A stretch of DNA of 64,000 bases from an uncultured Gammaproteobacteria bacterium (lineage in GTDB: Bacteria; Patescibacteriota; Patescibacteriia; UBA9934). Both the position numbers and the translations under genes were made by a program. The notes below the pieces were generated by a model. The model made no database searches. It had not been told where the DNA came from and saw nothing but the letters and a program-made list of their open reading frames with translations. Position 1 is the first letter of the stretch. The number at the start of each line of letters is the position of its first letter. The DNA lies in contig CAZORP010000006.1 in NCBI GenBank assembly GCA_964582615.1, positions 3,426-67,425 on the forward strand. The letters are read 5' to 3'. This document shows positions 1 through 64,000 of this stretch, piece after piece.

Positions 1-1222
1 GAACGAGAGCATCGTAACTTGTTTCTTTAGTTCCTTTCTTTCCAAGAAGATCTTCTTCCCGAAGTTGTTGCGTCGCAAAATACTGTTCTTGGATATTCGC
101 AACTTCTGTAAGTCGCGTTATACGTTGCTTTTCAACCATGAGCGCACGCAGAACCATGGGATCTTGCAAATCAAGCGTAACAAAGCGCTGAACAAGCTCT
201 CTATAGCGCTCGGTGCTCATGGTTGAGATATAGTGCTTATTCATCCAATCGAGCTTGTCTATATTCATCACCGCTCCCCCTTTATTTACCTTCGCGAGAT
301 TAAACGAGGCAATGAGCTCTTCTTGAGAAAAAATCTCACGATCGGAGGTTGGATTAAATCCAAGAGTTCCAAGGAAGTTAATCAACGCCTCGGGAACATA
401 CCCCTTCTCAAGGTATCCCGCCACAGAAACATCACCCTTACGCTTGGAGAGCTTCTTCTTATCAGCACCAAGAATAAGCGGCACGTGTGCATACACCGGA
501 ATCTGTATCCCTAACATTTCATGCAATACAATCTGCTTCGGCATGGACGACAACCATTCCTCCCCCCGAAGCACATGAGAAATCTTCATGAGGTAATCAT
601 CAACGACAACGGCAAAGTGGTACGTTGGAATTCCATTACTCTTAATAAGCACCTGATCATCGACATCCTTCAAATCAAAAGAAATCGTTCCTCGAATGGC
701 ATCGTCAAAGCTCACCCTTCCTTCGGGGACTTTCATGCGAATAACACATTCCTCCCCCGACGCTCTTCGCTGTGCAACCTCCTCAGCGGAAAGCGAGAGA
801 CACTTTCGATCGTACTTTGGATTTTGCTTAAGCGCCATCTGCTCTTCACGCATAGCCTCAAGTCGTTCGTGTGAACAGAAGCAGTAGTACGCATCTTGCT
901 TTTCAAGAAGCTTTGCAATGTAGTTCGTGTAGATCTCAAGGCGTTGTGTTTGAATATAAGGACCGCAATCTCCCTTCTGCCCAAGAGATCCATCACTCTC
1001 AAGAAAAGGACCTTCATCCCAAGACACTCCCATACGCTCCATAACCTCAAGAAGTCCCTCGATGGATCCTGGAACGTAGCGCTCTTGGTCGGTATCTTCA
1101 ATACGAATCAAAAATTCTCCCCCCGCCTGGCGAGCCATGAAATAGTTCCACAAAATAGTTCGCAGGGTTCCGATGTGCACGAAACCTGTTGGAGATGGAG
1201 CGATACGCGTTCGAATATGCAT
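1..1222 (-). CDS. gltX: Glutamyl-tRNA synthetase, C-terminally truncated by the window edge. It is absent from the ORF track because it has no in-window stop.
   Basis: Minus-strand translation from the ATG at 1222 gives MHIRTRIAPSPTGFVHIGTLRT...FLIRIEDTDQERY (class I HIGH region) and later KISHVLRGEEW...KLSKR (KMSKS-like). The listed small ORFs in this region are alternative frames. Confidence 0.8.
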   Translation of the reverse strand, partial: MHIRTRIAPSPTGFVHIGTLRTILWNYFMARQAGGEFLIRIEDTDQERYVPGSIEGLLEVMERMGVSWDEGPFLESDGSLGQKGDCGPYIQTQRLEIYTNYIAKLLEKQDAYYCFCSHERLEAMREEQMALKQNPKYDRKCLSLSAEEVAQRRASGEECVIRMKVPEGRVSFDDAIRGTISFDLKDVDDQVLIKSNGIPTYHFAVVVDDYLMKISHVLRGEEWLSSMPKQIVLHEMLGIQIPVYAHVPLILGADKKKLSKRKGDVSVAGYLEKGYVPEALINFLGTLGFNPTSDREIFSQEELIASFNLAKVNKGGAVMNIDKLDWMNKHYISTMSTERYRELVQRFVTLDLQDPMVLRALMVEKQRITRLTEVANIQEQYFATQQLREEDLLGKKGTKETSYDALV

Positions 1223-1249
1223 AAATCTTTTTCTGAAGGTTACTCAATG

Positions 1250-2161
1250 TTACGAAAAAAAACAACACCGAATCCTTGCGATTACCGCACTGCAAGCACG
1301 AATAAATCTCCTGCGCATAATCGCTTCTTTTGCAATGAGGAGTGGAAATACCACAACCGCCTTAGCGATGCGTTTTCCCCGCCACGGCTGAACGCTCACG
1401 CGGTAGAGCCATTCGAGTCCACGCCTTCTTAAGGCCCAAGGAGATCTCGCTACTCTTCCGCTGAGCATATCAAGCGCACCGCCAACACCAATAATCACCT
1501 TCGTCTTTGGAAGAAGTCGAGCAAACTCCTGCACGATATACTCCTGCTTTCCCTGACGAAGACCCTTTCCCTGACCAAGCGCCACAAAGAGTATGTCGGG
1601 AGCAAAAGCTTGAAGCTCCGTGAAGGTTACCAGTGGAACATGAGGATCTCGTTCGTCGATAAGTCCAGGATCTTTACACAACACAGGACACCCCGGGGCT
1701 TTACGTGCGGCAAGCTCTTGAAATGCCTTATGTTCCAATGGACGTGCGCCGCAGACCGCAATACGAGCATGGGTGGTATATGCAAGATCGAGTAGCATCT
1801 CCAGCGTATCGACTCCGGGATGTACATAATCCTCACACGCCGTGTCATAGAGTGCTGAGAGTGCATACGCAATTCCTGAACCATCAGGAATGCACCACGT
1901 TGCTTGAGACAATACCGATAAAAATGCTGGGTGTGCGTGTGCATCGACAAGCATTTCCGGGTTCACGGTATGTATCGTGACGCAAGATGCTTCAGGAATC
2001 TTTCCAAGAAGCGCATCGGACAGCGCTTTTTTATACTGCTCCCAAGAAAAAAGTGTGCAAAAAATGCCAAGTATTTCGCACTTTTGCACGGGGCGAGTGA
2101 AATTATGCGAGTCGTCGTTTGTGGGAAGATTTTTGCTGTCGCTGGATGTGGAGTTGATCAT
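1250..2161 (-). CDS. WecB/TagA/CpsF-family glycosyltransferase (N-acetylmannosaminyl-transferase-like)
   Basis: C-terminal GLEWLYRVSVQPWRGKR motif and N-terminal VNPEMLV...DGSGI motif typical of the family. The start is probably internal to the 315-aa ORF. Confidence 0.55.
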   Translation of the reverse strand: MINSTSSDSKNLPTNDDSHNFTRPVQKCEILGIFCTLFSWEQYKKALSDALLGKIPEASCVTIHTVNPEMLVDAHAHPAFLSVLSQATWCIPDGSGIAYALSALYDTACEDYVHPGVDTLEMLLDLAYTTHARIAVCGARPLEHKAFQELAARKAPGCPVLCKDPGLIDERDPHVPLVTFTELQAFAPDILFVALGQGKGLRQGKQEYIVQEFARLLPKTKVIIGVGGALDMLSGRVARSPWALRRRGLEWLYRVSVQPWRGKRIAKAVVVFPLLIAKEAIMRRRFIRACSAVIARIRCCFFS

Positions 2162-2624
2162 AGGAAGAAGCCGTATGTTGAGGGGCGGGAAATGCAAGAA
2201 CCGTTAGCGCGACGCCAAGGACTCCTCCCAGCGTATCGAAAAGCAAATCGAGCATCGTATCACGGAGTCCCATTTGTGAAACGCCGTAGGAGCTTCCCAT
2301 GCGCCAAGCATCACAAATCGCTTCTAGCCATTCCCAGCCAACACCAATGCTAAGAATGATGCCAAGCATGGAAAAAACCGCGCCAAGACTCAATAGGAAG
2401 CCAAGAGGGGCATGCCACACGCTTTTGAGCATCTTGCTTGTAAGAAGATACGCAAGAACTCCGGACGCAACTCCCCCAAGCGTATGCATCATGACGTCAT
2501 ACCACCACAGCGTGGCATACCAATCGTGCATGACCGCGGGGGCATGCAGAAGAAACACGAGGAGAATCCAGCCTAGAGTCCAAAAAGCTTGTCGCATATC
2601 ATGGAAAATCATACTCCATTTCAC
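2103..2624 (-). CDS. Hypothetical polytopic membrane protein
   Basis: 173-aa ORF with several hydrophobic helices. No recognisable catalytic motif. Confidence 0.35.
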   Translation of the reverse strand: MKWSMIFHDMRQAFWTLGWILLVFLLHAPAVMHDWYATLWWYDVMMHTLGGVASGVLAYLLTSKMLKSVWHAPLGFLLSLGAVFSMLGIILSIGVGWEWLEAICDAWRMGSSYGVSQMGLRDTMLDLLFDTLGGVLGVALTVLAFPAPQHTASSYDQLHIQRQQKSSHKRRLA

Positions 2625-2724
2625 GAACTGTGTACAACGTCACCATGAACCTTTGACAAACATAATTAGCACTCTATAATAACGAGTGCTAACCTCTTTT
2701 TCCTTCACTTTGCGCGTCTTTTCT

Positions 2725-5370
2725 ATGATTCCGAACAACTTTACCTCGAAGTCCCAAGAAGCCATCCAGCGTGCACAGGTTCTTGCAAACGACAATGGAC
2801 AACACGGCATCGAGCCAATTCACCTTCTCTCTTCGCTTATTACTCCAGACGAAGGTTTCGTGGTAACGATTCTTAAAAAAATGGAGATTCCTCTTTCTGC
2901 ACTCAGGGGAGATATTGCGCGCGTTCTAGAAACGCTCCCCCGTCACGCCTCCATTGAACGCGGTGGCATTGGGCAGGTCATGCTCGCACCCCCCATGGCA
3001 ATCGTTCTTAAAAGCGCCGGCGATAAAGCCGCTTCGTTTGGCGACGAGTACATTAGCACCGAGCATCTTTTTCTTGGACTTCTTGATGACAAGCTCACAG
3101 GAAGCATGCTTAAAGATTACGACATCACCGAAGAAGCTGTCCTTACAACCCTCAAATCTCTACGAGGTGCACAAAAGGTTGACTCCCCCGAACCTGAAGC
3201 GAAATTTCAGGCTATTGAAAAGTACTGCACCAACCTCACCGAACGCGCTCGACATGGAAAACTCGATCCAACCATTGGACGCGATGAGGAAATTCGGCGC
3301 GTTATGCAAGTACTCTCTCGACGCACAAAGAACAACCCTGTCCTTATCGGTGAAGCTGGCGTTGGTAAAACCTCTATTGTCGAAGGTCTCGCACAACGCA
3401 TTATCGCAGGAGATGTTCCAGAGACTCTCAAGGATCGGGAAGTTGTCTCTTTGGATTTGGGATCACTCATTGCAGGCACGAAATTTCGTGGAGAGTTTGA
3501 AGAACGCCTTAAAGCCATCATGAAGGAAGTTCGCGAAGCTGAGGGCATCTATATTCTCTTTATCGACGAACTTCACATGCTCGTTGGTGCAGGAAAGGGT
3601 GACGACTCCCCCATGGATGCAAGTAACCTTCTCAAGCCCGCACTTGCGCGAGGAGAACTTCGCGTCATTGGCGCTACCACGACGAAGGAGTATCAAAAGC
3701 ATATTGAAAAAGATCAGGCACTTGAACGAAGATTCCAACCCATTAGCGTTGCAGAGCCTTCTCAAGCTGACGCTATTGCCATGCTTCGGGGAACCAAAGA
3801 ACGTTATGAAATTCACCACGGTGTACGCATATCCGACAATGCACTTATTGCCGCGGTAGAACTTTCCTCGCGCTACATTACCGATCGACAACTTCCCGAC
3901 AAAGCCGTTGACCTTATCGATGAAGCGGCGGCGGCACTACGTCTGCAAATTGATTCCATGCCTGAAGAGCTCGATCGTCTTAAACGCGAAGCGACACGTC
4001 TTGATATTGAAAAACGAGCTCTGCAAAAAGAAGAAGACCAGGAGGCGCGAGATCGTCTGCAGGAAATTGAAAAGCACCTTGCCGATCTTCTTGAAAAAAT
4101 GCGCGATCTTGAAGCGCGATGGCAGAGCGAGAAGAGTATCATTGGGGAACTACGCGAACACAAAGGCACCATCGATCGCCTTACCAACGAAGCTGAGTAT
4201 GAGGAGCGTCGTGGCAACCTAGAACGCGTCGCGGAAATTCGCTACGCACAAATTCCCGAAGAACGAAAAAAACTCCAAAGCCTTGAAGAGTCTCTAAGAA
4301 AATTCCAAGCAGAACGAGGACTTCTTAAAGAAGTCATTACCGAAGAGGATATCGCCGCGGTTGTTGCGAGGTGGACGCACGTTCCCGTTGCCAAAATGCT
4401 CGAAAGCGAAATGCTCAAACTTGTTCGCATGGAAGACGAGCTTAAGCGACGAGTCATCGGACAAGAAGAAGCTATTCGCGCAGTTTCCAACGCGCTCCGA
4501 CGATCTCGAGCGGGAATTTCAGAGGAAAAACGCCCCATCGGATCATTTATTTTCCTAGGACCAACCGGCGTTGGTAAGACTGAACTCGCAAAAGCACTCG
4601 CTGAATTCATGTTTAACGACGAAAAAGCTCTCATCCGACTCGACATGAGTGAGTACATGGAAAAACACAGCGTGTCACGCATGGTGGGATCTCCCCCGGG
4701 CTACATCGGACATGATGAGGGTGGGCAACTGACCGAAATCGTACGACGTCGACCTTATGCCGTACTACTCTTTGATGAAGTCGAAAAAGCGCATCCCGAT
4801 GTCTTTCATACCCTTCTGCAAATTCTTGACGATGGACGACTTACCGACGCCAAGGGTCGTGTGGTGAACTTCAAAAACACCATCATTATCATGACGTCCA
4901 ATATTGGAAGCGACACCATTCTCTCGGGAGGAAAACGGGATCACATCGGCTTTACCGATGACGATCGCCATCAGCAAAATGTTGACGAAAGTGTAAAATC
5001 TCTCTTGAAAGAACATTTTCGACCTGAGTTCCTCAATCGCATTGATGAAACCATCGTTTTCCACGCACTCACCAAGGAACACCTTGAACACATCGTCAGC
5101 TTACAACTTCATCTTGTTGAACAGCGCCTTAAAGAACATCGCGATATCACCTTAAAATTTACCCAAAAAGCAAAAGACTTTCTCGCCAGAAAGGGATACG
5201 ATAGCGCCTACGGAGCACGCCCCCTCAAGCGCGTCATCCAAGATCATATTCTCAACCCACTCGCCCTCAGCATTGTACGCGGTGACGTTCCAGAAAAATC
5301 TACCGTAACTATTGATGAAAAGAAGGACGCGCTTACACTAAAAATTACCACCTATGGAGGGTCGAATTAA
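2725..5370 (+). CDS. clpB: ATP-dependent chaperone ClpB
   Basis: Two AAA+ modules (GEAGVGKT Walker A with FIDELH Walker B; GPTGVGKT with [10 protein letters not shown]) separated by a long coiled-coil M-domain. Clp N-domain at the N-terminus. 894-aa ORF; the start is probably the second Met ([10 protein letters not shown]). Confidence 0.95.
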
Positions 5371-5872
5371 GAATTTCGAACATACGCTACGCGAATATAG
5401 CCAGGTTGGGCTTGGTGAAAGCCCGCAAAGACTTCAAGCGGTAGATACCTTTATTGGCGAAATTTGCCATACCCTTGGTATATCTAGAGAACACCTGCCA
5501 ACCTACACAAAACAAGATCTTCAAAGAATTCTTACCGAGCGGGGCATCTCTTGCACACCGGAAGATCTTCGCACGATAAGCAAGTCGCTCTTTTTGTCAT
5601 CAGGGCAACAGTTCACCCTTGCACACGAACTCTTTCCTTGGGAAGACATGAGCAATCGCGTACTCAATGCACTGAACTTTGCAGGTATCACCGATCTTTC
5701 TGAACTTCGCGATATAACCCTCGAGGGACTTCAAGAACTTACAAGACCTGTATTTATTGCAGGAAGAAACCTTGAAAATCTCAGAGAACTGCTTGACGAC
5801 GCAGGTATACCACATGCGCTTGTACAACACGTGCCCGAAAGCTTGATATCCGCAAGAAAGAAAGGTCATTAA
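5354..5872 (+). CDS. Hypothetical protein with two helix-hairpin-helix repeats that resemble the RNA polymerase alpha-CTD
   Basis: 172 aa. Segments LGISREHLPTYTKQDLQRILTERGIS and VLNALNFAGITDLSELRDITLEGLQEL fit the alpha-CTD/HhH pattern (L..N.L..aGI.t..dL......L). Confidence 0.4.
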   Translation: MEGRIKNFEHTLREYSQVGLGESPQRLQAVDTFIGEICHTLGISREHLPTYTKQDLQRILTERGISCTPEDLRTISKSLFLSSGQQFTLAHELFPWEDMSNRVLNALNFAGITDLSELRDITLEGLQELTRPVFIAGRNLENLRELLDDAGIPHALVQHVPESLISARKKGH

Positions 5873-5897
5873 TCTCCAGGCTGTTAACAAAAAACCA

Positions 5898-5929
5898 CCA
5901 AGATTCTTGGTGGTTTTTCTTCATCGGCA
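5898..5929. terminator. Bidirectional intrinsic terminator between the convergent 5354..5872 ORF and ppa
   Basis: aaaaaCCACCAAGattcCTTGGTGGttttt: 8-bp perfect stem flanked by A-run and T-run. Confidence 0.75.
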
Positions 5930-5940
5930 TGTAAAGCTTC

Positions 5941-6525
5941 CTACGCAATAGTTGGGAGGATTTCCGCCTCGTAACGCTCCTGACACTCCTTGATAACTTT
6001 TACCGCCTCATCCGCTTCAAAGAAACCAAGCACCTTGCACGTTCCCGGCTTCTTTACGTGCTTGTAGAATTCAAAATAGTGCGCAACTTCCTTTTCCCAG
6101 TGAGGTCCAAAATCTTTGTACGAAACAATGTGATCAACGCGCTTGTCATCTGCGAGCACACAAATCACCTTGTCATCAATCTCTCCCCCGTCTTCAAATT
6201 TAATAATTCCCACAACACGAACCTCTGCAAGAGATCCAGGAACAAGGGGCTCGGTAACATCCGCAATAATGAAGTCGAGCATGTCGTTATCGTGATCCCA
6301 TGTCTTTGGAAGAAGACCGTAAGCAACAGGATATGCAAGAGACGAGTATCCCACGCGATCGAGCTTAAGGTGACCGGTCTGCGTAATGAATTCGTATTTG
6401 TTAATGCTGTGTGCGTTAATTTCTACGAGTCCATTGAGAACGCGCTTCTCTTCGTTTGCCCATGTTGGTAGTGCATGGAGCAAGTTTGGCATGAATTTTT
6501 GAATAGGGGTGGAAAGATTTGCCAT
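5941..6525 (-). CDS. ppa: Inorganic pyrophosphatase (family I)
   Basis: INAHSINKYEF, DHDNDMLDFIIADV and YFEFYKHV motifs typical of soluble family I PPase. Confidence 0.85.
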   Translation of the reverse strand: MANLSTPIQKFMPNLLHALPTWANEEKRVLNGLVEINAHSINKYEFITQTGHLKLDRVGYSSLAYPVAYGLLPKTWDHDNDMLDFIIADVTEPLVPGSLAEVRVVGIIKFEDGGEIDDKVICVLADDKRVDHIVSYKDFGPHWEKEVAHYFEFYKHVKKPGTCKVLGFFEADEAVKVIKECQERYEAEILPTIA

Positions 6526-6621
6526 AGGACAATGTCATGTTTTTGTGGCAAAAGTATACGGAATTCCAAGCGGTCAGGCAAGCTTTCCACAAAAACTCTC
6601 GACTTGCTATACTTTCAAGGT

Positions 6622-8007
6622 ATGCAACGACAACACCTCTTTCCATGGTTTGCCATCTCGCTTGGCGTCTTCGCGTTAACCTCGCGCGTCAGCCTTGCGG
6701 CCTTTGATCCTGAGTACATCCTCTCAGACAGCGAATTAACCGATGTCTACAGCATGGATCAAAATCACATTCGAAGTTTCCTTGAAGCTCACGGAGCTCT
6801 TGGAAATCTTCGCCTTCCTGACTATAGCGGAAAAATACATTGGGCATCCGATATTATTTGGTATGCCGCACAAAACCACGGCATTAGTCCGAAGGTTCTT
6901 CTTGTAATGCTACAAAAAGAACAAAGTCTTGTTGATGATGAAGATCCCACGCAAAAACAACTTGACTGGGCTATGGGCTATGGAGTTTGTGATGCTTGCA
7001 GTATGAATGACCCTGCAGTACAGCGTTGGCAAGGTTTTGGCAAACAAGTTAATTCCGCGGCGCTTCAATTCAGTGAAGGCTACCTTGCAGACATCGCGGC
7101 GTACGGCGTCACTGCGGGAAAATATGGTCCAGGAATTCCTGTGGTTATCAACGGAACAACTATCACCCCACAAAATGCCGCAACCGCCGCACTCTACGCC
7201 TACACTCCACATTTTCATGGAAACGAGAACTTCTCGCGTCTTTGGGAGGCTTGGTTTGGAAAAACCTACCCTTCAGGAAGTCTCGTGCAGATTTCAGGAG
7301 AATCCGTTGTATGGCTCCTGAAGAACGGCTATCGCTACAGCATTCCTTCTGCAAGTGTCCTTCTTTCGCGTTTTCCAAATCAAGCAGTGCTACCCATTAG
7401 TTCAAGCAGTCTTACAAGCTACCCCGAAGGAGGATCAATCACACTTCCCAACTACTCGCTCATAGAAGCAGAGGATGGTGAGCGCTACCTTCTTGTTGAC
7501 GATACACTTCGCCCCATCGCTGACGAGGAAACATTTCGCGCTATAGGATTTTCAGAAGATGAACTCGTCTATCTCAAAGATGATGAGATCGCAACCTACA
7601 CCAAGGGAAGTACCATCACTACGTCAACCATTGCTCCGCAGGGAAAACTCTACGAGCTCACAACCAATAAAGCACGCTTCTTTGTACAAGACGGTGTTCG
7701 ACATCCTATTTTTGACGAAACGCTCTACCACATTCGCTTTGGTTCACAACAACCAACGCCTGTTGAGCCCATGGTTCTTGAACAACTCAAAGAAGGATCC
7801 CCCATTCGTCTTCCCGACGGTATTCTTGTAAAATCTCCATCCTCCCCCACAGTGTACGTTATCTCTGACGGCATGCGTCGCCCCATTCCTTCCGAAGAAG
7901 TCTTTCTCTCATTTGGCTATGCATGGAACTCCATCGTCACACTTCCTGAGGATATTCTTGGCCTCAACAAGGAAGGAGAGCCTCTTGCCATTGATGAGGA
8001 AACCTAA
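6622..8007 (+). CDS. Secreted or membrane-anchored protein with four C-terminal internal repeats
   Basis: Signal-peptide-like N-terminus (MQRQHLFPWFAISLGVFALTSRVSLAA). Four repeats of the form G.R.PI.sEevF...G (YRYSIPSASV, LRPIADEETFRAIGF, VRHPIFDETLYHIRFG, MRRPIPSEEVFLSFGY). Confidence 0.5.
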   Translation: MQRQHLFPWFAISLGVFALTSRVSLAAFDPEYILSDSELTDVYSMDQNHIRSFLEAHGALGNLRLPDYSGKIHWASDIIWYAAQNHGISPKVLLVMLQKEQSLVDDEDPTQKQLDWAMGYGVCDACSMNDPAVQRWQGFGKQVNSAALQFSEGYLADIAAYGVTAGKYGPGIPVVINGTTITPQNAATAALYAYTPHFHGNENFSRLWEAWFGKTYPSGSLVQISGESVVWLLKNGYRYSIPSASVLLSRFPNQAVLPISSSSLTSYPEGGSITLPNYSLIEAEDGERYLLVDDTLRPIADEETFRAIGFSEDELVYLKDDEIATYTKGSTITTSTIAPQGKLYELTTNKARFFVQDGVRHPIFDETLYHIRFGSQQPTPVEPMVLEQLKEGSPIRLPDGILVKSPSSPTVYVISDGMRRPIPSEEVFLSFGYAWNSIVTLPEDILGLNKEGEPLAIDEET

Positions 8008-8010
8008 CCT

Positions 8011-8742
8011 ATGCTCGTCGCCGCGGCATTCGTTCCCGCCTCACCGCTTCTTCTTTCCTCGGTGCATAAGCATGCAGAGCAAGAAGCGGGAGCAACCCTC
8101 AGATCACTTCGCTATCTTGCAGATCTCTGGTATGCACAAGGTATCACCACGCTCTGCATTGTTAGCGGATCTCGTTTTGCATACGACGACGCAATCGCCA
8201 TTGATGTCAACGACCCCTATCACATTGACCTTGAAGAAGTTGGTGATTTAAGCAAGGGGGAAACTTTTCACCCTAACATGAAGCTTATTGACGCTCTCCA
8301 GCGGCAAGCACGAAAACAGCATCTCCCAATAACTCTCACAAGCGACCCTCTCCTACCTCTTGGAAGTGCCGCGGCACTCAAGCTCTTCACAAAACACCGA
8401 CCCTCCATGCGCATTGTTCCTATCATTCCCGCGCGACAAGGCTCGGTAAAAATGCACTACCAAATGGGAGGGCTTCTCAAGTCGCTCATCGAAGAAGTTC
8501 ACGAGCGCGTAGGACTTATTGCAACCGAAGATCTCCCCCTTCACGAGGTACGCGACATTGAAACCATTCTCCAAGAAAAAAGCATCGCTTCTTTCTTCTC
8601 GTTTAGCGAGGATTCAAACAAGAAACCCCACCTGCCGCTAGCGGTGCTTCTTGGAGCGCAAGAACACTCAAGAAATCGGACGGAAATTCTCAGCCTTGAA
8701 TCTCCCTTTGACGTAGGCTATCTTGTTGCTCACGTCACATGA
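8011..8742 (+). CDS. Hypothetical protein
   Basis: 243-aa ORF, stop codon 4 bp before the priA-like start. No motif recognised. Confidence 0.35.
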   Translation: MLVAAAFVPASPLLLSSVHKHAEQEAGATLRSLRYLADLWYAQGITTLCIVSGSRFAYDDAIAIDVNDPYHIDLEEVGDLSKGETFHPNMKLIDALQRQARKQHLPITLTSDPLLPLGSAAALKLFTKHRPSMRIVPIIPARQGSVKMHYQMGGLLKSLIEEVHERVGLIATEDLPLHEVRDIETILQEKSIASFFSFSEDSNKKPHLPLAVLLGAQEHSRNRTEILSLESPFDVGYLVAHVT

Positions 8743-10481
8743 TCGCAGAAATTATCCCCCTCACGCGCCTTCCCGCGCACCTTACGTGTCTTGACTATCT
8801 CATTCCCGAGGGATGCGAGCTTGTTCGTGGCGACCTTGTACGCATTCCTCTGCGCGGATCTTCCGCCTACGGCATTGTTTCTGGAGTAAAGTCCCACAGC
8901 GACATTCCCACGCCTGAACTTCACCGTCTCAAAACCCTCATCGGTAAAGAAGCGTCTTCTTTTCTTAAAGACGCTCATCAGGATCGCCTTCAAGCCATCG
9001 CTCGAGTTCTTGGAGAATCTCCGGCCATGCTTTACACATCAGCACTTCAGCACAGCGTTCCCACGCCGCGCGTGCAAAGAAAAAGCTCCATACATCGAAC
9101 CACTCGCACGCCTCGACCGTCTTCGCTCAAAGGAGAAACTCTCAAGGAAGCGCGCTTGCGCTACGATGAAATCTTCGAAAAAAATCTTCGTCACTATGCA
9201 ACAAGTGTCGATCCCGAAGCCGCATATGCACTCGTCATGATGCTCGCTAAACGAGCACAGCATGAACAGTCTCAATTACTTGTACTACTTCCCTCAGATC
9301 ACCGAGCAACGCTTGCTTCAGAACTTTTTCAAAATATCCCTCACGGAGTTCTTACCGGAAAGACCCCACCAAGAACGCGAGAAGAGCTTTTTTCCGCGTG
9401 GCACAGCGGAGAACTCCCCCTTCTTCTTACCACGCGACAAGGAGCCCTATGGGAAGGCAAATGTCTCTTTGGCGTCGTAGTACTTGATAGCGGCAATGAT
9501 GGGTACACCGCAACACTGCGGCGTCCTCTTTATGACCCTAGGGAAGCCGGGTATCTTCTTGCACGAGATCACGAAGCTTTTTATATTAGCCTCGACACAC
9601 TTCCTCGCGTTGAAGACGTTGCGCGCATACCCCACGACCTTCAACAAGACGCAAGGATTTTTCCTGATATTCCAAAAACCGAAGTTATTTCTTTGAGAAA
9701 TCTTGAGGAAAAGACTCCTTATCTTTTTCTCACCGCCACACTCTTGCAAGCCATTGAGGAAGCTTCACAACAAGGCAAACGTGTGCTACTCTTCCTTAAT
9801 CGCAAAGGAGCCGCAAAACGCCTCTTTTGCAAAGGATGTTCTCATACACCGCGATGCGGAACATGTGGGGAAGTTCCCAGCGTACGAAAAGACGACCTCG
9901 TCTGTCCACGCTGTCATACCGAAATGTGGATTCCAACCTCGTGTCCCGAGTGCGGATCCGCAAAGCTCGTTCTTCAGGGCGTTGGATCAACAAAAGTACT
10001 CCACGAGCTTGAACGGGCCTTTCCTCAACTCTCGCGAAGCGAAGTACAGAAAGATGAGCCTCTTCCTGAGAAACTCGGCGACATCATTCTTGTAACGGAG
10101 TTTTTCTTTAGCACCTATCTTGAACCTTTTGTCGCTTATAATCTTGGTGTCGTCGCCGATCTCTTTGGAGACCTTGGGCTTCATCATGATGATATTCGGG
10201 TTACCGAAAAAACCGCGCGTCACCTTGCAAGACTCTCTTACCTTGCACACCGAGAAAACGCTCGTTGCATTATTCAAACCTTTCTTCCCGAACGACTTCC
10301 TCCACTTCAAAATCCAAGATTTTTCTTCGCGGAAGAACTTGCCTTGCGAGAACGCTATCGACTGCCACCCTTTGGCACCATGTATACCACCCGTCACGGC
10401 ATTTACCGTAATCCCACACCGCTACCCACTGAACCCTTTTCTTACGATGGAACCTATGACACACCTTATCGTTCTTCATGA
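8739..10481 (+). CDS. priA: PriA-like primosomal protein N' with degenerate helicase motifs
   Basis: N-terminal 3'-DNA-binding-like region and a CxxC...CxxC...CxxC...CxxC zinc-binding insert (CKGCSHTPRCGTCG...CPRCHTEMWIPTSCPECGS). No GxGKT Walker A seen. Confidence 0.55.
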   Translation: MIAEIIPLTRLPAHLTCLDYLIPEGCELVRGDLVRIPLRGSSAYGIVSGVKSHSDIPTPELHRLKTLIGKEASSFLKDAHQDRLQAIARVLGESPAMLYTSALQHSVPTPRVQRKSSIHRTTRTPRPSSLKGETLKEARLRYDEIFEKNLRHYATSVDPEAAYALVMMLAKRAQHEQSQLLVLLPSDHRATLASELFQNIPHGVLTGKTPPRTREELFSAWHSGELPLLLTTRQGALWEGKCLFGVVVLDSGNDGYTATLRRPLYDPREAGYLLARDHEAFYISLDTLPRVEDVARIPHDLQQDARIFPDIPKTEVISLRNLEEKTPYLFLTATLLQAIEEASQQGKRVLLFLNRKGAAKRLFCKGCSHTPRCGTCGEVPSVRKDDLVCPRCHTEMWIPTSCPECGSAKLVLQGVGSTKVLHELERAFPQLSRSEVQKDEPLPEKLGDIILVTEFFFSTYLEPFVAYNLGVVADLFGDLGLHHDDIRVTEKTARHLARLSYLAHRENARCIIQTFLPERLPPLQNPRFFFAEELALRERYRLPPFGTMYTTRHGIYRNPTPLPTEPFSYDGTYDTPYRSS

Positions 10482-10926
10482 ACCAGACGATCGTTTGAGA
10501 ATCGTTTCTGCGCCAATTGATCCTTCGGAGATTACGCAGGAAGCTACTCGAACTTTTATTCGCAACCTTAAACAAACCATGCGCCTGGAAGATGGCGTCG
10601 GCATCGCCGCACCTCAGGTAAACGTTCACAAGCGAATTATCATCGTTGATCTTCCCGAACGAGGACCTTCGGCGTTTTTTAATCCAGAGATCATCGAACG
10701 TTCATTTAAGACCGTAGAAAGCGTCGAAGGCTGTCTTTCCGTTCCTGAGTGCTCAGGAATCGTAAACAGACATCGAAGCGTTACGGTACGAGCTTATAAC
10801 GAGCAAGCAGAGGAGGAAACACTCAAGCTCCAAGGCTTTCCCGCTATTGTCTTTCAGCACGAAATCGATCACCTTGACGGCGTTCTGTTTATTGATCGAG
10901 CAACTAACATTCGCAAAGCACGTTAA
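10447..10926 (+). CDS. def: Peptide deformylase
   Basis: GIAAPQV, EGCLSVP and HEIDHLDG motifs. The start is internal to the 268-aa ORF (MEPMTHL). Confidence 0.85.
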   Translation: MEPMTHLIVLHEPDDRLRIVSAPIDPSEITQEATRTFIRNLKQTMRLEDGVGIAAPQVNVHKRIIIVDLPERGPSAFFNPEIIERSFKTVESVEGCLSVPECSGIVNRHRSVTVRAYNEQAEEETLKLQGFPAIVFQHEIDHLDGVLFIDRATNIRKAR

Positions 10927-10928
10927 CT

Positions 10929-11888
10929 ATGCGAATTGTCTTTTTTGGTACTCCTGAATTTTCACGAGCTTTTCTTGAAGATCTTGTAGAAGATCCTCGT
11001 TTTACCGTCGTGGGTGTAGTTGCTCAGCCCGACGAACCCGTGGGAAGAAAGCGGGTCCTTACATCTCCCCCAACCGTTGCCTTTGCAAAAGAACAGGGAA
11101 TCCCCTTTCTTCAGCCAACAAAACTCAAAACAGAAGAATTTCAGAGAGCACTTGCATCTTATGCGGCAGATGCATTCATTGTTGTTGCGTACGGACGCAT
11201 TATCCCGGAACACATCCTCGCGATTCCTCGCCTTGGAGCTATTAATGTTCACCCTTCGCTTTTGCCAAAACTCCGAGGTCCAAGCCCTATGCAGACCGCC
11301 ATTGCCAACCTCGAAAAGGCGACAGGCGTGAGCATTATGCTTCTTGATAAGGACATGGATCACGGCCCCATCTTGGCGCAACTACCACTTCCACTCTCCG
11401 AAGAAACAACTCTTGAAACACTTGTACACGACGTTGTAACACAGGGATCTCCACTACTTCGAGAAACTATACTAAGCTATCAAGCTGGTACCTGCATCCC
11501 CCAGCCACAACGTCACGAAGAAGCAACATTTTGTCACCTTCTCTCAAAGGAAGACGGAGTCATTACTTCAAAAGATTCTGCGGAAATTCTTTTTGCACGC
11601 CTTCGTGGATATACGCCGTGGCCAGGAGTTCGCACGACCGTCATTCTTGACGATGGAACCTCGCAAGAAATTAAAATTCTCGAAGGACGTCTGGGATCTG
11701 AAGAGATGCATCACTTTACAAAAGAACTTCCTATAGGCGGCTGTGTTGCAAGCACTACACAAGATGCCCTTCTCATTAAAATGTCTTCAGGAATCTTTGC
11801 GATAACCACGCTTCAACCAAGCACAAAACCATCCATGCATGCGCGAGCGTATCTGCAAGGCTACCGACCCGTACGACTTGAACGCTAG
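10929..11888 (+). CDS. fmt: Methionyl-tRNA formyltransferase
   Basis: MRIVFFGTPEF N-terminus and HPSLLPKLRG motif. The def-fmt pairing is conserved. Confidence 0.9.
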   Translation: MRIVFFGTPEFSRAFLEDLVEDPRFTVVGVVAQPDEPVGRKRVLTSPPTVAFAKEQGIPFLQPTKLKTEEFQRALASYAADAFIVVAYGRIIPEHILAIPRLGAINVHPSLLPKLRGPSPMQTAIANLEKATGVSIMLLDKDMDHGPILAQLPLPLSEETTLETLVHDVVTQGSPLLRETILSYQAGTCIPQPQRHEEATFCHLLSKEDGVITSKDSAEILFARLRGYTPWPGVRTTVILDDGTSQEIKILEGRLGSEEMHHFTKELPIGGCVASTTQDALLIKMSSGIFAITTLQPSTKPSMHARAYLQGYRPVRLER

Positions 11889-13517
11889 CGAGAGAGGAAG
11901 AGGATTTTTTTCCTCTTCTTTTTGTTCACTCTCGGGAAAACGAAGCATCATATACATCACCATAACCGTCATGATACCAAGAGGATGATTAAGGTATGGC
12001 GTAATCATGTGAACCCCAAAGAGAAAAAGGAGAACCGTAGTAACGCCAAGCTCCAGCCACACATGAGCAACATACTCCTGAAGTGAAGACCACGCATAAC
12101 GCTTCGTCTTTTGAAGCAAGACTCCAAGAGGAACCACGAGAAGATACGCATGTGCCAAAATACCAAGTGCGCCCATCTTCATCCACACATCAAGAAAACC
12201 CCACTCGTAACGATATGTGGTAAGCTCCCCAGTTCCCCCCGTTGCCTCACGAATACGTGGATCATCTGATGTATACGTCACTTCTTTACCAAAACCCCAT
12301 CCAAGAAATGGATGTTCTTCAAGCGCCTCACGAAGTGGTGGAAGCATGTTATAGCGACTACTTACCGCAAGCGTTCTCGTCGTATCGTGCTCACCTCGAT
12401 AGAAAGGAGATGCTCCGAGATTTGGACGAGAAACCAAGGGAAGTGATACGAGAAGCCAAAAAAGAAGCCCGGAACCCGCAAGTAACACCCCAAGCTTTGC
12501 AAACAGCCCACCAAGCGGTAGTACCACCTCACGAAAAGCGCGTAGGCAGCGTCTTCCTATAGACTGTTCACGCTCCACGTCTCTCACAAAAAGAAGAAAG
12601 AGGCCACCTGTTACCACAAGACCAACTAACACGCCTGCAAGCGCAAAGCTTCGTGACATGCTCCATGCAAATACCGAAACTGCAACACCAAGATAGGCAT
12701 ACTCCTGCCACAATAAAGAGCGTTTAGTGCCAAGAATGCTACAACACATGAGAAGAAGTAGCGTTCCCGCGGAAAGATGTGCTTGAGAAAATACACGGAA
12801 ATACCATGATCCGGAAATAAGAAGATTGGTAAACCACCCTGGACTTGAAAGTAGTGTCACCTCAAAGAGTCTTGGATCTCGCACGAGTACATAGATATCC
12901 CAAATGGTACTCTCTGAACTATGCGTAAAGATCGCGATAAGCGCCCCCGTTATGACAAAAAGTGAAAGTACGGATCCTCCAAGAACCATGAGAAATTTTC
13001 GCTTCAGATCAGGCGTCCACGAGAGCGTCGCAAGTGGGAGAAGATATGCAAGCGTCGCGTAACTATTTGCGTCGTCAAATAATGCAGGAAGCTTGGCGTG
13101 CGTTGCGAGACCTCGAAATATTCCGTACGCCAAAGCACCTCCCCAAATGCATAGCGGAACATCTCGAGATGATGACCACGCAAGACGATACTTCCCCACA
13201 AGCATGCCAAGTCCCCATCCAGCCATAATACCGATCCAAAGAACCATGCGTAGCGATAGCGGTACACCAAACAACGTGGCACTTACAAGATAGCCGTGAA
13301 CGCCAATAAGTACCTCGTACCACGCCAGAAGAAGCGCATGTTCCAAAGAAAAATACGCGAGAAAACCACTTCCAAAGCCAGCAAAGAGCAAGATACCAAG
13401 CGAAAGAGCCTCATGATGAAGTGCAAATCCGGAAATTCCCATGAGCACCAAGCTTCCTATAAGTATTGGCAGGAGTGCTTTTCCAAAAAATTGTTGCCCG
13501 AAAGACGACGGCATCAT
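11787..13517 (-). CDS. O-antigen ligase/polymerase (Wzy_C)-like polytopic membrane protein
   Basis: More than 10 TM helices and a periplasmic loop with a YRYEWGFLDVWMKMGALGIL motif resembling the Wzy_C signature. It overlaps the fmt 3' end by about 100 bp. Confidence 0.5.
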   Translation of the reverse strand: MMPSSFGQQFFGKALLPILIGSLVLMGISGFALHHEALSLGILLFAGFGSGFLAYFSLEHALLLAWYEVLIGVHGYLVSATLFGVPLSLRMVLWIGIMAGWGLGMLVGKYRLAWSSSRDVPLCIWGGALAYGIFRGLATHAKLPALFDDANSYATLAYLLPLATLSWTPDLKRKFLMVLGGSVLSLFVITGALIAIFTHSSESTIWDIYVLVRDPRLFEVTLLSSPGWFTNLLISGSWYFRVFSQAHLSAGTLLLLMCCSILGTKRSLLWQEYAYLGVAVSVFAWSMSRSFALAGVLVGLVVTGGLFLLFVRDVEREQSIGRRCLRAFREVVLPLGGLFAKLGVLLAGSGLLFWLLVSLPLVSRPNLGASPFYRGEHDTTRTLAVSSRYNMLPPLREALEEHPFLGWGFGKEVTYTSDDPRIREATGGTGELTTYRYEWGFLDVWMKMGALGILAHAYLLVVPLGVLLQKTKRYAWSSLQEYVAHVWLELGVTTVLLFLFGVHMITPYLNHPLGIMTVMVMYMMLRFPESEQKEEEKNPLPLSLAFKSYGSVALQIRSRMHGWFCAWLKRGYRKDS

Positions 13518-14413
13518 ACCCCTGAAGTCTTTTGCGTTCGCTCAGCATGCCATGCTCCAAGATATGCAAGTACCGTTGCAAACGGAGCTAGCGCAGTAAG
13601 CACCGCCCAAACACCTAAGCCATGGTGTTTTTTCATGTACTTTCGCATGCTCTGACGAAACCAGACTTGTTTGCGCAAAAAACCCACACGAGAAAAACTT
13701 GCACCTCTGTGGTGTGTGACCGTGAGATCTGCAAAGTGGCGAATCTTCCATCCGGCATCATGCACCATCTTGCAGTAATCAACCTCTTCAAACCACAAGA
13801 AATAACGCTCATCAAAACGAAGAAACTCTTGCGAGGGCGCTTCGCCCGGGGACCTTTCAAGACCTCGGCGAATCATCATAAATGCCCCCATAATCGACTC
13901 CACGTCTTGCGTTTGATAAGGATCGACGTCATGCATCATGTAGCGCTCAATAGCGGGAACAGACTTCATGACATGAGGAAGTTTGAATAAGATAGGAAGC
14001 TGATCGGAAAGCGTCGGAAAGCGACGAATGCTCTCCTGGAGCGTTCCGTCCGGATAGCGCAATAAACAACTTCCGATACCCACCTCGGGAGCGGCGTCCA
14101 TGTGGGCAACCATACTTGCTAAAACATTCGGCGCAAAAGAGGTATCTGGATTAAGCATGAGCGCATAACGCCCCGTCGCATGCTGAAGTCCCTGATTGGT
14201 AGCGCTTGCAAATCCTTTATTTTGAGCATTAATAATAACCGTAGCGTGAGGAAGTACTTCGCTTACTCTTGTAAGCGTCTGCGCATCGCCTGCATTGTCG
14301 ATGATGATAACTTCATACGTTACACCCTGACTTTTTGCGATACTTTCAAAACACGCCCGAAGAACTTCGGGGGAATTTTTATAGACGATGGTGATTAGTG
14401 AAATATCCGGCAT
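13514..14413 (-). CDS. Family 2 glycosyltransferase
   Basis: ISLITIVYKNSPEVL...YEVIIIDNAG pattern (GT-A fold, DxD region). The start is internal (MPDISL). Confidence 0.7.
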   Translation of the reverse strand: MPDISLITIVYKNSPEVLRACFESIAKSQGVTYEVIIIDNAGDAQTLTRVSEVLPHATVIINAQNKGFASATNQGLQHATGRYALMLNPDTSFAPNVLASMVAHMDAAPEVGIGSCLLRYPDGTLQESIRRFPTLSDQLPILFKLPHVMKSVPAIERYMMHDVDPYQTQDVESIMGAFMMIRRGLERSPGEAPSQEFLRFDERYFLWFEEVDYCKMVHDAGWKIRHFADLTVTHHRGASFSRVGFLRKQVWFRQSMRKYMKKHHGLGVWAVLTALAPFATVLAYLGAWHAERTQKTSGV

Positions 14414-14417
14414 AGAC

Positions 14418-15203
14418 TTAGAAAGAAATACTTGGCAGGTGATGTTTTTTTTCGATAATCGCCCGCGCGCTACGATATTTTTCGATACGACGCGGAATCC
14501 ATGGCATATACCTCCAAGGAAAGCTATATGCGAGCTTTGGAAGCCACGAAGATCCAATGCGAGAGACTCCGTGAATTTCCACAGTAAAAAGAAGGTCGGG
14601 AATCATAACACCCCCCTTTCCTTGCCCAAGGAGCGTGAGCCACAAATCCCAATCTTGGAATCTTCGAATAGTCGGATCAAATCCGGGAAAATCACATGCA
14701 CGAAGAAGTGATGTGGTATGGGCAATATTTACTTTTTGTAGCATGTGCGATGACCAAGGAACACCAGGAAATAGCTTCCAACCAAAGCGAAATGTTGCAT
14801 AGGCATAACTCGCCTCGGGGTGTTCACGCAGTGCATGAACCATGCGCTCAAGCATATCTTCCCGAAGTACAACATCAGCATCACAAAACAGCAAAAACTC
14901 TCCCCGAGCCTCTTGAGCACCGCGATTTCTTGCGGGATTTGATCCTTGGTTTTTCTGTGTAATGAGTGTTATTCGATCACGCCAAGGAGCAAGTGCCTCA
15001 GCAAGGTCATCAGACGATCCATCATCTACAACAATAACCTCATATGCAGTGTACGTCTGAGCAAAAATTGAACGCAAACACCCCGGCAGTGCCGATGCAT
15101 GGTTGTACACGGGAATAATAAGAGAAATGTATCCGGGAATCACAGATATTGCTAATGATGACATCATACAAGAGGCCTCTGTATTTGTCATAACGTTACC
15201 CAC
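14418..15203 (-). CDS. Family 2 glycosyltransferase
   Basis: ISLIIPVYNHASAL...YEVIVVDDGSSDD...FCDADVVL motifs. Confidence 0.7.
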   Translation of the reverse strand: MGNVMTNTEASCMMSSLAISVIPGYISLIIPVYNHASALPGCLRSIFAQTYTAYEVIVVDDGSSDDLAEALAPWRDRITLITQKNQGSNPARNRGAQEARGEFLLFCDADVVLREDMLERMVHALREHPEASYAYATFRFGWKLFPGVPWSSHMLQKVNIAHTTSLLRACDFPGFDPTIRRFQDWDLWLTLLGQGKGGVMIPDLLFTVEIHGVSRIGSSWLPKLAYSFPWRYMPWIPRRIEKYRSARAIIEKKHHLPSISF

Positions 15204-16356
15204 CCTTTTGCGTCGTAAAATACTCTACTGCTTCGCGGTAGGTTTTTGCAAAATTTTCAGGCGTTGCTATACGCAATGCATGCACCCTTCCCTCTTTACC
15301 ATAGCGTGAAGAAATTTCTGGATACAGAGAAAGATAATGGAGGCCCTCACACAAGGCCGCGTGAGTATCATCCACCAAAAGTCCCGTTCGCTCATGTAGC
15401 ACAATCTCATCAACACCGGGAACGCGCGTGGCAAGAACCGGGAGACCAAATAGTGCCGCTTCGGCATACACAATGCCAAACCCCTCACGATCCTCCCCCG
15501 GTGTCCATGTTGTTGGCATGACAAAAACGTCGTGCTGACTATAGATCTCAGGGAGACGCTCCGTGGCAATATCGGTCAAAATTTTCACACGATCCGCAAG
15601 TCCAAATTCAGCAATGGTACGAAGCAGTTCTTCCTTACAGGGACCGTTACCGACAATGGTATATGTCCATGACGAAGGGAGATCTCGCAATGCCTCTAAG
15701 ACTTTTTTATGCCCCTTTCTCGCCACAAGCCGTCCAACGGTAAGAAGACGAAGGCCTCTAGAAACATCCGCAGAGGGTTCTTCGGGGGGAATAATTGCCA
15801 CGCCAGCACCAGAACTCTGTACCGCGGCGTGAGTGAGAAATTTCATCAACTCCTGAGGTGAACGATAAAGAATGCCTTTATGCAATTTTTCAGATGCGCG
15901 CACGAGTTCTTCGGAGACACACGGGTAAACAACACGAATTTTCTCTGGAGAAATACCGTAACCAGCAACTTCTTTTGCAAGTGCATTGCTGTTCACAATA
16001 ACTCCTTGAGCACGCCGAAGAACCCATGAAAATCTTCGCGAGCGCAAAGGTGTATTTCGCGCACGATCAACGTCGAGTCCATGAAGATGGATAAGATAAT
16101 CCCAAGGCCTGAGAAGCGTCGCGTATGCACATGCTGTACCAAGAGGAAAAACATGATTAATAAGTACAGTTCCCGAAAACTTCTTAGGGATATTTTGTAA
16201 AAAAAACTTTATTGCGGTCATTGTTGAAATCCGCCAAGGAAGTTCTTCATACCGAAGTTCAGGATAGGCCTTTATAATTGCCTCTTGGTACCGCGCAACT
16301 CCCCCATTGGTCAATCGACCGTCACTTGCGAGTGTCGTGAGAAAAAGATTTACCAT
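15196..16356 (-). CDS. Family 1 (GT4-like) glycosyltransferase
   Basis: C-terminal EGFGIVYAEAALFGLPVLATRVPGVDEIV, typical of GT-B GT4 enzymes. Confidence 0.7.
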   Translation of the reverse strand: MVNLFLTTLASDGRLTNGGVARYQEAIIKAYPELRYEELPWRISTMTAIKFFLQNIPKKFSGTVLINHVFPLGTACAYATLLRPWDYLIHLHGLDVDRARNTPLRSRRFSWVLRRAQGVIVNSNALAKEVAGYGISPEKIRVVYPCVSEELVRASEKLHKGILYRSPQELMKFLTHAAVQSSGAGVAIIPPEEPSADVSRGLRLLTVGRLVARKGHKKVLEALRDLPSSWTYTIVGNGPCKEELLRTIAEFGLADRVKILTDIATERLPEIYSQHDVFVMPTTWTPGEDREGFGIVYAEAALFGLPVLATRVPGVDEIVLHERTGLLVDDTHAALCEGLHYLSLYPEISSRYGKEGRVHALRIATPENFAKTYREAVEYFTTQKGG

Positions 16357-16365
16357 ACCGCGACA

Positions 16366-17844
16366 TTACGCACTCCTCTTCACAAGTCGACGAACGGTGT
16401 GCACATGATCGGAAGTAATACCCCCAAACATCCATCCACAACAAAAGAAGATCCCTGCTCCAAGGGGAATAACAAGAATCCAAGCAAGTGGATGAATGTA
16501 CGTCACCGCAAGAACCTTCATTCCCACAACGCTCAGAGCCATAATAATTCCCGAGAGCGTAATGCCTCCTACGCGCAACAACCAATCCTTCAGCGAAAGC
16601 TCAATGACCTGGCGAGCAAAGAAGATACCTACACAAAAAAGAAGCACAAAGGTCATGACCGCCGCATATGCCGCTCCAACAATGCCGAACTCACGAATAA
16701 GTATCATGTTTGCACAGGCATTACAGACCATGGCAAGTCCCATGGCGAGCGTTTTTTTTGCCTGAAGGCCTGAAGCATTCAAGAGCGAACCTACGGGAAA
16801 ATCAAGAAAAATAAACCAAAGTCCCAACAGAAGAACTCTCAGAACAGGAACAGCTTCACGATATCGATCTCCATAAAACATACCGATAACCTCGGGTGCA
16901 AGTGCCCAAAGTCCCCCAATAACCGGAGCCGCGAGAAGCGCCACATACCACTCCGCCTGAAGAAACGTTTCGCGCAATTGACGAGCGTCGTTAATTTGAG
17001 CGCTCATTGCAGGGTAGAGCGCTCCAACAAATGCTAGCGGAAGAAATTGAAATGCATACGTGAGTTTATAGGCAACGCTATACGTTCCAACCGCACCCTG
17101 CCCCAAAATTCTTGTAATCGTAAACGAATCAATATACGAGTAGAGCTTTACAAAGATTGCCGCCAAGAAGAACATGAATCCCATGCGTAAAGGCCTAACC
17201 CCCATGGTCCAGGCAGGGATAAGCGCCTGAGTGCCGAGTCTTTTTGCAACGTGATACGCCGCAAAAACAGCATTCCAAGTACTTCCCACAATAAGCGCCA
17301 AAATCAACAGTCGCAAATCACCGGAAAAAAATATCAGGGAAGCGCCTCCCACAAGTGCTGTAAGTGTTTGACCAAGAAGCACACCAAGAGCCTCATACTT
17401 GACCACATGGAGCCCTCGAAGGACCCCATACCAGGTTACAGAAAGCGTATCCATGATCATGACGACGATTGCAAGATGCACAAGTTCAGCCGCTTCATGA
17501 GAAAAGTGCAAAACAGGGGGAAGAAAAAATCCTAACAAAACCGTTATCGGCATGGCGCACAATTTCCATCCAAGAACACTGCGAAGAAGATCCTTTGCCT
17601 TTTCAGGAGCACGGGCAACCTCGCGAATGACAACCGAGGTCATGCCAAGATCGTCAAGGACACCAACTGTCGTTGTAAGGGCAAGAGCAAGAAAATACGC
17701 GCCAAGTAAACGTTCGTCGCCAAGTCTTGCGGCAATAAACGCGAAGTATATAAACGCAAGCGCCTTTTGCCCAACGGAGGCAATCGTAAGAAGAAAAGCA
17801 TTTTTTGCAAGAACCGACATATGCGCTGAGTATATCTTTCTCAT
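16366..17844 (-). CDS. Polysaccharide biosynthesis protein/flippase (Wzx/MOP superfamily-like)
   Basis: 492 aa, about 12-14 TM helices. It is the first gene of the glycosyltransferase operon. Confidence 0.6.
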   Translation of the reverse strand: MRKIYSAHMSVLAKNAFLLTIASVGQKALAFIYFAFIAARLGDERLLGAYFLALALTTTVGVLDDLGMTSVVIREVARAPEKAKDLLRSVLGWKLCAMPITVLLGFFLPPVLHFSHEAAELVHLAIVVMIMDTLSVTWYGVLRGLHVVKYEALGVLLGQTLTALVGGASLIFFSGDLRLLILALIVGSTWNAVFAAYHVAKRLGTQALIPAWTMGVRPLRMGFMFFLAAIFVKLYSYIDSFTITRILGQGAVGTYSVAYKLTYAFQFLPLAFVGALYPAMSAQINDARQLRETFLQAEWYVALLAAPVIGGLWALAPEVIGMFYGDRYREAVPVLRVLLLGLWFIFLDFPVGSLLNASGLQAKKTLAMGLAMVCNACANMILIREFGIVGAAYAAVMTFVLLFCVGIFFARQVIELSLKDWLLRVGGITLSGIIMALSVVGMKVLAVTYIHPLAWILVIPLGAGIFFCCGWMFGGITSDHVHTVRRLVKRSA

Positions 17845-17868
17845 AGCATTCCTACAATTGGGTATACT

Positions 17869-20184
17869 ATGGGCAATATGACGGAAAAGATCCCACTACC
17901 ACTTCCACCACGCCACCCCGAAGGAACGCCTGGCATGGCTACTAAAAATACTCTTCAAATTCCTCTCGCGGATCAATCTCGCGATTCTTTCGAGGGTACC
18001 GGCCAACAATCCGATGACATGTTAGGAGATGGTAGCAAACAATACGACCTCCTCTCTGAACATATTTCCGTATCTCCAAACGAAGAACGTATTCTTGAGT
18101 ATATATACAGAAATCTACACGAGAAAATTGCATTAAGTGAACTACGATCGGGAATCGGATGGAAGAAGCTTCTAATATTGGCACAGCAGACGGCAGAAGA
18201 CCTTTACAAAAACTATCACATAACTGACTCGGATGCATTGTTTAATGGCGTCAGACCAGTGCACGATCATCTCAATCCCGCTAATAATGAAGAATTTGAA
18301 TCACTATTCCTTGCGAAAATAAAAGAAAAACTCTTCACTCTCCATCACTTATCAAGTGGCGAGGTAATTCATTTAGGTGAGGCGGATATAAAAGACTACC
18401 CTGAACGCCACCATCCATCACCAGAACAACAGGCCACTCAACCACCAACAGCGCCAAACACAACCGAGGATTTTACTTCCGAAGGAAAAAAAAGACGGGA
18501 AACCGTTGAGCGCGCAAAATCAGACGCGGAAAAGGATTTTAGACGTCTAAAGAAAAGATCTATAGCACTTCTTCTGAAAAACAATATTCCCCACGACACA
18601 GAAGATGAGTATTACAAGTCTCTCTACCATCATTTTTTAGGTAAAAAATACGAGGAGTGGTTAAGAAGTCGCATGACCCCATTAATGAAGGAAAACTTCG
18701 TGAAAACCTGGCAACAATACGAAAGCGACATCGACAGTCTCAACAACCCTCAAGCAGGAATAGAAGAATGTAAAAGACTTATCGAGATTTTCACGGAACA
18801 GTTAACCAACGTGGGGCAAAACTTCGCAATTTTCATCCTCCCTCTCCTTGAAAAAAAGAAAGAATCCCTTGAGGAGAAGGGGCTCGAAGAAATTTCCATC
18901 CCCGATGATTACACTGATGAAATCCCCACCGAAACCAAAACAAGGCCCCTTCAAGTTAATTTTGGAAATCCCTTTGGAGATCCCACAGGAAACACGCCAA
19001 AACCCCTCATCCCCGTTTCAAGAGATCCCTACGAGGATGCTCGGGAAGGAGTTCGCCGGCTCTTTGAAGAATTTTCTCCAGAATTTCCAGGAAATGGAAA
19101 CGCCCCTTTCAACAATACTCTTAATACCCAAAAAGACAGGCTTCAAGAAGCCCTTGGAACAACAACATCTCGTCCATTCTCCATGGGGAAAGATGATTAT
19201 CAAAAACTAGGATTCTTTGATCGCATTAGTGACACCCTTGGACGATTTGGAAAATCCGTAGCTCTCTTCCTGGGAATTGGATCATTTTTTTATGGAGGAA
19301 TCAAAAAGCTTGAAGAGGACTACCAGAGAATACAGGACGCCCGTTCCGAAGACACCGGAACACAAGAAAAAGCTCCTTCAAGAGAAATTCCTCCATTCAC
19401 ACCAGAAGAATTCCTCACACCAAAAACTCCCTCTTCGGAGAGCGTCCGCCACGAACCCCATCCTGACATTTATCAGGTTAGCGCAGGTGATAACCTCTGG
19501 GGAATCGTAAAAAATCTCATGCAAGAACATCGCGTAACGTTTGCGACCCCCAAGGAAGAGATTTCCTTTATCATCACCTGCATTCGCTACCTGAAAGATC
19601 TCAATCCCCACCTTGAACACTCCCCTCTTCAAGCGCAAACCCAACTTAATATCACTGGACTTGGTGAATATATTGAAAGCTTCTCTCCGGAAGAAAATCT
19701 CACTACCTCCACCGGTGAAACATTAGGCTCTAGCGAAGAGCAAGAGATCGTCTCAGAAGAAGATGAGTCATCCATTCCGCAAACAACCTCGGGATATCGA
19801 GAGCGCGACGCCGCTATAAGGAAACTTCTAGAACAAGCTCACCTCTCACCTCTTGAAGGAAGCACTGAATATCGATTCGCCCTCAGTAAAGGCGAGACGA
19901 TCTGGACAACCGCTCGAACACTTGCCCTTAGCGGCGGCTTGCGAGGAACTACAGCGCAAACAAACTGTCTCACCGCAATTATTCTTCAGGAATCTGGCAT
20001 TACCCCACGCCAAGCGCTTTCCTTAAAGGCGCAGGGCGAGCGAGGATTTGACCCAGAGAAACATAGCTTCGTCATCACCGAAACTCTTACTCAGGCGATA
20101 CACGACCTTGCCAAAGGAAAGACTCCGCAAACCGTTGCACGATCCTGTGGCGTCGAAGATCGTTACCGAAAGTTACAACAATAA
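17869..20184 (+). CDS. Large acidic low-complexity protein with a LysM-like segment
   Basis: 771 aa, rich in E/D/P/T and predicted disordered. YQVSAGDNLWGIVKNL resembles a LysM core. Confidence 0.4.
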   Translation: MGNMTEKIPLPLPPRHPEGTPGMATKNTLQIPLADQSRDSFEGTGQQSDDMLGDGSKQYDLLSEHISVSPNEERILEYIYRNLHEKIALSELRSGIGWKKLLILAQQTAEDLYKNYHITDSDALFNGVRPVHDHLNPANNEEFESLFLAKIKEKLFTLHHLSSGEVIHLGEADIKDYPERHHPSPEQQATQPPTAPNTTEDFTSEGKKRRETVERAKSDAEKDFRRLKKRSIALLLKNNIPHDTEDEYYKSLYHHFLGKKYEEWLRSRMTPLMKENFVKTWQQYESDIDSLNNPQAGIEECKRLIEIFTEQLTNVGQNFAIFILPLLEKKKESLEEKGLEEISIPDDYTDEIPTETKTRPLQVNFGNPFGDPTGNTPKPLIPVSRDPYEDAREGVRRLFEEFSPEFPGNGNAPFNNTLNTQKDRLQEALGTTTSRPFSMGKDDYQKLGFFDRISDTLGRFGKSVALFLGIGSFFYGGIKKLEEDYQRIQDARSEDTGTQEKAPSREIPPFTPEEFLTPKTPSSESVRHEPHPDIYQVSAGDNLWGIVKNLMQEHRVTFATPKEEISFIITCIRYLKDLNPHLEHSPLQAQTQLNITGLGEYIESFSPEENLTTSTGETLGSSEEQEIVSEEDESSIPQTTSGYRERDAAIRKLLEQAHLSPLEGSTEYRFALSKGETIWTTARTLALSGGLRGTTAQTNCLTAIILQESGITPRQALSLKAQGERGFDPEKHSFVITETLTQAIHDLAKGKTPQTVARSCGVEDRYRKLQQ

Positions 20185-20189
20185 CAAAA

Positions 20190-20222
20190 ACGCCATCTCG
20201 CAAGGAGATGGCGTTTTTCTTT
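20190..20222. terminator. Bidirectional intrinsic terminator between the convergent 17869..20184 ORF and rpsI
   Basis: aaaaACGCCATCTCgcaagGAGATGGCGTttttcttttt: 9-bp perfect stem plus T-run. Confidence 0.8.
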
Positions 20223-20243
20223 TTATCAAAGCACCCGCGTTCT

Positions 20244-20636
20244 TTAACGCTTGCGCCACTGAGTTCCACGGCGTGCACCGCGAAGACCTGGCTTTTTGCG
20301 TTCCTTCTTGCGAGGATCGCGAGTCAAAAGCCCTGGAGACTTGAGTGCTGGCTTTGTGGTTTCATCCATCTTTACCAACGCACGAGCAATAGCAAGGCGT
20401 GCGGCATCTGCTTGACCTACAACGCCACCTCCCTGGGTCTTAAGGTCAACATTCACCGCGTCACGCTTACCAGCCTCCTGAAGAGGGCGCGTTACCATAA
20501 GGCGCAATGCCTCTGTTGGGAACACCTCTTCAAAAGTCTTGCCGTTTACCGTCACAACACCTGCTCCTGCCGCGCTGAGGCGAGCCTGAGCAACTGCCGT
20601 CTTGCGGCGTCCTACCGCATGAAAATACTGTGCCAT
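20244..20636 (-). CDS. rpsI: 30S ribosomal protein S9
   Basis: GGGVVGQADAARLAIARAL and C-terminal basic tail ...RRGTQWRKR. Confidence 0.95.
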   Translation of the reverse strand: MAQYFHAVGRRKTAVAQARLSAAGAGVVTVNGKTFEEVFPTEALRLMVTRPLQEAGKRDAVNVDLKTQGGGVVGQADAARLAIARALVKMDETTKPALKSPGLLTRDPRKKERKKPGLRGARRGTQWRKR

Positions 20637-20641
20637 AGAGA

Positions 20642-20995
20642 TTAGGAAATCATGAGACGCTTCATGCGTTCTTCACGGTGCTTGTTCTTAGGAAGCATAC
20701 GAGAAACCGCCGCGCGAAGCACAAGTGCAGGATCTTGTTCCCACAACTGGCGCATGGTACGTGCCTTAATTCCACCTGGGAATCCCGAGTGATGGTGATA
20801 TACCTTCTGCTCGTATTTCTTTCCCGTCACCTGCATGTTTGCAACATTGGTAACAACGATGTTGTCGCCAAGATCAAGGTGAGGCTGGAAGGAAGCGCTG
20901 GTCTTGCCCGTCAAATGACGAGCAATGTCGCTTGCCAATCGGCCAAGAACCTTTCCCGATGCATCAACGGTATAAGTTTTGCGATCGATAGTCAT
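20642..20995 (-). CDS. rplM: 50S ribosomal protein L13
   Basis: MTIDRKTYTVDASGKVLGRLAS N-terminus. Confidence 0.95.
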   Translation of the reverse strand: MTIDRKTYTVDASGKVLGRLASDIARHLTGKTSASFQPHLDLGDNIVVTNVANMQVTGKKYEQKVYHHHSGFPGGIKARTMRQLWEQDPALVLRAAVSRMLPKNKHREERMKRLMIS

Positions 20996-20996
20996 A

Positions 20997-21347
20997 CTAT
21001 ACTAATTCAAGGATTGCCGTTTCTGCCGCATCACCTTGGCGTGGGCCCATTTTGATAATGCGAGTGTATCCACCCTTACGATCTTGGAAACGAGGACCGA
21101 GAACTTCGAGCATCTTGTTCACCGAACCTTCGGTTGAGAAGAATGCGAGAAGACGGCGACGTGCATGAAGCGTAGGAGTCTTTGCAACGGTCACCAATTT
21201 TTCAAATTGCTGACGTGCAACTTTTGCACGAACCAAAGGCACTTCAATACGCTCATGCGTAACAAGTGCGGTTACCAAGTCGCGAATAAGCGCCTTGCGT
21301 AACGGAGCCTTGCGGCTCAAGATTTTATTTTTATTGCGATGACGCAT
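20997..21347 (-). CDS. rplQ: 50S ribosomal protein L17
   Basis: MRHRNKNKILSRKAPLRKALIRDLV N-terminus. Confidence 0.95.
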   Translation of the reverse strand: MRHRNKNKILSRKAPLRKALIRDLVTALVTHERIEVPLVRAKVARQQFEKLVTVAKTPTLHARRRLLAFFSTEGSVNKMLEVLGPRFQDRKGGYTRIIKMGPRQGDAAETAILELV

Positions 21348-21348
21348 A

Positions 21349-22101
21349 TTATTCGTCGTTCTTCACACTTTCCTCTTTCGCGCGAACGATTTGTTCGGTG
21401 AGAGATGCGTGGCTTAGTTGACCCTGCATCCACGTAATGTGATTGTTAAGAATTTTGAGCGCTTGTTCAAGGGCATCTGCAGGCGTAAGCGTTCCATCGG
21501 TAGTGATACCCATGATGAGCTTGTCATAGTTCGTGATGTCTCCAACACGAGTGTTTTCTACCTTGAAACTTACTTGGTGCACAGGGCTAAACAATGCATC
21601 AATGGCGATAACTCCAATTTCTGAGGAAGTTCCCTCTGCTTCTTCGGTAGGAAGAAAACCGCGTCCTCGAGAAACCGTGATCTCCATATCAAGTACCGTT
21701 GCGGCACTGGTGATGGTTGCAATGTGTGCTTCTGGGTTTGCAATTTCGACATCAGCGTTCTTTTCGATATCGCCTGCCGTTACTGGACCCTCGCCCTTCT
21801 TTACAAGCTTGAGTACAACAGGTTCATCTGCGTGAACTTTCAAGCGAACTTGCTTGAGCGCGAGGATGATGTCAAGAACATCTTCCTTTACACCAGACAC
21901 CGCCTGAAACTCATGCTGAGCTCCCTTGATTTTTACTGCAGTAACCGCAGCTCCAGGAAGTGAGGAAAGGAGCACGCGACGAAGCGCGTTACCAATCGTT
22001 GTTCCGTATCCGTGATGCAAAGGCTCAACGGTAAGGATTCCTTCGTGAGGCTGTGTTCCCGCGGTCATGTACATCTTCGAGGGAAGAAAGATAGTCTCCA
22101 T
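21349..22101 (-). CDS. rpoA: DNA-directed RNA polymerase alpha subunit, N-terminal domain only (250 aa)
   Basis: Alpha-NTD dimerisation/assembly domain. The ORF stops before where the alpha-CTD would begin. Position between rpsD and rplQ is canonical. Confidence 0.85.
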   Translation of the reverse strand: METIFLPSKMYMTAGTQPHEGILTVEPLHHGYGTTIGNALRRVLLSSLPGAAVTAVKIKGAQHEFQAVSGVKEDVLDIILALKQVRLKVHADEPVVLKLVKKGEGPVTAGDIEKNADVEIANPEAHIATITSAATVLDMEITVSRGRGFLPTEEAEGTSSEIGVIAIDALFSPVHQVSFKVENTRVGDITNYDKLIMGITTDGTLTPADALEQALKILNNHITWMQGQLSHASLTEQIVRAKEESVKNDE

Positions 22102-22128
22102 AATGAAGCAATGATTAGGCTAAGAAAC

Positions 22129-22761
22129 TTAGCGCATGGAATAGAATTCGACGATAAGCGTTGGATCGAACACTTCCTTGAGATCTTCACCTGCAGGAGA
22201 GCTAACAACTTTTCCCTTCATTTCCTCCAAATGAAGCCATCCCGGAACCTTGTAGGTCTTCATGCGATCTGCGAGGTCAGAAAATACCTTCTTTCCTTGC
22301 TTGGAACCACGAATTTCTACAACATCGTTCACGCGAACGTGATACGATGGAATGTTTACCGATTCACCATTAACCGAGAACATGCAGTGACTAACCATCT
22401 GACGTGCTTGTGCGCGAGTCTTTGCAAAGCCCAAGCGGTAAACAACGTTATCCAAGCGAGTTTCGAGCAATCGGGAGAGGTTCTCACCCGTGTTACCTTC
22501 CATGGCTACTGCCTTGGTGAAGTAGTTGCGGAACTGCTTTTCAAGAACACCGTACAAACGCTTTGCCTTTTGCTTTTCACGCAACTGCTGACCGTATGCC
22601 GAGGACTTCGCAGGGCGAGCCGTTGGGCTTCCGTGCTGTCCAGGAGCGTAAGGACGACGCTGCATGACTTTGAGGACACTCGATGATGGAGAAAGCGCGA
22701 CACCTTCGCGGCGGCTGAGCTTTCCCAAGGGGAGCAATGTTTTTCCCATAAAAATAGTCAA
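22129..22761 (-). CDS. rpsD: 30S ribosomal protein S4
   Basis: RLDNVVYRLGFAKTRAQARQMVSH S4 domain. Confidence 0.95.
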   Translation of the reverse strand: MTIFMGKTLLPLGKLSRREGVALSPSSSVLKVMQRRPYAPGQHGSPTARPAKSSAYGQQLREKQKAKRLYGVLEKQFRNYFTKAVAMEGNTGENLSRLLETRLDNVVYRLGFAKTRAQARQMVSHCMFSVNGESVNIPSYHVRVNDVVEIRGSKQGKKVFSDLADRMKTYKVPGWLHLEEMKGKVVSSPAGEDLKEVFDPTLIVEFYSMR

Positions 22762-22764
22762 ACG

Positions 22765-23223
22765 TTACACGCGGCGAGCACGACGTGGACGGCAACCGTT
22801 GTGTGCTAATGGCGTGGTATCTGTAAGAGAGAGGACGTTGAAACCGTTTGCGTTCAAAGCACGAACTGCACCGTCACGACCATTTCCGATTCCCGTTACA
22901 AAAACGTGGAGATCTTTAAGGCCATAGAGTGCAACTTTTTCCGCAGCTTTCTTCACGACAACACTTGCCGCATAAGGCGTAGCCTTCTTTGGACCCTTGA
23001 ATCCGCAGTTACCCGCAGAGGACCATGCGATGATGTTTCCATGAGGATCGGTAAGTGACACGATCGTGTTGTTATAGCTCGCATGTACGTAAGCACATCC
23101 CTGAGGAACCTGCTTGAGCGTGCGCTTCTTTCCTTTTGCAGTAAGAATGCGTTCGGTCTTTTTGGTCTTAGGAGCGGGAGCTTGCTCTTCTTGAGCAACA
23201 ACGGATTTTACTTCTTCAGTCAT
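22765..23223 (-). CDS. rpsK: 30S ribosomal protein S11
   Basis: C-terminal GIGNGRDGAVRALNANGFNVLSLTDTTPLAHNGCRPRRARRV. Confidence 0.95.
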   Translation of the reverse strand: MTEEVKSVVAQEEQAPAPKTKKTERILTAKGKKRTLKQVPQGCAYVHASYNNTIVSLTDPHGNIIAWSSAGNCGFKGPKKATPYAASVVVKKAAEKVALYGLKDLHVFVTGIGNGRDGAVRALNANGFNVLSLTDTTPLAHNGCRPRRARRV

Positions 23224-23229
23224 AAACGA

Positions 23230-23586
23230 TTAGGTCTTTGTGAGCATACGACGACCGCTTCCTGCAGTCTTACGTACGTTTCCACGCACAGTGCGAGAAT
23301 TCGTCTTGGTGCGCTGTCCGCGAACAGGAAGTCCTTTTGCGTGACGCGTTCCACGGTACGAACCAATATCTTTCAAGCGCTTGATGTTTGAAAGAACATC
23401 GCGACGAAGATCACCTTCAACACGCAACTCTTTTTCAACGATGGTGCGGATTGTGCGAACATCCTCAGATACCTTTGCACGAGCAAGGATATCGGATGCG
23501 CGCGTTGCACCAACGCCGTAAATGTATTGAAGCGCGATAATGATGCGCTTTTGTGGGGGGAGTGAAACTCCAGCAATACGAGCCAT
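23230..23586 (-). CDS. rpsM: 30S ribosomal protein S13
   Basis: [27 protein letters not shown]-terminus. Confidence 0.95.
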
Positions 23587-23596
23587 ACAGAATTAA

Positions 23597-23710
23597 TTAA
23601 CCCTGACGCTGCTTATGCTTCGGGGTTTTGCACACAACCATAACTCGTCCAAAACGACGAATTACTTGGCAGTCGCGGCAAATTTTCTTGACAGATGCAC
23701 GAACCTTCAT
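23597..23710 (-). CDS. rpmJ: 50S ribosomal protein L36 (37 aa). It is below the ORF-track size cut-off.
   Basis: Minus-strand translation [37 protein letters not shown]. Canonical position between infA and rpsM. Confidence 0.85.
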
Positions 23711-23795
23711 AACGCGAAGCTGATGAATAATGAGAACGCAAAATCATCCTGGATGAACCGAAGATGATTTTGTGAAAAGCCCGAGATGCCGTCCG

Positions 23796-24011
23796 CTAGA
23801 AGCGGAACGTGATTCGTGCCTTGGTGAGATCGTAGGGACTCATCTCACACTTGACGTCGTCGCCGGGCATAACCCGGATACGGAACTGACGGAGCTTGCC
23901 TGCAAGATGTGCAGTAACAAGCATATCGTTTTCCAATTTGACGCGAAATGCGCCAGCGGGAAGGGCCTCGAGGACCGTTCCACGAATTTCGAGAAATTGT
24001 TTTTCCGCCAT
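23796..24011 (-). CDS. infA: Translation initiation factor IF-1
   Basis: MAEKQFLEIRGTVLEALPAGAFRVKLENDMLVTAHLAGKLRQFRIRVMPGDDVKCEMSPYDLTKARITFRF, 71 aa. It is the C-terminal part of the longer 23796..24293 ORF. Confidence 0.9.
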   Translation of the reverse strand: MAEKQFLEIRGTVLEALPAGAFRVKLENDMLVTAHLAGKLRQFRIRVMPGDDVKCEMSPYDLTKARITFRF

Positions 24012-24339
24012 AATAAGCGGCGCGTGCGCGTTTTGCATTAAATTGAAAGCGGTGTCAGTATAGAAAATCCTGAAAGATTCGTCAAGAAACCCTGTGAGCG
24101 ACTTGCGAATCTGCAAAGAAATTTCTATAGTACCCACAGACCTGATCCTTGGGAATGTTTCCCGGGAAAGATGGTTTGGAGGCCTCATGAACATGCGGCT
24201 TCGGTCCTTTATCGCCAGCTCGCTGGCGATTGTTACCGGACTGCTCCTTGTTGGAGCAATCGGGCTGGGAATGTTTCTCATTTCCAGCATCATCCTCGCC
24301 CCGCTTACGCACTACTAAAGTAGGCGTGGGCGGTTTTTT

Positions 24340-26136
24340 TTATCGAGTACCAAGGACTGCCTTAATACGACGAACTCCCGCAGAAACCGCCTCTTCCTTT
24401 ACCAGCGTGATGCCGCCAAGCTCTCCCGTGTGGGCAACATGGGGACCGCCGCAGATTTCCTTACTGTAGTCACCCATGAAGTACACTTTAATTTTGTCGC
24501 CAAGCTGTGCGTACTTATCTTCAAAAAGACCAATCGCCCCACGCTCTTTTGCTTCGGCAACCGAAAGCATTTCACAGTGTACTGGAAGATCACGAGTAAT
24601 TTGCTCATTCACGATGCGCTCTACCTCGGCAAGTTGTTCGGGAGTCACTTTTTCTGGATGAGAGAAGTCAAAACGCAAACGCTCTGCGGTGATATTACTT
24701 CCCTTTTGTGCAACATGAGGTCCGAGCACCGTACGAAGTGCTTGATGTAAAAGGTGGGTAGCGGTGTGAAGTTTGGTTGTTGCCTCGGAGTGGTCAGCGA
24801 GACCTCCAGAAAATTTCTGCTCAGCGCCTGCACGAGAAAGTTCTTGATGTTTTGCGAATTCCTCTGCAAAAACCTCTCGGTTTACCGCCTGTCCTTGCTC
24901 TGCGGCAAGTTCCTGTGTTACCTCGAGAGGAAAGCCAAATGATTGATACAACATGAAGGCATCTTCACCTGAAATACTCCCCTTCTTTTCCCACATCTTG
25001 TTAAATTCTTTAAGTCCCTGTGCAAGAGTTCGCTCAAATTTTCGAGCTTCATCAGAAAGAACCTGCACGATGCGTTCGCGATCTTGAAGGAGTTTTTTAT
25101 AGGCATCACCAAGTGAATGCGTGATAGCTTCAACCATGTCGGGAATAAGCGCTTCGCTGGGAATATGGAGATTGCGAGCATGTCGAATTGCGCGGCGAAT
25201 AAGGCGTCGCAAAATATAACCCTGATCTTTGTTTGTTGGTACTACGCCATCCATAGCCATTATTGCCGCCGCGCGAAGGTGATCAGCAATAATACGCATC
25301 GAAGACTGCGCGTCTGCATACTTTGCCCCCGAAAGACGCTCAACGACCTCAAGAAGACCGGTGAACATCTCGGTTTCGTAAACATTCTTATGATGCTGAA
25401 GTGCGGTGATGGTACGTTCAAGTCCCATTCCTGTATCAACGCTTCCCGCCGAAAGAGGCATAAGCGTACCGTCTTCCTGCTTATTAAATTGCATGAAGAC
25501 GTTGTTCCAAATTTCCATCCATTGTTTACCGTGCGTGCCTTTGTTTCCCACAGGCTCCCCCTCTCCAACCCAGTAAAAAATTTCGGTATCAGGTCCGCAT
25601 GGGCCAGTCTTTCCCGCAGGTCCCCACCAGTTATCTTCTTTGGGAAGTTTTGCAATCTTTTCTTGTGCTTGTGCACGAGTGAGTCCCGCACCCTCCATGA
25701 GCTCCATCCAATATCCGTAAGCTTCTTCATCGTAAGGAGCATCTTCGTCGCCAGCAAAAACGGTAAACGAAAGATGTGAGAGTGGAATATTGAGCCACTC
25801 TGGCGAGGTAAGAAACTCAAAACTCCATGCAATGGACTCTTTTTTAAAATAATCACTCAAGGACCAATTTCCAAGCATGGTAAAAAAAGTCAGGTGCGTA
25901 TCGTCACCAACGTCATCAATATCTCCTGTACGAATACAGCGCTGATAGTTTACGAGGCGCTTTCCCGAAGGGTGTGGCTGACCAAGAAGATACGGAACAA
26001 GCGGATGCATGCCTGCCGTAGTAAAAAGCACCGTAGGATCATTTTCTGGAACAACGGATGCGGAAGGAATTTCAGCGTGCGCCTTTCCCATGAAAAATGA
26101 AAGGTACATTTGACGAAGAAGATTTGCGGTCATCAT
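24340..26136 (-). CDS. alaS: Alanyl-tRNA synthetase, short form (598 aa; catalytic, tRNA-recognition and editing domains; no C-Ala domain)
   Basis: N-terminal FFMGKAHAEIPSASVVPENDPTVLFTTAGM. Editing-domain HTATHLLHQAL and CGGPHV motifs. The ORF ends right after the editing domain. Confidence 0.9.
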   Translation of the reverse strand: MMTANLLRQMYLSFFMGKAHAEIPSASVVPENDPTVLFTTAGMHPLVPYLLGQPHPSGKRLVNYQRCIRTGDIDDVGDDTHLTFFTMLGNWSLSDYFKKESIAWSFEFLTSPEWLNIPLSHLSFTVFAGDEDAPYDEEAYGYWMELMEGAGLTRAQAQEKIAKLPKEDNWWGPAGKTGPCGPDTEIFYWVGEGEPVGNKGTHGKQWMEIWNNVFMQFNKQEDGTLMPLSAGSVDTGMGLERTITALQHHKNVYETEMFTGLLEVVERLSGAKYADAQSSMRIIADHLRAAAIMAMDGVVPTNKDQGYILRRLIRRAIRHARNLHIPSEALIPDMVEAITHSLGDAYKKLLQDRERIVQVLSDEARKFERTLAQGLKEFNKMWEKKGSISGEDAFMLYQSFGFPLEVTQELAAEQGQAVNREVFAEEFAKHQELSRAGAEQKFSGGLADHSEATTKLHTATHLLHQALRTVLGPHVAQKGSNITAERLRFDFSHPEKVTPEQLAEVERIVNEQITRDLPVHCEMLSVAEAKERGAIGLFEDKYAQLGDKIKVYFMGDYSKEICGGPHVAHTGELGGITLVKEEAVSAGVRRIKAVLGTR

Positions 26137-26231
26137 AGAATGGAAAAAGTGTAGCTAAGGAGAGGTTTTTGGTCAAAAAAAACGAGCAGCCTTCAAAAGA
26201 AAGACCGCTCGACAAAGCACCACGCGATACC

Positions 26232-26771
26232 TCACCTCCTCCGGACACGTCTTGGAAGATCATACTCCTCGAAAGGCGGTTCACCCGCTTGACACACAAG
26301 GAGCGCGTCCTTCGCCTCCTGCACGCGAAAGACCTCCTCCTCGAGCTCAACTCTGCACCGCTCGAGGTCACCCTCCCCGCGAGCAATGAGATCATCTCGC
26401 CGCGCAATCTCGGCGAGAAGTCGAACATTCACCGCCTCGCGTGAGGCAATGAGCCTGCGGAGTTTCACATTTTCCAAGGCAAGGAGACCCTTGGACTCCT
26501 TGAGGAGCGCAATAGCCTCCTCATATTGTTCGACCAGTATTCTCCCCTGATCGGCAAGCTCCTTATCCCGCTCATCGAGCGCCTCGCGATCCCTGAGAGA
26601 TGTCTCCGCGGCCGCAACCAACTGGTTGACCTCATGCTCCCTTTTCGCCAGCTCCTCCCTGAGGTGCATATTCTGCACCACGAGAAAAAAGGTGAAGGCA
26701 ACAGAAACGACGGCGGAGAGGAGAGATAAAATAGTTTTCACGGTTTTCCCTACACTACTCGAGGAAAGCAA
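26232..26771 (-). CDS. Membrane-anchored coiled-coil protein (FtsB/DivIC-like?)
   Basis: One N-terminal TM helix followed by a long heptad-rich coiled coil. Confidence 0.3.
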   Translation of the reverse strand: MLSSSSVGKTVKTILSLLSAVVSVAFTFFLVVQNMHLREELAKREHEVNQLVAAAETSLRDREALDERDKELADQGRILVEQYEEAIALLKESKGLLALENVKLRRLIASREAVNVRLLAEIARRDDLIARGEGDLERCRVELEEEVFRVQEAKDALLVCQAGEPPFEEYDLPRRVRRR

Positions 26772-26897
26772 TTCGAGTAGCTCCCCATGCCGCTAACACT
26801 GTTGGAAGCATGAGGAGAAAATGCTATACATGACAACCGTGTATCCTACCAAAAAAAGTAGCCTTATGCAAGGCTACTTTTCATTCGCGAAGAGTAG

Positions 26898-27755
26898 TTA
26901 CATCTCCAAACCAAATATCTTTCGAGCATTAGCAACGGTCTGCGCCGCCATGTCTTCGTAGGAAATTCCTCGAAGTTGCGCAAGAAAACGAACCGTATCA
27001 TCTACATACGCCGGCTCGTTGCGCTTGCCACGATGAGGAACTGGAGCAAGATAGGGAGCGTCGGTTTCTACGAGGAGCGATGTAAGAGGCAGGCGGCGTG
27101 CGGGTTCGTGAAGTGACTTTGCAAAGGTAAGAATTCCGGAAAATGAAATCATACATCCAAGTTCAATGTACGCCTCAGCTTCGGCGAGAGTCCCGGTAAA
27201 ACAGTGAATGATTGCTCCTCGGGAAAGCCCTCCGCAATTGCGCTCTTGCGCAAGAAGCCTCTGCATGTCGGCATGAGCGTCACGGCAATGAATAATCGCC
27301 GGCTTTTCTACACGCGTACAAAGACGAAGATGCTCTTCTGCGGCAAGTTGTTGCTCTTGCACGATATGCTGAGCTTGCGATGGATCTTCGGGAAGACGAG
27401 CATAATCAAGGCCAAACTCTCCGATTGCAACAACCTTTGGATGCGCAACGTATGGCATAAGGCTTTCAAGGGAAACCGATCCATCTTCCCTGAGAATACC
27501 CTCATGAGAAACGTTTTCAGGAAGCTCGTGATCGTCATGATACGTAAGTGGATGTACATGCGAAGGATGTACGCCAACGGCGGCAAAAACGTTCGCATAG
27601 CGCTCGGCAAAAGCAACCGCCTCTTTATTGGTGTGCTCGGTAGTCCCAACGGTGACCATTGCTATGCCAAGCTCTTGCACGCGCGCCATAACCGCATCAC
27701 GATCATCGGCGAACGCAGGAAAATGTACGTGTGCATGGGTATCAAAAAGACGCAT
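26898..27755 (-). CDS. tatD: TatD-family metal-dependent deoxyribonuclease/hydrolase
   Basis: MRLFDTHAHVHF, IGEFGLDY, IIHCRDAH and VETDAPYL motifs. Confidence 0.85.
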   Translation of the reverse strand: MRLFDTHAHVHFPAFADDRDAVMARVQELGIAMVTVGTTEHTNKEAVAFAERYANVFAAVGVHPSHVHPLTYHDDHELPENVSHEGILREDGSVSLESLMPYVAHPKVVAIGEFGLDYARLPEDPSQAQHIVQEQQLAAEEHLRLCTRVEKPAIIHCRDAHADMQRLLAQERNCGGLSRGAIIHCFTGTLAEAEAYIELGCMISFSGILTFAKSLHEPARRLPLTSLLVETDAPYLAPVPHRGKRNEPAYVDDTVRFLAQLRGISYEDMAAQTVANARKIFGLEM

Positions 27756-27822
27756 AGGCTGTGAGTATACGAAACCTTAAGAAAATGGCAAACCCACGAT
27801 CATCTCGTGGGTTGTGAGGTAT

Positions 27823-28242
27823 TTATTTTGTGAGAACGTACTTAGCAAAGTTATCAAGGATCGCTTGCCATCCTTGTTGCTGGAGGTGCTCTGGATTCTC
27901 CCCTTCGGGTTCAAATGTCACGGTTACTTTCGTGCGCCCATCATCAAGCGCCGTCATAACAACTTCAACATCTCTACCGTCCGCAATGGTGTAGCGCAGT
28001 CTTTCTCCAAGTTCAATCTCGCGATATGTTGCTACAAAATCAAAGCCAAAACTCCCATCTTTTGCTTCCATTCGCGCCGCGTATGTTCCGCCAACCGTGA
28101 GATCATTCTCCGCGCTTGGACAATGCCACGTTGCATCGGCAAAGTTCCACTGCACAATGTGCTCAGGAAGTGTATAGAAATCCCACACCTTTTCTCTTGG
28201 CGCAGGAATGATTGCTTCGACAATAAGTACACGATCTTTCAT
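27823..28242 (-). CDS. SRPBCC (AHSA1/polyketide-cyclase-like) family protein
   Basis: 139 aa. The pattern along the sequence is compatible with the START/Bet v1-like fold. Confidence 0.5.
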   Translation of the reverse strand: MKDRVLIVEAIIPAPREKVWDFYTLPEHIVQWNFADATWHCPSAENDLTVGGTYAARMEAKDGSFGFDFVATYREIELGERLRYTIADGRDVEVVMTALDDGRTKVTVTFEPEGENPEHLQQQGWQAILDNFAKYVLTK

Positions 28243-28245
28243 AAG

Positions 28246-28638
28246 CTATGCTTTTTGAGGAATTTTTTCGAGCTTTCCTTTGCGCCTTACAATATTCTTA
28301 TAGTCCCACTGAATTTCTCGAGCCTTGGCTAGCCAGCGAACAAGATCCCTTCGAGAAATATCCTCAACTTTCGTAAAAAAGATTGAAGCATCCTGAAACT
28401 TTCCTCCCCGCACAGAAAGATCTGGCTCGTCGAAACTCGCTCCACTCCAAAACATCAGGCGAATTCCCGCCTTTTGCTTACTATATCCAACAATAGGATT
28501 CCCACCCAAAAACCAGACAGGATGTGCGTGCCAAATTTTTCCCTCGGACTCAGGTAATTCTTGCGCGATGCACTTTGCCAACAAATCACCCATGCGCCTT
28601 TCGGTGTCAGATAGTTGCGCATGATAGTGAGAAATGGT
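28246..28638 (-). CDS. Hypothetical protein (DUF1801/YdhG-like?)
   Basis: About 130 aa from MATISHYH. The longer ORF extends into the upstream gene. Confidence 0.3.
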   Translation of the reverse strand, partial: TISHYHAQLSDTERRMGDLLAKCIAQELPESEGKIWHAHPVWFLGGNPIVGYSKQKAGIRLMFWSGASFDEPDLSVRGGKFQDASIFFTKVEDISRRDLVRWLAKAREIQWDYKNIVRRKGKLEKIPQKA

Positions 28639-28648
28639 GGCCATAAAC

Positions 28649-29278
28649 CTAGATAACACGATGCGCACGGCGACGACGCTCGTGAGAAATGACCACATAA
28701 CCTCCCCCACCAAAGAACCCAAGGAAAAGTCCTGTAACGCCATTCACGAGAATATTTGGACGAACAGGATAGCGTGAATTTACCGCCTCGTCGATAACCT
28801 GCATGGTAATTTCTCCCGTAACATATTTCCAACCATCAGCAACATAAACATGCGCAACCGCTTCGGCGAGAGCTTCAGCTTTCTTGGGATTGGTATGGTA
28901 GGCGTTGATGGTAAGAATACCGCTTCCCCGTGTCACCGACGCGGTTACGGCATCAGACCACGCATTTTGGAATTGAATGATATTTTGAGGAAAGTACGCG
29001 CGATCAACGGAGCTTTGGCTTAGTACAGCATTATAAATTGACGACGTTGCAAGCATGCTTGCAAGCTGATCGGCGACCGTTTCGGCACTGCGACTTGCAG
29101 TATACGGATCAACACCGCTAATTTTTGGAATAACAAGAACTTTGGTCGTTGAACGATATTCAAGCGGCTGAAGAAGTGAGAGTCCAACCGCTAAAACACA
29201 TCCAACTGCTCCAGCGACAAGAACCTTGGGAACGCTTCGCAAAAGAAGAGGAAAGCTTGATGAGGTAGGTGATGCCAT
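28649..29278 (-). CDS. Bitopic membrane protein (Wzz-like chain-length determinant?)
   Basis: N-terminal and C-terminal TM helices flanking a soluble domain. C-terminal GLFLGFFGGGG. Confidence 0.3.
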   Translation of the reverse strand: MASPTSSSFPLLLRSVPKVLVAGAVGCVLAVGLSLLQPLEYRSTTKVLVIPKISGVDPYTASRSAETVADQLASMLATSSIYNAVLSQSSVDRAYFPQNIIQFQNAWSDAVTASVTRGSGILTINAYHTNPKKAEALAEAVAHVYVADGWKYVTGEITMQVIDEAVNSRYPVRPNILVNGVTGLFLGFFGGGGYVVISHERRRRAHRVI

Positions 29279-29305
29279 AGTCTTTACGAGTATAGCATGG
29301 TGACA

Positions 29306-29782
29306 CTACCCGAGAAGGAGCCCCATCCAGACGTGAAGCTCTTGCAGAATGCGTGAAGCCTGCAGACTTACACTTAGCGCCTCATGGGGAAATAAGGTGA
29401 ATGCACCGTAACTAACAAGACCCACCAAAAGAACACTCTCAAGCAGACCAACCACTGCCCCCGCGAGACGATGAAGGAGTCCAAATCCCGGAATAAGGGT
29501 AAAGAGTCGGCGAACCAAATCGAGAATGCTCACCAAGAAACCAAAAATTGTATGACATATTCCTGCAATGGCAAGAAAAGCGCCCACGAACCAAAGGGGG
29601 TTTGAGGAAAAAGGGATTCCCAGTACATTCTCGGCACTTGAGGTTCCCCAAAGACCTCCCAAAATACTCACTACGATATTTACCAACCCACCAAACATCA
29701 CCACAAAACCCCGATGCCACCCAAGAATTCCTCCAAGCGCAAAAATAAGTACACATGCGCCATCAAGTAGTTGAGCATCCAT
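29306..29782 (-). CDS. CvpA-like small membrane protein
   Basis: 158 aa, 4 TM helices. N-terminus MDAQLLDGACVLIFALGGILGWHRGFV resembles the CvpA family. Confidence 0.45.
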   Translation of the reverse strand: MDAQLLDGACVLIFALGGILGWHRGFVVMFGGLVNIVVSILGGLWGTSSAENVLGIPFSSNPLWFVGAFLAIAGICHTIFGFLVSILDLVRRLFTLIPGFGLLHRLAGAVVGLLESVLLVGLVSYGAFTLFPHEALSVSLQASRILQELHVWMGLLLG

Positions 29783-29788
29783 ATGTGA

Positions 29789-31270
29789 TTATGCTACCGG
29801 ATTTTCGCGCTTTGGAAAGAGCGGAAGTCCATGAATAAGTGCTCCGTTTTCTGGATAGCGACGAAGAATCTCGTCGTGTATTTCTGGCATGACAGGAGCG
29901 AGAAGATAGGCAATTTCTCGAATTATTGCCGCGAGCTCTGAAAGCGTTTTCTTGCACGCATCGCGATCTGTCTTTGCAGTTTTAAAGGGCTCTTCGCGTT
30001 GAATCTTTGCATTAGCTTCGTTGATGACTTTTTCAACAAGTTCAAGATAGTGCTTGATATCTCTTGATTGCATTGCACTGTCACACGCCTCGCGTTCAGG
30101 AGCGGTGAATGCAAGAGATGTTACCTCACCTTCAAAGTACTTTTGCGCCATAGCCGCAACGCGACCGAGAAGATTTCCCAAACCATTTGCAAGTTCTTCG
30201 TAACGCTCATCAAGGCGCTGTCGCGTAATGTCACCATCTCCAAGTAGCGGAAGATCGCGAAGTAAAAGATAGCGCGTCGCATCAATACCATAACGCTCAA
30301 CAAGCTCCTGTGGGTGAATAACATTTCCCAATGACTTACTCATTTTTTCACCCTCAACCGTAAAGAATCCGTGTACAAAAATCTCCGTAGGAAGTGGGAG
30401 TCCCGCCGAAAGAAGGAATGCCGGCCAATAAATCGCATGGAATCGAACGATATCTTTTCCAATAACATGCGTGCGAACATCGGCCTGCGACCAAAACTCA
30501 GAAAAAGCCTCAGCGTCATCGGCGAAACCAAGTGCGGTGATGTAATTTGAAAGCGCATCAACCCACACGTACATTACTTGACCTTCATCTCCGGGAACGG
30601 GAACTCCCCAATTCTCTGCGCGTTGCACCGATCGAGAAATACTAAAATCTTCCAACTTCTTTACAAACATGAGCATTTCATTTCGTCGTTCCTCTGGAAC
30701 AATGGTCATTGCATACTCTTTTCCGCACCAGGTCGCCTTTCCTTTGGTAAATAATTCCTCAAAAAAAGCCTGGTAGTTTGAAAGCTTGAAGAAATAGTTT
30801 TCCTCCTTAATGATTTCGACTGGCTTTTTATGCGTAGGACACAATCCTCCTTCAAGCAAATCTTCCTGCGCGTAAAACGCTTCACATCCTACGCAGTACA
30901 AACCTTCATACGATCGCTTATCAATATCTTCGGCGCGGAACATGCTCCAAAGCCTTTGCGCGCCACGCATGTGCAGATCATCGCGCGTACGAATAAAATT
31001 ACGAAGCGAAACGTCGAGGTTAAGCACTTCACCAAGTTTACGAAATTCTTCTGCGTGACGCGCAACAAATGCCTCGGTCGTCTCCCCCGCATCACGAGCC
31101 GCGCGAACATTTTTCAAACTATTATCATCGCTACCAAATTGTCCACGTACCGTTTCGCCTCGGAGTTTGTAGTAACGAAGAAGCGTGTCAACTTGAAAAA
31201 GCTCAACGGCATATCCGATGTGCGGCGTTGAGTTTACATAGGGAATAGAGGCGGTGATATAGCGGGTCAT
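29789..31270 (-). CDS. metG: Methionyl-tRNA synthetase, minimal form (493 aa)
   Basis: N-terminal YITASIPYVNSTPHIGYA (HIGH-like) and KMSKSLGNVI (KMSKS) motifs. Confidence 0.9.
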   Translation of the reverse strand: MTRYITASIPYVNSTPHIGYAVELFQVDTLLRYYKLRGETVRGQFGSDDNSLKNVRAARDAGETTEAFVARHAEEFRKLGEVLNLDVSLRNFIRTRDDLHMRGAQRLWSMFRAEDIDKRSYEGLYCVGCEAFYAQEDLLEGGLCPTHKKPVEIIKEENYFFKLSNYQAFFEELFTKGKATWCGKEYAMTIVPEERRNEMLMFVKKLEDFSISRSVQRAENWGVPVPGDEGQVMYVWVDALSNYITALGFADDAEAFSEFWSQADVRTHVIGKDIVRFHAIYWPAFLLSAGLPLPTEIFVHGFFTVEGEKMSKSLGNVIHPQELVERYGIDATRYLLLRDLPLLGDGDITRQRLDERYEELANGLGNLLGRVAAMAQKYFEGEVTSLAFTAPEREACDSAMQSRDIKHYLELVEKVINEANAKIQREEPFKTAKTDRDACKKTLSELAAIIREIAYLLAPVMPEIHDEILRRYPENGALIHGLPLFPKRENPVA

Positions 31271-31326
31271 AGTAGCAAAATTATGAAGTAGTGAGGCTGA
31301 AAAGTTACTAAGAGCTTACTGGAAAT

Positions 31327-31680
31327 TTATCTCTTTTTCAATGTAACAATATTTAACATACCAAATCGCACCACGCGAGCAATCACGTAAAAAATCACCG
31401 TCCAAAAAAGCGTCACAAACAAAAAACCTAACCATCGACCTCCCAAAAGACCTGCGTATTTACTGGAATCAAATCCGATCTGCGATAAACATTCCACAAC
31501 CAACCCCGGAGGCATAAACCAAGCCAACGCCAAGTATTCAAGTGCCTCTGGACGCAATTCGTTAGAAAAATCCCCTACCCTTGGACGAGTAAAGGGAACA
31601 AAATAACCCATCACAAGAACACCTGTCACGATCGCGGAATAAAGAAATGATTTTTGAAACAATGAAAAAGCACATCGCAT
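31327..31680 (-). CDS. Hypothetical small membrane protein
   Basis: 117 aa with 3 hydrophobic helices. Confidence 0.3.
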   Translation of the reverse strand: MRCAFSLFQKSFLYSAIVTGVLVMGYFVPFTRPRVGDFSNELRPEALEYLALAWFMPPGLVVECLSQIGFDSSKYAGLLGGRWLGFLFVTLFWTVIFYVIARVVRFGMLNIVTLKKR

Positions 31681-31716
31681 ATCATAAGCTTGTTAAGCTT
31701 TCCTCGCGACAAAAGA

Positions 31717-32373
31717 TTATCGCCTAGGCGCAAGAACAATGACAAACTCCCCCTTGGTACTTGTCGCCTCAAGCGCTTGAAGTATTTCTTGCGCAGTGCC
31801 GCGATATATTGTCTCGTGAAGCTTGGTAAGCTCTCGACATACACAAAGCTTTCGATTAAGTGAAGCAAGTGCAAGAAGTGTTTTCTCGATGCGGTGCGTT
31901 GCCTCGTAGAGCACAACCGTATGGGGGATTTCTCCAAGTTCACGAAAGAACGTCTCTCTTCCCTTCTTTTGAGGAGGAAATCCTACAAATGTAAATCGCG
32001 CGGTAGGAAATCCGCACACCGAAAGCGCTGTAGTTACCGCAGATGCCCCGGGAATGGGAACAACAACCACCCCTGCCGCAACCGCATCAGCAACAAGCAT
32101 GCCTCCGGGATCAGAAATTCCCGGCGTACCCGCATCAGTAACAAGCGCCATGCGCTTTCCCTGCACAAGCTCTTGGACAATCTGGGCGCGACGATAATCG
32201 TCGGTATGCTCGTGAAACGTATGAAGCGTTGGATGGATTTCGAGCATGCTACACAATTTTGCGGTAACGCGAGTATCTTCACACAAGACCACATCAACAC
32301 TCGACAAAATCTCTTGCGCGCGAAGAGTAATATCTCCCCGATTGCCTAGTGGAGTTGCAACAATGAAAAGCAC
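31717..32373 (-). CDS. rsmI: 16S rRNA (cytidine1402-2'-O)-methyltransferase, tetrapyrrole-methylase fold
   Basis: MLFIVATPLGNRGDITLRAQEILSSVDVVLCEDTRVT N-terminus. Confidence 0.85.
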   Translation of the reverse strand: MLFIVATPLGNRGDITLRAQEILSSVDVVLCEDTRVTAKLCSMLEIHPTLHTFHEHTDDYRRAQIVQELVQGKRMALVTDAGTPGISDPGGMLVADAVAAGVVVVPIPGASAVTTALSVCGFPTARFTFVGFPPQKKGRETFFRELGEIPHTVVLYEATHRIEKTLLALASLNRKLCVCRELTKLHETIYRGTAQEILQALEATSTKGEFVIVLAPRR

Positions 32374-32374
32374 A

Positions 32375-33634
32375 CTACGGCGTTACTTCAACGGAAGGAA
32401 CTGAAAACGAAGGAACCTGAACCGCCCCTGCGGGAATATCACTCTCCTGACCTTCTTTTTTCATCACCTCATCTTGAGCAACGTACGCGGCGGATGGATA
32501 GAGGGCATTTGCCACAAAACTGTACATGCGAACGGTAGGAACCTCGCGCAAACGCTCTCCTGAAAGTGAACCAGAAATTGCAACACCGTCAGCATTCCAG
32601 GAAGATCCCGTTTCCGCATCAACAAAGACTGTTCCCTGTGGCGATATTTGCTTTGTTAATGTCAACGGCGATCCATTGTGTTCCGCGATAAAAGCACGCA
32701 ACGTTGTGCCCTGTTCATTTGCCGTAAAGAGGAACGTTTTTCCTGCGGATGTTGCTGTAGGATGCTCAGAAGCAAGCGTTGGCGTGAGGATAGCTACCCC
32801 CTGCGACGCTCCATCAACTGCTACCCACGCTGGTTCCTTTGGACGAACACTGAGCTCGGCATGATTCAAGGGGAAATAGTATCCCGACGAAGTTTCATAG
32901 CCGCCATACGGATGATGCATGTAGTCACGCTCAACGCCTGTTGCAAAAGAAAGTGTCGTCGCGCGAGCATCGCCACCATAGAGAGACTTCCAAGATTTCC
33001 ACGTCATGTACGAGACCGGAATGCGCTCAAGAGATTGCTCAAGAGATGCCTGAGATTCCGCAACCACGGGCCGTCCAAAAATTCCTGACCAATATTGTTC
33101 AGAACCCTCTTTGCGCAAAAGAACGTCATTGTTATATTCCTTTCCACTTACAACAAACTTTTCACCACGGGGAACGAGGTATGCCGTAGCAGTACCTGTT
33201 AATGGCGCCGCGTAGACAAAAATTTCCTGACCACCAAGCGTATCGTATGCCCCATGGTGCCAATTCATAATTTGCACTGGGTAGAACCGTGTCTCCCCCC
33301 CTAGCGTCACCGAAACTCCCCCAATGGCATCACCAATCTTTTCATCAATCTCTGAAATCGTTGCCTGTGCTGGGTGATCAAGAAGTGGGATATCACCTTC
33401 GGTGACTCCGGCGCTATAGATTTCCTCCGGAGGAACAAGATACCAAGCGGATTCATACGCCTGAGGTTGCTCGTAAATGCCCCCATCAAGCGCACGCTCT
33501 TCACGGGCACGGAGCTCAAGAAACGCATGATATTGCCAACCCGCATATGCGAGTATTCCAAGAATTCCTCCTCCAAGAATAGTTAACCAAACGATATGTT
33601 TTGAAGACGTTCGTTGCATAGATAAGGAAAGCAT
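32375..33634 (-). CDS. Membrane-anchored hypothetical protein
   Basis: N-terminal TM helix followed by a 380-aa soluble domain. No motif recognised. Confidence 0.35.
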   Translation of the reverse strand: MLSLSMQRTSSKHIVWLTILGGGILGILAYAGWQYHAFLELRAREERALDGGIYEQPQAYESAWYLVPPEEIYSAGVTEGDIPLLDHPAQATISEIDEKIGDAIGGVSVTLGGETRFYPVQIMNWHHGAYDTLGGQEIFVYAAPLTGTATAYLVPRGEKFVVSGKEYNNDVLLRKEGSEQYWSGIFGRPVVAESQASLEQSLERIPVSYMTWKSWKSLYGGDARATTLSFATGVERDYMHHPYGGYETSSGYYFPLNHAELSVRPKEPAWVAVDGASQGVAILTPTLASEHPTATSAGKTFLFTANEQGTTLRAFIAEHNGSPLTLTKQISPQGTVFVDAETGSSWNADGVAISGSLSGERLREVPTVRMYSFVANALYPSAAYVAQDEVMKKEGQESDIPAGAVQVPSFSVPSVEVTP

Positions 33635-33643
33635 CTCATGAAA

Positions 33644-35218
33644 TTAGCGTTTTGAAAATGCTCCCGACTTTCCCGAACGATCCTGAAGAAATTGCCATAA
33701 GGTTCGAACGCCATACCCGGTTCCCCCTTTTCCAAGACATGCGCCAAGTGGTTTTTCAGCAAAAGCAGGACCGGCGATATCCAAATGCGCCCATGGAGTT
33801 TCCGGTGGTACAAACGCTTCAAGAAAAAGACCTGCCGTAAGAGATCCTCCGTAGCGCGTTGTTGCGATATTCCGCAAGTCCGCAATGTCACTTTTTAGCG
33901 TTTCCTTGTATCGAGGCTCAAGGGGGAGTTCCCACAATTTTTCCCCTGCCGTCTGCGCGGAAGTAAGAAGCTGTTTTGCAAGTCCGCGATGATTAGACAT
34001 GAGACCTGCGATTTCTTCACCAAGCGCAACCATGCAAGCGCCCGTGAGCGTTGCAAGATCAAGGAGGACGTCCGGCTTTTCTCGAAGAGCGTATGTCATT
34101 GCATCTGCAAGCGTAAGACGTCCCTCTGCATCAGTATTGAGAATCTCGACCGTTGTTCCTGCGAGGGTTTTTACCACGTCGCCCGGACGAATAGCTCCTC
34201 CCGAAGGCATGTTTTCCGTTGCGGCAATATATCCACGAACATGAATCTTTGGACGAAGCTTTGCGAGAATCGCAAAGACTCCGAGCACCGCCGCGGCTCC
34301 TGCCATATCACATTTCATCGTCATCATGCCGTCGGCAGGCTTGAGTGAAAGACCTCCAGAGTCAAACGTTACCCCCTTTCCCACCAAAGCAACCGTTTCT
34401 TTTGCGCCACGTGGCGCCGTATATGCAAGCTCAATAAACAACGGTGGACGTTCAGCGCCTTGTGCTACGGCAAGAAAAGCCCCCATGCCTTCTTTTGCAC
34501 ACGCTTCCTTATCCAGCGTTCGTACAACAATATCCCCACGGGAAGCTTTTGCAATTTCCATGGCGGCCTCCGACAATCGCTCGGGAGTCATATCGTGTGC
34601 AGGAATGTTAACCAAGTCACGCGCAATGGTGACTCCCCCAATAACCGCCTCAACATTTTCGAGCACCTTTCTTACAGGAGCAACAAGTGAACGATCGCGA
34701 ACAAAGATGTCGCATGATGCTAAGCATTTTTCACCATTTTTTTGCTTGTAGACGGAAAATGCATAATCCGCAAGAAGCACACCTTCTGCAAAGGCTTCGA
34801 TCATGGGAATATTCCACTCTTTTCCCGTTGCATCAAGCGCAATGGTTCGGAATCCGAGTGCACGTGCGCGCTGTACTGCATGACCACCCATTTCGCGAGC
34901 CGCGTGGGTATCGCCACCGCGTTGACGCTCCCCCATGCCCACACACACTACAACATCAGGACCTTCCTCGTCGGAAGATGGAAGAACAACCACCTGTCCA
35001 GCTTTTCCAGAGAAATCCTGAGCCTGAGCAAATCGCTCAGCTCGCTTTTTTGCAAGCGGAAGTACAAAAGGAAGCTGTGCAAGAAAATCCTTGCCCTCAA
35101 ACACCGGAAGCACACTGACTTCAGCGCCACTTTGCGCCACGTGACCCTTTCCTACAGATATTCGCATATACCCTATTATTTGAAGCTTTTTTATATGAGC
35201 GTCAAGGGTTTTCCCCAC
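33644..35218 (-). CDS. pepA: Leucyl aminopeptidase (M17 family)
   Basis: NTDAEGRLTLADAMTYA signature and the metal-binding region VGKGVTFDSGG. Confidence 0.85.
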   Translation of the reverse strand: MGKTLDAHIKKLQIIGYMRISVGKGHVAQSGAEVSVLPVFEGKDFLAQLPFVLPLAKKRAERFAQAQDFSGKAGQVVVLPSSDEEGPDVVVCVGMGERQRGGDTHAAREMGGHAVQRARALGFRTIALDATGKEWNIPMIEAFAEGVLLADYAFSVYKQKNGEKCLASCDIFVRDRSLVAPVRKVLENVEAVIGGVTIARDLVNIPAHDMTPERLSEAAMEIAKASRGDIVVRTLDKEACAKEGMGAFLAVAQGAERPPLFIELAYTAPRGAKETVALVGKGVTFDSGGLSLKPADGMMTMKCDMAGAAAVLGVFAILAKLRPKIHVRGYIAATENMPSGGAIRPGDVVKTLAGTTVEILNTDAEGRLTLADAMTYALREKPDVLLDLATLTGACMVALGEEIAGLMSNHRGLAKQLLTSAQTAGEKLWELPLEPRYKETLKSDIADLRNIATTRYGGSLTAGLFLEAFVPPETPWAHLDIAGPAFAEKPLGACLGKGGTGYGVRTLWQFLQDRSGKSGAFSKR

Positions 35219-35273
35219 ATCCCACCAAGCTCCATTGACGAAAAAGTCAAAATATCGTACCCTTTCTCACGAT

Positions 35274-35411
35274 ATGCCAACACGCCATCACTTGTCCCGC
35301 AAAGAGCAAAATGCTCGTTTTGCCGTGAAGCGCGAAGAAGGATTTGTAAAACGCCGCAAGGCAAAAGCAATCCGCATGCGCAAGCTCGAAGCTAAAGCTG
35401 CTGCAAAGTAG
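35274..35411 (+). CDS. Small very basic protein (45 aa). It is below the ORF-track cut-off.
   Basis: MPTRHHLSRKEQNARFAVKREEGFVKRRKAKAIRMRKLEAKAAAK, followed at once by a strong terminator. Confidence 0.3.
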   Translation: MPTRHHLSRKEQNARFAVKREEGFVKRRKAKAIRMRKLEAKAAAK

Positions 35412-35418
35412 CATTCAA

Positions 35419-35451
35419 AACCCCGCTCATGTAGCGGGGTTTTTCTTTTAC
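35419..35451 (+). terminator. Intrinsic terminator
   Basis: aaaaCCCCGCTcatgtAGCGGGGtttttctttt. Confidence 0.7.
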
Positions 35452-35530
35452 ATATCCTCTTGATATTCGTTATCACCATCAACATCTTGATAGCTCTTTG
35501 ACGGTGTGGTACACTCCCCCTGCAAAAAAT

Positions 35531-35605
35531 TCCGGGGTAGCTCAGCGGCAGAGCAGTTGACTGTTAATCAATTGGTCGTGGGTTCGATCCCCACCCCCGG
35601 AGCCA
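35531..35605 (+). tRNA. tRNA-Asn (anticodon GTT), CCA encoded
   Basis: Cloverleaf: acceptor tccgggg/ccccgga, D-arm gctc-agcggca-gagc, anticodon stem gttga/tcaat (one G-U pair) with loop cuGUUaa, T-arm gtggg-ttcgatc-cccac, discriminator G, then CCA. Confidence 0.9.
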
Positions 35606-35645
35606 TGAGAAGGCGTGTGAGGTGACCCACATGCCTTGTCAAAAA
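35599..35645 (+). repeat. attL: left copy of a 47-bp direct repeat that begins in the tRNA-Asn 3' end
   Basis: ggagccatgagaaggcgtgtgaggtgacccacatgccttgtcaaaaa recurs at 59443..59489 with one mismatch. Confidence 0.75.
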
Positions 35646-36006
35646 ACCACCATTGAAAAATGGCGGTTTTTTGTTTAAAGCTTGAGCAAATAACGACCCT
35701 TGGTAACCCATCCAAAAAATCGAAGCACCTGGGACGCAAAGGCGACGAATTTTTCTCAAACACCCAAAATCACGGATTTGCCTTATTTTTTCGGTTCGAA
35801 CCCCGACCATGGTTTGGCGACCTTACTTAATCGCAGTATTATATCTGTGTTCCTTGAAATGGAATTTGAGCTGGCGAGCAGGTGCGGTCAGTCGCTGAGG
35901 TGTTGAGTTAGCTAGGCGGGTTCAGACCCCTCCCGAGAGCATCGAATTGTGCTTTCGGGCGGGGGTTGTCTTTGAACCCCTGATCTAATTCTTAACACCA
36001 AACGAT

Positions 36007-36180
36007 ATGGCCAAAAAAGTCATCGTTCGTACTGGTGGAATTGTGCCCACTTCGGGTCAGTACCATCCGTCTGGTAGTCGTGACGAGGTTACCCTGGTAA
36101 AGGGAAAGCGCGTCCCGCCTAACAACGAAGGCGTTCGCCAAACGTTTACGCTGGTCGATAAGACCAAGCATAAGCGTTAA
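36007..36180 (+). CDS. Small hypothetical protein (57 aa), first ORF inside the island
   Basis: MAKKVIVRTGGIVPTSGQYHPSGSRDEVTLVKGKRVPPNNEGVRQTFTLVDKTKHKR. Below the ORF-track cut-off. Confidence 0.25.
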   Translation: MAKKVIVRTGGIVPTSGQYHPSGSRDEVTLVKGKRVPPNNEGVRQTFTLVDKTKHKR

Positions 36181-36239
36181 GTGAACGTGAATCCTTCTCG
36201 TCAGCTTTGATTTCAATTCAGGAATAAAATACTGGGTCG

Positions 36240-37562
36240 TCATTTTGACGATTTTACCTCGCCGTTTGTAATTACGAGAGTCGTTTTGATGTGTTGGATT
36301 AGGTCCCGCTTTTCTTCCTTGGTGCCTTCCTTCAGAATATACTTTGCACAAGCGTACACATCGATATCAGGCATAATTTCCGCAACTTTCGCAGTCGCCA
36401 CGTGACCGCCTAGACTTGAGATCATTTTTGTAAGTCGATCAACTTCTTGCTTGATCCGTTCCACCGCGGCGAGTTCGTTGATGTCGACTTTATCGATGAT
36501 TTTGTAGAGTTGATTGAGTAATTCCTCCTCGCGTATGTATGGCTGTTTGCAACCCGTCATCCAGCGCTTCATGCATCCGTAGTAGACGTAGCGCTTCGTC
36601 GATCCGTCTTTCAGGCGTTTCACTTTCTGATCCGCACTAATGCCGGATCCGCAGGCGCCGCACTTGAAGATCTTCGTGAAGGCGAACTCATGTGTGCCGG
36701 GTAATGCTTTTGGTGCACATTTCATGACCTCCTGAACTTTGTCGTAAGTTTCTTTCGTGATGAGTGGCTCGTGCTTGCCGTCGTACCACTTTCCGCTTCC
36801 TTTTGGGAACTCGTACCGCCCCGTGTAGAACGGATTATCCATCATGCGATAGATCATGCTGAGCGTAATGCGCTTTCCTTTGCGGGTCGTGAGGTCGCGT
36901 TCGTTATCTAGCCATTTTTTCAAATCTCGTCCCGTCCAGCCCTCGTAGGCAACTTTGTGAAACGCTTCTTTGATGATCGGTCCACGCACAGGATCGACAA
37001 AGATTTTGCACGATCCTTTCTCGGCATACTTATCATGCAGATATCCAAGTGGTGACATGTTCGGTCGAAAGCCCATCTCGATCTTCGCACGGAAGCCACG
37101 CTTCACATTTACGCCCTTATTATCGTTCTCGAGCTTCGCCTGTCCGCACATCATCATGAGCATGAACTTGTCGCTGGGTGAGTTGGTAAACTTCGTGCCA
37201 TGCGTACGAATCTCACGCAATAACCCTTGATCCATCAAGTCCACGACCGTTCCAAGATCGCCTGCATTACGACTGATACGATCCGCCGCCCATGTGAGGA
37301 TTCCGTCGAATTTCTTTTCGCGAATGTCCCCAATTAAACGATTAAACTCCGGGCGTGACCCGGAGCTTTTCGCAGAGTGACTTTCGCGACGAACTTCGAC
37401 GACGTTCAAACCATCTCTCTCAGCCAGCTCAAGTGCCTCCTTGACCTGACTTTCGATTGACAATGCCTGACGCTCGTCATCCTCTGATGATTTTCTCGAG
37501 TAAAGGCAGTAGCGGATCGGTACAACCTTCTCTGATTCGTTATTCGTGTTTTGTGCGTACAT
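36240..37562 (-). CDS. Large serine recombinase (resolvase/invertase catalytic domain, recombinase domain and zinc ribbon)
   Basis: N-terminal YSRKSSEDDERQALSIESQ serine-recombinase catalytic motif. C-terminal CGACGSGISADQKVKRL...YYGC zinc-ribbon. 440 aa. Confidence 0.85.
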   Translation of the reverse strand: MYAQNTNNESEKVVPIRYCLYSRKSSEDDERQALSIESQVKEALELAERDGLNVVEVRRESHSAKSSGSRPEFNRLIGDIREKKFDGILTWAADRISRNAGDLGTVVDLMDQGLLREIRTHGTKFTNSPSDKFMLMMMCGQAKLENDNKGVNVKRGFRAKIEMGFRPNMSPLGYLHDKYAEKGSCKIFVDPVRGPIIKEAFHKVAYEGWTGRDLKKWLDNERDLTTRKGKRITLSMIYRMMDNPFYTGRYEFPKGSGKWYDGKHEPLITKETYDKVQEVMKCAPKALPGTHEFAFTKIFKCGACGSGISADQKVKRLKDGSTKRYVYYGCMKRWMTGCKQPYIREEELLNQLYKIIDKVDINELAAVERIKQEVDRLTKMISSLGGHVATAKVAEIMPDIDVYACAKYILKEGTKEEKRDLIQHIKTTLVITNGEVKSSK

Positions 37563-37681
37563 AAGATTTGTTTACTCCTTATGACCCACACACTACCGCG
37601 TCTGTCCCGGGTGCCTAGCCCAGGGAAGGAGGTAACTCAAACCCATCAAATACCCTTCCAAATTGCCACAATGCGTGAGTT

Positions 37682-38638
37682 TTGAGACAATACCGTCACT
37701 TTATGTCTCTTCTACGTATTAACGGCGATAAGCTCCAACAAATCCAAGAGACTGAGTTGAAGCTCGAGAAGGATTTGCAAAAGCTGACGGAACAAAACCT
37801 TGAAACCGTTTTTGGTCTTCAGTTTGTTTCGACTGAATTTGCGCTGAATAATCTTCGCATTGATACGTTGGCTTACGATACCGAGACAGCATCTTTCGTG
37901 ATTATCGAGTACAAGCGTGACCGAAGTTTTAGTGTTATCGATCAGGGCTTCGCCTATTTGGCGCTCATGTTGAATAACAAGGCGGATTTCATCTTGGAGT
38001 ACAACGAAAAAATTGGTACGAGTCTTCGCCGCGATGACATCGATTGGTCGCAAAGTCGTGTGCTATTCATCGCCCAGAGCTTTACCGCTCACCAACTTCA
38101 GGCAATCAATTTCAAGGATTTACCCATCGAACTCTGGGAGGCAAAGAAGTACAGCGACGATCTTATTTCCTTCAACCTCATTAAGGCTTTGCAATCCGCC
38201 GAATCCATTAACACCGTTTCGCATAACGAAGTCGTCTCTAAGGTGAGTAAGGAAGTTGAGGCGGTTTCTGCTGAAGACGTCTTCGCACGTGCAAAGGACA
38301 ATATCAATGATCTTTCTCAAGAATTGCGTCGACGCATTTTTGAAGTAGATACTCGTTTTCAGGAAAAAGCCACGAAGCGATATGTTGCCTACAAAATCGG
38401 TTGGAGAAATATTATCTCCATTGAGCCGGTTACCGGACGCCTTAACGTGACTTTTACTCGTACGCGTCCAGAGGATCTCAATGATCCCGAAAGCAAAGCG
38501 AAACTCCGTAATAAATCCCTAGAGCACTATAATCAATATCTCACCGATGTGAGCGTTACCGAATCGAGCGATGTAGACTATGTCATTTCGCTTTTGAAGC
38601 AGGTACTAGCGCGATTCCAAAAGGAAGAGATCATATAG
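37682..38638 (+). CDS. NucS/RecB-like PD-(D/E)XK nuclease-fold protein with an unknown C-terminal domain
   Basis: ELKLEKDLQKL...GLQFVSTEF...IDTLAYDTETASFVIIEYKRD...QGFAYL reproduces the E..D..(D/E)xK..Q..Y layout of NucS/DUF91-type nucleases. The start is probably MSLLRINGDK. Confidence 0.5.
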   Translation: MRQYRHFMSLLRINGDKLQQIQETELKLEKDLQKLTEQNLETVFGLQFVSTEFALNNLRIDTLAYDTETASFVIIEYKRDRSFSVIDQGFAYLALMLNNKADFILEYNEKIGTSLRRDDIDWSQSRVLFIAQSFTAHQLQAINFKDLPIELWEAKKYSDDLISFNLIKALQSAESINTVSHNEVVSKVSKEVEAVSAEDVFARAKDNINDLSQELRRRIFEVDTRFQEKATKRYVAYKIGWRNIISIEPVTGRLNVTFTRTRPEDLNDPESKAKLRNKSLEHYNQYLTDVSVTESSDVDYVISLLKQVLARFQKEEII

Positions 38639-38650
38639 ATTCAGTAGGCA

Positions 38651-38680
38651 AAAAACCAGCGCATAAACGCTGGCTTTTTG
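38651..38680. terminator. Bidirectional terminator between the convergent 37682..38638 ORF and hsdR
   Basis: aaaaaaCCAGCGcataaaCGCTGGctttttg. Confidence 0.7.
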
Positions 38681-38687
38681 TATCTGA

Positions 38688-41642
38688 CTATTTGTGTTCG
38701 TTGACCGACTTTACCACGTGGTCGAACATCTTTTCGCCGAAGTACGCCTTTAGGTCTGGATTCTTGTCGAGTTTTTTGTAGAAGTCAAAGTGACGGTTTA
38801 GCATCTCAACTAGCTCTTGGCCGAGCACCTCGTCGAATTTGATCTTTGCCGTATCCCGCGCGTTGTTTTTAATCGACCCCTGCAACATTGCGTTATTTAC
38901 CAACCTCTCGCCCAGCTGATTCGTAATAACGACATCTTCGAGAGTGAACTCAGTGCCAAATCGATCGTTGATGTCCGTGATGATTTTCGACAGACGATCA
39001 TGTTCCTTCATCTCTTCGCCTCGCTTGCCGCTTTGCATCGGTTCCAACAATCCATGCTCGTCCTCCAGGTGGATCGCGTCCTGCCCACGGTGTACGAGCT
39101 TGTATGATTCCATGTCAACGCTATCCAGCACCGCTGTTGGCAACTCTTCTTTAATTCGCGGTAATTTTTTCAAGAGCAAGCGTGTGAAAGTGTAGAGTTT
39201 TTCCAGTTCAGAGCTTTCGTACGGAATAATCTGTGAAGCAAACGCATAACGGCGGACGAAATCGGTACACTTCTTGCGGAAATCTTCCTGCTCTTGCGGC
39301 AGGCAATCCTCGAATTGTTGCACTGTCGCATCAAGGATGGCGTTAATCGTCGCCGGAGGCGCGTTGCGAAATAGTTCGTGTACGAATCCGTCCACCTCAT
39401 GCTGTGTGAACAGCTTAAAGGAATAGAGATCGCGCTCGAGGTCATGGAGGATATTCGGGTCCGTGCCTTCGGAAAGAACGGTGGTCGTGTAGTATGGTTG
39501 GAACGATTCTTGGATGTCGGCAGCATCGTTTACGAAGTCGAGCACAAATACCTCGTCCTTGTCCGACGTGGTGCGATTCAATCGGCTAAGCGTCTGCACT
39601 GCGCTAACGCCACTCAGCTTTTTATCGACATACATCGAGGCGAGGAGGGGCTGATCGAAACCTGTCTGGAATTTTTCGGCGACAATTAGGAATTTGAACT
39701 CGTCCTGCTCGAACGTCTTCGCAGTGGTCGCCTCAGGAACGCCATTCATGCCTCCTTCGGTATATTCGGTCACTCCGTCCTTAACCGTGCCGGAAAACGC
39801 TACCAGAGCCTTATACGGGTAATTGTGTTCGCGTAGGTAGGCATCCATAGCTATCTTGTAACGCACGGCATGTAAACGTGACTTTGTCACAATCATGGCC
39901 TTGGCTTTGCCGTGAATTTCCTTCGCGATTCGCGCGCGGAAATGCTCGGTCATGATCTCAACCTTCTTTTGGATTGCGTGCTCGTGTTTTTCAACATAAC
40001 CAATCAAAAGACGTTGAGCTTTTTTCTTGTCGAATTCCGGATCGTCCTCAACTTTCTTCAACAACGAAAAATACGCCTGATACGTTGTATAGTTTTTGAG
40101 TACGTCCAAGATAAATCGCTCCTCAATGGCTTGTTTCATCGAGTACAGGCTGAACGGATAATACTTTCCATCAACTGGACTCTTTGTTCCGAACAACTCA
40201 AGCGTTTTTTGTTTTGGAGTCGCGGTAAACGCAAAAAAGCTGATGTTATCCGTTTTCACCTTTCGGCTCCGGAGTTTTTTCAAGATCATCTCTTCTGTCG
40301 TCTCAGGCTCTTCTGAATCCTGTTGTGCCGCCGCGTCGAGACTAGAGGTCGTTAATGCTTCACGGAGATTCGCGGCTCCTTCACCGGTTTGTGATGAATG
40401 TGCCTCGTCAATAATCACCGCAAAGTTTTTTCCAGGAAGATTGCCGATTGAGTCGACGATAAACGGGAATTTTTGAAGAGTCGTGATGACGATCTTTTCT
40501 CCGGTTTCCAACGCATCCTTTAACTCCTGTGAACCTTCAGTAATCGCTTTCACGACTCCCGCGCGTTGCTCGAACTGCGTGACCGTATCGCGTAACTGAC
40601 GGTCGAGCACACGACGATCCGTAATAACAAGAACGGTATCAAAAACCTTTTTGTCATCATGGTTGTACAGTTCTGAAAGACGATGCGCAGTCCAACCAAT
40701 CGTATTACTCTTGCCGCTTCCCGCACTGTGTTGGATGAGATAGTTGCGACCAGCGCCATTCTCACGTGCATCTACGAGCAAACGCTGAACGGTGTCACGC
40801 TGATGATAGCGTGGAAAAATCAACACTTCCTTGACCGTCTCCTTTCCTTTCTCATCCGTGCTCTTAAGTTTTTGCAGCGTGATGAATTTCCCAACGAGCT
40901 CGAGGATGCTCTTCTTGGTCCAGACATCCTCCCACAGGTACGAGGTCTTATAGCCTCGGTCATTCGGAGGGTTGCCCGCGCCGCTGTTATAGCCCTTGTT
41001 GAACGGCAAGAAGTAGGTTTTGAGTCCAGCAAGCTTCGTCGTCATGTAGACCTGGTCGGCGTCCACAGCGAAGTGTGCCAGACATCGCTTGAAAGCCAAA
41101 AGAGGCTCTTTGTGATCTCGATCCGTCCGGTATTGTTGGATCGCGTTTTTCACCGTCTGTCCGCTCAATTGATTTTTTAGCTCAACGGTAAAAATCGGAA
41201 GACCGTTGAGGAAGATAACGGTATCAATGGACAGATCCGGGTTCTTTTCGCTGAAGTGCACCTGACGCATGACGCTCAAGACATTCGCCTCATAAAGCCG
41301 TCGCGTCTCTTCGTTGATGGCGGAATTTGGCGGGAAATATGCCATCTTGAAATTCACACCATGATCAGTGAATCCATTTCGAAGAACATCAAGCACACCC
41401 CGATTCTTCACCTCATCCGCAAGCCGACCAAATAAATGTTCGTTGAATTCTTCTCCATGAATTTCTAAGAGTTTACCAACCGATTCAGGTTGCGTTGCGT
41501 CGAGGAACTCCAAAACCATTTCAGGATCCACACAAAGACTCTTGAGATAAAGCTGGTTCGACTGCTTGCGATATCCGTTGACCTCGACGAGCTGTTGCTC
41601 GATATATTCTTCGAAGCCGATTTCTTTAGTATTAGTTGGCAT
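38688..41642 (-). CDS. hsdR: Type I restriction enzyme R subunit
   Basis: 984 aa. SF2 helicase motifs (HSAGSGKSNT motif I, VIIDEAHSSQTGE DEAH box). N-terminal nuclease region. Last gene of the hsd operon. Confidence 0.95.
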   Translation of the reverse strand: MPTNTKEIGFEEYIEQQLVEVNGYRKQSNQLYLKSLCVDPEMVLEFLDATQPESVGKLLEIHGEEFNEHLFGRLADEVKNRGVLDVLRNGFTDHGVNFKMAYFPPNSAINEETRRLYEANVLSVMRQVHFSEKNPDLSIDTVIFLNGLPIFTVELKNQLSGQTVKNAIQQYRTDRDHKEPLLAFKRCLAHFAVDADQVYMTTKLAGLKTYFLPFNKGYNSGAGNPPNDRGYKTSYLWEDVWTKKSILELVGKFITLQKLKSTDEKGKETVKEVLIFPRYHQRDTVQRLLVDARENGAGRNYLIQHSAGSGKSNTIGWTAHRLSELYNHDDKKVFDTVLVITDRRVLDRQLRDTVTQFEQRAGVVKAITEGSQELKDALETGEKIVITTLQKFPFIVDSIGNLPGKNFAVIIDEAHSSQTGEGAANLREALTTSSLDAAAQQDSEEPETTEEMILKKLRSRKVKTDNISFFAFTATPKQKTLELFGTKSPVDGKYYPFSLYSMKQAIEERFILDVLKNYTTYQAYFSLLKKVEDDPEFDKKKAQRLLIGYVEKHEHAIQKKVEIMTEHFRARIAKEIHGKAKAMIVTKSRLHAVRYKIAMDAYLREHNYPYKALVAFSGTVKDGVTEYTEGGMNGVPEATTAKTFEQDEFKFLIVAEKFQTGFDQPLLASMYVDKKLSGVSAVQTLSRLNRTTSDKDEVFVLDFVNDAADIQESFQPYYTTTVLSEGTDPNILHDLERDLYSFKLFTQHEVDGFVHELFRNAPPATINAILDATVQQFEDCLPQEQEDFRKKCTDFVRRYAFASQIIPYESSELEKLYTFTRLLLKKLPRIKEELPTAVLDSVDMESYKLVHRGQDAIHLEDEHGLLEPMQSGKRGEEMKEHDRLSKIITDINDRFGTEFTLEDVVITNQLGERLVNNAMLQGSIKNNARDTAKIKFDEVLGQELVEMLNRHFDFYKKLDKNPDLKAYFGEKMFDHVVKSVNEHK

Positions 41643-43002
41643 ATATTTTTCTTAATGTAGCAATTCTTTTCTGTATCGAAGATGAACTTTTATTAACTTC
41701 CTTCATGAAAGCCATAACTTCGTAATGAAATCCGTTATGGATTAGACGTTCGGATAATCGATCTAGCGATGATACGAAGTCGTCTTTTTCCTTATCGTGT
41801 AATCGCTCATGAATTGCCGAAAACTGATATGCTCTAGCTTCTTTAAGAAAATCATCATCAAGATACCAGGAAAAAAGTTTAACCCTTTGAGGATAGGTGA
41901 CCTTTTCCCAATTACAGGTTAAGGCACGATTCAGTAGGGGTAAACCGCGAGCTTTAATTTTCTCCCGCTGATCGCTGACGATTATCTTTGTCACCTCAGC
42001 GATAAAAAGGTTTGATTTGTCTGGATCTTTGTTTGATCCAGGCTGAAGCAAAATATCAAATAGTTTGTATGACCGGTATTCGATCATCTCATCGACAGTT
42101 CTGATAACCACCTTCTTTTGATTGATGGCTAAACCCAAAGCAAGCAGTTTTCTGGAAGCGCAGTAAATGACATGTTCAATTTGATCACGTTTTTTTACAA
42201 TGATTGCCTGGTCATCGGCGTATCGGAAATATTTTGCGCCAATTTCGTCGCAAATTTTCTTGATGTAAATATCGTATTCTTGGAGATAAAAGTTAGCCAA
42301 AATTCGCGAGCAGTCAGACATGGCATCTTGTGGCAACCCTACCGTTTGAGGATTGTAATGATTGATCGACTTGTTCCAGAAATTTAGGAAATGAAAAAGA
42401 AGTGAAAGTTCGTCACGATATTTTCCATCAAAAACTTCTCCTATTTTGCGTTTTAAAATGTCTAAATTAATAGAATCATAAAAATTGGCGATATCTAACT
42501 CAACCACGTATCCCTCGCTAGATTCCTTCAGTGAAACGTAAAGTTTCGCGTTGAAATCCTTGTATGCGATATACCACGCCGTTGGCGAAAACGACCACGA
42601 TGGCATTGATACTGTTGGATCGTAGAGATTTTCAATCTTTTTTTGTATTTCTGCTTCTTCTGCGTCTCTGTAGTTTAGACCACTGATGCTCCAGCCGCCG
42701 AAAGTATTTTCGGTTCTATTTCGAGCAAGTTTATGCTCGAGTCGAATAACGCAATAGTAATAAACGATGTAGTCCCTAATGGTAAAAACAGGAGAGATAC
42801 GAGCAACGCCAGATCCTTTATTGTGAGCAATGTAAAATTCTGGCTTTACTGGATGATATGTTTTGCTTTTAATTGCCGTATAAACCGACTTCAAAAGTTC
42901 CTCTTTTTCTTGGTAGGAAGAGGGGGTATTGAGAGGTAAATTCTGGAATGCTTTCCAGAATTTACGACCAAAAATCTTTTTGAATGATTTATAACTAATC
43001 AT
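41632..43002 (-). CDS. Reverse transcriptase (Abi/UG-like stand-alone RT) embedded between hsdS and hsdR
   Basis: RT motifs: motif 2 region YIAHNKGSGVARISPVFTIRDYIV, motif A LDIANFYDSINLDIL, motif B' GLPQDAMSDCSRILANFYL, motif C FRYADDQAII (YADD), motif D LAINQKKVVIR. About 150 aa of C-terminal extension with no known domain. It overlaps the hsdR start by 11 nt and abuts the hsdS stop. Confidence 0.8.
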   Translation of the reverse strand: MISYKSFKKIFGRKFWKAFQNLPLNTPSSYQEKEELLKSVYTAIKSKTYHPVKPEFYIAHNKGSGVARISPVFTIRDYIVYYYCVIRLEHKLARNRTENTFGGWSISGLNYRDAEEAEIQKKIENLYDPTVSMPSWSFSPTAWYIAYKDFNAKLYVSLKESSEGYVVELDIANFYDSINLDILKRKIGEVFDGKYRDELSLLFHFLNFWNKSINHYNPQTVGLPQDAMSDCSRILANFYLQEYDIYIKKICDEIGAKYFRYADDQAIIVKKRDQIEHVIYCASRKLLALGLAINQKKVVIRTVDEMIEYRSYKLFDILLQPGSNKDPDKSNLFIAEVTKIIVSDQREKIKARGLPLLNRALTCNWEKVTYPQRVKLFSWYLDDDFLKEARAYQFSAIHERLHDKEKDDFVSSLDRLSERLIHNGFHYEVMAFMKEVNKSSSSIQKRIATLRKIYAN

Positions 43003-43015
43003 GTATACGTCAGAC

Positions 43016-44233
43016 CTATCCAAGAACAGTCATCACATTTAGTGACTGACTATATTCCGTGAGGAGATTAATCGATTTATCAATGGAGCCGATCACTGAG
43101 TTAAACAATTTTGTTTTTTCGTTTAAGTAATCAACGATTCTTTTTTGTTCGTTAATTTGAGGTAGAATGATCTTTAGGTTTTCAATCACTCCCATGCCAA
43201 TATTTTGTTGTGTCCCGTAAGACCAAGATAACTTAACCTGATCTTGAAATAATTTTGTTTGTAGAAAGAAATAAAGATATTCAGGCAAAACAACGTCCCT
43301 ATTTGCTCTGATTAGGGCAAGCGGTGACCAGATACTAAATTCCTCGTCAGTTTCAACTAGACCAATTCTTCCGGTTGTTGCGCCAGATTTCACCATAAAA
43401 ATATCACCCCGTTGTGGCTTACATTTTTTGCAGAATTCCTCATGATCTTCACGGCTAATGAATCCACGCTTTTCAGCAAAATCGATCGTGTTGTTTCCTT
43501 GAATTGATTGGGCTGAAAGGAATGGGATACCAGAATCAAGTATTTCCGGTGTCGAGTGTGGTCCGTCAGTAATTTTTGTTTTAACAACTTGTTTCAATGA
43601 ACGAATAAAGAAATCTTTTGGGATTTTTTCGATCCATGCAGTATTACTATTGATAAGTTCGACATCATTATTTAAGCCTCGCGTGATTGCTTGATGAATT
43701 ATGAATGCCCTTTGCTCATTTAGTTTTTGAATGAGCCTTTTTTTGTCTTCTATCAATCGTGTGATGATAGTCGAATTTGAATCAAGTTTTTGTACTACTT
43801 TTTCTTGATCGGCTAATGCCGGTAGTTCAATTTTCTGATTACCAATAAAAGTCCAATTTGCGCGAGGCATTTTAGAACCGTAGGTTGAGTTGTTGACCGC
43901 CTTAATGAAGTCATCAGCTCTCAGTCTGTACGCAAGAAATGCTGGATTAACCTTTTCTTTTTTTGAATTGAGGACCAGAAGTTCGCCCGTACAAACCCCC
44001 TCACTTTTAGCCAATACAACCTTCGCGAGATACGGACGAAGCTTTCCGAATAGAACATCGTCTTTTTGGTAATAACTAGTAACACCATCGGAAACGATTG
44101 GGGTTTCCGATTCAATGATCTTGCCCGTGCCGCTTTCAATATTTTCCAGCCCAAGATACGGCAATCCGTCTTCGGACTGACCTCGAGCTCCACGGAGCGG
44201 GGCAATGTATTTGATCTTGATAGATTCGCTCAT
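43016..44233 (-). CDS. hsdS: Type I restriction-modification S (specificity) subunit
   Basis: Two target-recognition domains separated and followed by conserved coiled-coil repeats (LPALADQEKVVQKLD...; LPQINEQKRIVDYLNE...). AT-rich. Start ATG is 1 nt after the hsdM stop. Confidence 0.9.
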   Translation of the reverse strand: MSESIKIKYIAPLRGARGQSEDGLPYLGLENIESGTGKIIESETPIVSDGVTSYYQKDDVLFGKLRPYLAKVVLAKSEGVCTGELLVLNSKKEKVNPAFLAYRLRADDFIKAVNNSTYGSKMPRANWTFIGNQKIELPALADQEKVVQKLDSNSTIITRLIEDKKRLIQKLNEQRAFIIHQAITRGLNNDVELINSNTAWIEKIPKDFFIRSLKQVVKTKITDGPHSTPEILDSGIPFLSAQSIQGNNTIDFAEKRGFISREDHEEFCKKCKPQRGDIFMVKSGATTGRIGLVETDEEFSIWSPLALIRANRDVVLPEYLYFFLQTKLFQDQVKLSWSYGTQQNIGMGVIENLKIILPQINEQKRIVDYLNEKTKLFNSVIGSIDKSINLLTEYSQSLNVMTVLG

Positions 44234-44234
44234 A

Positions 44235-46247
44235 TTACAAACTTCCCATGAGCGTTGAAATTTCTCGCTCAAGCGTTTCTATTTCTTGTTTGATAGTCTC
44301 AATTGGACGTGGCGCTTCGTACTTATAGAAGAAACGCGTCACTGGGATTTCATAACCAACTCGACCTAGCTTTCCATCCTTGTGATCCGTGTAGGATTCA
44401 TCAATCCACGCATCTGCAACATACGGCCTCACTTCACGATCAAAGTACACTCGAACATCTTCGTTCAGTGGCACGTTTTCGCTATCTCGTAGGGTGCTAT
44501 CGGGTTCGATGTTCCCATCGGCAAGAGTGCAGACATCGGCATTTTCATCGCGTTCACCGAGCATTGATAAGATGAATTTCAGAACGGGTTTCTTAAGTTC
44601 AACACCTTGTTCGTCGCATCGCTTCTTGATCGCCTCGACAAACTTTTCTTGGTTCAAATACACCTCGTCACCGAAATTCTCGATAAGTTGGAGAAGCTTT
44701 TGTTTTTCCGGATCGGGCAAGCGATCCTTGGTCATGAAGATTTTCCAGAACACCTCATGCCCCTTGAGGCGTTGGATGCGCTCGGCTGAGGCCTGGAAGT
44801 TCATGCGCAATGGACGTTCAACGACGATTTGTCGATATCCGAAATCGCTATTCTTGAAGATCTTGGAGTATTCATTTTCGGTAAAATCCTTGTAGAGCTC
44901 AAGAACTTTCGATCGATGCGCTTCGGTGATTTCGTTGCGCTTGTTGCCTAAGCTCTTTCGCATCTTCTCAAGGAAGCCACGGGCATCAATGATTTGAACG
45001 AGACCCTTGCGCTTCTCTTCTTTTCGATTCGTCACGAACCAGAGGTATGTAGGAATGCCTGTGTTGAAGAAGAGTTGATCCGGAAGCGCGACAACCGCTT
45101 CGAGCCAGTCGTGCTCCAAAATCCAGCGACGGATTTCGCTTTCACCTTGACCAGCATCACCCGTGAAGAGCGGCGAACCGTTGAAGACAATGCCGATGCG
45201 CGAGCCTCCTTCACTTTCTGGTCGCATCTTTGAAATAAGGTGCTGGAGGAAGAGGAACTGACCGTCGGATGAGCGTGGAAGCCCCGCGCCAAAACGTCCG
45301 GCGTATCCTCGCTCAGCTTCGCGTTCGACGGCGTCCATGTCTTTCTTCCAGTCCACGCCGAATGGTGGGTTGGTCAGCATGTAGTCAAATTGCGTGCCGA
45401 AGAACTGATCGTTCGAAAGTGTGCTTGCGAGCGAGTGATCCTTTTCGCCACCCTTGATGTTGTCCGGATTTTCACCCTTGATCAGCATGTCGGATTTACA
45501 CATGGCGTAGGTGACCGGATTCAGTTCCTGACCATAAAGATACACGCCAGCATCCTTGTTCACGTCGTTACGGATGTACTCCTTGGCGATAGAAAGCATT
45601 CCACCTGTTCCGCATGCGCAGTCGTAGACGGTCTTGATGATGTGTTCCTTTTTCAGCTTCTCGCGGTCCGGGGCGAAGAGAATTTCGACCATGAGCTTAA
45701 TCACGTCGCGTGGAGTGTAGTGTTCTCCAGCCGTCTCATTGGATTGTTCGGAGAACTTGCGGATGAGTTCTTCAAAGATTGATCCCATCTCGTGATTGTC
45801 GACAACATCGGGATGCAAGTCGACCTTGTTCAATTCCTTGATGATGAGATAGAGCAGGTTGCCGCCCTCGAGCCTCGACAACTGGCGATCGAATTCGAAC
45901 TTTTCAACGATGTCCTCGATATTCGCGCTGAAGCCGCGAAGATAGTGTTTGAAGTTGGCGGCAATGTGGTCTGGATCTTCGAGAAGCTTTTCAAAGTCGT
46001 ATTCGGATACGTTGTAAAAGCCGACTTTCGAAGCGGCTTTTAAGACGGGGTCGATATCAATCTTCGCTTTCAGCTCATTGTATTGTTGGAGTACCTTTGA
46101 CTTTGTGGGTGCGAGAAGAGAATCAAGGCGTTTTACTACGACGAGAGGCAAAATGACATCCTGATATTCGTGTTGCTTCCAACTTCCACGAAGTATCTCG
46201 GCGATGTTCCAGATGAGCTGTGCCTTCTCTCGAAAATTGTTGGTCAT
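44235..46247 (-). CDS. hsdM: Type I restriction-modification M (N6-adenine methyltransferase) subunit
   Basis: DCACGTGGML (motif I, AdoMet binding) and NPPFGVDWKKD (motif IV). HsdM N-terminal domain present. Confidence 0.95.
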   Translation of the reverse strand: MTNNFREKAQLIWNIAEILRGSWKQHEYQDVILPLVVVKRLDSLLAPTKSKVLQQYNELKAKIDIDPVLKAASKVGFYNVSEYDFEKLLEDPDHIAANFKHYLRGFSANIEDIVEKFEFDRQLSRLEGGNLLYLIIKELNKVDLHPDVVDNHEMGSIFEELIRKFSEQSNETAGEHYTPRDVIKLMVEILFAPDREKLKKEHIIKTVYDCACGTGGMLSIAKEYIRNDVNKDAGVYLYGQELNPVTYAMCKSDMLIKGENPDNIKGGEKDHSLASTLSNDQFFGTQFDYMLTNPPFGVDWKKDMDAVEREAERGYAGRFGAGLPRSSDGQFLFLQHLISKMRPESEGGSRIGIVFNGSPLFTGDAGQGESEIRRWILEHDWLEAVVALPDQLFFNTGIPTYLWFVTNRKEEKRKGLVQIIDARGFLEKMRKSLGNKRNEITEAHRSKVLELYKDFTENEYSKIFKNSDFGYRQIVVERPLRMNFQASAERIQRLKGHEVFWKIFMTKDRLPDPEKQKLLQLIENFGDEVYLNQEKFVEAIKKRCDEQGVELKKPVLKFILSMLGERDENADVCTLADGNIEPDSTLRDSENVPLNEDVRVYFDREVRPYVADAWIDESYTDHKDGKLGRVGYEIPVTRFFYKYEAPRPIETIKQEIETLEREISTLMGSL

Positions 46248-46248
46248 A

Positions 46249-47154
46249 TTAGGCGAAGAGTTTTTGGTATCCCTTAAGGGTGAAGACGCGATTACGTTCG
46301 CCGCCGTCCACGATCTCGAGTAAGTGCAAGTCCTCGACGAGACGAGTCATGAGTTTATTAAGCGTGTGATAGGTGATCTTAAACTTTTTTCCATAAGCCG
46401 CCTCAATCTCTCGCACCGTGAATGCCTCGCGCTCCATGAAATACGGAAGGAGCTCAAGTGCTACTTTTTTGGGACGCGTCTCAAGGGAGGCGACGCTGTC
46501 CTTATATCGTGCCTCGATGATGCGGACGGCGTGATAGATGCTCTGCGTACGTTCTTCTGCGCGAAGAATGCTTTGCAAAAATTCATCAGGAGTTGTGTTC
46601 TGATCCTCAGTCATGAATTTCGCAAACGGAAGCATTGGACTTGGAGTCAGGCCAAAATGGACAAACAAAGCGTGAAGCAGTGCGTTCGCCATCACATGGT
46701 TACCTGCACGAAATGGAGCCAGTTTCAAAAAGGCAGTATGGATAAGATGAATCCTTGTGAAGACATCAATTCTCACCCGTCCCACGATTTCATTTATCGT
46801 TTCGTTAAATTCTCCTCCCACTTCATCCGTACGGAATTCACCAGGAAAATATCGGTAGCCGTCGGGATGATCAAAAATCTGTCGATGTAGTTTTTCAAGG
46901 AAAGGCGACCCCATTTCAATCTGCGGGCGCAGGGCAATAAGGGCTGACGCGTATCGCTTTGCACACTCGATATCACCATGAGCACTGGCCTTATTCTCCA
47001 AACGGGCTTCCGTCTGGAATGCCGCTTCGGCCTCATGGGTGAGTAGGAGCCTTGTTGGAGCCGACAACTCCCCCAAAGCCTCTCTCCAGGCACTCAAAAT
47101 ACCTGCAAAAAATGCGGCTTTTCCGATTGCTTCCATGTCTATCGTATTTTCCAC
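46249..47154 (-). CDS. Fic/DOC-like protein with a divergent active-site motif and a C-terminal winged helix; first gene of the hsd operon
   Basis: APFRAGNHVMANALL occupies the place of the Fic motif HPFx(D/E)GNGRxxR (F, G and N kept; the catalytic His is replaced). C-terminal ...LMTRLVEDLHLLEIVDGGERNRVFTLK wHTH. Its stop is 2 nt from the hsdM start. Confidence 0.65.
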   Translation of the reverse strand: MENTIDMEAIGKAAFFAGILSAWREALGELSAPTRLLLTHEAEAAFQTEARLENKASAHGDIECAKRYASALIALRPQIEMGSPFLEKLHRQIFDHPDGYRYFPGEFRTDEVGGEFNETINEIVGRVRIDVFTRIHLIHTAFLKLAPFRAGNHVMANALLHALFVHFGLTPSPMLPFAKFMTEDQNTTPDEFLQSILRAEERTQSIYHAVRIIEARYKDSVASLETRPKKVALELLPYFMEREAFTVREIEAAYGKKFKITYHTLNKLMTRLVEDLHLLEIVDGGERNRVFTLKGYQKLFA

Positions 47155-47484
47155 AATGTAATAAAATCTTCACTTATTTACATTGAGAAGTCTATCACAT
47201 CCTGCATACCAGTCAAGTAATCCGCTATAAAATTACCAAATTTACCCAAGATTCCTTCAATTTCGCAGAAGCCCCATGGGGGTAAGGAAGGGCTGTGAAT
47301 AGCCAATCAAATCGCTTTACGTGAATTGGTTTGTAAGCTATTATTTAGGAGCTTCACTACTCAGCCTAATAAAGGCCGAATTTCGGCTTAACCGGATCGC
47401 GCGCGATAAGCGGTGTCCGGTTAAAACAGTTCTAGCACGATCCGTGCTTGGGCTGGGTAGTGAAGCACCACCGGGCATCGCTTT

Positions 47485-48648
47485 TTGAATTATCGAGCGA
47501 TTCCGGGATGCTTTATGGAATCGACTCTTCTAGAAAAATTACTATCCGTCCCCTCCAGAATTTTCGAACTTGAGAAGCGCGTTTCTTCTTTCAATGTGTT
47601 CGAGGCAACTGGCGCGGTGCGCCGTGAACTTCGGCACTCAGACTTCATCGGTTTCCTTTTTGACCCATCCGAAACGCATGGACTCGATGAGACCCTTTTT
47701 CAAATATTTTGCGAGAGCTTCGGCATAACCATTTCTCAAACTCCAATCATCACCGTATCCCGCGAGTGGGAGCACATCGATATCATGGTTCGCGACCGTG
47801 CGAATAAGGTTATCCTCGTCATCGAAAACAAGATCGACACATCGGAGCATTCAGACCAACTCCAGCGATACCGCAAGATTGTTGACGCCGCGTATCCAGA
47901 TTACGCGCGTCATTATTTTTATCTCACAAAAACAGGAGAGGAGCCGTCAGACAGCCATTGGGCAATTCTGAGTTATGCGGACGTTCGCTCGTTCATGGAG
48001 CGTCTTACTGACGAGTCCGTGAATGGTGACGTCACGACCGTTCTTACCCATTATGCAAACATGATTGAACGCCATTTTATGCCGGATAACGAAATAGCCC
48101 AGCTCTGCCGAAAGATTTACAATGACCACAAAAGAGCGATCGATCTAATCATTGAACATAGACCGGAGGGCGGAGAAGATGTTTTCGATAAGCTCCGTGA
48201 GTTGATCAACCAGTGTCCCGATTTCGAGCTCGACCACTCCGACGTGCACCGCATTCGCTTCGCCGTTCCGGCATGGGACAGTCTTCCCGACATGAAGACT
48301 TCCAACTGGACGCCGAGCAAGCGATTCGTCCTTTTCGAGGCGAAGAACAATGTCGACGGAACCGAACGTGTTCAGCTCAAGTTGTTTCTTGGTCCGACGC
48401 CAAGTAAGATGAGAGAGGAGCTATTCCAGCACGTCCAAGGCGCAAAAGATGCCTTCCGTCAGAGTCGTCGCGAGCTGGGTGAAAAGTGGGCGCAAATTTA
48501 CAACATGGAACTTCTTGGCGCGGACGATGTCCAGCATGACGATAAGCTGAAGATGCTCGAAAACAACTGGAATCACTTTTTACGACAGGATTTTCCGCTC
48601 ATCAATCAGAGCATCCGTGCATTCATCGAGTTACAAGATTCCAAATAA
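47485..48648 (+). CDS. PD-(D/E)XK nuclease-superfamily protein (PDDEXK_4-like)
   Basis: N-terminal FNVFEATGAVRRELRHSDFIGFLFDP...HGLDE, then HIDIMVRD...VIENKID...QLQRY (D, ExK, QxxxY). The start may be M11 (MESTLL). Confidence 0.6.
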   Translation: MNYRAIPGCFMESTLLEKLLSVPSRIFELEKRVSSFNVFEATGAVRRELRHSDFIGFLFDPSETHGLDETLFQIFCESFGITISQTPIITVSREWEHIDIMVRDRANKVILVIENKIDTSEHSDQLQRYRKIVDAAYPDYARHYFYLTKTGEEPSDSHWAILSYADVRSFMERLTDESVNGDVTTVLTHYANMIERHFMPDNEIAQLCRKIYNDHKRAIDLIIEHRPEGGEDVFDKLRELINQCPDFELDHSDVHRIRFAVPAWDSLPDMKTSNWTPSKRFVLFEAKNNVDGTERVQLKLFLGPTPSKMREELFQHVQGAKDAFRQSRRELGEKWAQIYNMELLGADDVQHDDKLKMLENNWNHFLRQDFPLINQSIRAFIELQDSK

Positions 48649-48654
48649 CAGTCT

Positions 48655-50121
48655 ATGCTGACCAAGTCCAACTTCATGCAATTCCTCCGCTGTTCTTGCG
48701 AGCTTTGGCTCGTGAAGCAGCGGCCGGATTTGGTTCCGCCGACCGACCCCGCGCTCCAGCGCATCTTCGACGAGGGAAACGTGGTGGACGCGTGGGCGCA
48801 GAAGCTGTTCCCGGGCGGCGTGAACGTCGACGGGTTCGGCAAGCCAGCCGCTGAGAACACGAAGAAGGCGATCGCCAATGGTGTGACCGTCCTGCTCCAG
48901 CCGACCTTCATGACTTCGCAGCTGTCCTGTCGTTGTGACATCCTCACGAAGAACACCGACGGATCGTGGGACATCTACGAGGTGAAAAGTTCGACGGACG
49001 TGAAGGAAGAACATATTACTGACGTCGCCTTCCAGCGCATCTGCATCGAGGAGGCGGGCGTTCGCATCTCGCGCACGTTCCTCGTCCACGTTAACAACCA
49101 GTACGTTCGCAACGGTGAGATTGATCCCGAACAATTGTTCACGAAGGTCGACATCACGCACCAAGTTGAGAACGTGATGCCGATGGCGAAGAAGGAGATT
49201 CCTCGCGCCCTTGCCGTTCTCGACTGGGACAAGGTGCCGCGGCTCCTGCACGTCATGTCCTGCAACGACCCAGCCGAATGTGAATTCATCGCGTGCTATT
49301 TCAATACCCTTGATGGCGCCGAGAAGTATTCCATCGCCGCATCGCTCCCGAAGGATAAGCTTGTCGGGTTCTTGGAACGCGGACTCATCACGCCCGAGCA
49401 GGTTCCAACCGATGTCATAGCCGAACTTGGCGAGGTGAAGCTTCCTGACGTGAAGAGCGAGCCGACGCTGCATGTCGATAAGGAAGCGATCAAATCCGAA
49501 CTCGGCGGTCTCCAGTATCCGCTCTACTTTTTGGACTACGAAACGTATTTTCCGGCAGTGCCGCTCTTTGACGGCTACCGCCCGTACCAGCACGCGGTGT
49601 TCCAATACTCCGTCCACGTCGTGCGCGAGCCGGGCGCAGAGCCAGAGCATTTCGAATTCCTCGCGGGCGAATTGAAAGACCCCGCGCCGATGGTCGCGGA
49701 GTCCCTCAAGAAACATATCGGTGATACGGGAAGCGTGATTGTATGGAACGCCCGCTTCGAAGCCTCGCGCAATGCGGAAATTGGCGAGCACCTGCCGGAG
49801 TTTGCGAACTTCATGACGGACATCAACGACCGCATGTACGACTTGATGATGATCGTGAAGAAGGGTTACTACGTCGACTCCCGTTTTGGTGGCAGCGCGT
49901 CCATCAAAAAAGTTTTGCCAGTTGTTTGCCCCGAGCTTTCGTACAACGACCTCGCCATCCACGAGGGCGGCACGGCATCCGCAAGCTGGGCGACGCTCAC
50001 GAACGCCGCGATTCCCGCCGAGGAACGCGAGCAACTACGCCAGAACATGTTGGAGTATTGCTCGTTGGACACCTTCGCGATGTTTGCCATCTTCAAGAAG
50101 CTACAGATTGCGTTGTCGTAG
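48655..50121 (+). CDS. DUF2779-type protein: Cas4/RecB-like PD-(D/E)XK nuclease fused to a DEDD (DnaQ-like) exonuclease
   Basis: N-terminal SNFMQFLRCSCELWL and DIYEVKSSTD (ExK). C-terminal YFLDYETYFPAVP (Exo I D-x-E), VIVWNARFEA (Exo II) and YDLMMIVKK (Exo III). It starts 7 nt after the upstream nuclease gene. Confidence 0.7.
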   Translation: MLTKSNFMQFLRCSCELWLVKQRPDLVPPTDPALQRIFDEGNVVDAWAQKLFPGGVNVDGFGKPAAENTKKAIANGVTVLLQPTFMTSQLSCRCDILTKNTDGSWDIYEVKSSTDVKEEHITDVAFQRICIEEAGVRISRTFLVHVNNQYVRNGEIDPEQLFTKVDITHQVENVMPMAKKEIPRALAVLDWDKVPRLLHVMSCNDPAECEFIACYFNTLDGAEKYSIAASLPKDKLVGFLERGLITPEQVPTDVIAELGEVKLPDVKSEPTLHVDKEAIKSELGGLQYPLYFLDYETYFPAVPLFDGYRPYQHAVFQYSVHVVREPGAEPEHFEFLAGELKDPAPMVAESLKKHIGDTGSVIVWNARFEASRNAEIGEHLPEFANFMTDINDRMYDLMMIVKKGYYVDSRFGGSASIKKVLPVVCPELSYNDLAIHEGGTASASWATLTNAAIPAEEREQLRQNMLEYCSLDTFAMFAIFKKLQIALS

Positions 50122-51834
50122 ACTTCGACGTTGTCGCCTTGCGTTCTGCTGATCGTTCAATACTTCGCAACCGTGCCCGCTCATGGTATTCGGCACGGGT
50201 TAATTGTTTTACGGGTGGCGTGGGTACAGCTCGCCACCGACCAGGGCCATCCCACTGCACGCCGGCGTGTACGAATCGTTCGTTCATCACTCGTTGAAGC
50301 TCCGGGAACTTTTTCATCGCATCCATTTCAAATTCAACGTTCTTCCAAATTTGTTGGAGCTCGATTTTCTCGATGTGGTACAAATCTCCGACCGCCATCC
50401 CTATCTCAATCTTCGCCCGGTTCTTCCCATGCACGGATAGCACAAGCGTGGTCAGCGCATCGACGAGGTCATCGTGCCTCGTGCTTCCAAAGTTGACGAT
50501 TTGATCTATCAGCTCCTTTGGGCAGTTCTCCGGGAAAAGTATCTTGCCCGTCTTGATGAGCCCACTGATACCGTAGAGTCTGTCGCGCTTGTCCATGCGG
50601 CCTGGGAGATACTCCGTCACGCGGCGCACGCCGCGTACCTTGAGATGTTGTCCGAAGACGCCTTGGTACCCTACGCTTTCGTAAAACACTTCGACGTTTC
50701 CTATTCCGCCAAGCTTCTTGATCATCTCCATGCACACGCTCGCCGAGGGATCGAATTCCAGTTGTTTATTTACAATGCCTGGGAGAATATAAATCTTTTG
50801 GTCTTCGCCCCTGCCTTCGACGATTGCCGGAATCATCGACGTACTGTCTCCGCCCGGACTCATTGACCGTGCGAGGTCGACCCCTATCGCCCTCATCGTC
50901 ACGCCGGAGAATTGGTGGTCAGGTTCGTAGTAGAAGATATCGGATTTCGTGATGATCTGCTCGTCGGGCGGAATGATCTCGAGCTGGTATTCCTGCCGCC
51001 AGGTCTTGGTAGACGGGAATGACCGCTTGAACGCGGCGATGCTCGCCTTGTCGGGGAACTTCCCAGGCCAGGCACAGACGCCCTTCTTGCCAATGAGCGG
51101 GCATTTGATCACCTGCGCGTCGAACGTTCCCGCCTTCACTTTGGCGATAATGCGGTTCGGCAGGCTGTCCTCGTGGAGGTTGTTCGCGATCATGATGACG
51201 CGCGTGCCGATGTCGCCAACGCCGAGCAAGTCGCTATTAAACCAATCCTCCAGCTTGTCGCGCGATTCCTGCATGCGCACCGAAGCAACATCCTCGATGT
51301 CGTCGAGGATGAGCACGTCGGGACGGTAATGCTTGAAGCGCACGCCGCGCATCGACTGCTCGACGGAAATTCCCGCGATCTGCGCGTCGTATTTCTGGAA
51401 CGTCAGGGCGGTGGAGTTCCACGGGGTCGTTTCCTCGGATACCGCACCGAAGTCATTTTGGAGCATCGTGTTCGTCTCAAACTCCCGCTTGATCGCGTCA
51501 ATGAACTTCTTCGTCTGCTCGATGGTCTTTCCGACGATCAGGACGAAGTGTTTCTGTTGCTCGCCAAGAATCGACCAGATGGGGTACGACATCGTGCAGA
51601 TCGTGCTCTTCGCGCTCCCGCGGAACGTCATCGCGACCGCAAACCTGATCTTGTCGTTTTGCGTCAGATCGAAGAGCCTGTGGTGGATGTCTGCGGATGG
51701 ATACTTGATGTAGTCGCCGAAGTACGTTCCGAAGAAGGCCTTGTGCGACTTTCTCGCGAGTTCAATTCTCGCGGTCTTGTTGTTCATCACCAGATCCAGC
51801 ATCTGCTGGTCTAGGGGATTCTTGCTTGTCATAT
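50093..51834 (-). CDS. terL: Phage terminase large subunit
   Basis: ATPase Walker A-like FRGSAKST and Walker B VLILDDIED, plus a C-terminal RNase-H-like nuclease domain. The ORF's Arg-rich N-terminal 77 aa are probably not translated (start at MTSKNPL). GC-rich. Confidence 0.8.
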
Positions 51835-52253
51835 GGTTCTGGGGTGAGAGAAATGAGTCCGAGATTCTGGTAAGAGTTGGTGAGCTTTTCCTTCTCATCG
51901 TCCGTGAGATTTTGCTTTGTTGGGGTCGTAATCTGCACCTTGTTCGCGTACGCCTTGTGGCGGCTGCGCAACCAAAACGAAATCGCGGCGAAGTTTTGTT
52001 CCTTGATCGCGCTGATGAGTTGGGATTCTGCCATGTCGTTGATGAATCCCGTTCCTTCGCCAAGTGCCTCCTCGGTTTGCGCGGCGAATGTCACATCCTC
52101 CGCGATCCATCGGTAATACGTCGCGCGGGCGACGCCGAGCTTCTCGCACGCGACCTGGACGATCGGGATCTTGCGAAGGTGGTCGACAAGAAGCTTTTTC
52201 TGCTCTTCCTGCCGCTTGTCGATGAGCGGGCTATTTCGCTTTGTCCTTGGCAT
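51762..52253 (-). CDS. terS: Phage terminase small subunit (HTH type)
   Basis: ACEKLGVARATYYRWIAED HTH near the N-terminus. It overlaps the terL start. Confidence 0.65.
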   Translation of the reverse strand: MPRTKRNSPLIDKRQEEQKKLLVDHLRKIPIVQVACEKLGVARATYYRWIAEDVTFAAQTEEALGEGTGFINDMAESQLISAIKEQNFAAISFWLRSRHKAYANKVQITTPTKQNLTDDEKEKLTNSYQNLGLISLTPEPYDKQESPRPADAGSGDEQQDREN

Positions 52254-53034
52254 AAGTCGCGATCTTTACGGCTTTGATGCCGGTTTTCTTTTCGAACCGT
52301 TCGATGCCGGCGGCAACATATTCGGGATCGATTTCGACGCCGAAGCAACGGCGTCCCGTATCCTCGGCTGCAATAATTGCGGTGGAACTTCCGAGGAAGG
52401 CGTCATATACGACGTCACCGATCTGCGATGAGTTCAAGATCATCCGACGAATAAGCCCAACCGGCTTCATAGTGGGATGAATACCGGATTTCGAGGGTTT
52501 CGGGTACACAACCACGGATTTGTCCTTCGACTTGAAGAACCGGTGCGTGCCATACCAGCCATATGCGATGAGCTCGTGCTGACCGATGTAGTCGAGCCGC
52601 CCAATTACCGCGTGGTGCTTTACCCATACGAGCAACTGCGTGAACGTCATGCCCGCGTCGAGCATCCCTTCGCGCATGGCGAAGATCATCTTGTCGGCGT
52701 TGAACAGGTACGCGGCGTTCTTTTTCGCCATGTGCGGAATGACCGCTTCGAGCCATGCCTTCGTGAAGGCGCGGTACTGCTCGTCCGTCTGTTCGTGATC
52801 GTTCTGAATTTCTTTCTCCTTCGCGATCTTGATGTTCAGTCCTTGTTTGCTCGTTGCGTACGCGACTCCGTAAGGTGCGTCCGCGCAGATAAGCGCGACG
52901 CGTTCGCTACCAAGAAGTGCGGATACAAGACCCGCGTCGCAGCTGTCGCCGCAAGCGATGCGATGGTTGCCAAGAGAAAAAATGTCTCCGTAACTAATTG
53001 ATAAGTTTTGCTTTGTCTCCGGTGAGGGTTTCAT
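52231..53034 (-). CDS. Phage-type DNA methyltransferase (beta-class N6A/N4C, DNA_methylase N-4/N-6 family)
   Basis: Motif IV ICADAPYG comes before motif I VYDAFLGSSTAIIAA (beta-class order). Confidence 0.85.
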   Translation of the reverse strand: MKPSPETKQNLSISYGDIFSLGNHRIACGDSCDAGLVSALLGSERVALICADAPYGVAYATSKQGLNIKIAKEKEIQNDHEQTDEQYRAFTKAWLEAVIPHMAKKNAAYLFNADKMIFAMREGMLDAGMTFTQLLVWVKHHAVIGRLDYIGQHELIAYGWYGTHRFFKSKDKSVVVYPKPSKSGIHPTMKPVGLIRRMILNSSQIGDVVYDAFLGSSTAIIAAEDTGRRCFGVEIDPEYVAAGIERFEKKTGIKAVKIATYAKDKAK

Positions 53035-54298
53035 ATCTGTCGATAATTACTTGAGTGAACACAGGCGACTGTTCGATCATGTACGCTTTACGCTTCATTT
53101 GTTCGCACGAGGTCATGAGAGACCCCGATCCCGCACACAAATCCAACACGCAATCGCCAATTTTTGTGCATCGGCGTAGTGGTTTTTCGGCCAAGGTCGT
53201 CGGCTTTTCGGTAGGATGGGTGTAGTCTTGTCCGTTCACGCGTTTCGCGAGCCAAATATCCATCACGTCCCAGATATCGTCGATTGTGCGGTTGCCGGGT
53301 TGTACGTCGCGATTCAAAATTTCCGTGACGCTCGTGATCGCGCTATTGAGAAATGGTTTCCCAATGGTTCCGTACGCGCACGGCTCGTACCCCTTGTTAA
53401 ACGCGACCTGCGGAGTCATGTTGAACGAGTTCTTTACCCATAGGCACGTGCGCCTGTTCATGATGCCGAGTTCGCGGTACAGCTCTTGCAACATCCCAAC
53501 GTAGTTCTGGTCACACCACGAAAAGATGTGTGCGTCTTCAGCGAGAACCGCTTTTCCGTTTTCCAAACACGTCTTCAGGAACGCGCGATATTCGTCGTAC
53601 GTTTTCGCGTCGTTCACCTCGCCGCTGTATTTACCCTTCGTGCTAATGCCCTTGGAATAATCCAGCTTGATGTTGTACGGAAAGTCTGTGTAGAACATTT
53701 GGATCTTCGCGTCGCCGACAACCCGCTTCACGTTGTCGAGTACGGTTGAGTCCGCGCACAAGACGCGATGGTTTCCAAGTTGGTACAGCTGCCCATTCTT
53801 CACCCGCGTCGACTTCGCCTCCTTGACGGCGTGCTCCACGTCGAAGTTATCGTCCTCGGTGGAAAGGGAGTCGCCCCAGATGTCGTTGAGGTCGCCGTCG
53901 TCGAACCCGATGTCCAGCAGTTCGCCGATGTCGAACGCTTTCAGTAATTCGTAATCCCACGCGCCGGTGTTTTTGTTGAGACGAATTAAAAGCTCGCGTT
54001 CCTTTTCGAGGCTCGGAATGTTTACGAAGACAACGGGAACCTCAGTCATGCCGAGATCCTTGGCACACTGGAGTCTGAAGTGGCCGCCGATCAAAATGTT
54101 CTCACGCCCCTTGGCACAGTTCGCGATCAGTGGATCAACGAGGCCGAACTTACGGATGCTCTCGCGGAGCTTTTCCGCCGCGGGTTCGTCCCACGTGCGC
54201 GGGTTCTTCTCGTTCGCCTGCAATGAATTAATGGGTACGTTCACGATCCGGAGATCGCGTGCGGCCGTTTTTGACCGCACTAAAGAGGAACTCTTCAT
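52994..54298 (-). CDS. ParB-like nuclease domain fused to a DNA methyltransferase
   Basis: N-terminal ParB/Srx-like region (IVNVPINSLQANEKNPRTW...GGHFRLQCAKDLG). C-terminal MTase with motif IV YTDFPYN and motif I VLDLCAGSGSLMTS. Confidence 0.85.
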   Translation of the reverse strand: MKSSSLVRSKTAARDLRIVNVPINSLQANEKNPRTWDEPAAEKLRESIRKFGLVDPLIANCAKGRENILIGGHFRLQCAKDLGMTEVPVVFVNIPSLEKERELLIRLNKNTGAWDYELLKAFDIGELLDIGFDDGDLNDIWGDSLSTEDDNFDVEHAVKEAKSTRVKNGQLYQLGNHRVLCADSTVLDNVKRVVGDAKIQMFYTDFPYNIKLDYSKGISTKGKYSGEVNDAKTYDEYRAFLKTCLENGKAVLAEDAHIFSWCDQNYVGMLQELYRELGIMNRRTCLWVKNSFNMTPQVAFNKGYEPCAYGTIGKPFLNSAITSVTEILNRDVQPGNRTIDDIWDVMDIWLAKRVNGQDYTHPTEKPTTLAEKPLRRCTKIGDCVLDLCAGSGSLMTSCEQMKRKAYMIEQSPVFTQVIIDRYETLTGDKAKLIN

Positions 54299-54614
54299 AG
54301 GAAGAATCTCTTAAAGTGATGGAACGCAAACGCGTTCTTCATCGGTCGCGGGAGCTAATCCGCCGTACCTTCTCAAAGCACATGCCTTGTGCTACCTGCG
54401 AAGACCCCTTTGCCGCCTCCAGGGCGATCTGCTTGAAAATACAGTACAACACTATGGCAAATGCTACAAAGTAATTTGGCTAATATTAGCAATATAACAA
54501 AGTCGACAAAGTTGAAAAAGAGAAAAAGTCAGTCAACATTTACGCTAACGTTTGCATCGTTCTACGAAATAACTGTTTCAAGAAATTTTCAAAATATTTT
54601 CAGAATGAGTAACT

Positions 54615-54923
54615 TTGTCTGTGGATAAGTTATGTCACACGAAGTTGGAGTGCATACCGTTCTGGGAATGGAACGAAACGATGAAACCTGATACTGTTTC
54701 GTTAAATGTCCTTGATTTTGAAGCCTTTATGAATTCCGGTGAAGAGACACTTGTCAGCCTGATTGACACACATCTTTCCAGCGAACAGCGGACGCTCATG
54801 TCGTCAATTGATCTCGAAGCTGAAGTCGCGGATATTCTCGAAACCTTGAAAACGGAAGGGCTCGTTTCGTTTGGCGAACAAGTTGATGATTCCTATGCAC
54901 ATCAAGAAACTCAAGAAGAGTAA
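54615..54923 (+). CDS. Small strongly acidic protein, translationally coupled to the downstream ATPase
   Basis: 102 aa from a TTG start, or 80 aa from the internal ATG (MKPDTVSLNV...), very D/E-rich. It overlaps the first codons of the AAA_13 gene. An AT-rich promoter-like region lies upstream. Confidence 0.4.
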   Translation: MSVDKLCHTKLECIPFWEWNETMKPDTVSLNVLDFEAFMNSGEETLVSLIDTHLSSEQRTLMSSIDLEAEVADILETLKTEGLVSFGEQVDDSYAHQETQEE

Positions 54924-57267
54924 CAACGTATTCTCGTACGGCTCTTTTGAGTGGGATGCTATTAATCCTCAAAAACTACTCAATAACGATGGAAAACTGG
55001 TTGACAGTAAAAACGAATTTGAAAAATGCAACGTTCTCTTCGGAGAGAACGGGAACGGAAAATCAAAGTTGGTAAAAATTTTCCGTGCGCTGCACGATCC
55101 GCATCGGTCGTTGGAAAAGCATCGTGATTTGCAGGGACAGCCTCAGGAGATCGAAATTTTGTTTGACGACGACACGGTGACAACCAATGCTGGGAATGGG
55201 TGGTCGGACAGAAGAGCAGAAGGTAAATTTGTCATATTCGACAAGCATTACGTCGATGCGTTCGTGCATTCGCCGGGAACGCATGACGGAGACACTCCGC
55301 AACGAAAACAACAGCGAGGGAAAAACATCGTCTACCTTGGTAATTTCGGTAAATACAATGAAGAAATCGACAAACTTAACGACCTCAAAAACAAAATCAG
55401 GGATGAAAATGAGCGCGCCCTAAAAGCCCAGCATCAAATCATCAGTGGCATCATCACGCCCCATGGTTACACCATGGAACTCATTGGCCAAAGCCGGGCC
55501 GCCATCGAAACGGCCGATGTCGCGGGATTGGTTGAACTAAAGGATGCAAAGTTGAAAGTTGTAGAAGAGGTGACAAAAATACAGACCGCGATTTCCCAAT
55601 CCCAAAAAGTCAGCAATCTCGAGGCGCTCGCACTCCAATCGAGAAGCATTTTTTCTTTGACGGAAGAAGTCGGCGGAGTTGTTGCCGTCGTCAAAACGAC
55701 CGACCTGTTTGCGTTCACGGTCTCGGCAGGTATTCAAAAGACGATTCAGAAAATTGCAGGTAAAAAAGAATTCATTCACCAAGGCGTAGGATTGCTGACC
55801 AAGGACGCGGATACATGTCCATTTTGCGAACAATCAATCAGCGACTCTACGCATAAGCAAATCATCGACGACTACCAATCGATTTTCACGGAAACCTTCG
55901 AGCAGGAACAAATGCGAATTCGTCGCTTACTATCTTCGTACAAATCGCAACTTATAGCGCTGAGAGACCTGCAAATCACGAGCTCTGAAGCGTCGAAAAT
56001 CACAGCAGCATCTCCTTTCTTTTCCGATTTACCTGCATTGCCAAATCTTGCGCCTCCGGAAGAGGATCGCGAGATTCTTGAGGCGGAAATTTCCCTTGTC
56101 GAACAGAAGCTTAGCCAACTTCTTGAGAAGATCGACCCTCCCAACCAGGAACGTATTCGCGTAATTGCAGAAGCGACAGAACAGAGAATCGTCGAATATA
56201 ACCGCATCGCCGGAGAGGTAAATACAAAGATTGACGAATTGAAGAAAAATGCTCTCTCTGGCAAATTGAACGATCAGCTTGAATTATTAAAAAAGCGCCA
56301 TGTCGAATTAGACCAAAATATTTTTTTCATCGAGAACCAAAAGCCATTGCTTCGGTACTTTGCTTCCATCGACGACGACAAAAAGAACAAGAAAGTGGTA
56401 GCGGACCTCGAGGAGGTTTACCAAAACATGAAGGTGGCAATCGTGGACAAATTTACGTCCTTCGTCACGGATTACTTCTCGCTCATCGAGGATATCTTGG
56501 GACGCATCAGCCCAGGAATGGGAATCTTCGACATCACTGGCCAAGCTACTTATACCCGAGTCGGAAAAGAGCCGGCGCAATGTGGATTTCGAATTACGTA
56601 CAACGGTAATGAGTGTTCTGAGGGGTTGAGTGATGGCGAGAGACAGGCGGTCGCGCTTGCATATTTCTTTGCTCAGCTGGAAAAGCTCGCCGACAAGGAT
56701 AGGATCATCATCTTTGATGACCCCATCACGAATTTCGACACCGGAAAGCGGAAGGCGACGGCTGAGCTGATTTACAAAAAGTCCCTGGAATTCGCACAAA
56801 CGTTTGTGTTCACATGCGATCCGCTGTTCAGGGAATTCTGCCTCAAGGCAGGCACGGTGAAGGCGTATTCGATATACCATACTGGTGGCTCATCGGCTGT
56901 TTATTTTGTACCGAAGCATATCGCGCGAATCCAAGACGCATTCGAGGAGAGTATGCGCGGAATGGATTCTCTAACTGGAACGCCGGAGAATGTCGTTATA
57001 TTTGGTCAGAAGCTTCGTTTTTGTCTGGAAACGAAGATCAAGGAAGATTACTTCGGGTACTCAAAGGACAGCCTCCGTAATATGTTGGAAACTGTCTCCG
57101 CTCAAGGCGGACAGAAATTCCAAGATCTCATTTCAAACATGGATGAGATCGTGGAGATTTACAATTACTGCAACACTGGAGGGCTCGCGCATTATCCCAG
57201 GGATGGTTCTACAAGCTGGACTGAACTCAAAGGAATGGTTGCCAGATATTTTGCACTTGGCCTTTAA
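54871..57267 (+). CDS. AAA_13/ABC-type ATPase with a coiled-coil insert and CxxC zinc-hook motif (RloC/PrrC-like anticodon-nuclease architecture)
   Basis: Walker A GENGNGKSK near the N-terminus. A roughly 500-aa coiled-coil insert with DTCPFCEQ in the middle. ABC signature LSDGERQAVALAYFFAQ, Walker B IIIFDDP and D-loop near the C-terminus, followed by a 170-aa C-terminal domain. Confidence 0.65.
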   Translation: MANKLMIPMHIKKLKKSNNVFSYGSFEWDAINPQKLLNNDGKLVDSKNEFEKCNVLFGENGNGKSKLVKIFRALHDPHRSLEKHRDLQGQPQEIEILFDDDTVTTNAGNGWSDRRAEGKFVIFDKHYVDAFVHSPGTHDGDTPQRKQQRGKNIVYLGNFGKYNEEIDKLNDLKNKIRDENERALKAQHQIISGIITPHGYTMELIGQSRAAIETADVAGLVELKDAKLKVVEEVTKIQTAISQSQKVSNLEALALQSRSIFSLTEEVGGVVAVVKTTDLFAFTVSAGIQKTIQKIAGKKEFIHQGVGLLTKDADTCPFCEQSISDSTHKQIIDDYQSIFTETFEQEQMRIRRLLSSYKSQLIALRDLQITSSEASKITAASPFFSDLPALPNLAPPEEDREILEAEISLVEQKLSQLLEKIDPPNQERIRVIAEATEQRIVEYNRIAGEVNTKIDELKKNALSGKLNDQLELLKKRHVELDQNIFFIENQKPLLRYFASIDDDKKNKKVVADLEEVYQNMKVAIVDKFTSFVTDYFSLIEDILGRISPGMGIFDITGQATYTRVGKEPAQCGFRITYNGNECSEGLSDGERQAVALAYFFAQLEKLADKDRIIIFDDPITNFDTGKRKATAELIYKKSLEFAQTFVFTCDPLFREFCLKAGTVKAYSIYHTGGSSAVYFVPKHIARIQDAFEESMRGMDSLTGTPENVVIFGQKLRFCLETKIKEDYFGYSKDSLRNMLETVSAQGGQKFQDLISNMDEIVEIYNYCNTGGLAHYPRDGSTSWTELKGMVARYFALGL

Positions 57268-57270
57268 TGA

Positions 57271-57780
57271 TCAGGAGGCGAGGTTTGGATTCTCTTCCTT
57301 CAAAAACACGAAATACCAGAAGTGCTTGCCGTTGCGAATTTCACGGGCTTTGAGTTCTCCGATGCGCACTTTCTTTGCCACAGTCGAATGATGCCAGCCG
57401 AACTTTTTCTTAAAATCGTCTGACGAATACCAGCTCTTACGGTCGGTCGCAACGGTACCCGGAATCACGCCATCTTCGACCGCCTTTTGGCACGGGCGAC
57501 ACTTGATGCCGAACCTGTCGAACCAGCCCTCGCCGCCTTCTAAGTGTTGGTAGCAAACGATACAGTTGTATGTACCATTTGAAGGAACGGCGAAGCCATT
57601 AGGTTCCGCAACGAGCCGCTCTTTCCATCGTTCGATCCTCGTGTGGACGTTCAGCAGAGCGCGGTAGAAACCGAGCAGATTTTCTGAGTATTCCAGTGCC
57701 TGGGCGTCGGTCAGGTCCTGGTCGTACTCCTTCTTCCAAAGCTCCTTAAACGACTGAATCCGTTCGTCATTTGTGCGCAT
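57271..57780 (-). CDS. Zn-ribbon + HTH_17 (excisionase/MerR-like) DNA-binding protein
   Basis: CxxC...CxxC (NCIVCYQ...KCRPCQK) then C-terminal WYSSDDFKKKFGWHHSTVAKKVRIGELKAREIRNGKHFWYF, which fits the HTH_17 pattern. Probable start MRTNDERIQ, internal to the 242-aa ORF. A truncated paralog lies at 61798..62058. Confidence 0.5.
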   Translation of the reverse strand: MRTNDERIQSFKELWKKEYDQDLTDAQALEYSENLLGFYRALLNVHTRIERWKERLVAEPNGFAVPSNGTYNCIVCYQHLEGGEGWFDRFGIKCRPCQKAVEDGVIPGTVATDRKSWYSSDDFKKKFGWHHSTVAKKVRIGELKAREIRNGKHFWYFVFLKEENPNLAS

Positions 57781-57847
57781 AGGATTATTGTGAAAAGCCC
57801 TTGAAACCATCGTATTCCTGATTTGAGACACAAGCCATTCTCGTGTC

Positions 57848-58148
57848 TCATTTGTCTCATTTCGATGAGACCCGGGTGCCAGTTTGACCCCTCCAAAAGA
57901 CCCCTTAAACATTGTCGAAAGGTGAGTTCGAGACCCGTACGCCGAGCCAAGTGGAAACGGCTGGAGCAATCTGGTCGTTTTTACTTTTGTATCAGTCATT
58001 ATTAAGTGGTTCTAACCTTGCGGAATCGTTCTCAAGAGCCTTTTGCGATTCGAAGATAGGAACGAGCCAAGGATTGGGGTTAATGCTGAGCTTTCCGTTC
58101 AAAAGTGTCGGGTTCGAACTTGAAACAGTTCGAATTTTGTTTTATGCT
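57848..58148. repeat. Copy A of a conserved structured non-coding element upstream of the Zn-ribbon regulator (with a 130-bp insertion relative to copy B)
   Basis: Shares about 85% identity over roughly 110 nt with 62119..62259. Hairpin GTCTCAtttcgATGAGAC. Two GAGACCCG(G/T)(G/A)(T/C)GCC direct repeats and repeated GACCCCT motifs. A terminal hairpin GGTTCGAACttgaaacaGTTCGAAtt followed by ttttgtttta on the plus strand. Confidence 0.6.
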
Positions 58149-58157
58149 AGGAATTAT

Positions 58158-59360
58158 ATGCGTTCTGAAAAACAAAATAATTCACTCATCAAAACAGTAA
58201 TTACCATCCTCGCAGCTTCGGTTATTCAAATATCAGCAGGCTGGTTTTTGTTGAGTAATATTGTTTTTGCCGATTCGCACCCCAATCTCATTGAATCGAT
58301 TTTGTACTTTTTGCTCGTACTCACTTCTTACGCAGCAACTCTTGCGGTTTACATCAAGACAGCACGTGCGAAGCAGGCGGTACTGCTTGGAATACTTGGT
58401 TACTTCGCTTCAGCGGTAATACTTACACTCGCACCATTAATCAATGGTTTTTATGTAACAGGCGTTGGTGGCGTCGGGCTGGTCAGCCTATCGGTAATGA
58501 CCGTTCACCTAATAATTTTACTTTTCACACTCAAGTTACTGAAAATAAATAGAGAGGTGGGTAGGACTAAAATAGAGTTAAAGAATTTTGCAATTGCTTT
58601 TCTCTGTGTCGCCGTATCGTTATTTTTCATAGGCTTCTTCAAAACACTTGCATGGAATACTGAACCGAATTCATATTTGGCACTAGGCTATCTAGATCTA
58701 AAAGATCTAGCTGCGAGTATTAGGGAGTCGCTCTTTATGGGTCTGCTGAGTGTCATATTAGATCTCCGAATTCTAGGTATCTTAACGGCATACTCGGTAC
58801 TGATTTACATCTTATTGGGACGGGTAGGAAAACATCTGAATTTCAGCAAAAAGATTTTAGTTATATTTGTACCAATCTGGATCGTCATCGCTCTATTTGT
58901 AGCAATGAGTGGTCAAACATTGAAACAGGGTCTACATGACAATTTCAGTAATTTTCAACCAACTTGGGATAATCAAAGTTTGATCACTAATCATAAAGTT
59001 GAACTCAGCGGAGTTTCATTTACCGTTTGGTGCGATACCACTCTAGACGTAAGCGACCAAAGTATAGAATGTAAAAATCGCTATACGGTTTTACCTACGG
59101 ATCGTTTAAGGACACCACGAGACACGTATTCGAAACAGATCAACGTAGGTTTGTTTGAAAAAGTGGCGATTCAGTCAAATACCACAACAGAATGTGTTTA
59201 CACCGAAAACGATATACAGATTGATAATGCGTTTTTCACATTGAAAACGGAATGGTGTGATTCTAGAAACTTCCCAGTCATGGCAGGGATCGAATGGGAG
59301 GAGTTCATCTTGCCGTTAATGGAGTGTTTCGGTTTTGATAAGTGCGAAACGACTCAGTGA
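58158..59360 (+). CDS. Polytopic membrane protein with a C-terminal Cys-containing soluble domain; last gene of the island
   Basis: Start at MRSEKQNN (internal ATG of the 482-aa ORF). About 8 TM helices, then a 140-aa hydrophilic tail with 5 Cys. Confidence 0.45.
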   Translation: MRSEKQNNSLIKTVITILAASVIQISAGWFLLSNIVFADSHPNLIESILYFLLVLTSYAATLAVYIKTARAKQAVLLGILGYFASAVILTLAPLINGFYVTGVGGVGLVSLSVMTVHLIILLFTLKLLKINREVGRTKIELKNFAIAFLCVAVSLFFIGFFKTLAWNTEPNSYLALGYLDLKDLAASIRESLFMGLLSVILDLRILGILTAYSVLIYILLGRVGKHLNFSKKILVIFVPIWIVIALFVAMSGQTLKQGLHDNFSNFQPTWDNQSLITNHKVELSGVSFTVWCDTTLDVSDQSIECKNRYTVLPTDRLRTPRDTYSKQINVGLFEKVAIQSNTTTECVYTENDIQIDNAFFTLKTEWCDSRNFPVMAGIEWEEFILPLMECFGFDKCETTQ

Positions 59361-59442
59361 AGAATGCGGGCGATCTATGCAAACTGCGCCAATTCAGTCT
59401 CCAGTCCCGCCCAGTTTGTGGTTCTGAACGCGTCCAGAGTGC

Positions 59443-59489
59443 GGAGCCATGAGAAGGCGTGTGAGGTGACCCACATGTCTTGTCAAAAA
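59443..59489 (+). repeat. attR: right copy of the 47-bp direct repeat
   Basis: ggagccatgagaaggcgtgtgaggtgacccacatgtcttgtcaaaaa, 46/47 identical to 35599..35645. The downstream hairpin stem is partly co-varied (accaccat...atggcggt versus agtcgtc...ggcgact). Confidence 0.75.
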
Positions 59490-59677
59490 GTCGTCATTGA
59501 AAAAGGCGACTATCCCTTCTGGTATAGTTGCCAACATCTATACTCGAATTGTGGCATGTGCATTGCTACTCATGTTTATAACCCCTATACTCTTTATGTG
59601 GTTTATTGCGTACTACATGTCTGGCACGGACATAGCGACATGGACGGTCCTTATAGGACATAACGAGTAGCGCCTCT

Positions 59678-60427
59678 ATGAAGAAAAAATCAGTCATCAT
59701 CGGACTCCTAATTGTTCTCCTAGACATTGTTTTTATTTCTATTCTCATTATTTGGCAGACTGGTCTTCTACTGAACAAACTTGATTGGACCGCTCAGCTG
59801 GCCATCTGGGCACACAGCCCTGAAAAGTGCGAGGCACTAGCGCCTACCGAAAGTGTCCCGGCAGGTCCGAATGATGCCAAGGGTACGCCGTATACCGTCT
59901 ATCCTCGCGACGTTTGCTTGTCCTATTACCTTCATGCGACAGCGGATGCAACCACCTGCGACAAAATGACTGAGCAGAAGCATCGTAACCTTTGTTTTGA
60001 TTATCTAGCCGAAGTCTTTACTGATCCGCTTTGGTGCGACAGCGCATGGTCAACAAGTGAGTTGCTTAATATCCAATGTAAAGCTCGAGTGACAGGCGAT
60101 ATCACCCTGTGTGACGGAATAGACGGCTTGGGTTCTGTAGATGAGTATCTGACCCAAAAGGCCATGTGTATTAGTGCGGTGGCTTATACCAATAGAGATT
60201 ACACTCAGTGCTTAACTATTACCGCAACGCCCGAACGAACGGATACAACCCGAAACGCATGTTTATTAGACGCTGTGTGTGATAAGCCAGAATTGCGAGA
60301 GGTTGTTTGTGAACTCATAGACTATACAGATGAGTCCTGGCATAAAAGCAAGGACAAGTGTTTAGAAGAAACCGGATTTTGTTCCGATCTCTGGAATTCA
60401 CGATATGCCGTTCCATTTAAGAGGTAG
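59678..60427 (+). CDS. Membrane-anchored Cys-rich extracytoplasmic protein
   Basis: N-terminal TM anchor (VIIGLLIVLLDIVFISILIIW) followed by a 210-aa domain with about 18 Cys in CxxxC/CD patterns. Confidence 0.45.
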   Translation: MKKKSVIIGLLIVLLDIVFISILIIWQTGLLLNKLDWTAQLAIWAHSPEKCEALAPTESVPAGPNDAKGTPYTVYPRDVCLSYYLHATADATTCDKMTEQKHRNLCFDYLAEVFTDPLWCDSAWSTSELLNIQCKARVTGDITLCDGIDGLGSVDEYLTQKAMCISAVAYTNRDYTQCLTITATPERTDTTRNACLLDAVCDKPELREVVCELIDYTDESWHKSKDKCLEETGFCSDLWNSRYAVPFKR

Positions 60428-60480
60428 CTGCAAGTCAATCTGATTTTCGAGGGAAGCTGAAGCAGATCTATGATCAAGCG

Positions 60481-60723
60481 TTGAAGAAGCAAAAAGAAAT
60501 GATGGTCGGTGCATCACAGATCGCGCTCGACGCTAAAACCGAAGAATTTCAACAAAGCTATTTTGCCATGTACCGCTTCGCTAACTATGGATCGCATGAA
60601 TTCACATCTACTGAATCGTTCGATATCTCGATATTGGCGGATGCCGATAGAAGAATTAACAATTTCTTTGACGTACTGAAGCTCGTCGATTTAGATCACT
60701 ATAAACACGTGACCAATCTTTAA
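60481..60723 (+). CDS. Small hypothetical protein
   Basis: 80-aa ORF; weak. Confidence 0.25.
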   Translation: MKKQKEMMVGASQIALDAKTEEFQQSYFAMYRFANYGSHEFTSTESFDISILADADRRINNFFDVLKLVDLDHYKHVTNL

Positions 60724-60770
60724 AGGCTTGTAATTTTTTATGTGGTTTCTGAACTGGTAGACTGCAAAAT

Positions 60771-61607
60771 ATGAAAACATATCGAAAGTATTACTCAATT
60801 AGAGCTGGAAAGAAAAATGCAGAAATGGATTTTAACGCCCTCCGTAAAATCTTTTTTAGCGTGTATCAGGAATTCTCAAATAGAGCATATTTTGATGAAT
60901 ATCTTGATGATTATTGCCCTGACTCATCCGGTGTAAATGGAAAAGTCGTGGACGTTTCCGCTTTCTTACTTCGTAAGTTACGGAAAGATAATCTGTGGCC
61001 GATACACCAACACTGGGAAGAATATTCGGAGGAAGATATTTTTGATCTTATAGAATTTTTATTTGATCACGTTTCCGCACCTATCGATGAGAATCCTACG
61101 CGTCACCCATTTTATAACCACTACCATTATGGGCATTTTGATCAAGAACGAGGTAAAGAAGAGTATAGAGACGCTATAAACGAGATGCTCAATGACTATG
61201 GTGCAGGATACGAATTAGGAGGTAACGGAGAAATTTACGCGCTCTTACAGGAAGAGTTTCGTCCACTGCTTGGAGCAAGTATTCCCACTACTGATACTGA
61301 TAATATAGAAAGCAAGATTTCCAAAGCGGTTAATAAATTTAGAAGATATGGCTCAACGCTTGATGAGCGTCACGAGGCGGTGCGGACGCTCGCCGATTGT
61401 TTAGAGTATCTTCGTGAAGACTTGAAGAAAGTCATCACACAAAAAGATGATGGAGATTTATTCCAAATAGCTAACAACTTCGGTATACGCCACCACAATG
61501 ATGTACAGAAGACCAATTATGACAGAACTATTTGGCTGAGTTGGATGTTTTACTTTTATCTCGCGACCCTACATGCAGGATTAAGACTTCTTGCGAGAAA
61601 AAAGTAA
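60771..61607 (+). CDS. Hypothetical protein (278 aa)
   Basis: No motif recognised. AT-rich accessory context. Confidence 0.35.
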   Translation: MKTYRKYYSIRAGKKNAEMDFNALRKIFFSVYQEFSNRAYFDEYLDDYCPDSSGVNGKVVDVSAFLLRKLRKDNLWPIHQHWEEYSEEDIFDLIEFLFDHVSAPIDENPTRHPFYNHYHYGHFDQERGKEEYRDAINEMLNDYGAGYELGGNGEIYALLQEEFRPLLGASIPTTDTDNIESKISKAVNKFRRYGSTLDERHEAVRTLADCLEYLREDLKKVITQKDDGDLFQIANNFGIRHHNDVQKTNYDRTIWLSWMFYFYLATLHAGLRLLARKK

Positions 61608-61797
61608 AGGATTCTCCTCATTCAGAAATACATAGAAGTACGGTTTGCTGTCGGCGTTTCTAACAATTTTCGCTTTCAACTCTCCACTTCGCGCCTTCGC
61701 TTGAACTGTGGTGTGGTGCTAGCCGTATTTTGACGTGAGCTGGCTTACCGAGAGCCACGTTTTATCGTCCAAGACCGCTGGCCCCGGGACGACACCT

Positions 61798-62058
61798 TCA
61801 TCGACTGCCTTTTGAGAGTGGGCACTTGAGACCGTACTGGTCGTACCAGGTCTCGTTATCTCTCATGGATCGACGGCAGAGGTTACAGTCGTAAATTCCG
61901 TAGGTTATCGGAAAGCCATTGGGTTCAGTTTTGAGACGCTCTTCCCACCCTTCAAGTCGCATCTGAATGCTCAGGAGTAGCTCGTCGAATTTCACAAATT
62001 GCCCGATTTCATCATCCGTAAACGTTTGGTTTTGTTCGTATCCTGTTCGTGTTTTCAT
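61798..62058 (-). CDS. Truncated paralog of the Zn-ribbon regulator (Zn-ribbon only, no HTH)
   Basis: ERLKTEPNGFPITYGIYDCNLCRRSM...TWYDQYGLKCPLS aligns with ERLVAEPNGFAVPSNGTYNCIVCYQ...GWFDRFGIKCRPCQ of 57271..57780. It ends just after the second Cys pair. Confidence 0.45.
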   Translation of the reverse strand: MKTRTGYEQNQTFTDDEIGQFVKFDELLLSIQMRLEGWEERLKTEPNGFPITYGIYDCNLCRRSMRDNETWYDQYGLKCPLSKGSR

Positions 62059-62118
62059 ATTTGTTAAAGCCCCTTTATTTTCGCTATTTTCGTTTGGGGT
62101 GACCCTCTGACGTATCGT

Positions 62119-62259
62119 CCCATTTGTCTCACTTTGATGAGACCCGGGTGCCTGTTTTGCCCCATCGAAAGACCCCTCAAACGTTGTCGAAAGATGAGTT
62201 CGAGACCCGTACGCCGAGCCAATGAGACTCGAACTGGAAACGGTTCGAGTCTTGTTTTA
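62119..62259. repeat. Copy B of the conserved structured non-coding element
   Basis: Same position (about 57 nt upstream of the Zn-ribbon paralog start) and same motifs as copy A. Terminal hairpin GACTCGAACtggaaacgGTTCGAGTC followed by ttgtttta on the plus strand. Confidence 0.6.
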
Positions 62260-62287
62260 GACTAGAGAAGAGATAAGTTCTGAACTT

Positions 62288-63373
62288 GTGAAATCACGAG
62301 AAAATTTAAATGATCAAGAATATAGCGAAATAGAGGGTGATTTTAATATTTTCAAAAAATACGAAGGCGCCGATCAATTGCTCCGTGACTTACAAGCGCA
62401 GATAGGCTCAAATTGTGCGAAAGTTCGTCAGATTAGAAAGGGTAGTAACAATGGCTTGTTTGTTTTGACCTTAGATGACGGCCGTAAAATGGTCGCAAAG
62501 TTTTACCAACGTGATCACCGAACTCGATTACTGAGAGAATATTCTGCAAACACATTCTTATCTAAGCAAGACTTCTCAGTAGCGACTCCTATTATTAAAA
62601 ATCAGAAAAAAAACTATGGCGTATATTCCTACGAAGAAGGAGAATCGTTAAATGCCGCTGATGCTTTATCGAGAGACGTTGATCATCTCGCTGTTTTTTT
62701 GGTTCGCCTGCAGCAATTTCGACCATCGGAGGTGCCAAAGAGTTTCGATCGAGCTGTTGCAGTCATGGTCAATGTGCAAGAGGTACTTGATGACAATGAC
62801 CGTCGTATTTCAGCGCTTCAGCAAGCAGCCGCTGATGGAACGGCGCACCCATTGATCAGAGAGTTGCTTGATGTAGATTCACTTACCGACTCTATTCACG
62901 ATCTTACGCAGAGAATCTTGGCAGGATCTGCCGATACTTCTTGGCATGTCGCGCCTGATGATATGCGTCTCAGTCCAGTCGATTTTGGATTCCATAATGC
63001 CTTATTCCGAGGCGATACCCCTCCCGTGATTCTTGATTTGGAATACTTTGGCTGGGACGATCCGCTGCATCCCGTTGCAGATTTCATAGCTCACGATCAG
63101 ACCCTTGGCTTATCACCCCTATTGCGACAGCGATTCATTGACCGTTATGCCTATGGCGTGAATCTGCCCGACCATGAAAGAACTAGGCTTGATGAATTGA
63201 TTGCGCTGACAGAAGTAAAATGGATGGCTATTTACCTACTATCATTAACGCCAAAGTACATACAGAAACGATCCTTCGCTGCGGGCGGAAAGTTTGATGA
63301 AGAAAAGTACATTCGTGAACAGGTGAAAAAGATTGAGACCCGCAAATCCACCATCACGAATCAGACAACATAA
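62288..63373 (+). CDS. APH/choline-kinase-like phosphotransferase family protein
   Basis: Gly-rich loop and Lys (IRKGSNNGLFVLTLDDGRKMVAKFY), catalytic-loop-like VDFGFHNALF and ILDLEYFGWDDP (Brenner/DFG-like). GTG start. Confidence 0.55.
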   Translation: MKSRENLNDQEYSEIEGDFNIFKKYEGADQLLRDLQAQIGSNCAKVRQIRKGSNNGLFVLTLDDGRKMVAKFYQRDHRTRLLREYSANTFLSKQDFSVATPIIKNQKKNYGVYSYEEGESLNAADALSRDVDHLAVFLVRLQQFRPSEVPKSFDRAVAVMVNVQEVLDDNDRRISALQQAAADGTAHPLIRELLDVDSLTDSIHDLTQRILAGSADTSWHVAPDDMRLSPVDFGFHNALFRGDTPPVILDLEYFGWDDPLHPVADFIAHDQTLGLSPLLRQRFIDRYAYGVNLPDHERTRLDELIALTEVKWMAIYLLSLTPKYIQKRSFAAGGKFDEEKYIREQVKKIETRKSTITNQTT

Positions 63374-63402
63374 GCATCTGGCGGTTCAACCTTGTCCCAT
63401 CT

Positions 63403-63449
63403 CGTAGTTCTGAACCCGTTCAGCAATCGGAGCCAACAATTCCTCAGCA
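63403..63449 (+). repeat. Third, degenerate copy of the sequence flanking attR (att remnant)
   Basis: gttctgaacccgttcagcaatcggagcca versus gttctgaacgcgtccagagtgcggagcca at 59421..59449: 23 of 29 identical with conserved spacing. Similarity stops at ggagcca. Confidence 0.4.
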
Positions 63450-63530
63450 AAGATGCTGGGGTTTTGTTATTTAAGGCCGGCAAATCCATCAGGATTTTTT
63501 GGGTGATTTTTGATATAGTACTCGCGAACT

Positions 63531-64000
63531 ATGAAGTCCAAGAAAAGCACGAAAAATCAGCTTGCGGTCTATCAAGGCAAATCGGGAGCAATTGAGCTTA
63601 AGGCTGATGCGACAAAAGAGACGATTTGAGCTACACAGGCTCAAATTGCCGATATTTTTGTTGTTGAACGATCGGTGGTGACAAAACATATTCGCAATAT
63701 TCTTGCGGATAAAGAGTTGGTCGAAAAAAGCAATGTGCAAAAAATGCACATTGCAAATTCAGATAAGCCGGTAGCGTTTTACTCTCTTGATGTTATTTTA
63801 AGTGTTGGCTATAGAACAAATTCAAAGCGAGCTGTTGAATTTAGAAAGTGGGCTACAAGCGTTTTACGTCAGCACATTACGCTCGGGTACACTATCAATC
63901 GCTCCATGGTTGCGGCGCATTATGATGAATTTATAAAAGCCGTTGCAGATATCAAGGCGTTGCTTCCCACGAATCAGGTGGTTGATTCTGATAGTGTACT
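63531..64000 (+). pseudogene. RhuM-family (virulence-protein-like, DNA-binding) gene with an in-frame TGA at a conserved Trp codon; runs off the window end
   Basis: MKSKKSTKNQLAVYQGKSGAIELKADATKETI-TGA-ATQAQIADIFVVERSVVTKHIRNIL...FYSLDVILSVGYRTNSKRAVEFRKWAT matches the RhuM N-terminal domain. The TGA at 63627..63629 sits where the family has Trp (..VW(L/M)(T/N)Q.Q..). Confidence 0.55.

Follow-up and report, generated by a model that had tools for sequence, protein, structure and literature searches.

The window, by which we mean the whole stretch of 64,000 nucleotides that was analysed, contains a small gene that overlaps the start of a gene for an RloC-like ATPase (Table 1). Both ORFs noticed in an earlier, sequence-only reading of this DNA were found to be real and on the + strand, and the overlap of 29 nt between them was confirmed (small ORF end at 54923, ATPase ATG at 54895). 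The large ORF had been called from TTG 54871 to 57267 (798 aa, + strand), and the start at ATG 54895 is backed by the deposited protein P0001 (790 aa, 100% identical) and by the N-termini of the homologues (MxIKKL...), all of which use this ATG; all residue numbers of the large protein refer to this 790-aa form. The small protein had been put at 80-100 aa: the lower figure is that of the deposited form, 64 aa is likelier because the start at ATG 54729 agrees with the closest relative, P0073 (64 aa, 78% identical), and the 102-aa version from TTG 54615 was rejected as it was without support.

A type I hsd locus lies 8.4 kb upstream of the pair on the opposite strand, which bears out the distance of about 8 kb given before. 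The pair itself is not within an R-M operon in the window, and it is possible that the type I locus of the same island is its partner in trans. No RNA family was found with Rfam on 54000-58200, and promoter and terminator scans gave counts not above those of shuffled sequence.

Table 1. Coordinates of the gene pair, its sequence motifs and its genomic context in the window
Feature	Position	Strand	Description
Type I R-M locus (hsdR, hsdS, hsdM) with embedded reverse transcriptase	38688..46247	-	Same island; context only
Two N6/N4 DNA methyltransferases, one with fused ParB_N domain	52231..54298	-	Immediate upstream neighbours, divergently transcribed; context only
Small partner gene	54681..54923	+	80 aa from ATG 54681 (deposited, P0062); more likely 64 aa from ATG 54729
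Gene overlap	54895..54923	+	29 nt, 3' end of small gene and 5' end of ATPase gene, different frames
RloC-like ATPase gene	54895..57267	+	790 aa: split ABC ATPase head, helical insert with CxxC zinc hook, C-terminal nuclease-type domain
Walker A / P-loop GENGNGKS	55042..55065	+	Residues 50-57; E51, N52, G55, K56 invariant in 30 homologues
CPFC zinc-hook motif	55816..55827	+	Residues 308-311; C308, P309, F310, C311, E312 invariant in 30 homologues
ABC signature LSDGERQ	56626..56646	+	Residues 578-584
Walker B RIIIFDD	56701..56721	+	Residues 603-609
H-loop position FTCDP	56809..56823	+	Residues 639-643; Cys641 at the conserved ABC switch histidine site
C-terminal helical domain	56911..57264	+	Residues ~673-790; candidate anticodon-nuclease triad
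Triad codons	R708 57016-57018; E712 57028-57030; H766 57190-57192	+	Invariant in 30 homologues

Architecture and family membership of the large protein

Pfam AAA_13 matched the large protein at 1.5e-32, in line with the HMM search suggested by the sequence-only reading, and because this match covers model positions 13-568 of 713, the C-terminal ~140 aa of the protein are without a Pfam match. The best PADLOC match was PDC-S06 (PDLC04895, 1.8e-32, residues 38-638), accompanied by 12 further PDC-S06 models, and it likewise ends before the C-terminal domain. The PrrC match that was also to be sought did not materialise, as the PADLOC PrrC model (PDLC02360) gave no match to the large protein at E <= 0.1, although it does match the ATPase part of two proteins of a sister RloC-like group. 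PDB sequence searches returned SMC, Rad50 and ABC heads only, the best matches being SMC and Rad50 heads, and a solved structure of RloC or PrrC was not found among them. We collected 56 homologues of the 790-aa protein at 36-73% identity, 53 of which span 98-100% of the query, and several carry the JGI name 'wobble nucleotide-excising tRNase'. The homologues are mostly in Patescibacteria, and their distribution is sporadic, on islands and linked to R-M systems, on which grounds a housekeeping SMC identity was rejected; the family was essentially absent from viral contigs in a scan of IMG/VR, so we do not regard it as a phage gene.

The key residues of the ABC motifs were invariant or nearly invariant, including Q84 in all 30 homologues, and Walker A lies near residue 50 as previously read. 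The coiled-coil insert had been given as about 500 aa, which is the distance from Walker A to the signature; the insert that splits the ABC head (roughly residues 150-525) measures ~370 aa. Near its middle stands the invariant CPFCE, in agreement with the CxxC zinc-hook motif that had been claimed, and the CPFC aligns with that of RloC-like proteins of Methylorubrum and Rhodoferax. Proline-rich breaks interrupt the insert at residues ~375-418, and a crude coiled-coil scan (heptad, Pro/Gly) was uninformative. The histidine that characterizes the H-loop of the ABC superfamily is replaced in the large protein by Cys641, which stands opposite the His of SHD when the Methylorubrum and Rhodoferax proteins are aligned. 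This Cys is invariant in the clade (TCD in every member where the search pattern located the loop), whereas the sister RloC-like group retains the His (THH or THD), and the Cys is thus strictly clade-specific. The change from His to Cys has probably weakened the internal ATPase switch.

The C-terminal module is of nuclease type, as had been thought possible, but it is about 120-140 aa long and not ~170 aa. Aligned with the C-domain of the sister RloC-like AAA_13 proteins, it scored 99.1% in hhalign (E 5.6e-19), while a Pfam search of the isolated domain gave no match and Foldseek against the PDB gave no significant one. A candidate catalytic triad of PrrC type is present in the form Arg/Glu/His instead of the Arg/Asn/His that had been expected (R708-x3-E712-x53-H766), and it aligns with the same residues of the sister proteins. 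Its Glu-His spacing of 53 is one beyond the published range of 36-52; by our own count the Rhodoferax protein also has 53, and the sister proteins have 49-55. The same triad was essential by mutagenesis in GkaRloC and PrrC. The canonical HEPN motif Rx4-6H is absent, as H766 is preceded by YCNTGGLA with an invariant N760 (N760-x5-H766) and without Arg; RloC and PrrC are described in the literature as atypical HEPN domains.

Davidov and Kaufmann (2008) defined RloC by ABC motifs (Walker A, Q-loop, signature, Walker B, D-loop), a CXXC and a C-proximal Arg-X3-Glu-X36-52-His triad; in activity, RloC is an anticodon nuclease that excises the wobble nucleotide and is activated by a DNA-dependent ATPase. 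The large protein has the ABC ATPase motifs, the CXXC within a long, largely helical insert, the triad, and homology to an RloC orthologue: BLASTP aligned its residues 41-645 (2e-15) collinearly, with CPFC matched, to a 770-aa protein of the Rhodoferax ferrireducens T118 plasmid, which we equated with no. 39 in Table S1 of Davidov and Kaufmann by organism and length, not by accession. A plasmid-borne RloC-like protein of Methylorubrum aligned end to end (9e-30) with CPFC and R-x3-E in register, and another listed RloC orthologue was sought in 100 kb of the Shewanella ANA-3 plasmid, taken as two segments, and not found there. Therefore, on the basis of the ABC motifs, CPFC, the triad, C-domain homology and collinearity with the Rhodoferax protein, we conclude that the large protein fits the published sequence definition of RloC and is a divergent member of this family with a putative nuclease activity. 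The RloC-type architecture first read from the letters is thereby upheld, including the similarity of the C-terminal domain to anticodon-nuclease domains, and the idea of a housekeeping SMC-like protein falls away.

The small partner gene and its linkage

Wherever the DNA upstream of a homologous ATPase gene could be read, a small ORF precedes the gene and runs over its start; the overlaps that were measured came to 8-29 nt, and the ATPase ATG was inside the small ORF in all sequences inspected. The small ORF was detected by profile in 12 distinct related loci, and in 3 more, where it is divergent, it was recognised by its position. Its non-overlapping part is under purifying selection (dN/dS 0.04-0.49), and its protein's pairwise identities correlate with those of the large protein (r 0.81, Mantel p about 2e-4), the small protein evolving fast (9-79% identity vs 28-86% for the ATPase). 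The protein typically has ~55 residues with a conserved core of ~45 aa (profile E values down to 1e-31), which is predicted to form three short helices (model of only moderate confidence, pLDDT 68); behind the core comes an acidic tail, for which coil is predicted at low confidence. We conclude from this sequence evidence that the small ORF is a genuine gene, and its conservation settles in the affirmative a point on which the initial proposal depended. The arrangement is that of a type II toxin-antitoxin system, with the small gene upstream of, overlapping and co-inherited with the large gene.

The partner appears to be new to RloC loci, as had been suspected: it is absent from the RloC literature examined, from both sister-group loci that show the upstream gene and from ~25 more distant RloC-like loci. 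The small protein had no match in Pfam, NCBIfam or PADLOC, no relative by fold was found, no known antitoxin fold and no DNA-binding fold, which type II antitoxins often have, was detected in it, and a third round of profile searching, with the small-protein alignment broadened, returned only stand-alone proteins of 48-88 aa and no fusions. Its description as highly acidic holds for this copy (pI 4.05, net charge -14 to -16) and fails for most relatives, which are mildly acidic (net 0 to -10). Since strong acidity is confined to this copy, its close relative and few others, a DNA-mimic role, which had been offered as one explanation, is improbable for the whole family and was rejected. Most loci had no clear Shine-Dalgarno sequence, and the ATPase start is usually without one.

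Among 14 distinct loci, the pair is directly 3' of an R-M operon and co-oriented with it in 9, and at least six kinds of R-M system are represented, with type I, type III-like, Eco57I-type, AlwI, an EcoRI-methylase with GmrSD_N-HNH and an N6_Mtase-S fusion among the linked systems. No nuclease partner of SbcD/Mre11 type was found in the related loci examined.

A proposed two-gene defence module and its alternatives

We propose that the two genes form a defence module with an anticodon nuclease of the RloC family at its centre, a reading to which we give a probability of about 0.6. By analogy with published work on GkaRloC, AbaRloC and EcoPrrC, phage infection or DNA damage would cause the ATPase and zinc-hook region to free the C-terminal RNase, which would then cut tRNA anticodon loops and stop translation, so that tRNA cutting would act as a second line of defence once restriction fails. 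The small protein may be a dedicated, antitoxin-like external silencer or gate of the nuclease, a role that we favour at somewhat less than even odds. Its synthesis would precede that of the nuclease and be stoichiometrically coupled to it, and the small protein would replace or supplement an internal ATPase switch weakened by the H-loop change; silencing from outside would make the module portable among unrelated R-M systems. A further step, which we take only tentatively and with somewhat lower expectation, is that the clade represents a distinct two-component RloC, in which the ATPase switch is disabled (His to Cys), control has passed to a silencer of ~55 residues, and loss or displacement of the silencer in infection is the trigger. 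Such a two-component RloC would explain the attachment of the pair to at least six unrelated kinds of R-M system, chiefly in Patescibacteria.

If the two-component reading is true, an ABC-HEPN nuclease would have in the small protein an immunity or sensor partner of a new kind. How RloC is silenced and switched on has been a question since 2008, and no mechanistic or structural update was found in the literature on RloC after 2021. In the published view RloC needs no external silencer, which explains its spread without R-M linkage; contrary to that view, the small partner of the clade is obligate and co-evolves with the ATPase, a residue of the ATPase switch is changed, and the R-M linkage is like that of PrrC. 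The clade therefore offers a natural experiment on RloC regulation. The pair also adds a defined defence module for Patescibacteria, in which phage defences are poorly charted.

An alternative that we consider unlikely is that the small protein, as a sensor or adaptor, switches the nuclease on and does not silence it. Its ligand might be a phage anti-restriction protein, or it might signal the condition of the adjoining R-M enzyme or of DNA ends, a part that in the case of PrrC falls to the R-M protein and to Stp, a peptide of T4. The consistent position of the pair at the ends of R-M operons is compatible with such a sensor, as are the precedent of PrrC, whose regulators are an R-M protein and a phage peptide, and the fast evolution of the small protein, which is expected if it is engaged with phage factors. 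However, with at least six unrelated kinds of R-M system linked to the pair, a conserved contact to an R-M subunit is improbable, and the gene order and overlap resemble those of antitoxin-toxin pairs.

Less likely again is that the large protein is not an RNase at all, its C-terminal bundle being non-catalytic and regulatory or protein-binding, and the module a Rad50/SbcC-like one acting on DNA or an ATPase accessory to the R-M enzyme. The SMC and Rad50 heads among the best PDB matches, the missing Rx4-6H motif and the C-domain without significant structural or Pfam match could all be read in this way, but the R-x3-E...H triad is invariant in 30 homologues, aligned with the sister RloC-like proteins and shown by mutation to be indispensable to GkaRloC and PrrC, and the loci have no SbcD/Mre11-type nuclease partner. 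We think it very improbable that the small ORF is merely a translational leader with a functionless peptide, setting low, coupled expression of a toxic gene; the ATPase start inside the small ORF, usually without Shine-Dalgarno sequence, and the low-expression signals reported for RloC genes would suit a leader, while the purifying selection outside the overlap, the conserved 45-aa core and its three predicted helices speak against one. Finally, programmed ribosomal frameshifting that fuses the two ORFs into one protein was rejected as scarcely credible: A-rich runs occur in the overlap at several loci (e.g. A AAA AAA C), but there is no slippery run in the window or in loci L004, L007 and L013, the ATPase starts from a conserved ATG of its own, located at the first beta-strand in the ABC fold, and no fused homologue was present among 59 small-protein clusters or 56 ATPase homologues.

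Comparison with known systems

The large protein shares with Rad50/SbcC and SMC proteins the split ABC head, the long helical insert and the CxxC hook, and differs from them in its additional nuclease-type domain at the C terminus, its sporadic, island-borne distribution and the lack of an Mre11/SbcD partner. HEPN toxins with a small inhibitor (RnlA/RnlB, LsoA/LsoB, HEPN/MNT) resemble the proposed module in that a potentially self-harming RNase has its gene beside that of a small protein by which it is held inactive, and the RnlB gene is also upstream of its toxin gene; however, the small protein shows no similarity to RnlB, MNT or Pfam families, and the large protein additionally has a Rad50-like ATPase switch. 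With PDC-S06, a single-gene AAA_13 defence candidate for which we found no mechanistic description in the citing papers examined, all matches listed are to the large protein, and the small ORF matches no PADLOC model, a case that shows how a second component can escape single-gene models of the PDC-S06 kind.

PrrC/EcoprrI (E. coli, silenced by the type Ic R-M enzyme) also combines an ABC NTPase with a C-terminal nuclease and a similar triad, and the R-M linkage, the idea of an external silencer and the second line of defence after restriction are further likenesses. PrrC, however, has ~340-416 aa without a coiled-coil or zinc-hook insert, compared with 790 aa and an insert of ~370 aa here, its silencer is the R-M enzyme itself and not a dedicated small protein, and the present gene is not embedded in a type Ic hsd locus as prrC is.

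The closest likeness in architecture is to RloC of Geobacillus kaustophilus and Acinetobacter baylyi (Davidov and Kaufmann 2008; Klaiman et al. 2012, 2013), with a size of ~800 aa, an ABC head interrupted by a long insert that has the CxxC hook at its centre, a C-terminal Arg-x3-Glu...His triad, and a location on mobile islands. The earlier statement that Rlo genes are by definition hsd-linked was too strong, as in 2008 R-M linkage was seen for only 8 of 72 RloC genes, whereas this clade is usually linked. The clade is moreover set apart by the overlapping upstream gene for a small protein, seen in none of the other RloC-like loci examined, by the H-loop Cys in place of His, by the C-domain motif YCNTGGLAH and by its occurrence mostly in Patescibacteria, while published RloC is described with an internal silencer and no need of an external one. 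The catalytic kind as such is already known.

An RloC-family ATPase and its C-terminal domain

Two overlapping ORFs lie on the forward strand of the window (table below), and their coordinates bear out the 29-nt overlap described in the sequence-only reading of this DNA. The large protein matches Pfam AAA_13 (1.5e-32, only model positions 13-568 of 713), its MxIKKL first strand is the equivalent start in all homologues, and it carries the Walker A, CxxC, signature and Walker B motifs named in that reading, which is correct apart from two sizes: the head-splitting insert spans about 370 aa, not ~500 aa, and the C-terminal domain about 120-140 aa, not ~170 aa. Among 5.8 billion proteins searched, 56 relatives were identified, almost all of them full-length proteins of 785-799 aa with 42-73% identity. 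Wherever an organism was named, the source was a Patescibacteria metagenome-assembled genome; several of the relatives are named 'wobble nucleotide-excising tRNase' by JGI. In an alignment of 30 relatives, the P-loop, Q84, CPFCE 308-312, the signature and D608-D609 were invariant, as were R708, E712 and H766 in the C-terminal part.

Features of the two ORFs and of the surrounding island (window positions unless given as residues of the 790-aa protein)
Feature	Position	Strand	Remark
Large ORF	open TTG 54871 to stop 57267	+	790-aa product from ATG 54895; deposited protein P0001, 100% identical
Small ORF	ends 54923	+	end 29 nt inside large gene
Walker A GENGNGKS	residues 50-57		
CPFC	residues 308-311		
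Signature LSDGERQ	residues 578-584		
Walker B RIIIFDD	residues 603-609		
H-loop position FTCDP	56809-56823, residues 639-643	+	Cys in place of ABC histidine
PDC-S18/DUF5655 gene	37682-38638		1e-103
Type I hsd locus	38688-46247		
Reverse transcriptase	41632-43023	-	between hsdR and hsdS; defence-associated RT_UG13b 2e-122
Protein with SoFic-like C-terminus	46249-47154		
PDC-S26/PDDEXK_4 gene	47485-48648		5e-109
DUF2779/Cas4-like nuclease	48655-50121		
AbiJ_NTD4/PDC-S32-like protein	60771-61607		

In the definition of Davidov and Kaufmann, RloC combines ABC ATPase motifs with a CXXC in a coiled-coil insert and with an Arg-X3-Glu-X36-52-His triad that their mutagenesis confirmed; all three features are present in the large protein, with a Glu-His spacing of 53. 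The spacing is also 53, by our own count, in a 770-aa plasmid protein of Rhodoferax ferrireducens T118, equated by organism and length with entry no. 39 in their table, and 49-55 in the sister group (RloC-like AAA_13 proteins with a homologous C-domain); therefore, the published X36-52 range is approximate. BLASTP aligned the large protein with the Rhodoferax protein over residues 41-645, including CPFC (2e-15), and with a Methylorubrum plasmid RloC-like protein end to end, including CPFC and R-x3-E (9e-30). By the published sequence criteria the large protein belongs to the RloC family, in keeping with the RloC/PrrC architecture proposed in the first reading. On the Methylorubrum plasmid (L067), a zincin-like metallopeptidase domain gene, possibly ArdC-like (1480-2496), lies ~2.3 kb from the RloC-like gene, an arrangement reminiscent of the RloC-ArdC linkage reported in 2008.

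The isolated C-terminal domain had no Pfam match, and a profile built from it retrieved no more than 44 representatives from 1.84 billion proteins. The strongest 21 were the clade itself (the close relatives with the small partner), some fragments included, and the weaker matches were mostly ~800-aa AAA_13/PDC-S06 proteins sharing the motifs GQxLRxxxE and YCNxSNxxH. hhalign paired the clade and sister C-domain alignments at 99.1% probability (E 5.6e-19) and matched their R, E, CN and H columns to one another. The domain lacks the canonical HEPN Rx4-6H motif, RloC/PrrC domains are published as atypical HEPN, and PDB sequence searches found no solved RloC or PrrC structure. We predict an RloC/PrrC-type nuclease domain, on the basis of homology, the triad and the published atypical-HEPN class rather than fold recognition.

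The small partner and the H-loop cysteine

In each of the three distant loci examined first, the ATPase gene start is overlapped by a 53-59-aa ORF, and the products align with one another and with the small protein of the window. A profile matched the same-position ORF in the window and in 15 related locus records, which reduce to 12 distinct loci because L003, L005 and L006 are duplicates; L068 carries this ORF as well, and the more divergent L017, L018 and L069 have a similar small ORF at that position that escaped the profile. Overlaps were 8-29 nt in the loci measured. The dN/dS of the small ORF was 0.04-0.49 in non-overlapping codons, and small and large protein pairwise identities correlated in 14 loci (r 0.81, Mantel p about 2e-4), with faster divergence in the small protein. 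Profile searches gave 59 small-protein clusters, all 48-88 aa long and none of them named, fused to another protein or carrying a Pfam domain. Such an ORF occurred in 0 of about 25 more distant RloC-like loci and in neither of the two sister-group loci with the upstream gene in view; one of these two directly follows an Eco57I-type methylase gene. The small protein is thus a real, clade-specific partner and a working gene, conserved in homologous loci, and the RloC papers examined do not describe it, nor does later literature add an update, in agreement with the remark in the first reading that such a partner is not known for described RloC loci. Its proposed size of 80-100 aa holds for the deposited call from ATG 54681 (P0062, 80 aa), while ATG 54729 gives 64 aa and fits the nearest relative, P0073 (64 aa, 78% identical); its highly acidic character holds for this copy and that relative (net charge -14), other small proteins having 0 to -10.

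In the type I-linked L068, the small gene (P0066, 7802-8032) was called with a 22-residue N-terminal extension (...NEDELVFYDALANNE...) that runs over the end of a YgjP-like gene located between hsdR and the pair; translation probably begins at the internal MTLLEL instead. The overlap region of L001, L002, L009, L011 and L012 contains A-rich runs resembling slippery sites (e.g. A AAA AAA C); the MIKK codons that AT-rich genomes use in the ATPase gene account for them, and the window has none. In L077/L078, the RloC-like gene of sister-group protein P0098 has no partner and comes directly after helicase and Eco57I/N6_Mtase genes; WYL and NYN genes follow it, and bAvd plus a reverse transcriptase, a diversity-generating retroelement-like set, lie nearby.

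In all partner-bearing clade members with the loop located, a cysteine (as TCD) aligns with the H-loop histidine, whereas no sister-group protein has it, the RloC-like sisters keeping THH, THD or SHD. This histidine is needed for efficient hydrolysis in other ABC ATPases. The GkaRloC nuclease is unleashed by ATP hydrolysis, and the change is expected to weaken the internal ATPase switch of the clade.

Restriction-modification linkage and genomic setting

Elsewhere, the pair lies directly downstream of co-oriented R-M genes at 9 of the 14 distinct loci, the systems being type I (L004, L068), type III-like (L002), Eco57I-type (L001, L008), AlwI (L007), an EcoRI-methylase with a GmrSD_N-HNH nuclease (L009, L013) and an N6_Mtase-S fusion (L012). 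The initial statement that Rlo genes are hsd-linked by definition goes too far, since only 8/72 published RloC genes had R-M linkage; the type I hsd locus placed in the same island is indeed there. The pair is on a conjugative-type element in L015, serine recombinases flank other loci, and viral contigs essentially lack the family. Patescibacteria, Spirochaetota, Acidobacteriota and Ignavibacteria are among the hosts; the module therefore moves horizontally.

In the window, chromosomal genes (including ClpB, a shorter-than-usual AlaRS and MetRS) extend to a tRNA-Asn(GTT) gene at 35531-35605, after which come a large serine recombinase (with Resolvase, Recombinase and Zn_ribbon_recom domains) and then a dense defence island. 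The segment 35531-37562 separates housekeeping genes on its left from defence genes on its right and is probably the integration end of the island. The island holds the type I R-M locus with its embedded DRT-type reverse transcriptase, several PADLOC candidates, a terminase-like gene, two methyltransferases and the pair. The segment 50093-54298 (-) looks like a prophage remnant; its 656-aa protein, weakly matching a terminase RNaseH-like domain (1.2e-4), adjoins two N6/N4 methyltransferases, one fused to ParB_N, and no restriction endonuclease was recognised beside these. A 242-aa gene (57271-57999, -) converges on the ATPase gene, leaving 3 nt between the two; its Cys pairs resemble a zinc ribbon, the MADS mad1 model matches it weakly (E 0.02), and related loci do not conserve it.

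Proposed mechanism and relation to known systems

With the architecture, conserved residues, obligatory partner, H-loop change and R-M linkage directly observed, the RloC and PrrC literature suggests that the ATPase/zinc-hook region would sense DNA ends or failed restriction, that the C-domain would then cut tRNA anticodon loops, and that this cleavage would abort infection. We tentatively regard the small protein as a putative external silencer or gate of the nuclease (probability about 0.4), because it is encoded first with translation coupled to the nuclease, is small with a tail modelled as coil at low confidence, is strictly co-inherited, and accompanies the H-loop cysteine, which probably weakens the internal switch. 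That it is an activating sensor or adaptor is unlikely, as the variety of linked R-M types disfavours a conserved contact with an R-M subunit. A non-nuclease role of the C-domain is more doubtful still, given the invariant R708, E712 and H766 and the hhalign match to the sister domains, and a mere coupling leader is very improbable for an ORF with such dN/dS values. Frameshift fusion of the two ORFs can practically be dismissed, slippery-like runs being absent from the window.

The large protein shares with RloC the ABC ATPase motifs, the CXXC in the insert and the Arg-X3-Glu...His triad; PrrC identity is excluded by its size, its insert and the absence of a PrrC model match. The clade differs from described RloC by its obligate small partner, its H-loop cysteine, its frequent R-M linkage and its C-domain motif.

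Follow-up and report, generated by a model that had tools for sequence, protein, structure and literature searches.

phiRv1 of Mycobacterium tuberculosis reportedly integrates into REP13E12, a multi-copy genomic repeat family. Its large serine integrase is paired with a directionality factor that is small, basic, and Xis-like, with limited similarity to the excisionases of tyrosine integrases; for large serine recombinases, sites of ~40–50 bp usually suffice and arm-type sites are not required (PMC1470463). BldC of Streptomyces binds 9-bp direct repeats of the form AATTXXXX(C) head to tail (PMC5859096). The window analyzed here (the whole stretch of DNA, 64 kb in length) contains two copies of an element of about 105 nt that, judging from sequence comparisons, is probably the attP/attR arm and core, combined with an operator, of mobile elements that use large serine recombinases and the 3′ end of tRNA-Asn. 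Like phiRv1, it couples a large serine recombinase with a small, here putative, factor. Unlike phiRv1, the system here targets or mimics the tRNA-Asn 3′ end; its putative factor has long helices and a zinc ribbon in addition, the conserved 9-bp repeats are found ~90 bp away from a core in which the recombinase gene comes to its end, and the element is not small and simple as the phiRv1 sites are (PMC1470463).

Two further kinds of system offer parallels. As in the P arm of lambda-type attP, tandem repeats, putatively bound here by a winged-helix protein, stand beside a core that copies a tRNA 3′ end, and, as in tandemly accreting tRNA-targeting islands, both successive islands and integrase-less cassettes are bounded by direct repeats of the tRNA end; unlike lambda-type attP, however, the recombinases are of the large serine type, with no tyrosine recombinase detected either within the island or in the most frequent neighbor families scanned. 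We know of no requirement for arm sites among large serine recombinases. The locus also resembles an integron platform in its small, promoterless-looking accessory-enzyme cassettes, each ending in a recombination-site-like repeat and lying downstream of the platform beside a divergently placed gene. An integron attI/attC identity was nonetheless rejected: the site has no imperfect-palindrome hairpin, no conserved hairpin being found across the family, inspection of the sequence showed no R′/R″ cores and a box 2 (GTTCGAG/GTTCTAG) that does not match the integron core GTTRRRY, and no IntI tyrosine recombinase occurs among the neighbors scanned.

Both copies of the element are on the plus strand, each ~57–65 nt upstream of one of two paralogous minus-strand genes. 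Their cores (copy A, 57845–57950; copy B, 62117–62222) align without gaps at 94 of 106 positions (88.7%), whereas the spacers between element and gene start are 50% identical and the coding sequence at 57271–57780 and the remnant at 61609–62058 are ~54% identical in a global alignment. The original prediction that the element was duplicated upstream of the paralogs, and had been better conserved than the genes themselves, is thus borne out. An exact 26-mer (GAGTTCGAGACCCGTACGCCGAGCCA; chance expectation 0) is common to both copies, and copy B matches the family profile with an nhmmer E-value of 3.5e-16. That profile recovers only the two copies in the 64-kb window, and the related motifs previously pointed out at 35925 and about 54400 do not belong with them: GACCCCT(CC) is present at near-chance levels, GACCCCT occurring eight times on the plus strand of the window.

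The element is tripartite: two 9-bp direct repeats (TGTCTCATT) together with one inverted copy come first, then a body of ~75 bp, and finally a tail of ~29 nt at the 3′ end. In copy A, a putative repeat/operator block (57824–57864, plus strand), delimited by motif positions and the 20-mer of the family, includes the inverted copy TGAGACA at 57824–57830, the direct repeats starting at 57844 and 57853, and an invariant 20-mer at 57845–57864. The body (57865–57920, plus strand) comprises box 1 (GATGAGACCCGGGTGCC, 57864–57880) and an A-rich middle part, and is followed by the tRNA-Asn 3′-end mimic defined by alignment, our proposed recombination core (57921–57950, plus strand). The corresponding parts of copy B, itself delineated by alignment, the shared 26-mer, and the family profile, are the repeats at 62117–62136, box 1 at 62136–62152, and the tRNA-like tail at 62196–62222.

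The proposed integration target is the tRNA-Asn(GTT) gene at 35531–35605 on the plus strand, called by both ARAGORN and Rfam. The copy A tail is identical to its 3′ end at 20 of 29 positions (our own count on the alignment), imitating the T-arm, the acceptor strand, and the G-CCA end. Across the family, the CCA lies exactly 13 nt after a 7-nt loop in 23 of 47 members. Related pairs of loci split right after the discriminator-like G, homology between loci stops directly after ...GAGCCA(A), and the downstream flank of tRNA-Asn comes after the tail in L131, L141–L143, and L144. In L133 and L134, the element body is instead joined to a genuine tRNA-Asn 3′ end that replaces the tail, placing the apparent crossover at two positions, in the T-loop in these two loci and after GAGCCA elsewhere. 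In sequence, spacing, and interchangeability, the tail thus mimics the tRNA-Asn 3′ end, and it behaves as a recombination junction in these locus comparisons.

The same end of the element is linked to large serine recombinase genes. These are present in 15–17 of 130 loci, among the commonest neighbor families, and intact ORFs end within the tail on the opposite strand in L136–L138, L009, and L121. Beside copy A in the window, tblastn detects a minus-strand C-terminal pseudogene remnant with one in-frame stop (57938–58138), which is 45% identical over 67 aa to a recombinase fragment in L002; that fragment in turn shows weak similarity to the recombinase of L121 (25% across 106 aa, E about 1e-4). 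What had been described as a 130-bp insertion before the terminal hairpin of copy A falls inside this remnant, as does the hairpin at 58109–58143; directly behind its core (57951–57985), copy A has a separate hairpin and T-run. A second minus-strand recombinase (36240–37562), with Resolvase, Recombinase, and Zn_ribbon_recom domains, lies at the tRNA-proximal end of the island and is 49% identical to the L146 recombinase, which adjoins a Zn-ribbon/winged-helix gene; the same adjacency is found in L136–L138. For the majority of the family, no recombinase lies in the few kb of flank examined; if the element is an attachment site, these copies would have to be relics or target sites.

Insertion polymorphisms also have their breakpoints at the tail, as seen between the window and L006, in single-gene cassettes, and in diverging locus pairs. 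Relative to L006, which is collinear with 61609–62222 and then with 63430–63472, the window carries a 1,207-bp insertion (62223–63429, plus strand) that starts directly after GAGCCAA and ends in its own copy of the tail. It contains a hairpin homologous to 58109–58137, an APH-family kinase gene (62288–63373; APH domain in Pfam), and its own repeat-like motif and tail site (63392–63436). L003 and L002 likewise have single-gene cassettes between two ...GGAGCCA sites. Between the copy A tail and the next junction site is a plus-strand ORF for a membrane protein (58149–59360), a cargo gene in which Pfam recognizes no family. Alignment then identifies a junction site and a second tRNA-Asn downstream flank (59420–59508, plus strand): the junction, GGTTCTGAAC...GGAGCCA (59420–59449), reads WLRTLDAFRTTNW on the minus strand, like a recombinase C-terminus, and the tRNA-Asn end and flank at 35598–35665 match 59442–59508 at 62 of 68 positions. 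We propose that 59420–59508 is the right end (attR) of a ~23.8-kb island.

Gene A (57271–57780, minus strand) is an ORF for a 169-aa protein with 23 homologs that have conserved cysteines. Its AlphaFold model (pLDDT 89.9) predicts a pair of long helices at the N terminus, a zinc ribbon with four cysteines, and, at the C terminus, a winged helix of the BldC/Xis type. The HTH_17 domain originally assigned to it was not recovered, as no Pfam family matches and the winged helix is visible by structure comparison only. In Foldseek, the best matches of this domain are BldC, a phage P2 DNA-binding protein, and Pukovnik Xis (TM-scores 0.49–0.69, rmsd 2.6–2.9 Å), with weak E-values of 0.2–1.6, so that the assignment is backed by probability and TM-score. 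The top structural match is the MerR/Xis-like BldC (probability 0.94, TM-score 0.62–0.69 over 52 residues), to which a Pfam scan detected no sequence-level relation. The ATTTGTCTC-type repeats in the window recur every 9 bp, as those at BldC sites do; BldC, however, is a single domain of 68 residues with no link to recombination. From the modeled fold, we propose that the gene A protein is a regulator or directionality factor acting on the TGTCTCATT repeats. Gene B had been taken to be a truncated paralog, and its ORF does span only 61798–62058, but its homology runs on to ~61609 as a frameshifted remainder, with a 2-nt deletion and a stop codon, making it a pseudogene of the L006 type (61609–62058, minus strand); together with its element it is 75% identical to L006 over 618 nt.

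Of the options originally put forward, a small mobile or recombination module agrees best with these observations, since insertion breakpoints, tRNA-Asn flanks, and the ends of recombinase genes all fall at the 3′ end of the element. They also suggest how the element may work. It would serve as attP in the form of an element-side arm plus core, and become attR once integrated. The ancestral minus-strand order would have been the recombinase gene, the ~75-bp body, the 9-bp direct repeats, and the Zn-ribbon/winged-helix gene, with the last recombinase codons overlapping the tRNA-like tail. Locus comparison shows junctions at or just after ...GAGCCA, where apparent strand exchange has connected the tail with either the tRNA-Asn flank or an incoming cassette; this explains the sharp 3′ boundary and the tandem accretion of islands and cassettes downstream of tRNA-Asn in the window. 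The Zn-ribbon/winged-helix protein may bind the TGTCTCATT repeats head to tail and, once bound, either repress its own promoter or be an excision/directionality factor beside the core. The high conservation could then be explained if recombinase, tRNA target, and repeat-binding protein all constrain the element while the genes around it are shuffled. Besides the weak Foldseek E-values, the many copies with no recombinase nearby, and the two apparent crossover positions, two further points count against the attachment-site reading: given the small sites that large serine recombinases need, it leaves the ~75-bp body and the co-varying boxes unexplained, and the conservation of the whole 105 nt (85–89% even where the proteins of two modules share just 42% identity) is more uniform than separate binding sites would predict.

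That conservation, the orientation bias, and signals resembling a promoter and a terminator would also fit a transcription unit. tRNA and tmRNA genes serve as integration targets, and the element could likewise be a plus-strand small RNA gene, conserved at its 5′ end and resembling a tRNA at its 3′ end, that mobile elements restore on integration by means of a copy they carry; we regard this as unlikely. Many copies have a −10-like TATAGT/TATACT directly before the 20-mer, in some cases as an extended −10 (TGCTAAAAT), an intrinsic terminator comes right after the tail in 18 of 52 copies on the plus strand versus 6 of 52 on the opposite strand, about 70% of neighboring genes point the same way as the element, and the copy B fold has a z-score of −4.5. 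However, several such terminators lie within recombinase coding sequence or are part of the tRNA-Asn flank, the window copies have no recognizable sigma-70 promoter, and the presence of the repeat motif inverted upstream and, elsewhere, in two-orientation clusters points to recognition of double-stranded DNA. Nor did the structured non-coding element, or discrete plus-strand small RNA, of the original prediction find backing. The Rfam scan of the window placed tRNA-Asn alone above the gathering threshold, and at E-values up to 10 the two copies yielded chance-level matches only (DLEU2_6, 12 bits; SdsR, 13 bits). RNAalifold predicted 0 pairs for 48 family members; with both strands and the subfamilies included, no consensus energy was better than −7 kcal/mol, the 20-member regulator-linked subfamily giving −0.16 and −1.57 kcal/mol. 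Two candidate helices covaried no more than shuffled controls, and no stem closing box 1 onto the tail was found. The 5′ hairpins noted earlier do exist (GTCTCAT-TTCG-ATGAGAC in copy A; GTCTCA-CTTTGA-TGAGAC in copy B) but have invariant pairs across relatives and hence no covariation. A tRNA or tmRNA gene was also rejected: neither ARAGORN nor Rfam called a tRNA at either copy, a cloverleaf search of 60 related loci gave no tRNA call, and the T-stem is not kept in the tail beyond 2–3 pairs.

Less probable still is a portable promoter and leader that controls termination or attenuation of downstream plus-strand genes through variable expression platforms, with a repressor on the 20-mer. Same-strand ORFs often begin 10–60 nt after the tail or after the terminator hairpin, arrays such as L044 have the element before successive genes, and promoter-like hexamers occur within it; yet the downstream genes are functionally incoherent, there is no conserved aptamer-like structure, no alternative pairing with the sequence-unrelated terminators was found, and the tRNA-Asn mimicry and the recombinase ends in the tail go unaccounted for. 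An autoregulatory operator/promoter of the Zn-ribbon/winged-helix gene alone, conserved because it was recently duplicated or gene-converted inside a single genome, seems to us very improbable. Other genomes have this element variant too, beside proteins that are only 42–79% identical (L001, L006, L130, and L131), and local duplication is therefore not the source of its conservation; moreover, protein homologs occur in just 12 of 130 element-bearing loci, and the 85 conserved nt beyond the repeats would be left unexplained. The operator or leader role that had been suggested is plausible for the 5′ 20 nt only, where the 9-bp repeats lie ~60 nt upstream of the start of a gene whose BldC/Xis-like product has a fold suggestive of direct-repeat binding. 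Also in keeping with an operator, L002, L003, and L005 retain the inverted arms but differ in the 11-nt spacer.

Beyond the window, the 20-mer is found exactly in at least 120 metagenome contigs. In this family, the three bases that follow GACC in box 1 and their counterparts in box 2 change together in the manner of a direct repeat, the two boxes mostly being 74–75 or 63–64 bp apart. The repeat motif also occurs elsewhere, inverted upstream and in dense clusters in both orientations, and other family loci have repeats with different repeat cores. Additional tail-only sites are rare: 884 kb of loci contain 8 on the element strand and 3 on the other. The two copies in the window belong to an extensive and so far undescribed family, most likely of attachment-site modules, that uncultured bacteria carry.

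The repeat element of about 105 nucleotides on the plus strand of the window, with cores at 57845-57950 (copy A) and 62117-62222 (copy B), is indeed duplicated and more conserved than the genes beside it. The two cores are identical at 94 of 106 positions without gaps, as against ~54% for the coding regions of the adjoining paralogs (gene A, 57271-57780, minus strand, encoding a 169-residue Zn-ribbon/winged-helix protein; gene B, 61609-62058, minus strand) and 50% for the spacer from core to gene start; an exact 26-mer is common to both copies (0 expected by chance). Gene B had been described as truncated, which holds insofar as its 86-codon ORF ends early; however, homology to gene A runs beyond that stop, and a 2-nucleotide deletion and an in-frame stop in the homologous remainder make it a pseudogene. 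The HTH_17 domain assigned to the paralog was not recovered, Pfam giving no match for either protein, and the GACCCCT(CC) motifs at 35925 and ~54400, proposed as related sites, occur at a frequency near chance.

The 20-mer of the element, GTCYCATTTGTCTCAYTTYG, matched at least 120 metagenome contigs as well as three viral contigs, the genome matches including a Candidatus Uhrbacteria assembly and assemblies labelled uncultured Gammaproteobacteria. In the common architecture of this family, an inverted copy, ATGAGACA(C), is followed, often after a -10-like TATAGT, by two direct 9-bp repeats, a spacer of 0-25 nucleotides, box 1 (GACC-NNN...), an A-rich middle, box 2 (GGTTCnAGACC-NNN...) and the terminus ...G-CCA. 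Between the boxes, the base triplet that follows GACC co-varies as a direct repeat, and most pairs of boxes lie 74-75 or 63-64 bp apart. A profile spanning box 1 to the tail recovered more copies, preceded by the cores TGTAACA, TGTTCCG, TGTCAC and TGTACCA; this variety of repeat cores suggests that the binding proteins may form a family with diverged specificities. Among the numbered loci from other contigs that we compared with the window (L001-L146), other cores sit upstream of box 1-tail modules in L119, L020/L055, L013, L116 and L011/L125, each arranged as one inverted plus two direct copies; a single contig may carry several flavours. BLAST searches with the element against phage and plasmid collections returned nothing meaningful, and a full-text literature search with a 15-mer sequence found no paper.

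The genes around the elements are extremely diverse, with recombinases, ParB-methylases, S24 peptidases and CBASS genes among the most frequent neighbour families. Homologs of the window's protein occur at only 12 of 130 loci and large serine recombinases at 15-17 of 130, the latter typically pointing away from the repeats or towards the tail; the recombinase of L146, which shares 49% identity with the window's, adjoins a Zn-ribbon/winged-helix gene. Only 23 homologs of the window's protein are detectable. The N-terminal extensions given to several of them in annotation are translations of the element, in frames that differ, which shows that the element is non-coding and is present in conserved form at other loci. 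A small-ORF reading of the element was rejected, as frames differ between loci and stops are present. On some contigs co-oriented copies precede successive small accessory genes: L044 carries four within 6.9 kb (537-4827, minus strand), each before such a gene (ASCH, a 113-aa ORF, a methyltransferase), in a layout resembling a cassette array. Elsewhere, the G+C-rich soil contigs L018, L078, L094 and L111 hold three tandem GTCTCA repeats (GTCTCACGC GTCTCATTT GTCTCATTT) in a quite different, G+C-rich setting from which the rest of the element is absent, and the repeat motif therefore reaches beyond the main family. In the viral contig L127 (~10200-10400, minus strand) and in L129, repeats of the GTCCCATTTGTCTCAC type are densely clustered and point both ways, a pattern that recalls the repeat arrays of origins or operators. 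In L023 (150-235) an element tail runs straight into a long hairpin rich in G+C (CCCTTCGACGCG...CGCGGCGAAGGG), and similar TTCGAC/CTCAG-rich sequence follows the 20-mer in L051, L076 and L109.

The final 29 nucleotides of the element are identical at 20 of 29 positions, counted on the alignment, to the T-arm, acceptor strand and G-CCA end of the window's tRNA-Asn(GTT) (35531-35605, plus strand), and in 23 of 47 family members the CCA stands exactly 13 nucleotides after the 7-nucleotide loop, as in tRNA. When close relatives are compared pairwise, similarity is lost directly after the discriminator-like G. L006 is collinear with 61609-62222 and then with 63430-63472 of the window, which therefore holds a 1,207-bp insertion directly after GAGCCAA, consisting of a hairpin, a gene for an APH kinase and a tail copy of its own. 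Similarly, L003 has a 117-codon gene flanked by two ...GGAGCCA sites with the same 3′ flank after each, and in L002 a kinase-like gene lies between the ...GGAGCCA of tRNA-Asn and a second ...GGAGCCA. The downstream flank of tRNA-Asn succeeds the element tail in L131, L141-L143 and L144, and L133 and L134 have a genuine tRNA-Asn 3′ end joined to the element body. On these sequence comparisons, the 3′ end of the element is a tRNA-Asn mimic and a predicted recombination junction. An integron-like array of tail-only sites has little support (8 extra sites on the element's strand versus 3 on the opposite one, in 884 kb).

Recombinase genes end in the tail. L136-L138 encode, on the strand opposite to the element, an intact large serine recombinase (Resolvase and Recombinase domains) whose stop codon falls in box 2 and whose six final codons fall in the tail; next on the recombinase strand come the element body, its repeats and the gene for the Zn-ribbon/winged-helix protein. 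Recombinases also read into an element in L009 and L121. In the window, the minus-strand peptide of 57938-58138, interrupted by one stop, matches the C-terminal part of the recombinase fragment of L002 with 45% identity over 67 residues. What was taken for a "130-bp insertion" and a "terminal hairpin" of copy A is therefore the debris of a recombinase gene, and copy B is followed by a hairpin that is the homologous piece (67% identity). The peptide's motif WLR..D.FRT..W is also encoded at junction sites near 59.4 and 63.4 kb.

The end of tRNA-Asn with its flank (35598-35665) recurs at 59442-59508 (62 of 68 positions identical), preceded by a tail-like site, and these repeats delimit a ~23.8-kb island that starts with a large serine recombinase (36240-37562, minus strand). 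Its cargo includes a type I restriction-modification system, nucleases, terminase-like genes, DNA methylases and an AAA_13 ATPase. A second block downstream ends at a tail-like site (63407-63435); both elements and the decayed recombination genes are located towards the distal ends of these blocks. This arrangement points to probable tandem accretion at tRNA-Asn within 35531-63475, of the island at 35.6-59.45 kb and then of the block to ~63.44 kb. A tyrosine integrase, sought in the island and among neighbours, was not found. The type I operon (HsdR, HsdS, HsdM; 38688-46247, minus strand) has a reverse-transcriptase gene (41632-43023) between hsdR and hsdS. The AAA_13 ATPase gene (54871-57267, plus strand) adjoins the 3′ end of the Zn-ribbon/winged-helix gene and has a counterpart in the same neighbour position in L131 (1939-3576); CBASS genes (SAVED, Cap15) occupy nearby positions in the relatives L132 and L139. 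Still further downstream of the second block lies a RhuM-like region.

Some weight attaches to a rival reading, that of a small RNA gene on the plus strand instead of an attachment site: in a third of the copies a terminator begins just behind the tail, a -10-like box stands ahead of the 20-mer in many, and element orientation is biased relative to neighbouring genes. Among these terminators are some that belong to the tRNA flank or fall within recombinase coding sequence. The structured-RNA label of the original prediction found no support in Rfam, ARAGORN, consensus folding or helix counts. Rfam at the gathering threshold reported solely the tRNA-Asn (35531-35602) in the window and, relaxed to E up to 10, only chance-level matches at both copies; ARAGORN detected no tRNA or tmRNA at either copy or at any element in 60 loci. 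Single-sequence folds of copies A and B are alike, as expected at 89% identity. RNAalifold predicted 0 pairs across 48 diverse relatives and almost no consensus structure in three subfamilies on either strand; for the 20 members adjoining homologs of the window's protein it gave consensus energies of -0.16 and -1.57 kcal/mol and a small number of pairs that are essentially invariant. Mutual information across the family recovered only direct-repeat covariation and subfamily effects. Individual candidates were also discarded: a T-arm-like hairpin and an AACCC/GGGTT helix (pair counts equal to shuffled controls), a closing stem between box 1 and the tail (duplex energies no better than controls), and a pseudo-tRNA spanning the whole element (tRNA-Asn similarity ends ~29 nucleotides from the 3′ end). 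If the attachment-site reading is correct, a false lead is removed as well, in that the element should not be catalogued as a structured RNA.

A confident AlphaFold model (pLDDT 89.9) of the Zn-ribbon/winged-helix protein, built from 22 sequences, has two long helices, a zinc ribbon and, at the C-terminus, a winged helix. Its top domain-level structure matches are BldC-DNA complexes, a phage P2 DNA-binding protein and mycobacteriophage Pukovnik Xis, with TM-scores of 0.49-0.69 and weak E-values for the winged helix. BldC binds 9-bp direct repeats head-to-tail (PMC5859096); the 20-mer of the element likewise comprises two 9-bp repeats, and the modelled resemblance is a lead for possible repeat binding. 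L001-L004 share a gene for a LexA/CI-like S24 peptidase, ~3.3-3.7 kb away from the element, whose spacing to the Zn-ribbon/winged-helix module is conserved; in L131 the peptidase gene is joined to that of a DNA methylase or lies beside it. The S24 peptidase may be the repressor of these mobile elements.

The most economical interpretation of the sequence evidence is that the element would serve as the attP/attR arm and operator of tRNA-Asn-targeting, large-serine-recombinase elements; of the options originally offered, a recombination module is the best supported, by the junction breakpoints, the tRNA-Asn flanks and the recombinase genes ending in the tail. The sites used by known large serine recombinases are small and armless, and the directionality factors of these enzymes work via protein contacts (PMC1470463, PMC12286644). 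A conserved body, co-varying boxes and a putative DNA-binding factor would therefore be a variant, the body and boxes being features for which known sites do not account. Read in this way, the element would be a variant of the attachment-site regions known from integrative elements. A fuller reading, which we consider rather improbable as a whole, posits a large-serine-recombinase mobile-element family, apparently of the candidate phyla radiation, whose composite attachment site would combine a tRNA 3′-end mimic overlapping the recombinase stop codon with a 9-bp-repeat arm bound by a putative Zn-ribbon/Xis-like factor; directionality would be under arm-dependent DNA-binding control, and promoter-bearing cassettes of one gene each would be driven to accrete at tRNA-like sites in the manner of integrons.

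If the attachment-site interpretation is correct, a very widespread, exactly conserved 20-nucleotide motif of groundwater and sediment metagenomes would be part of mobile-element integration modules. Large serine recombinases are valued in genome engineering, and their directionality factors are difficult to identify; the family would supply candidate recombinase/site/accessory-factor triplets. It would also provide a route by which defence and small accessory genes pile up downstream of tRNA-Asn in reduced genomes.
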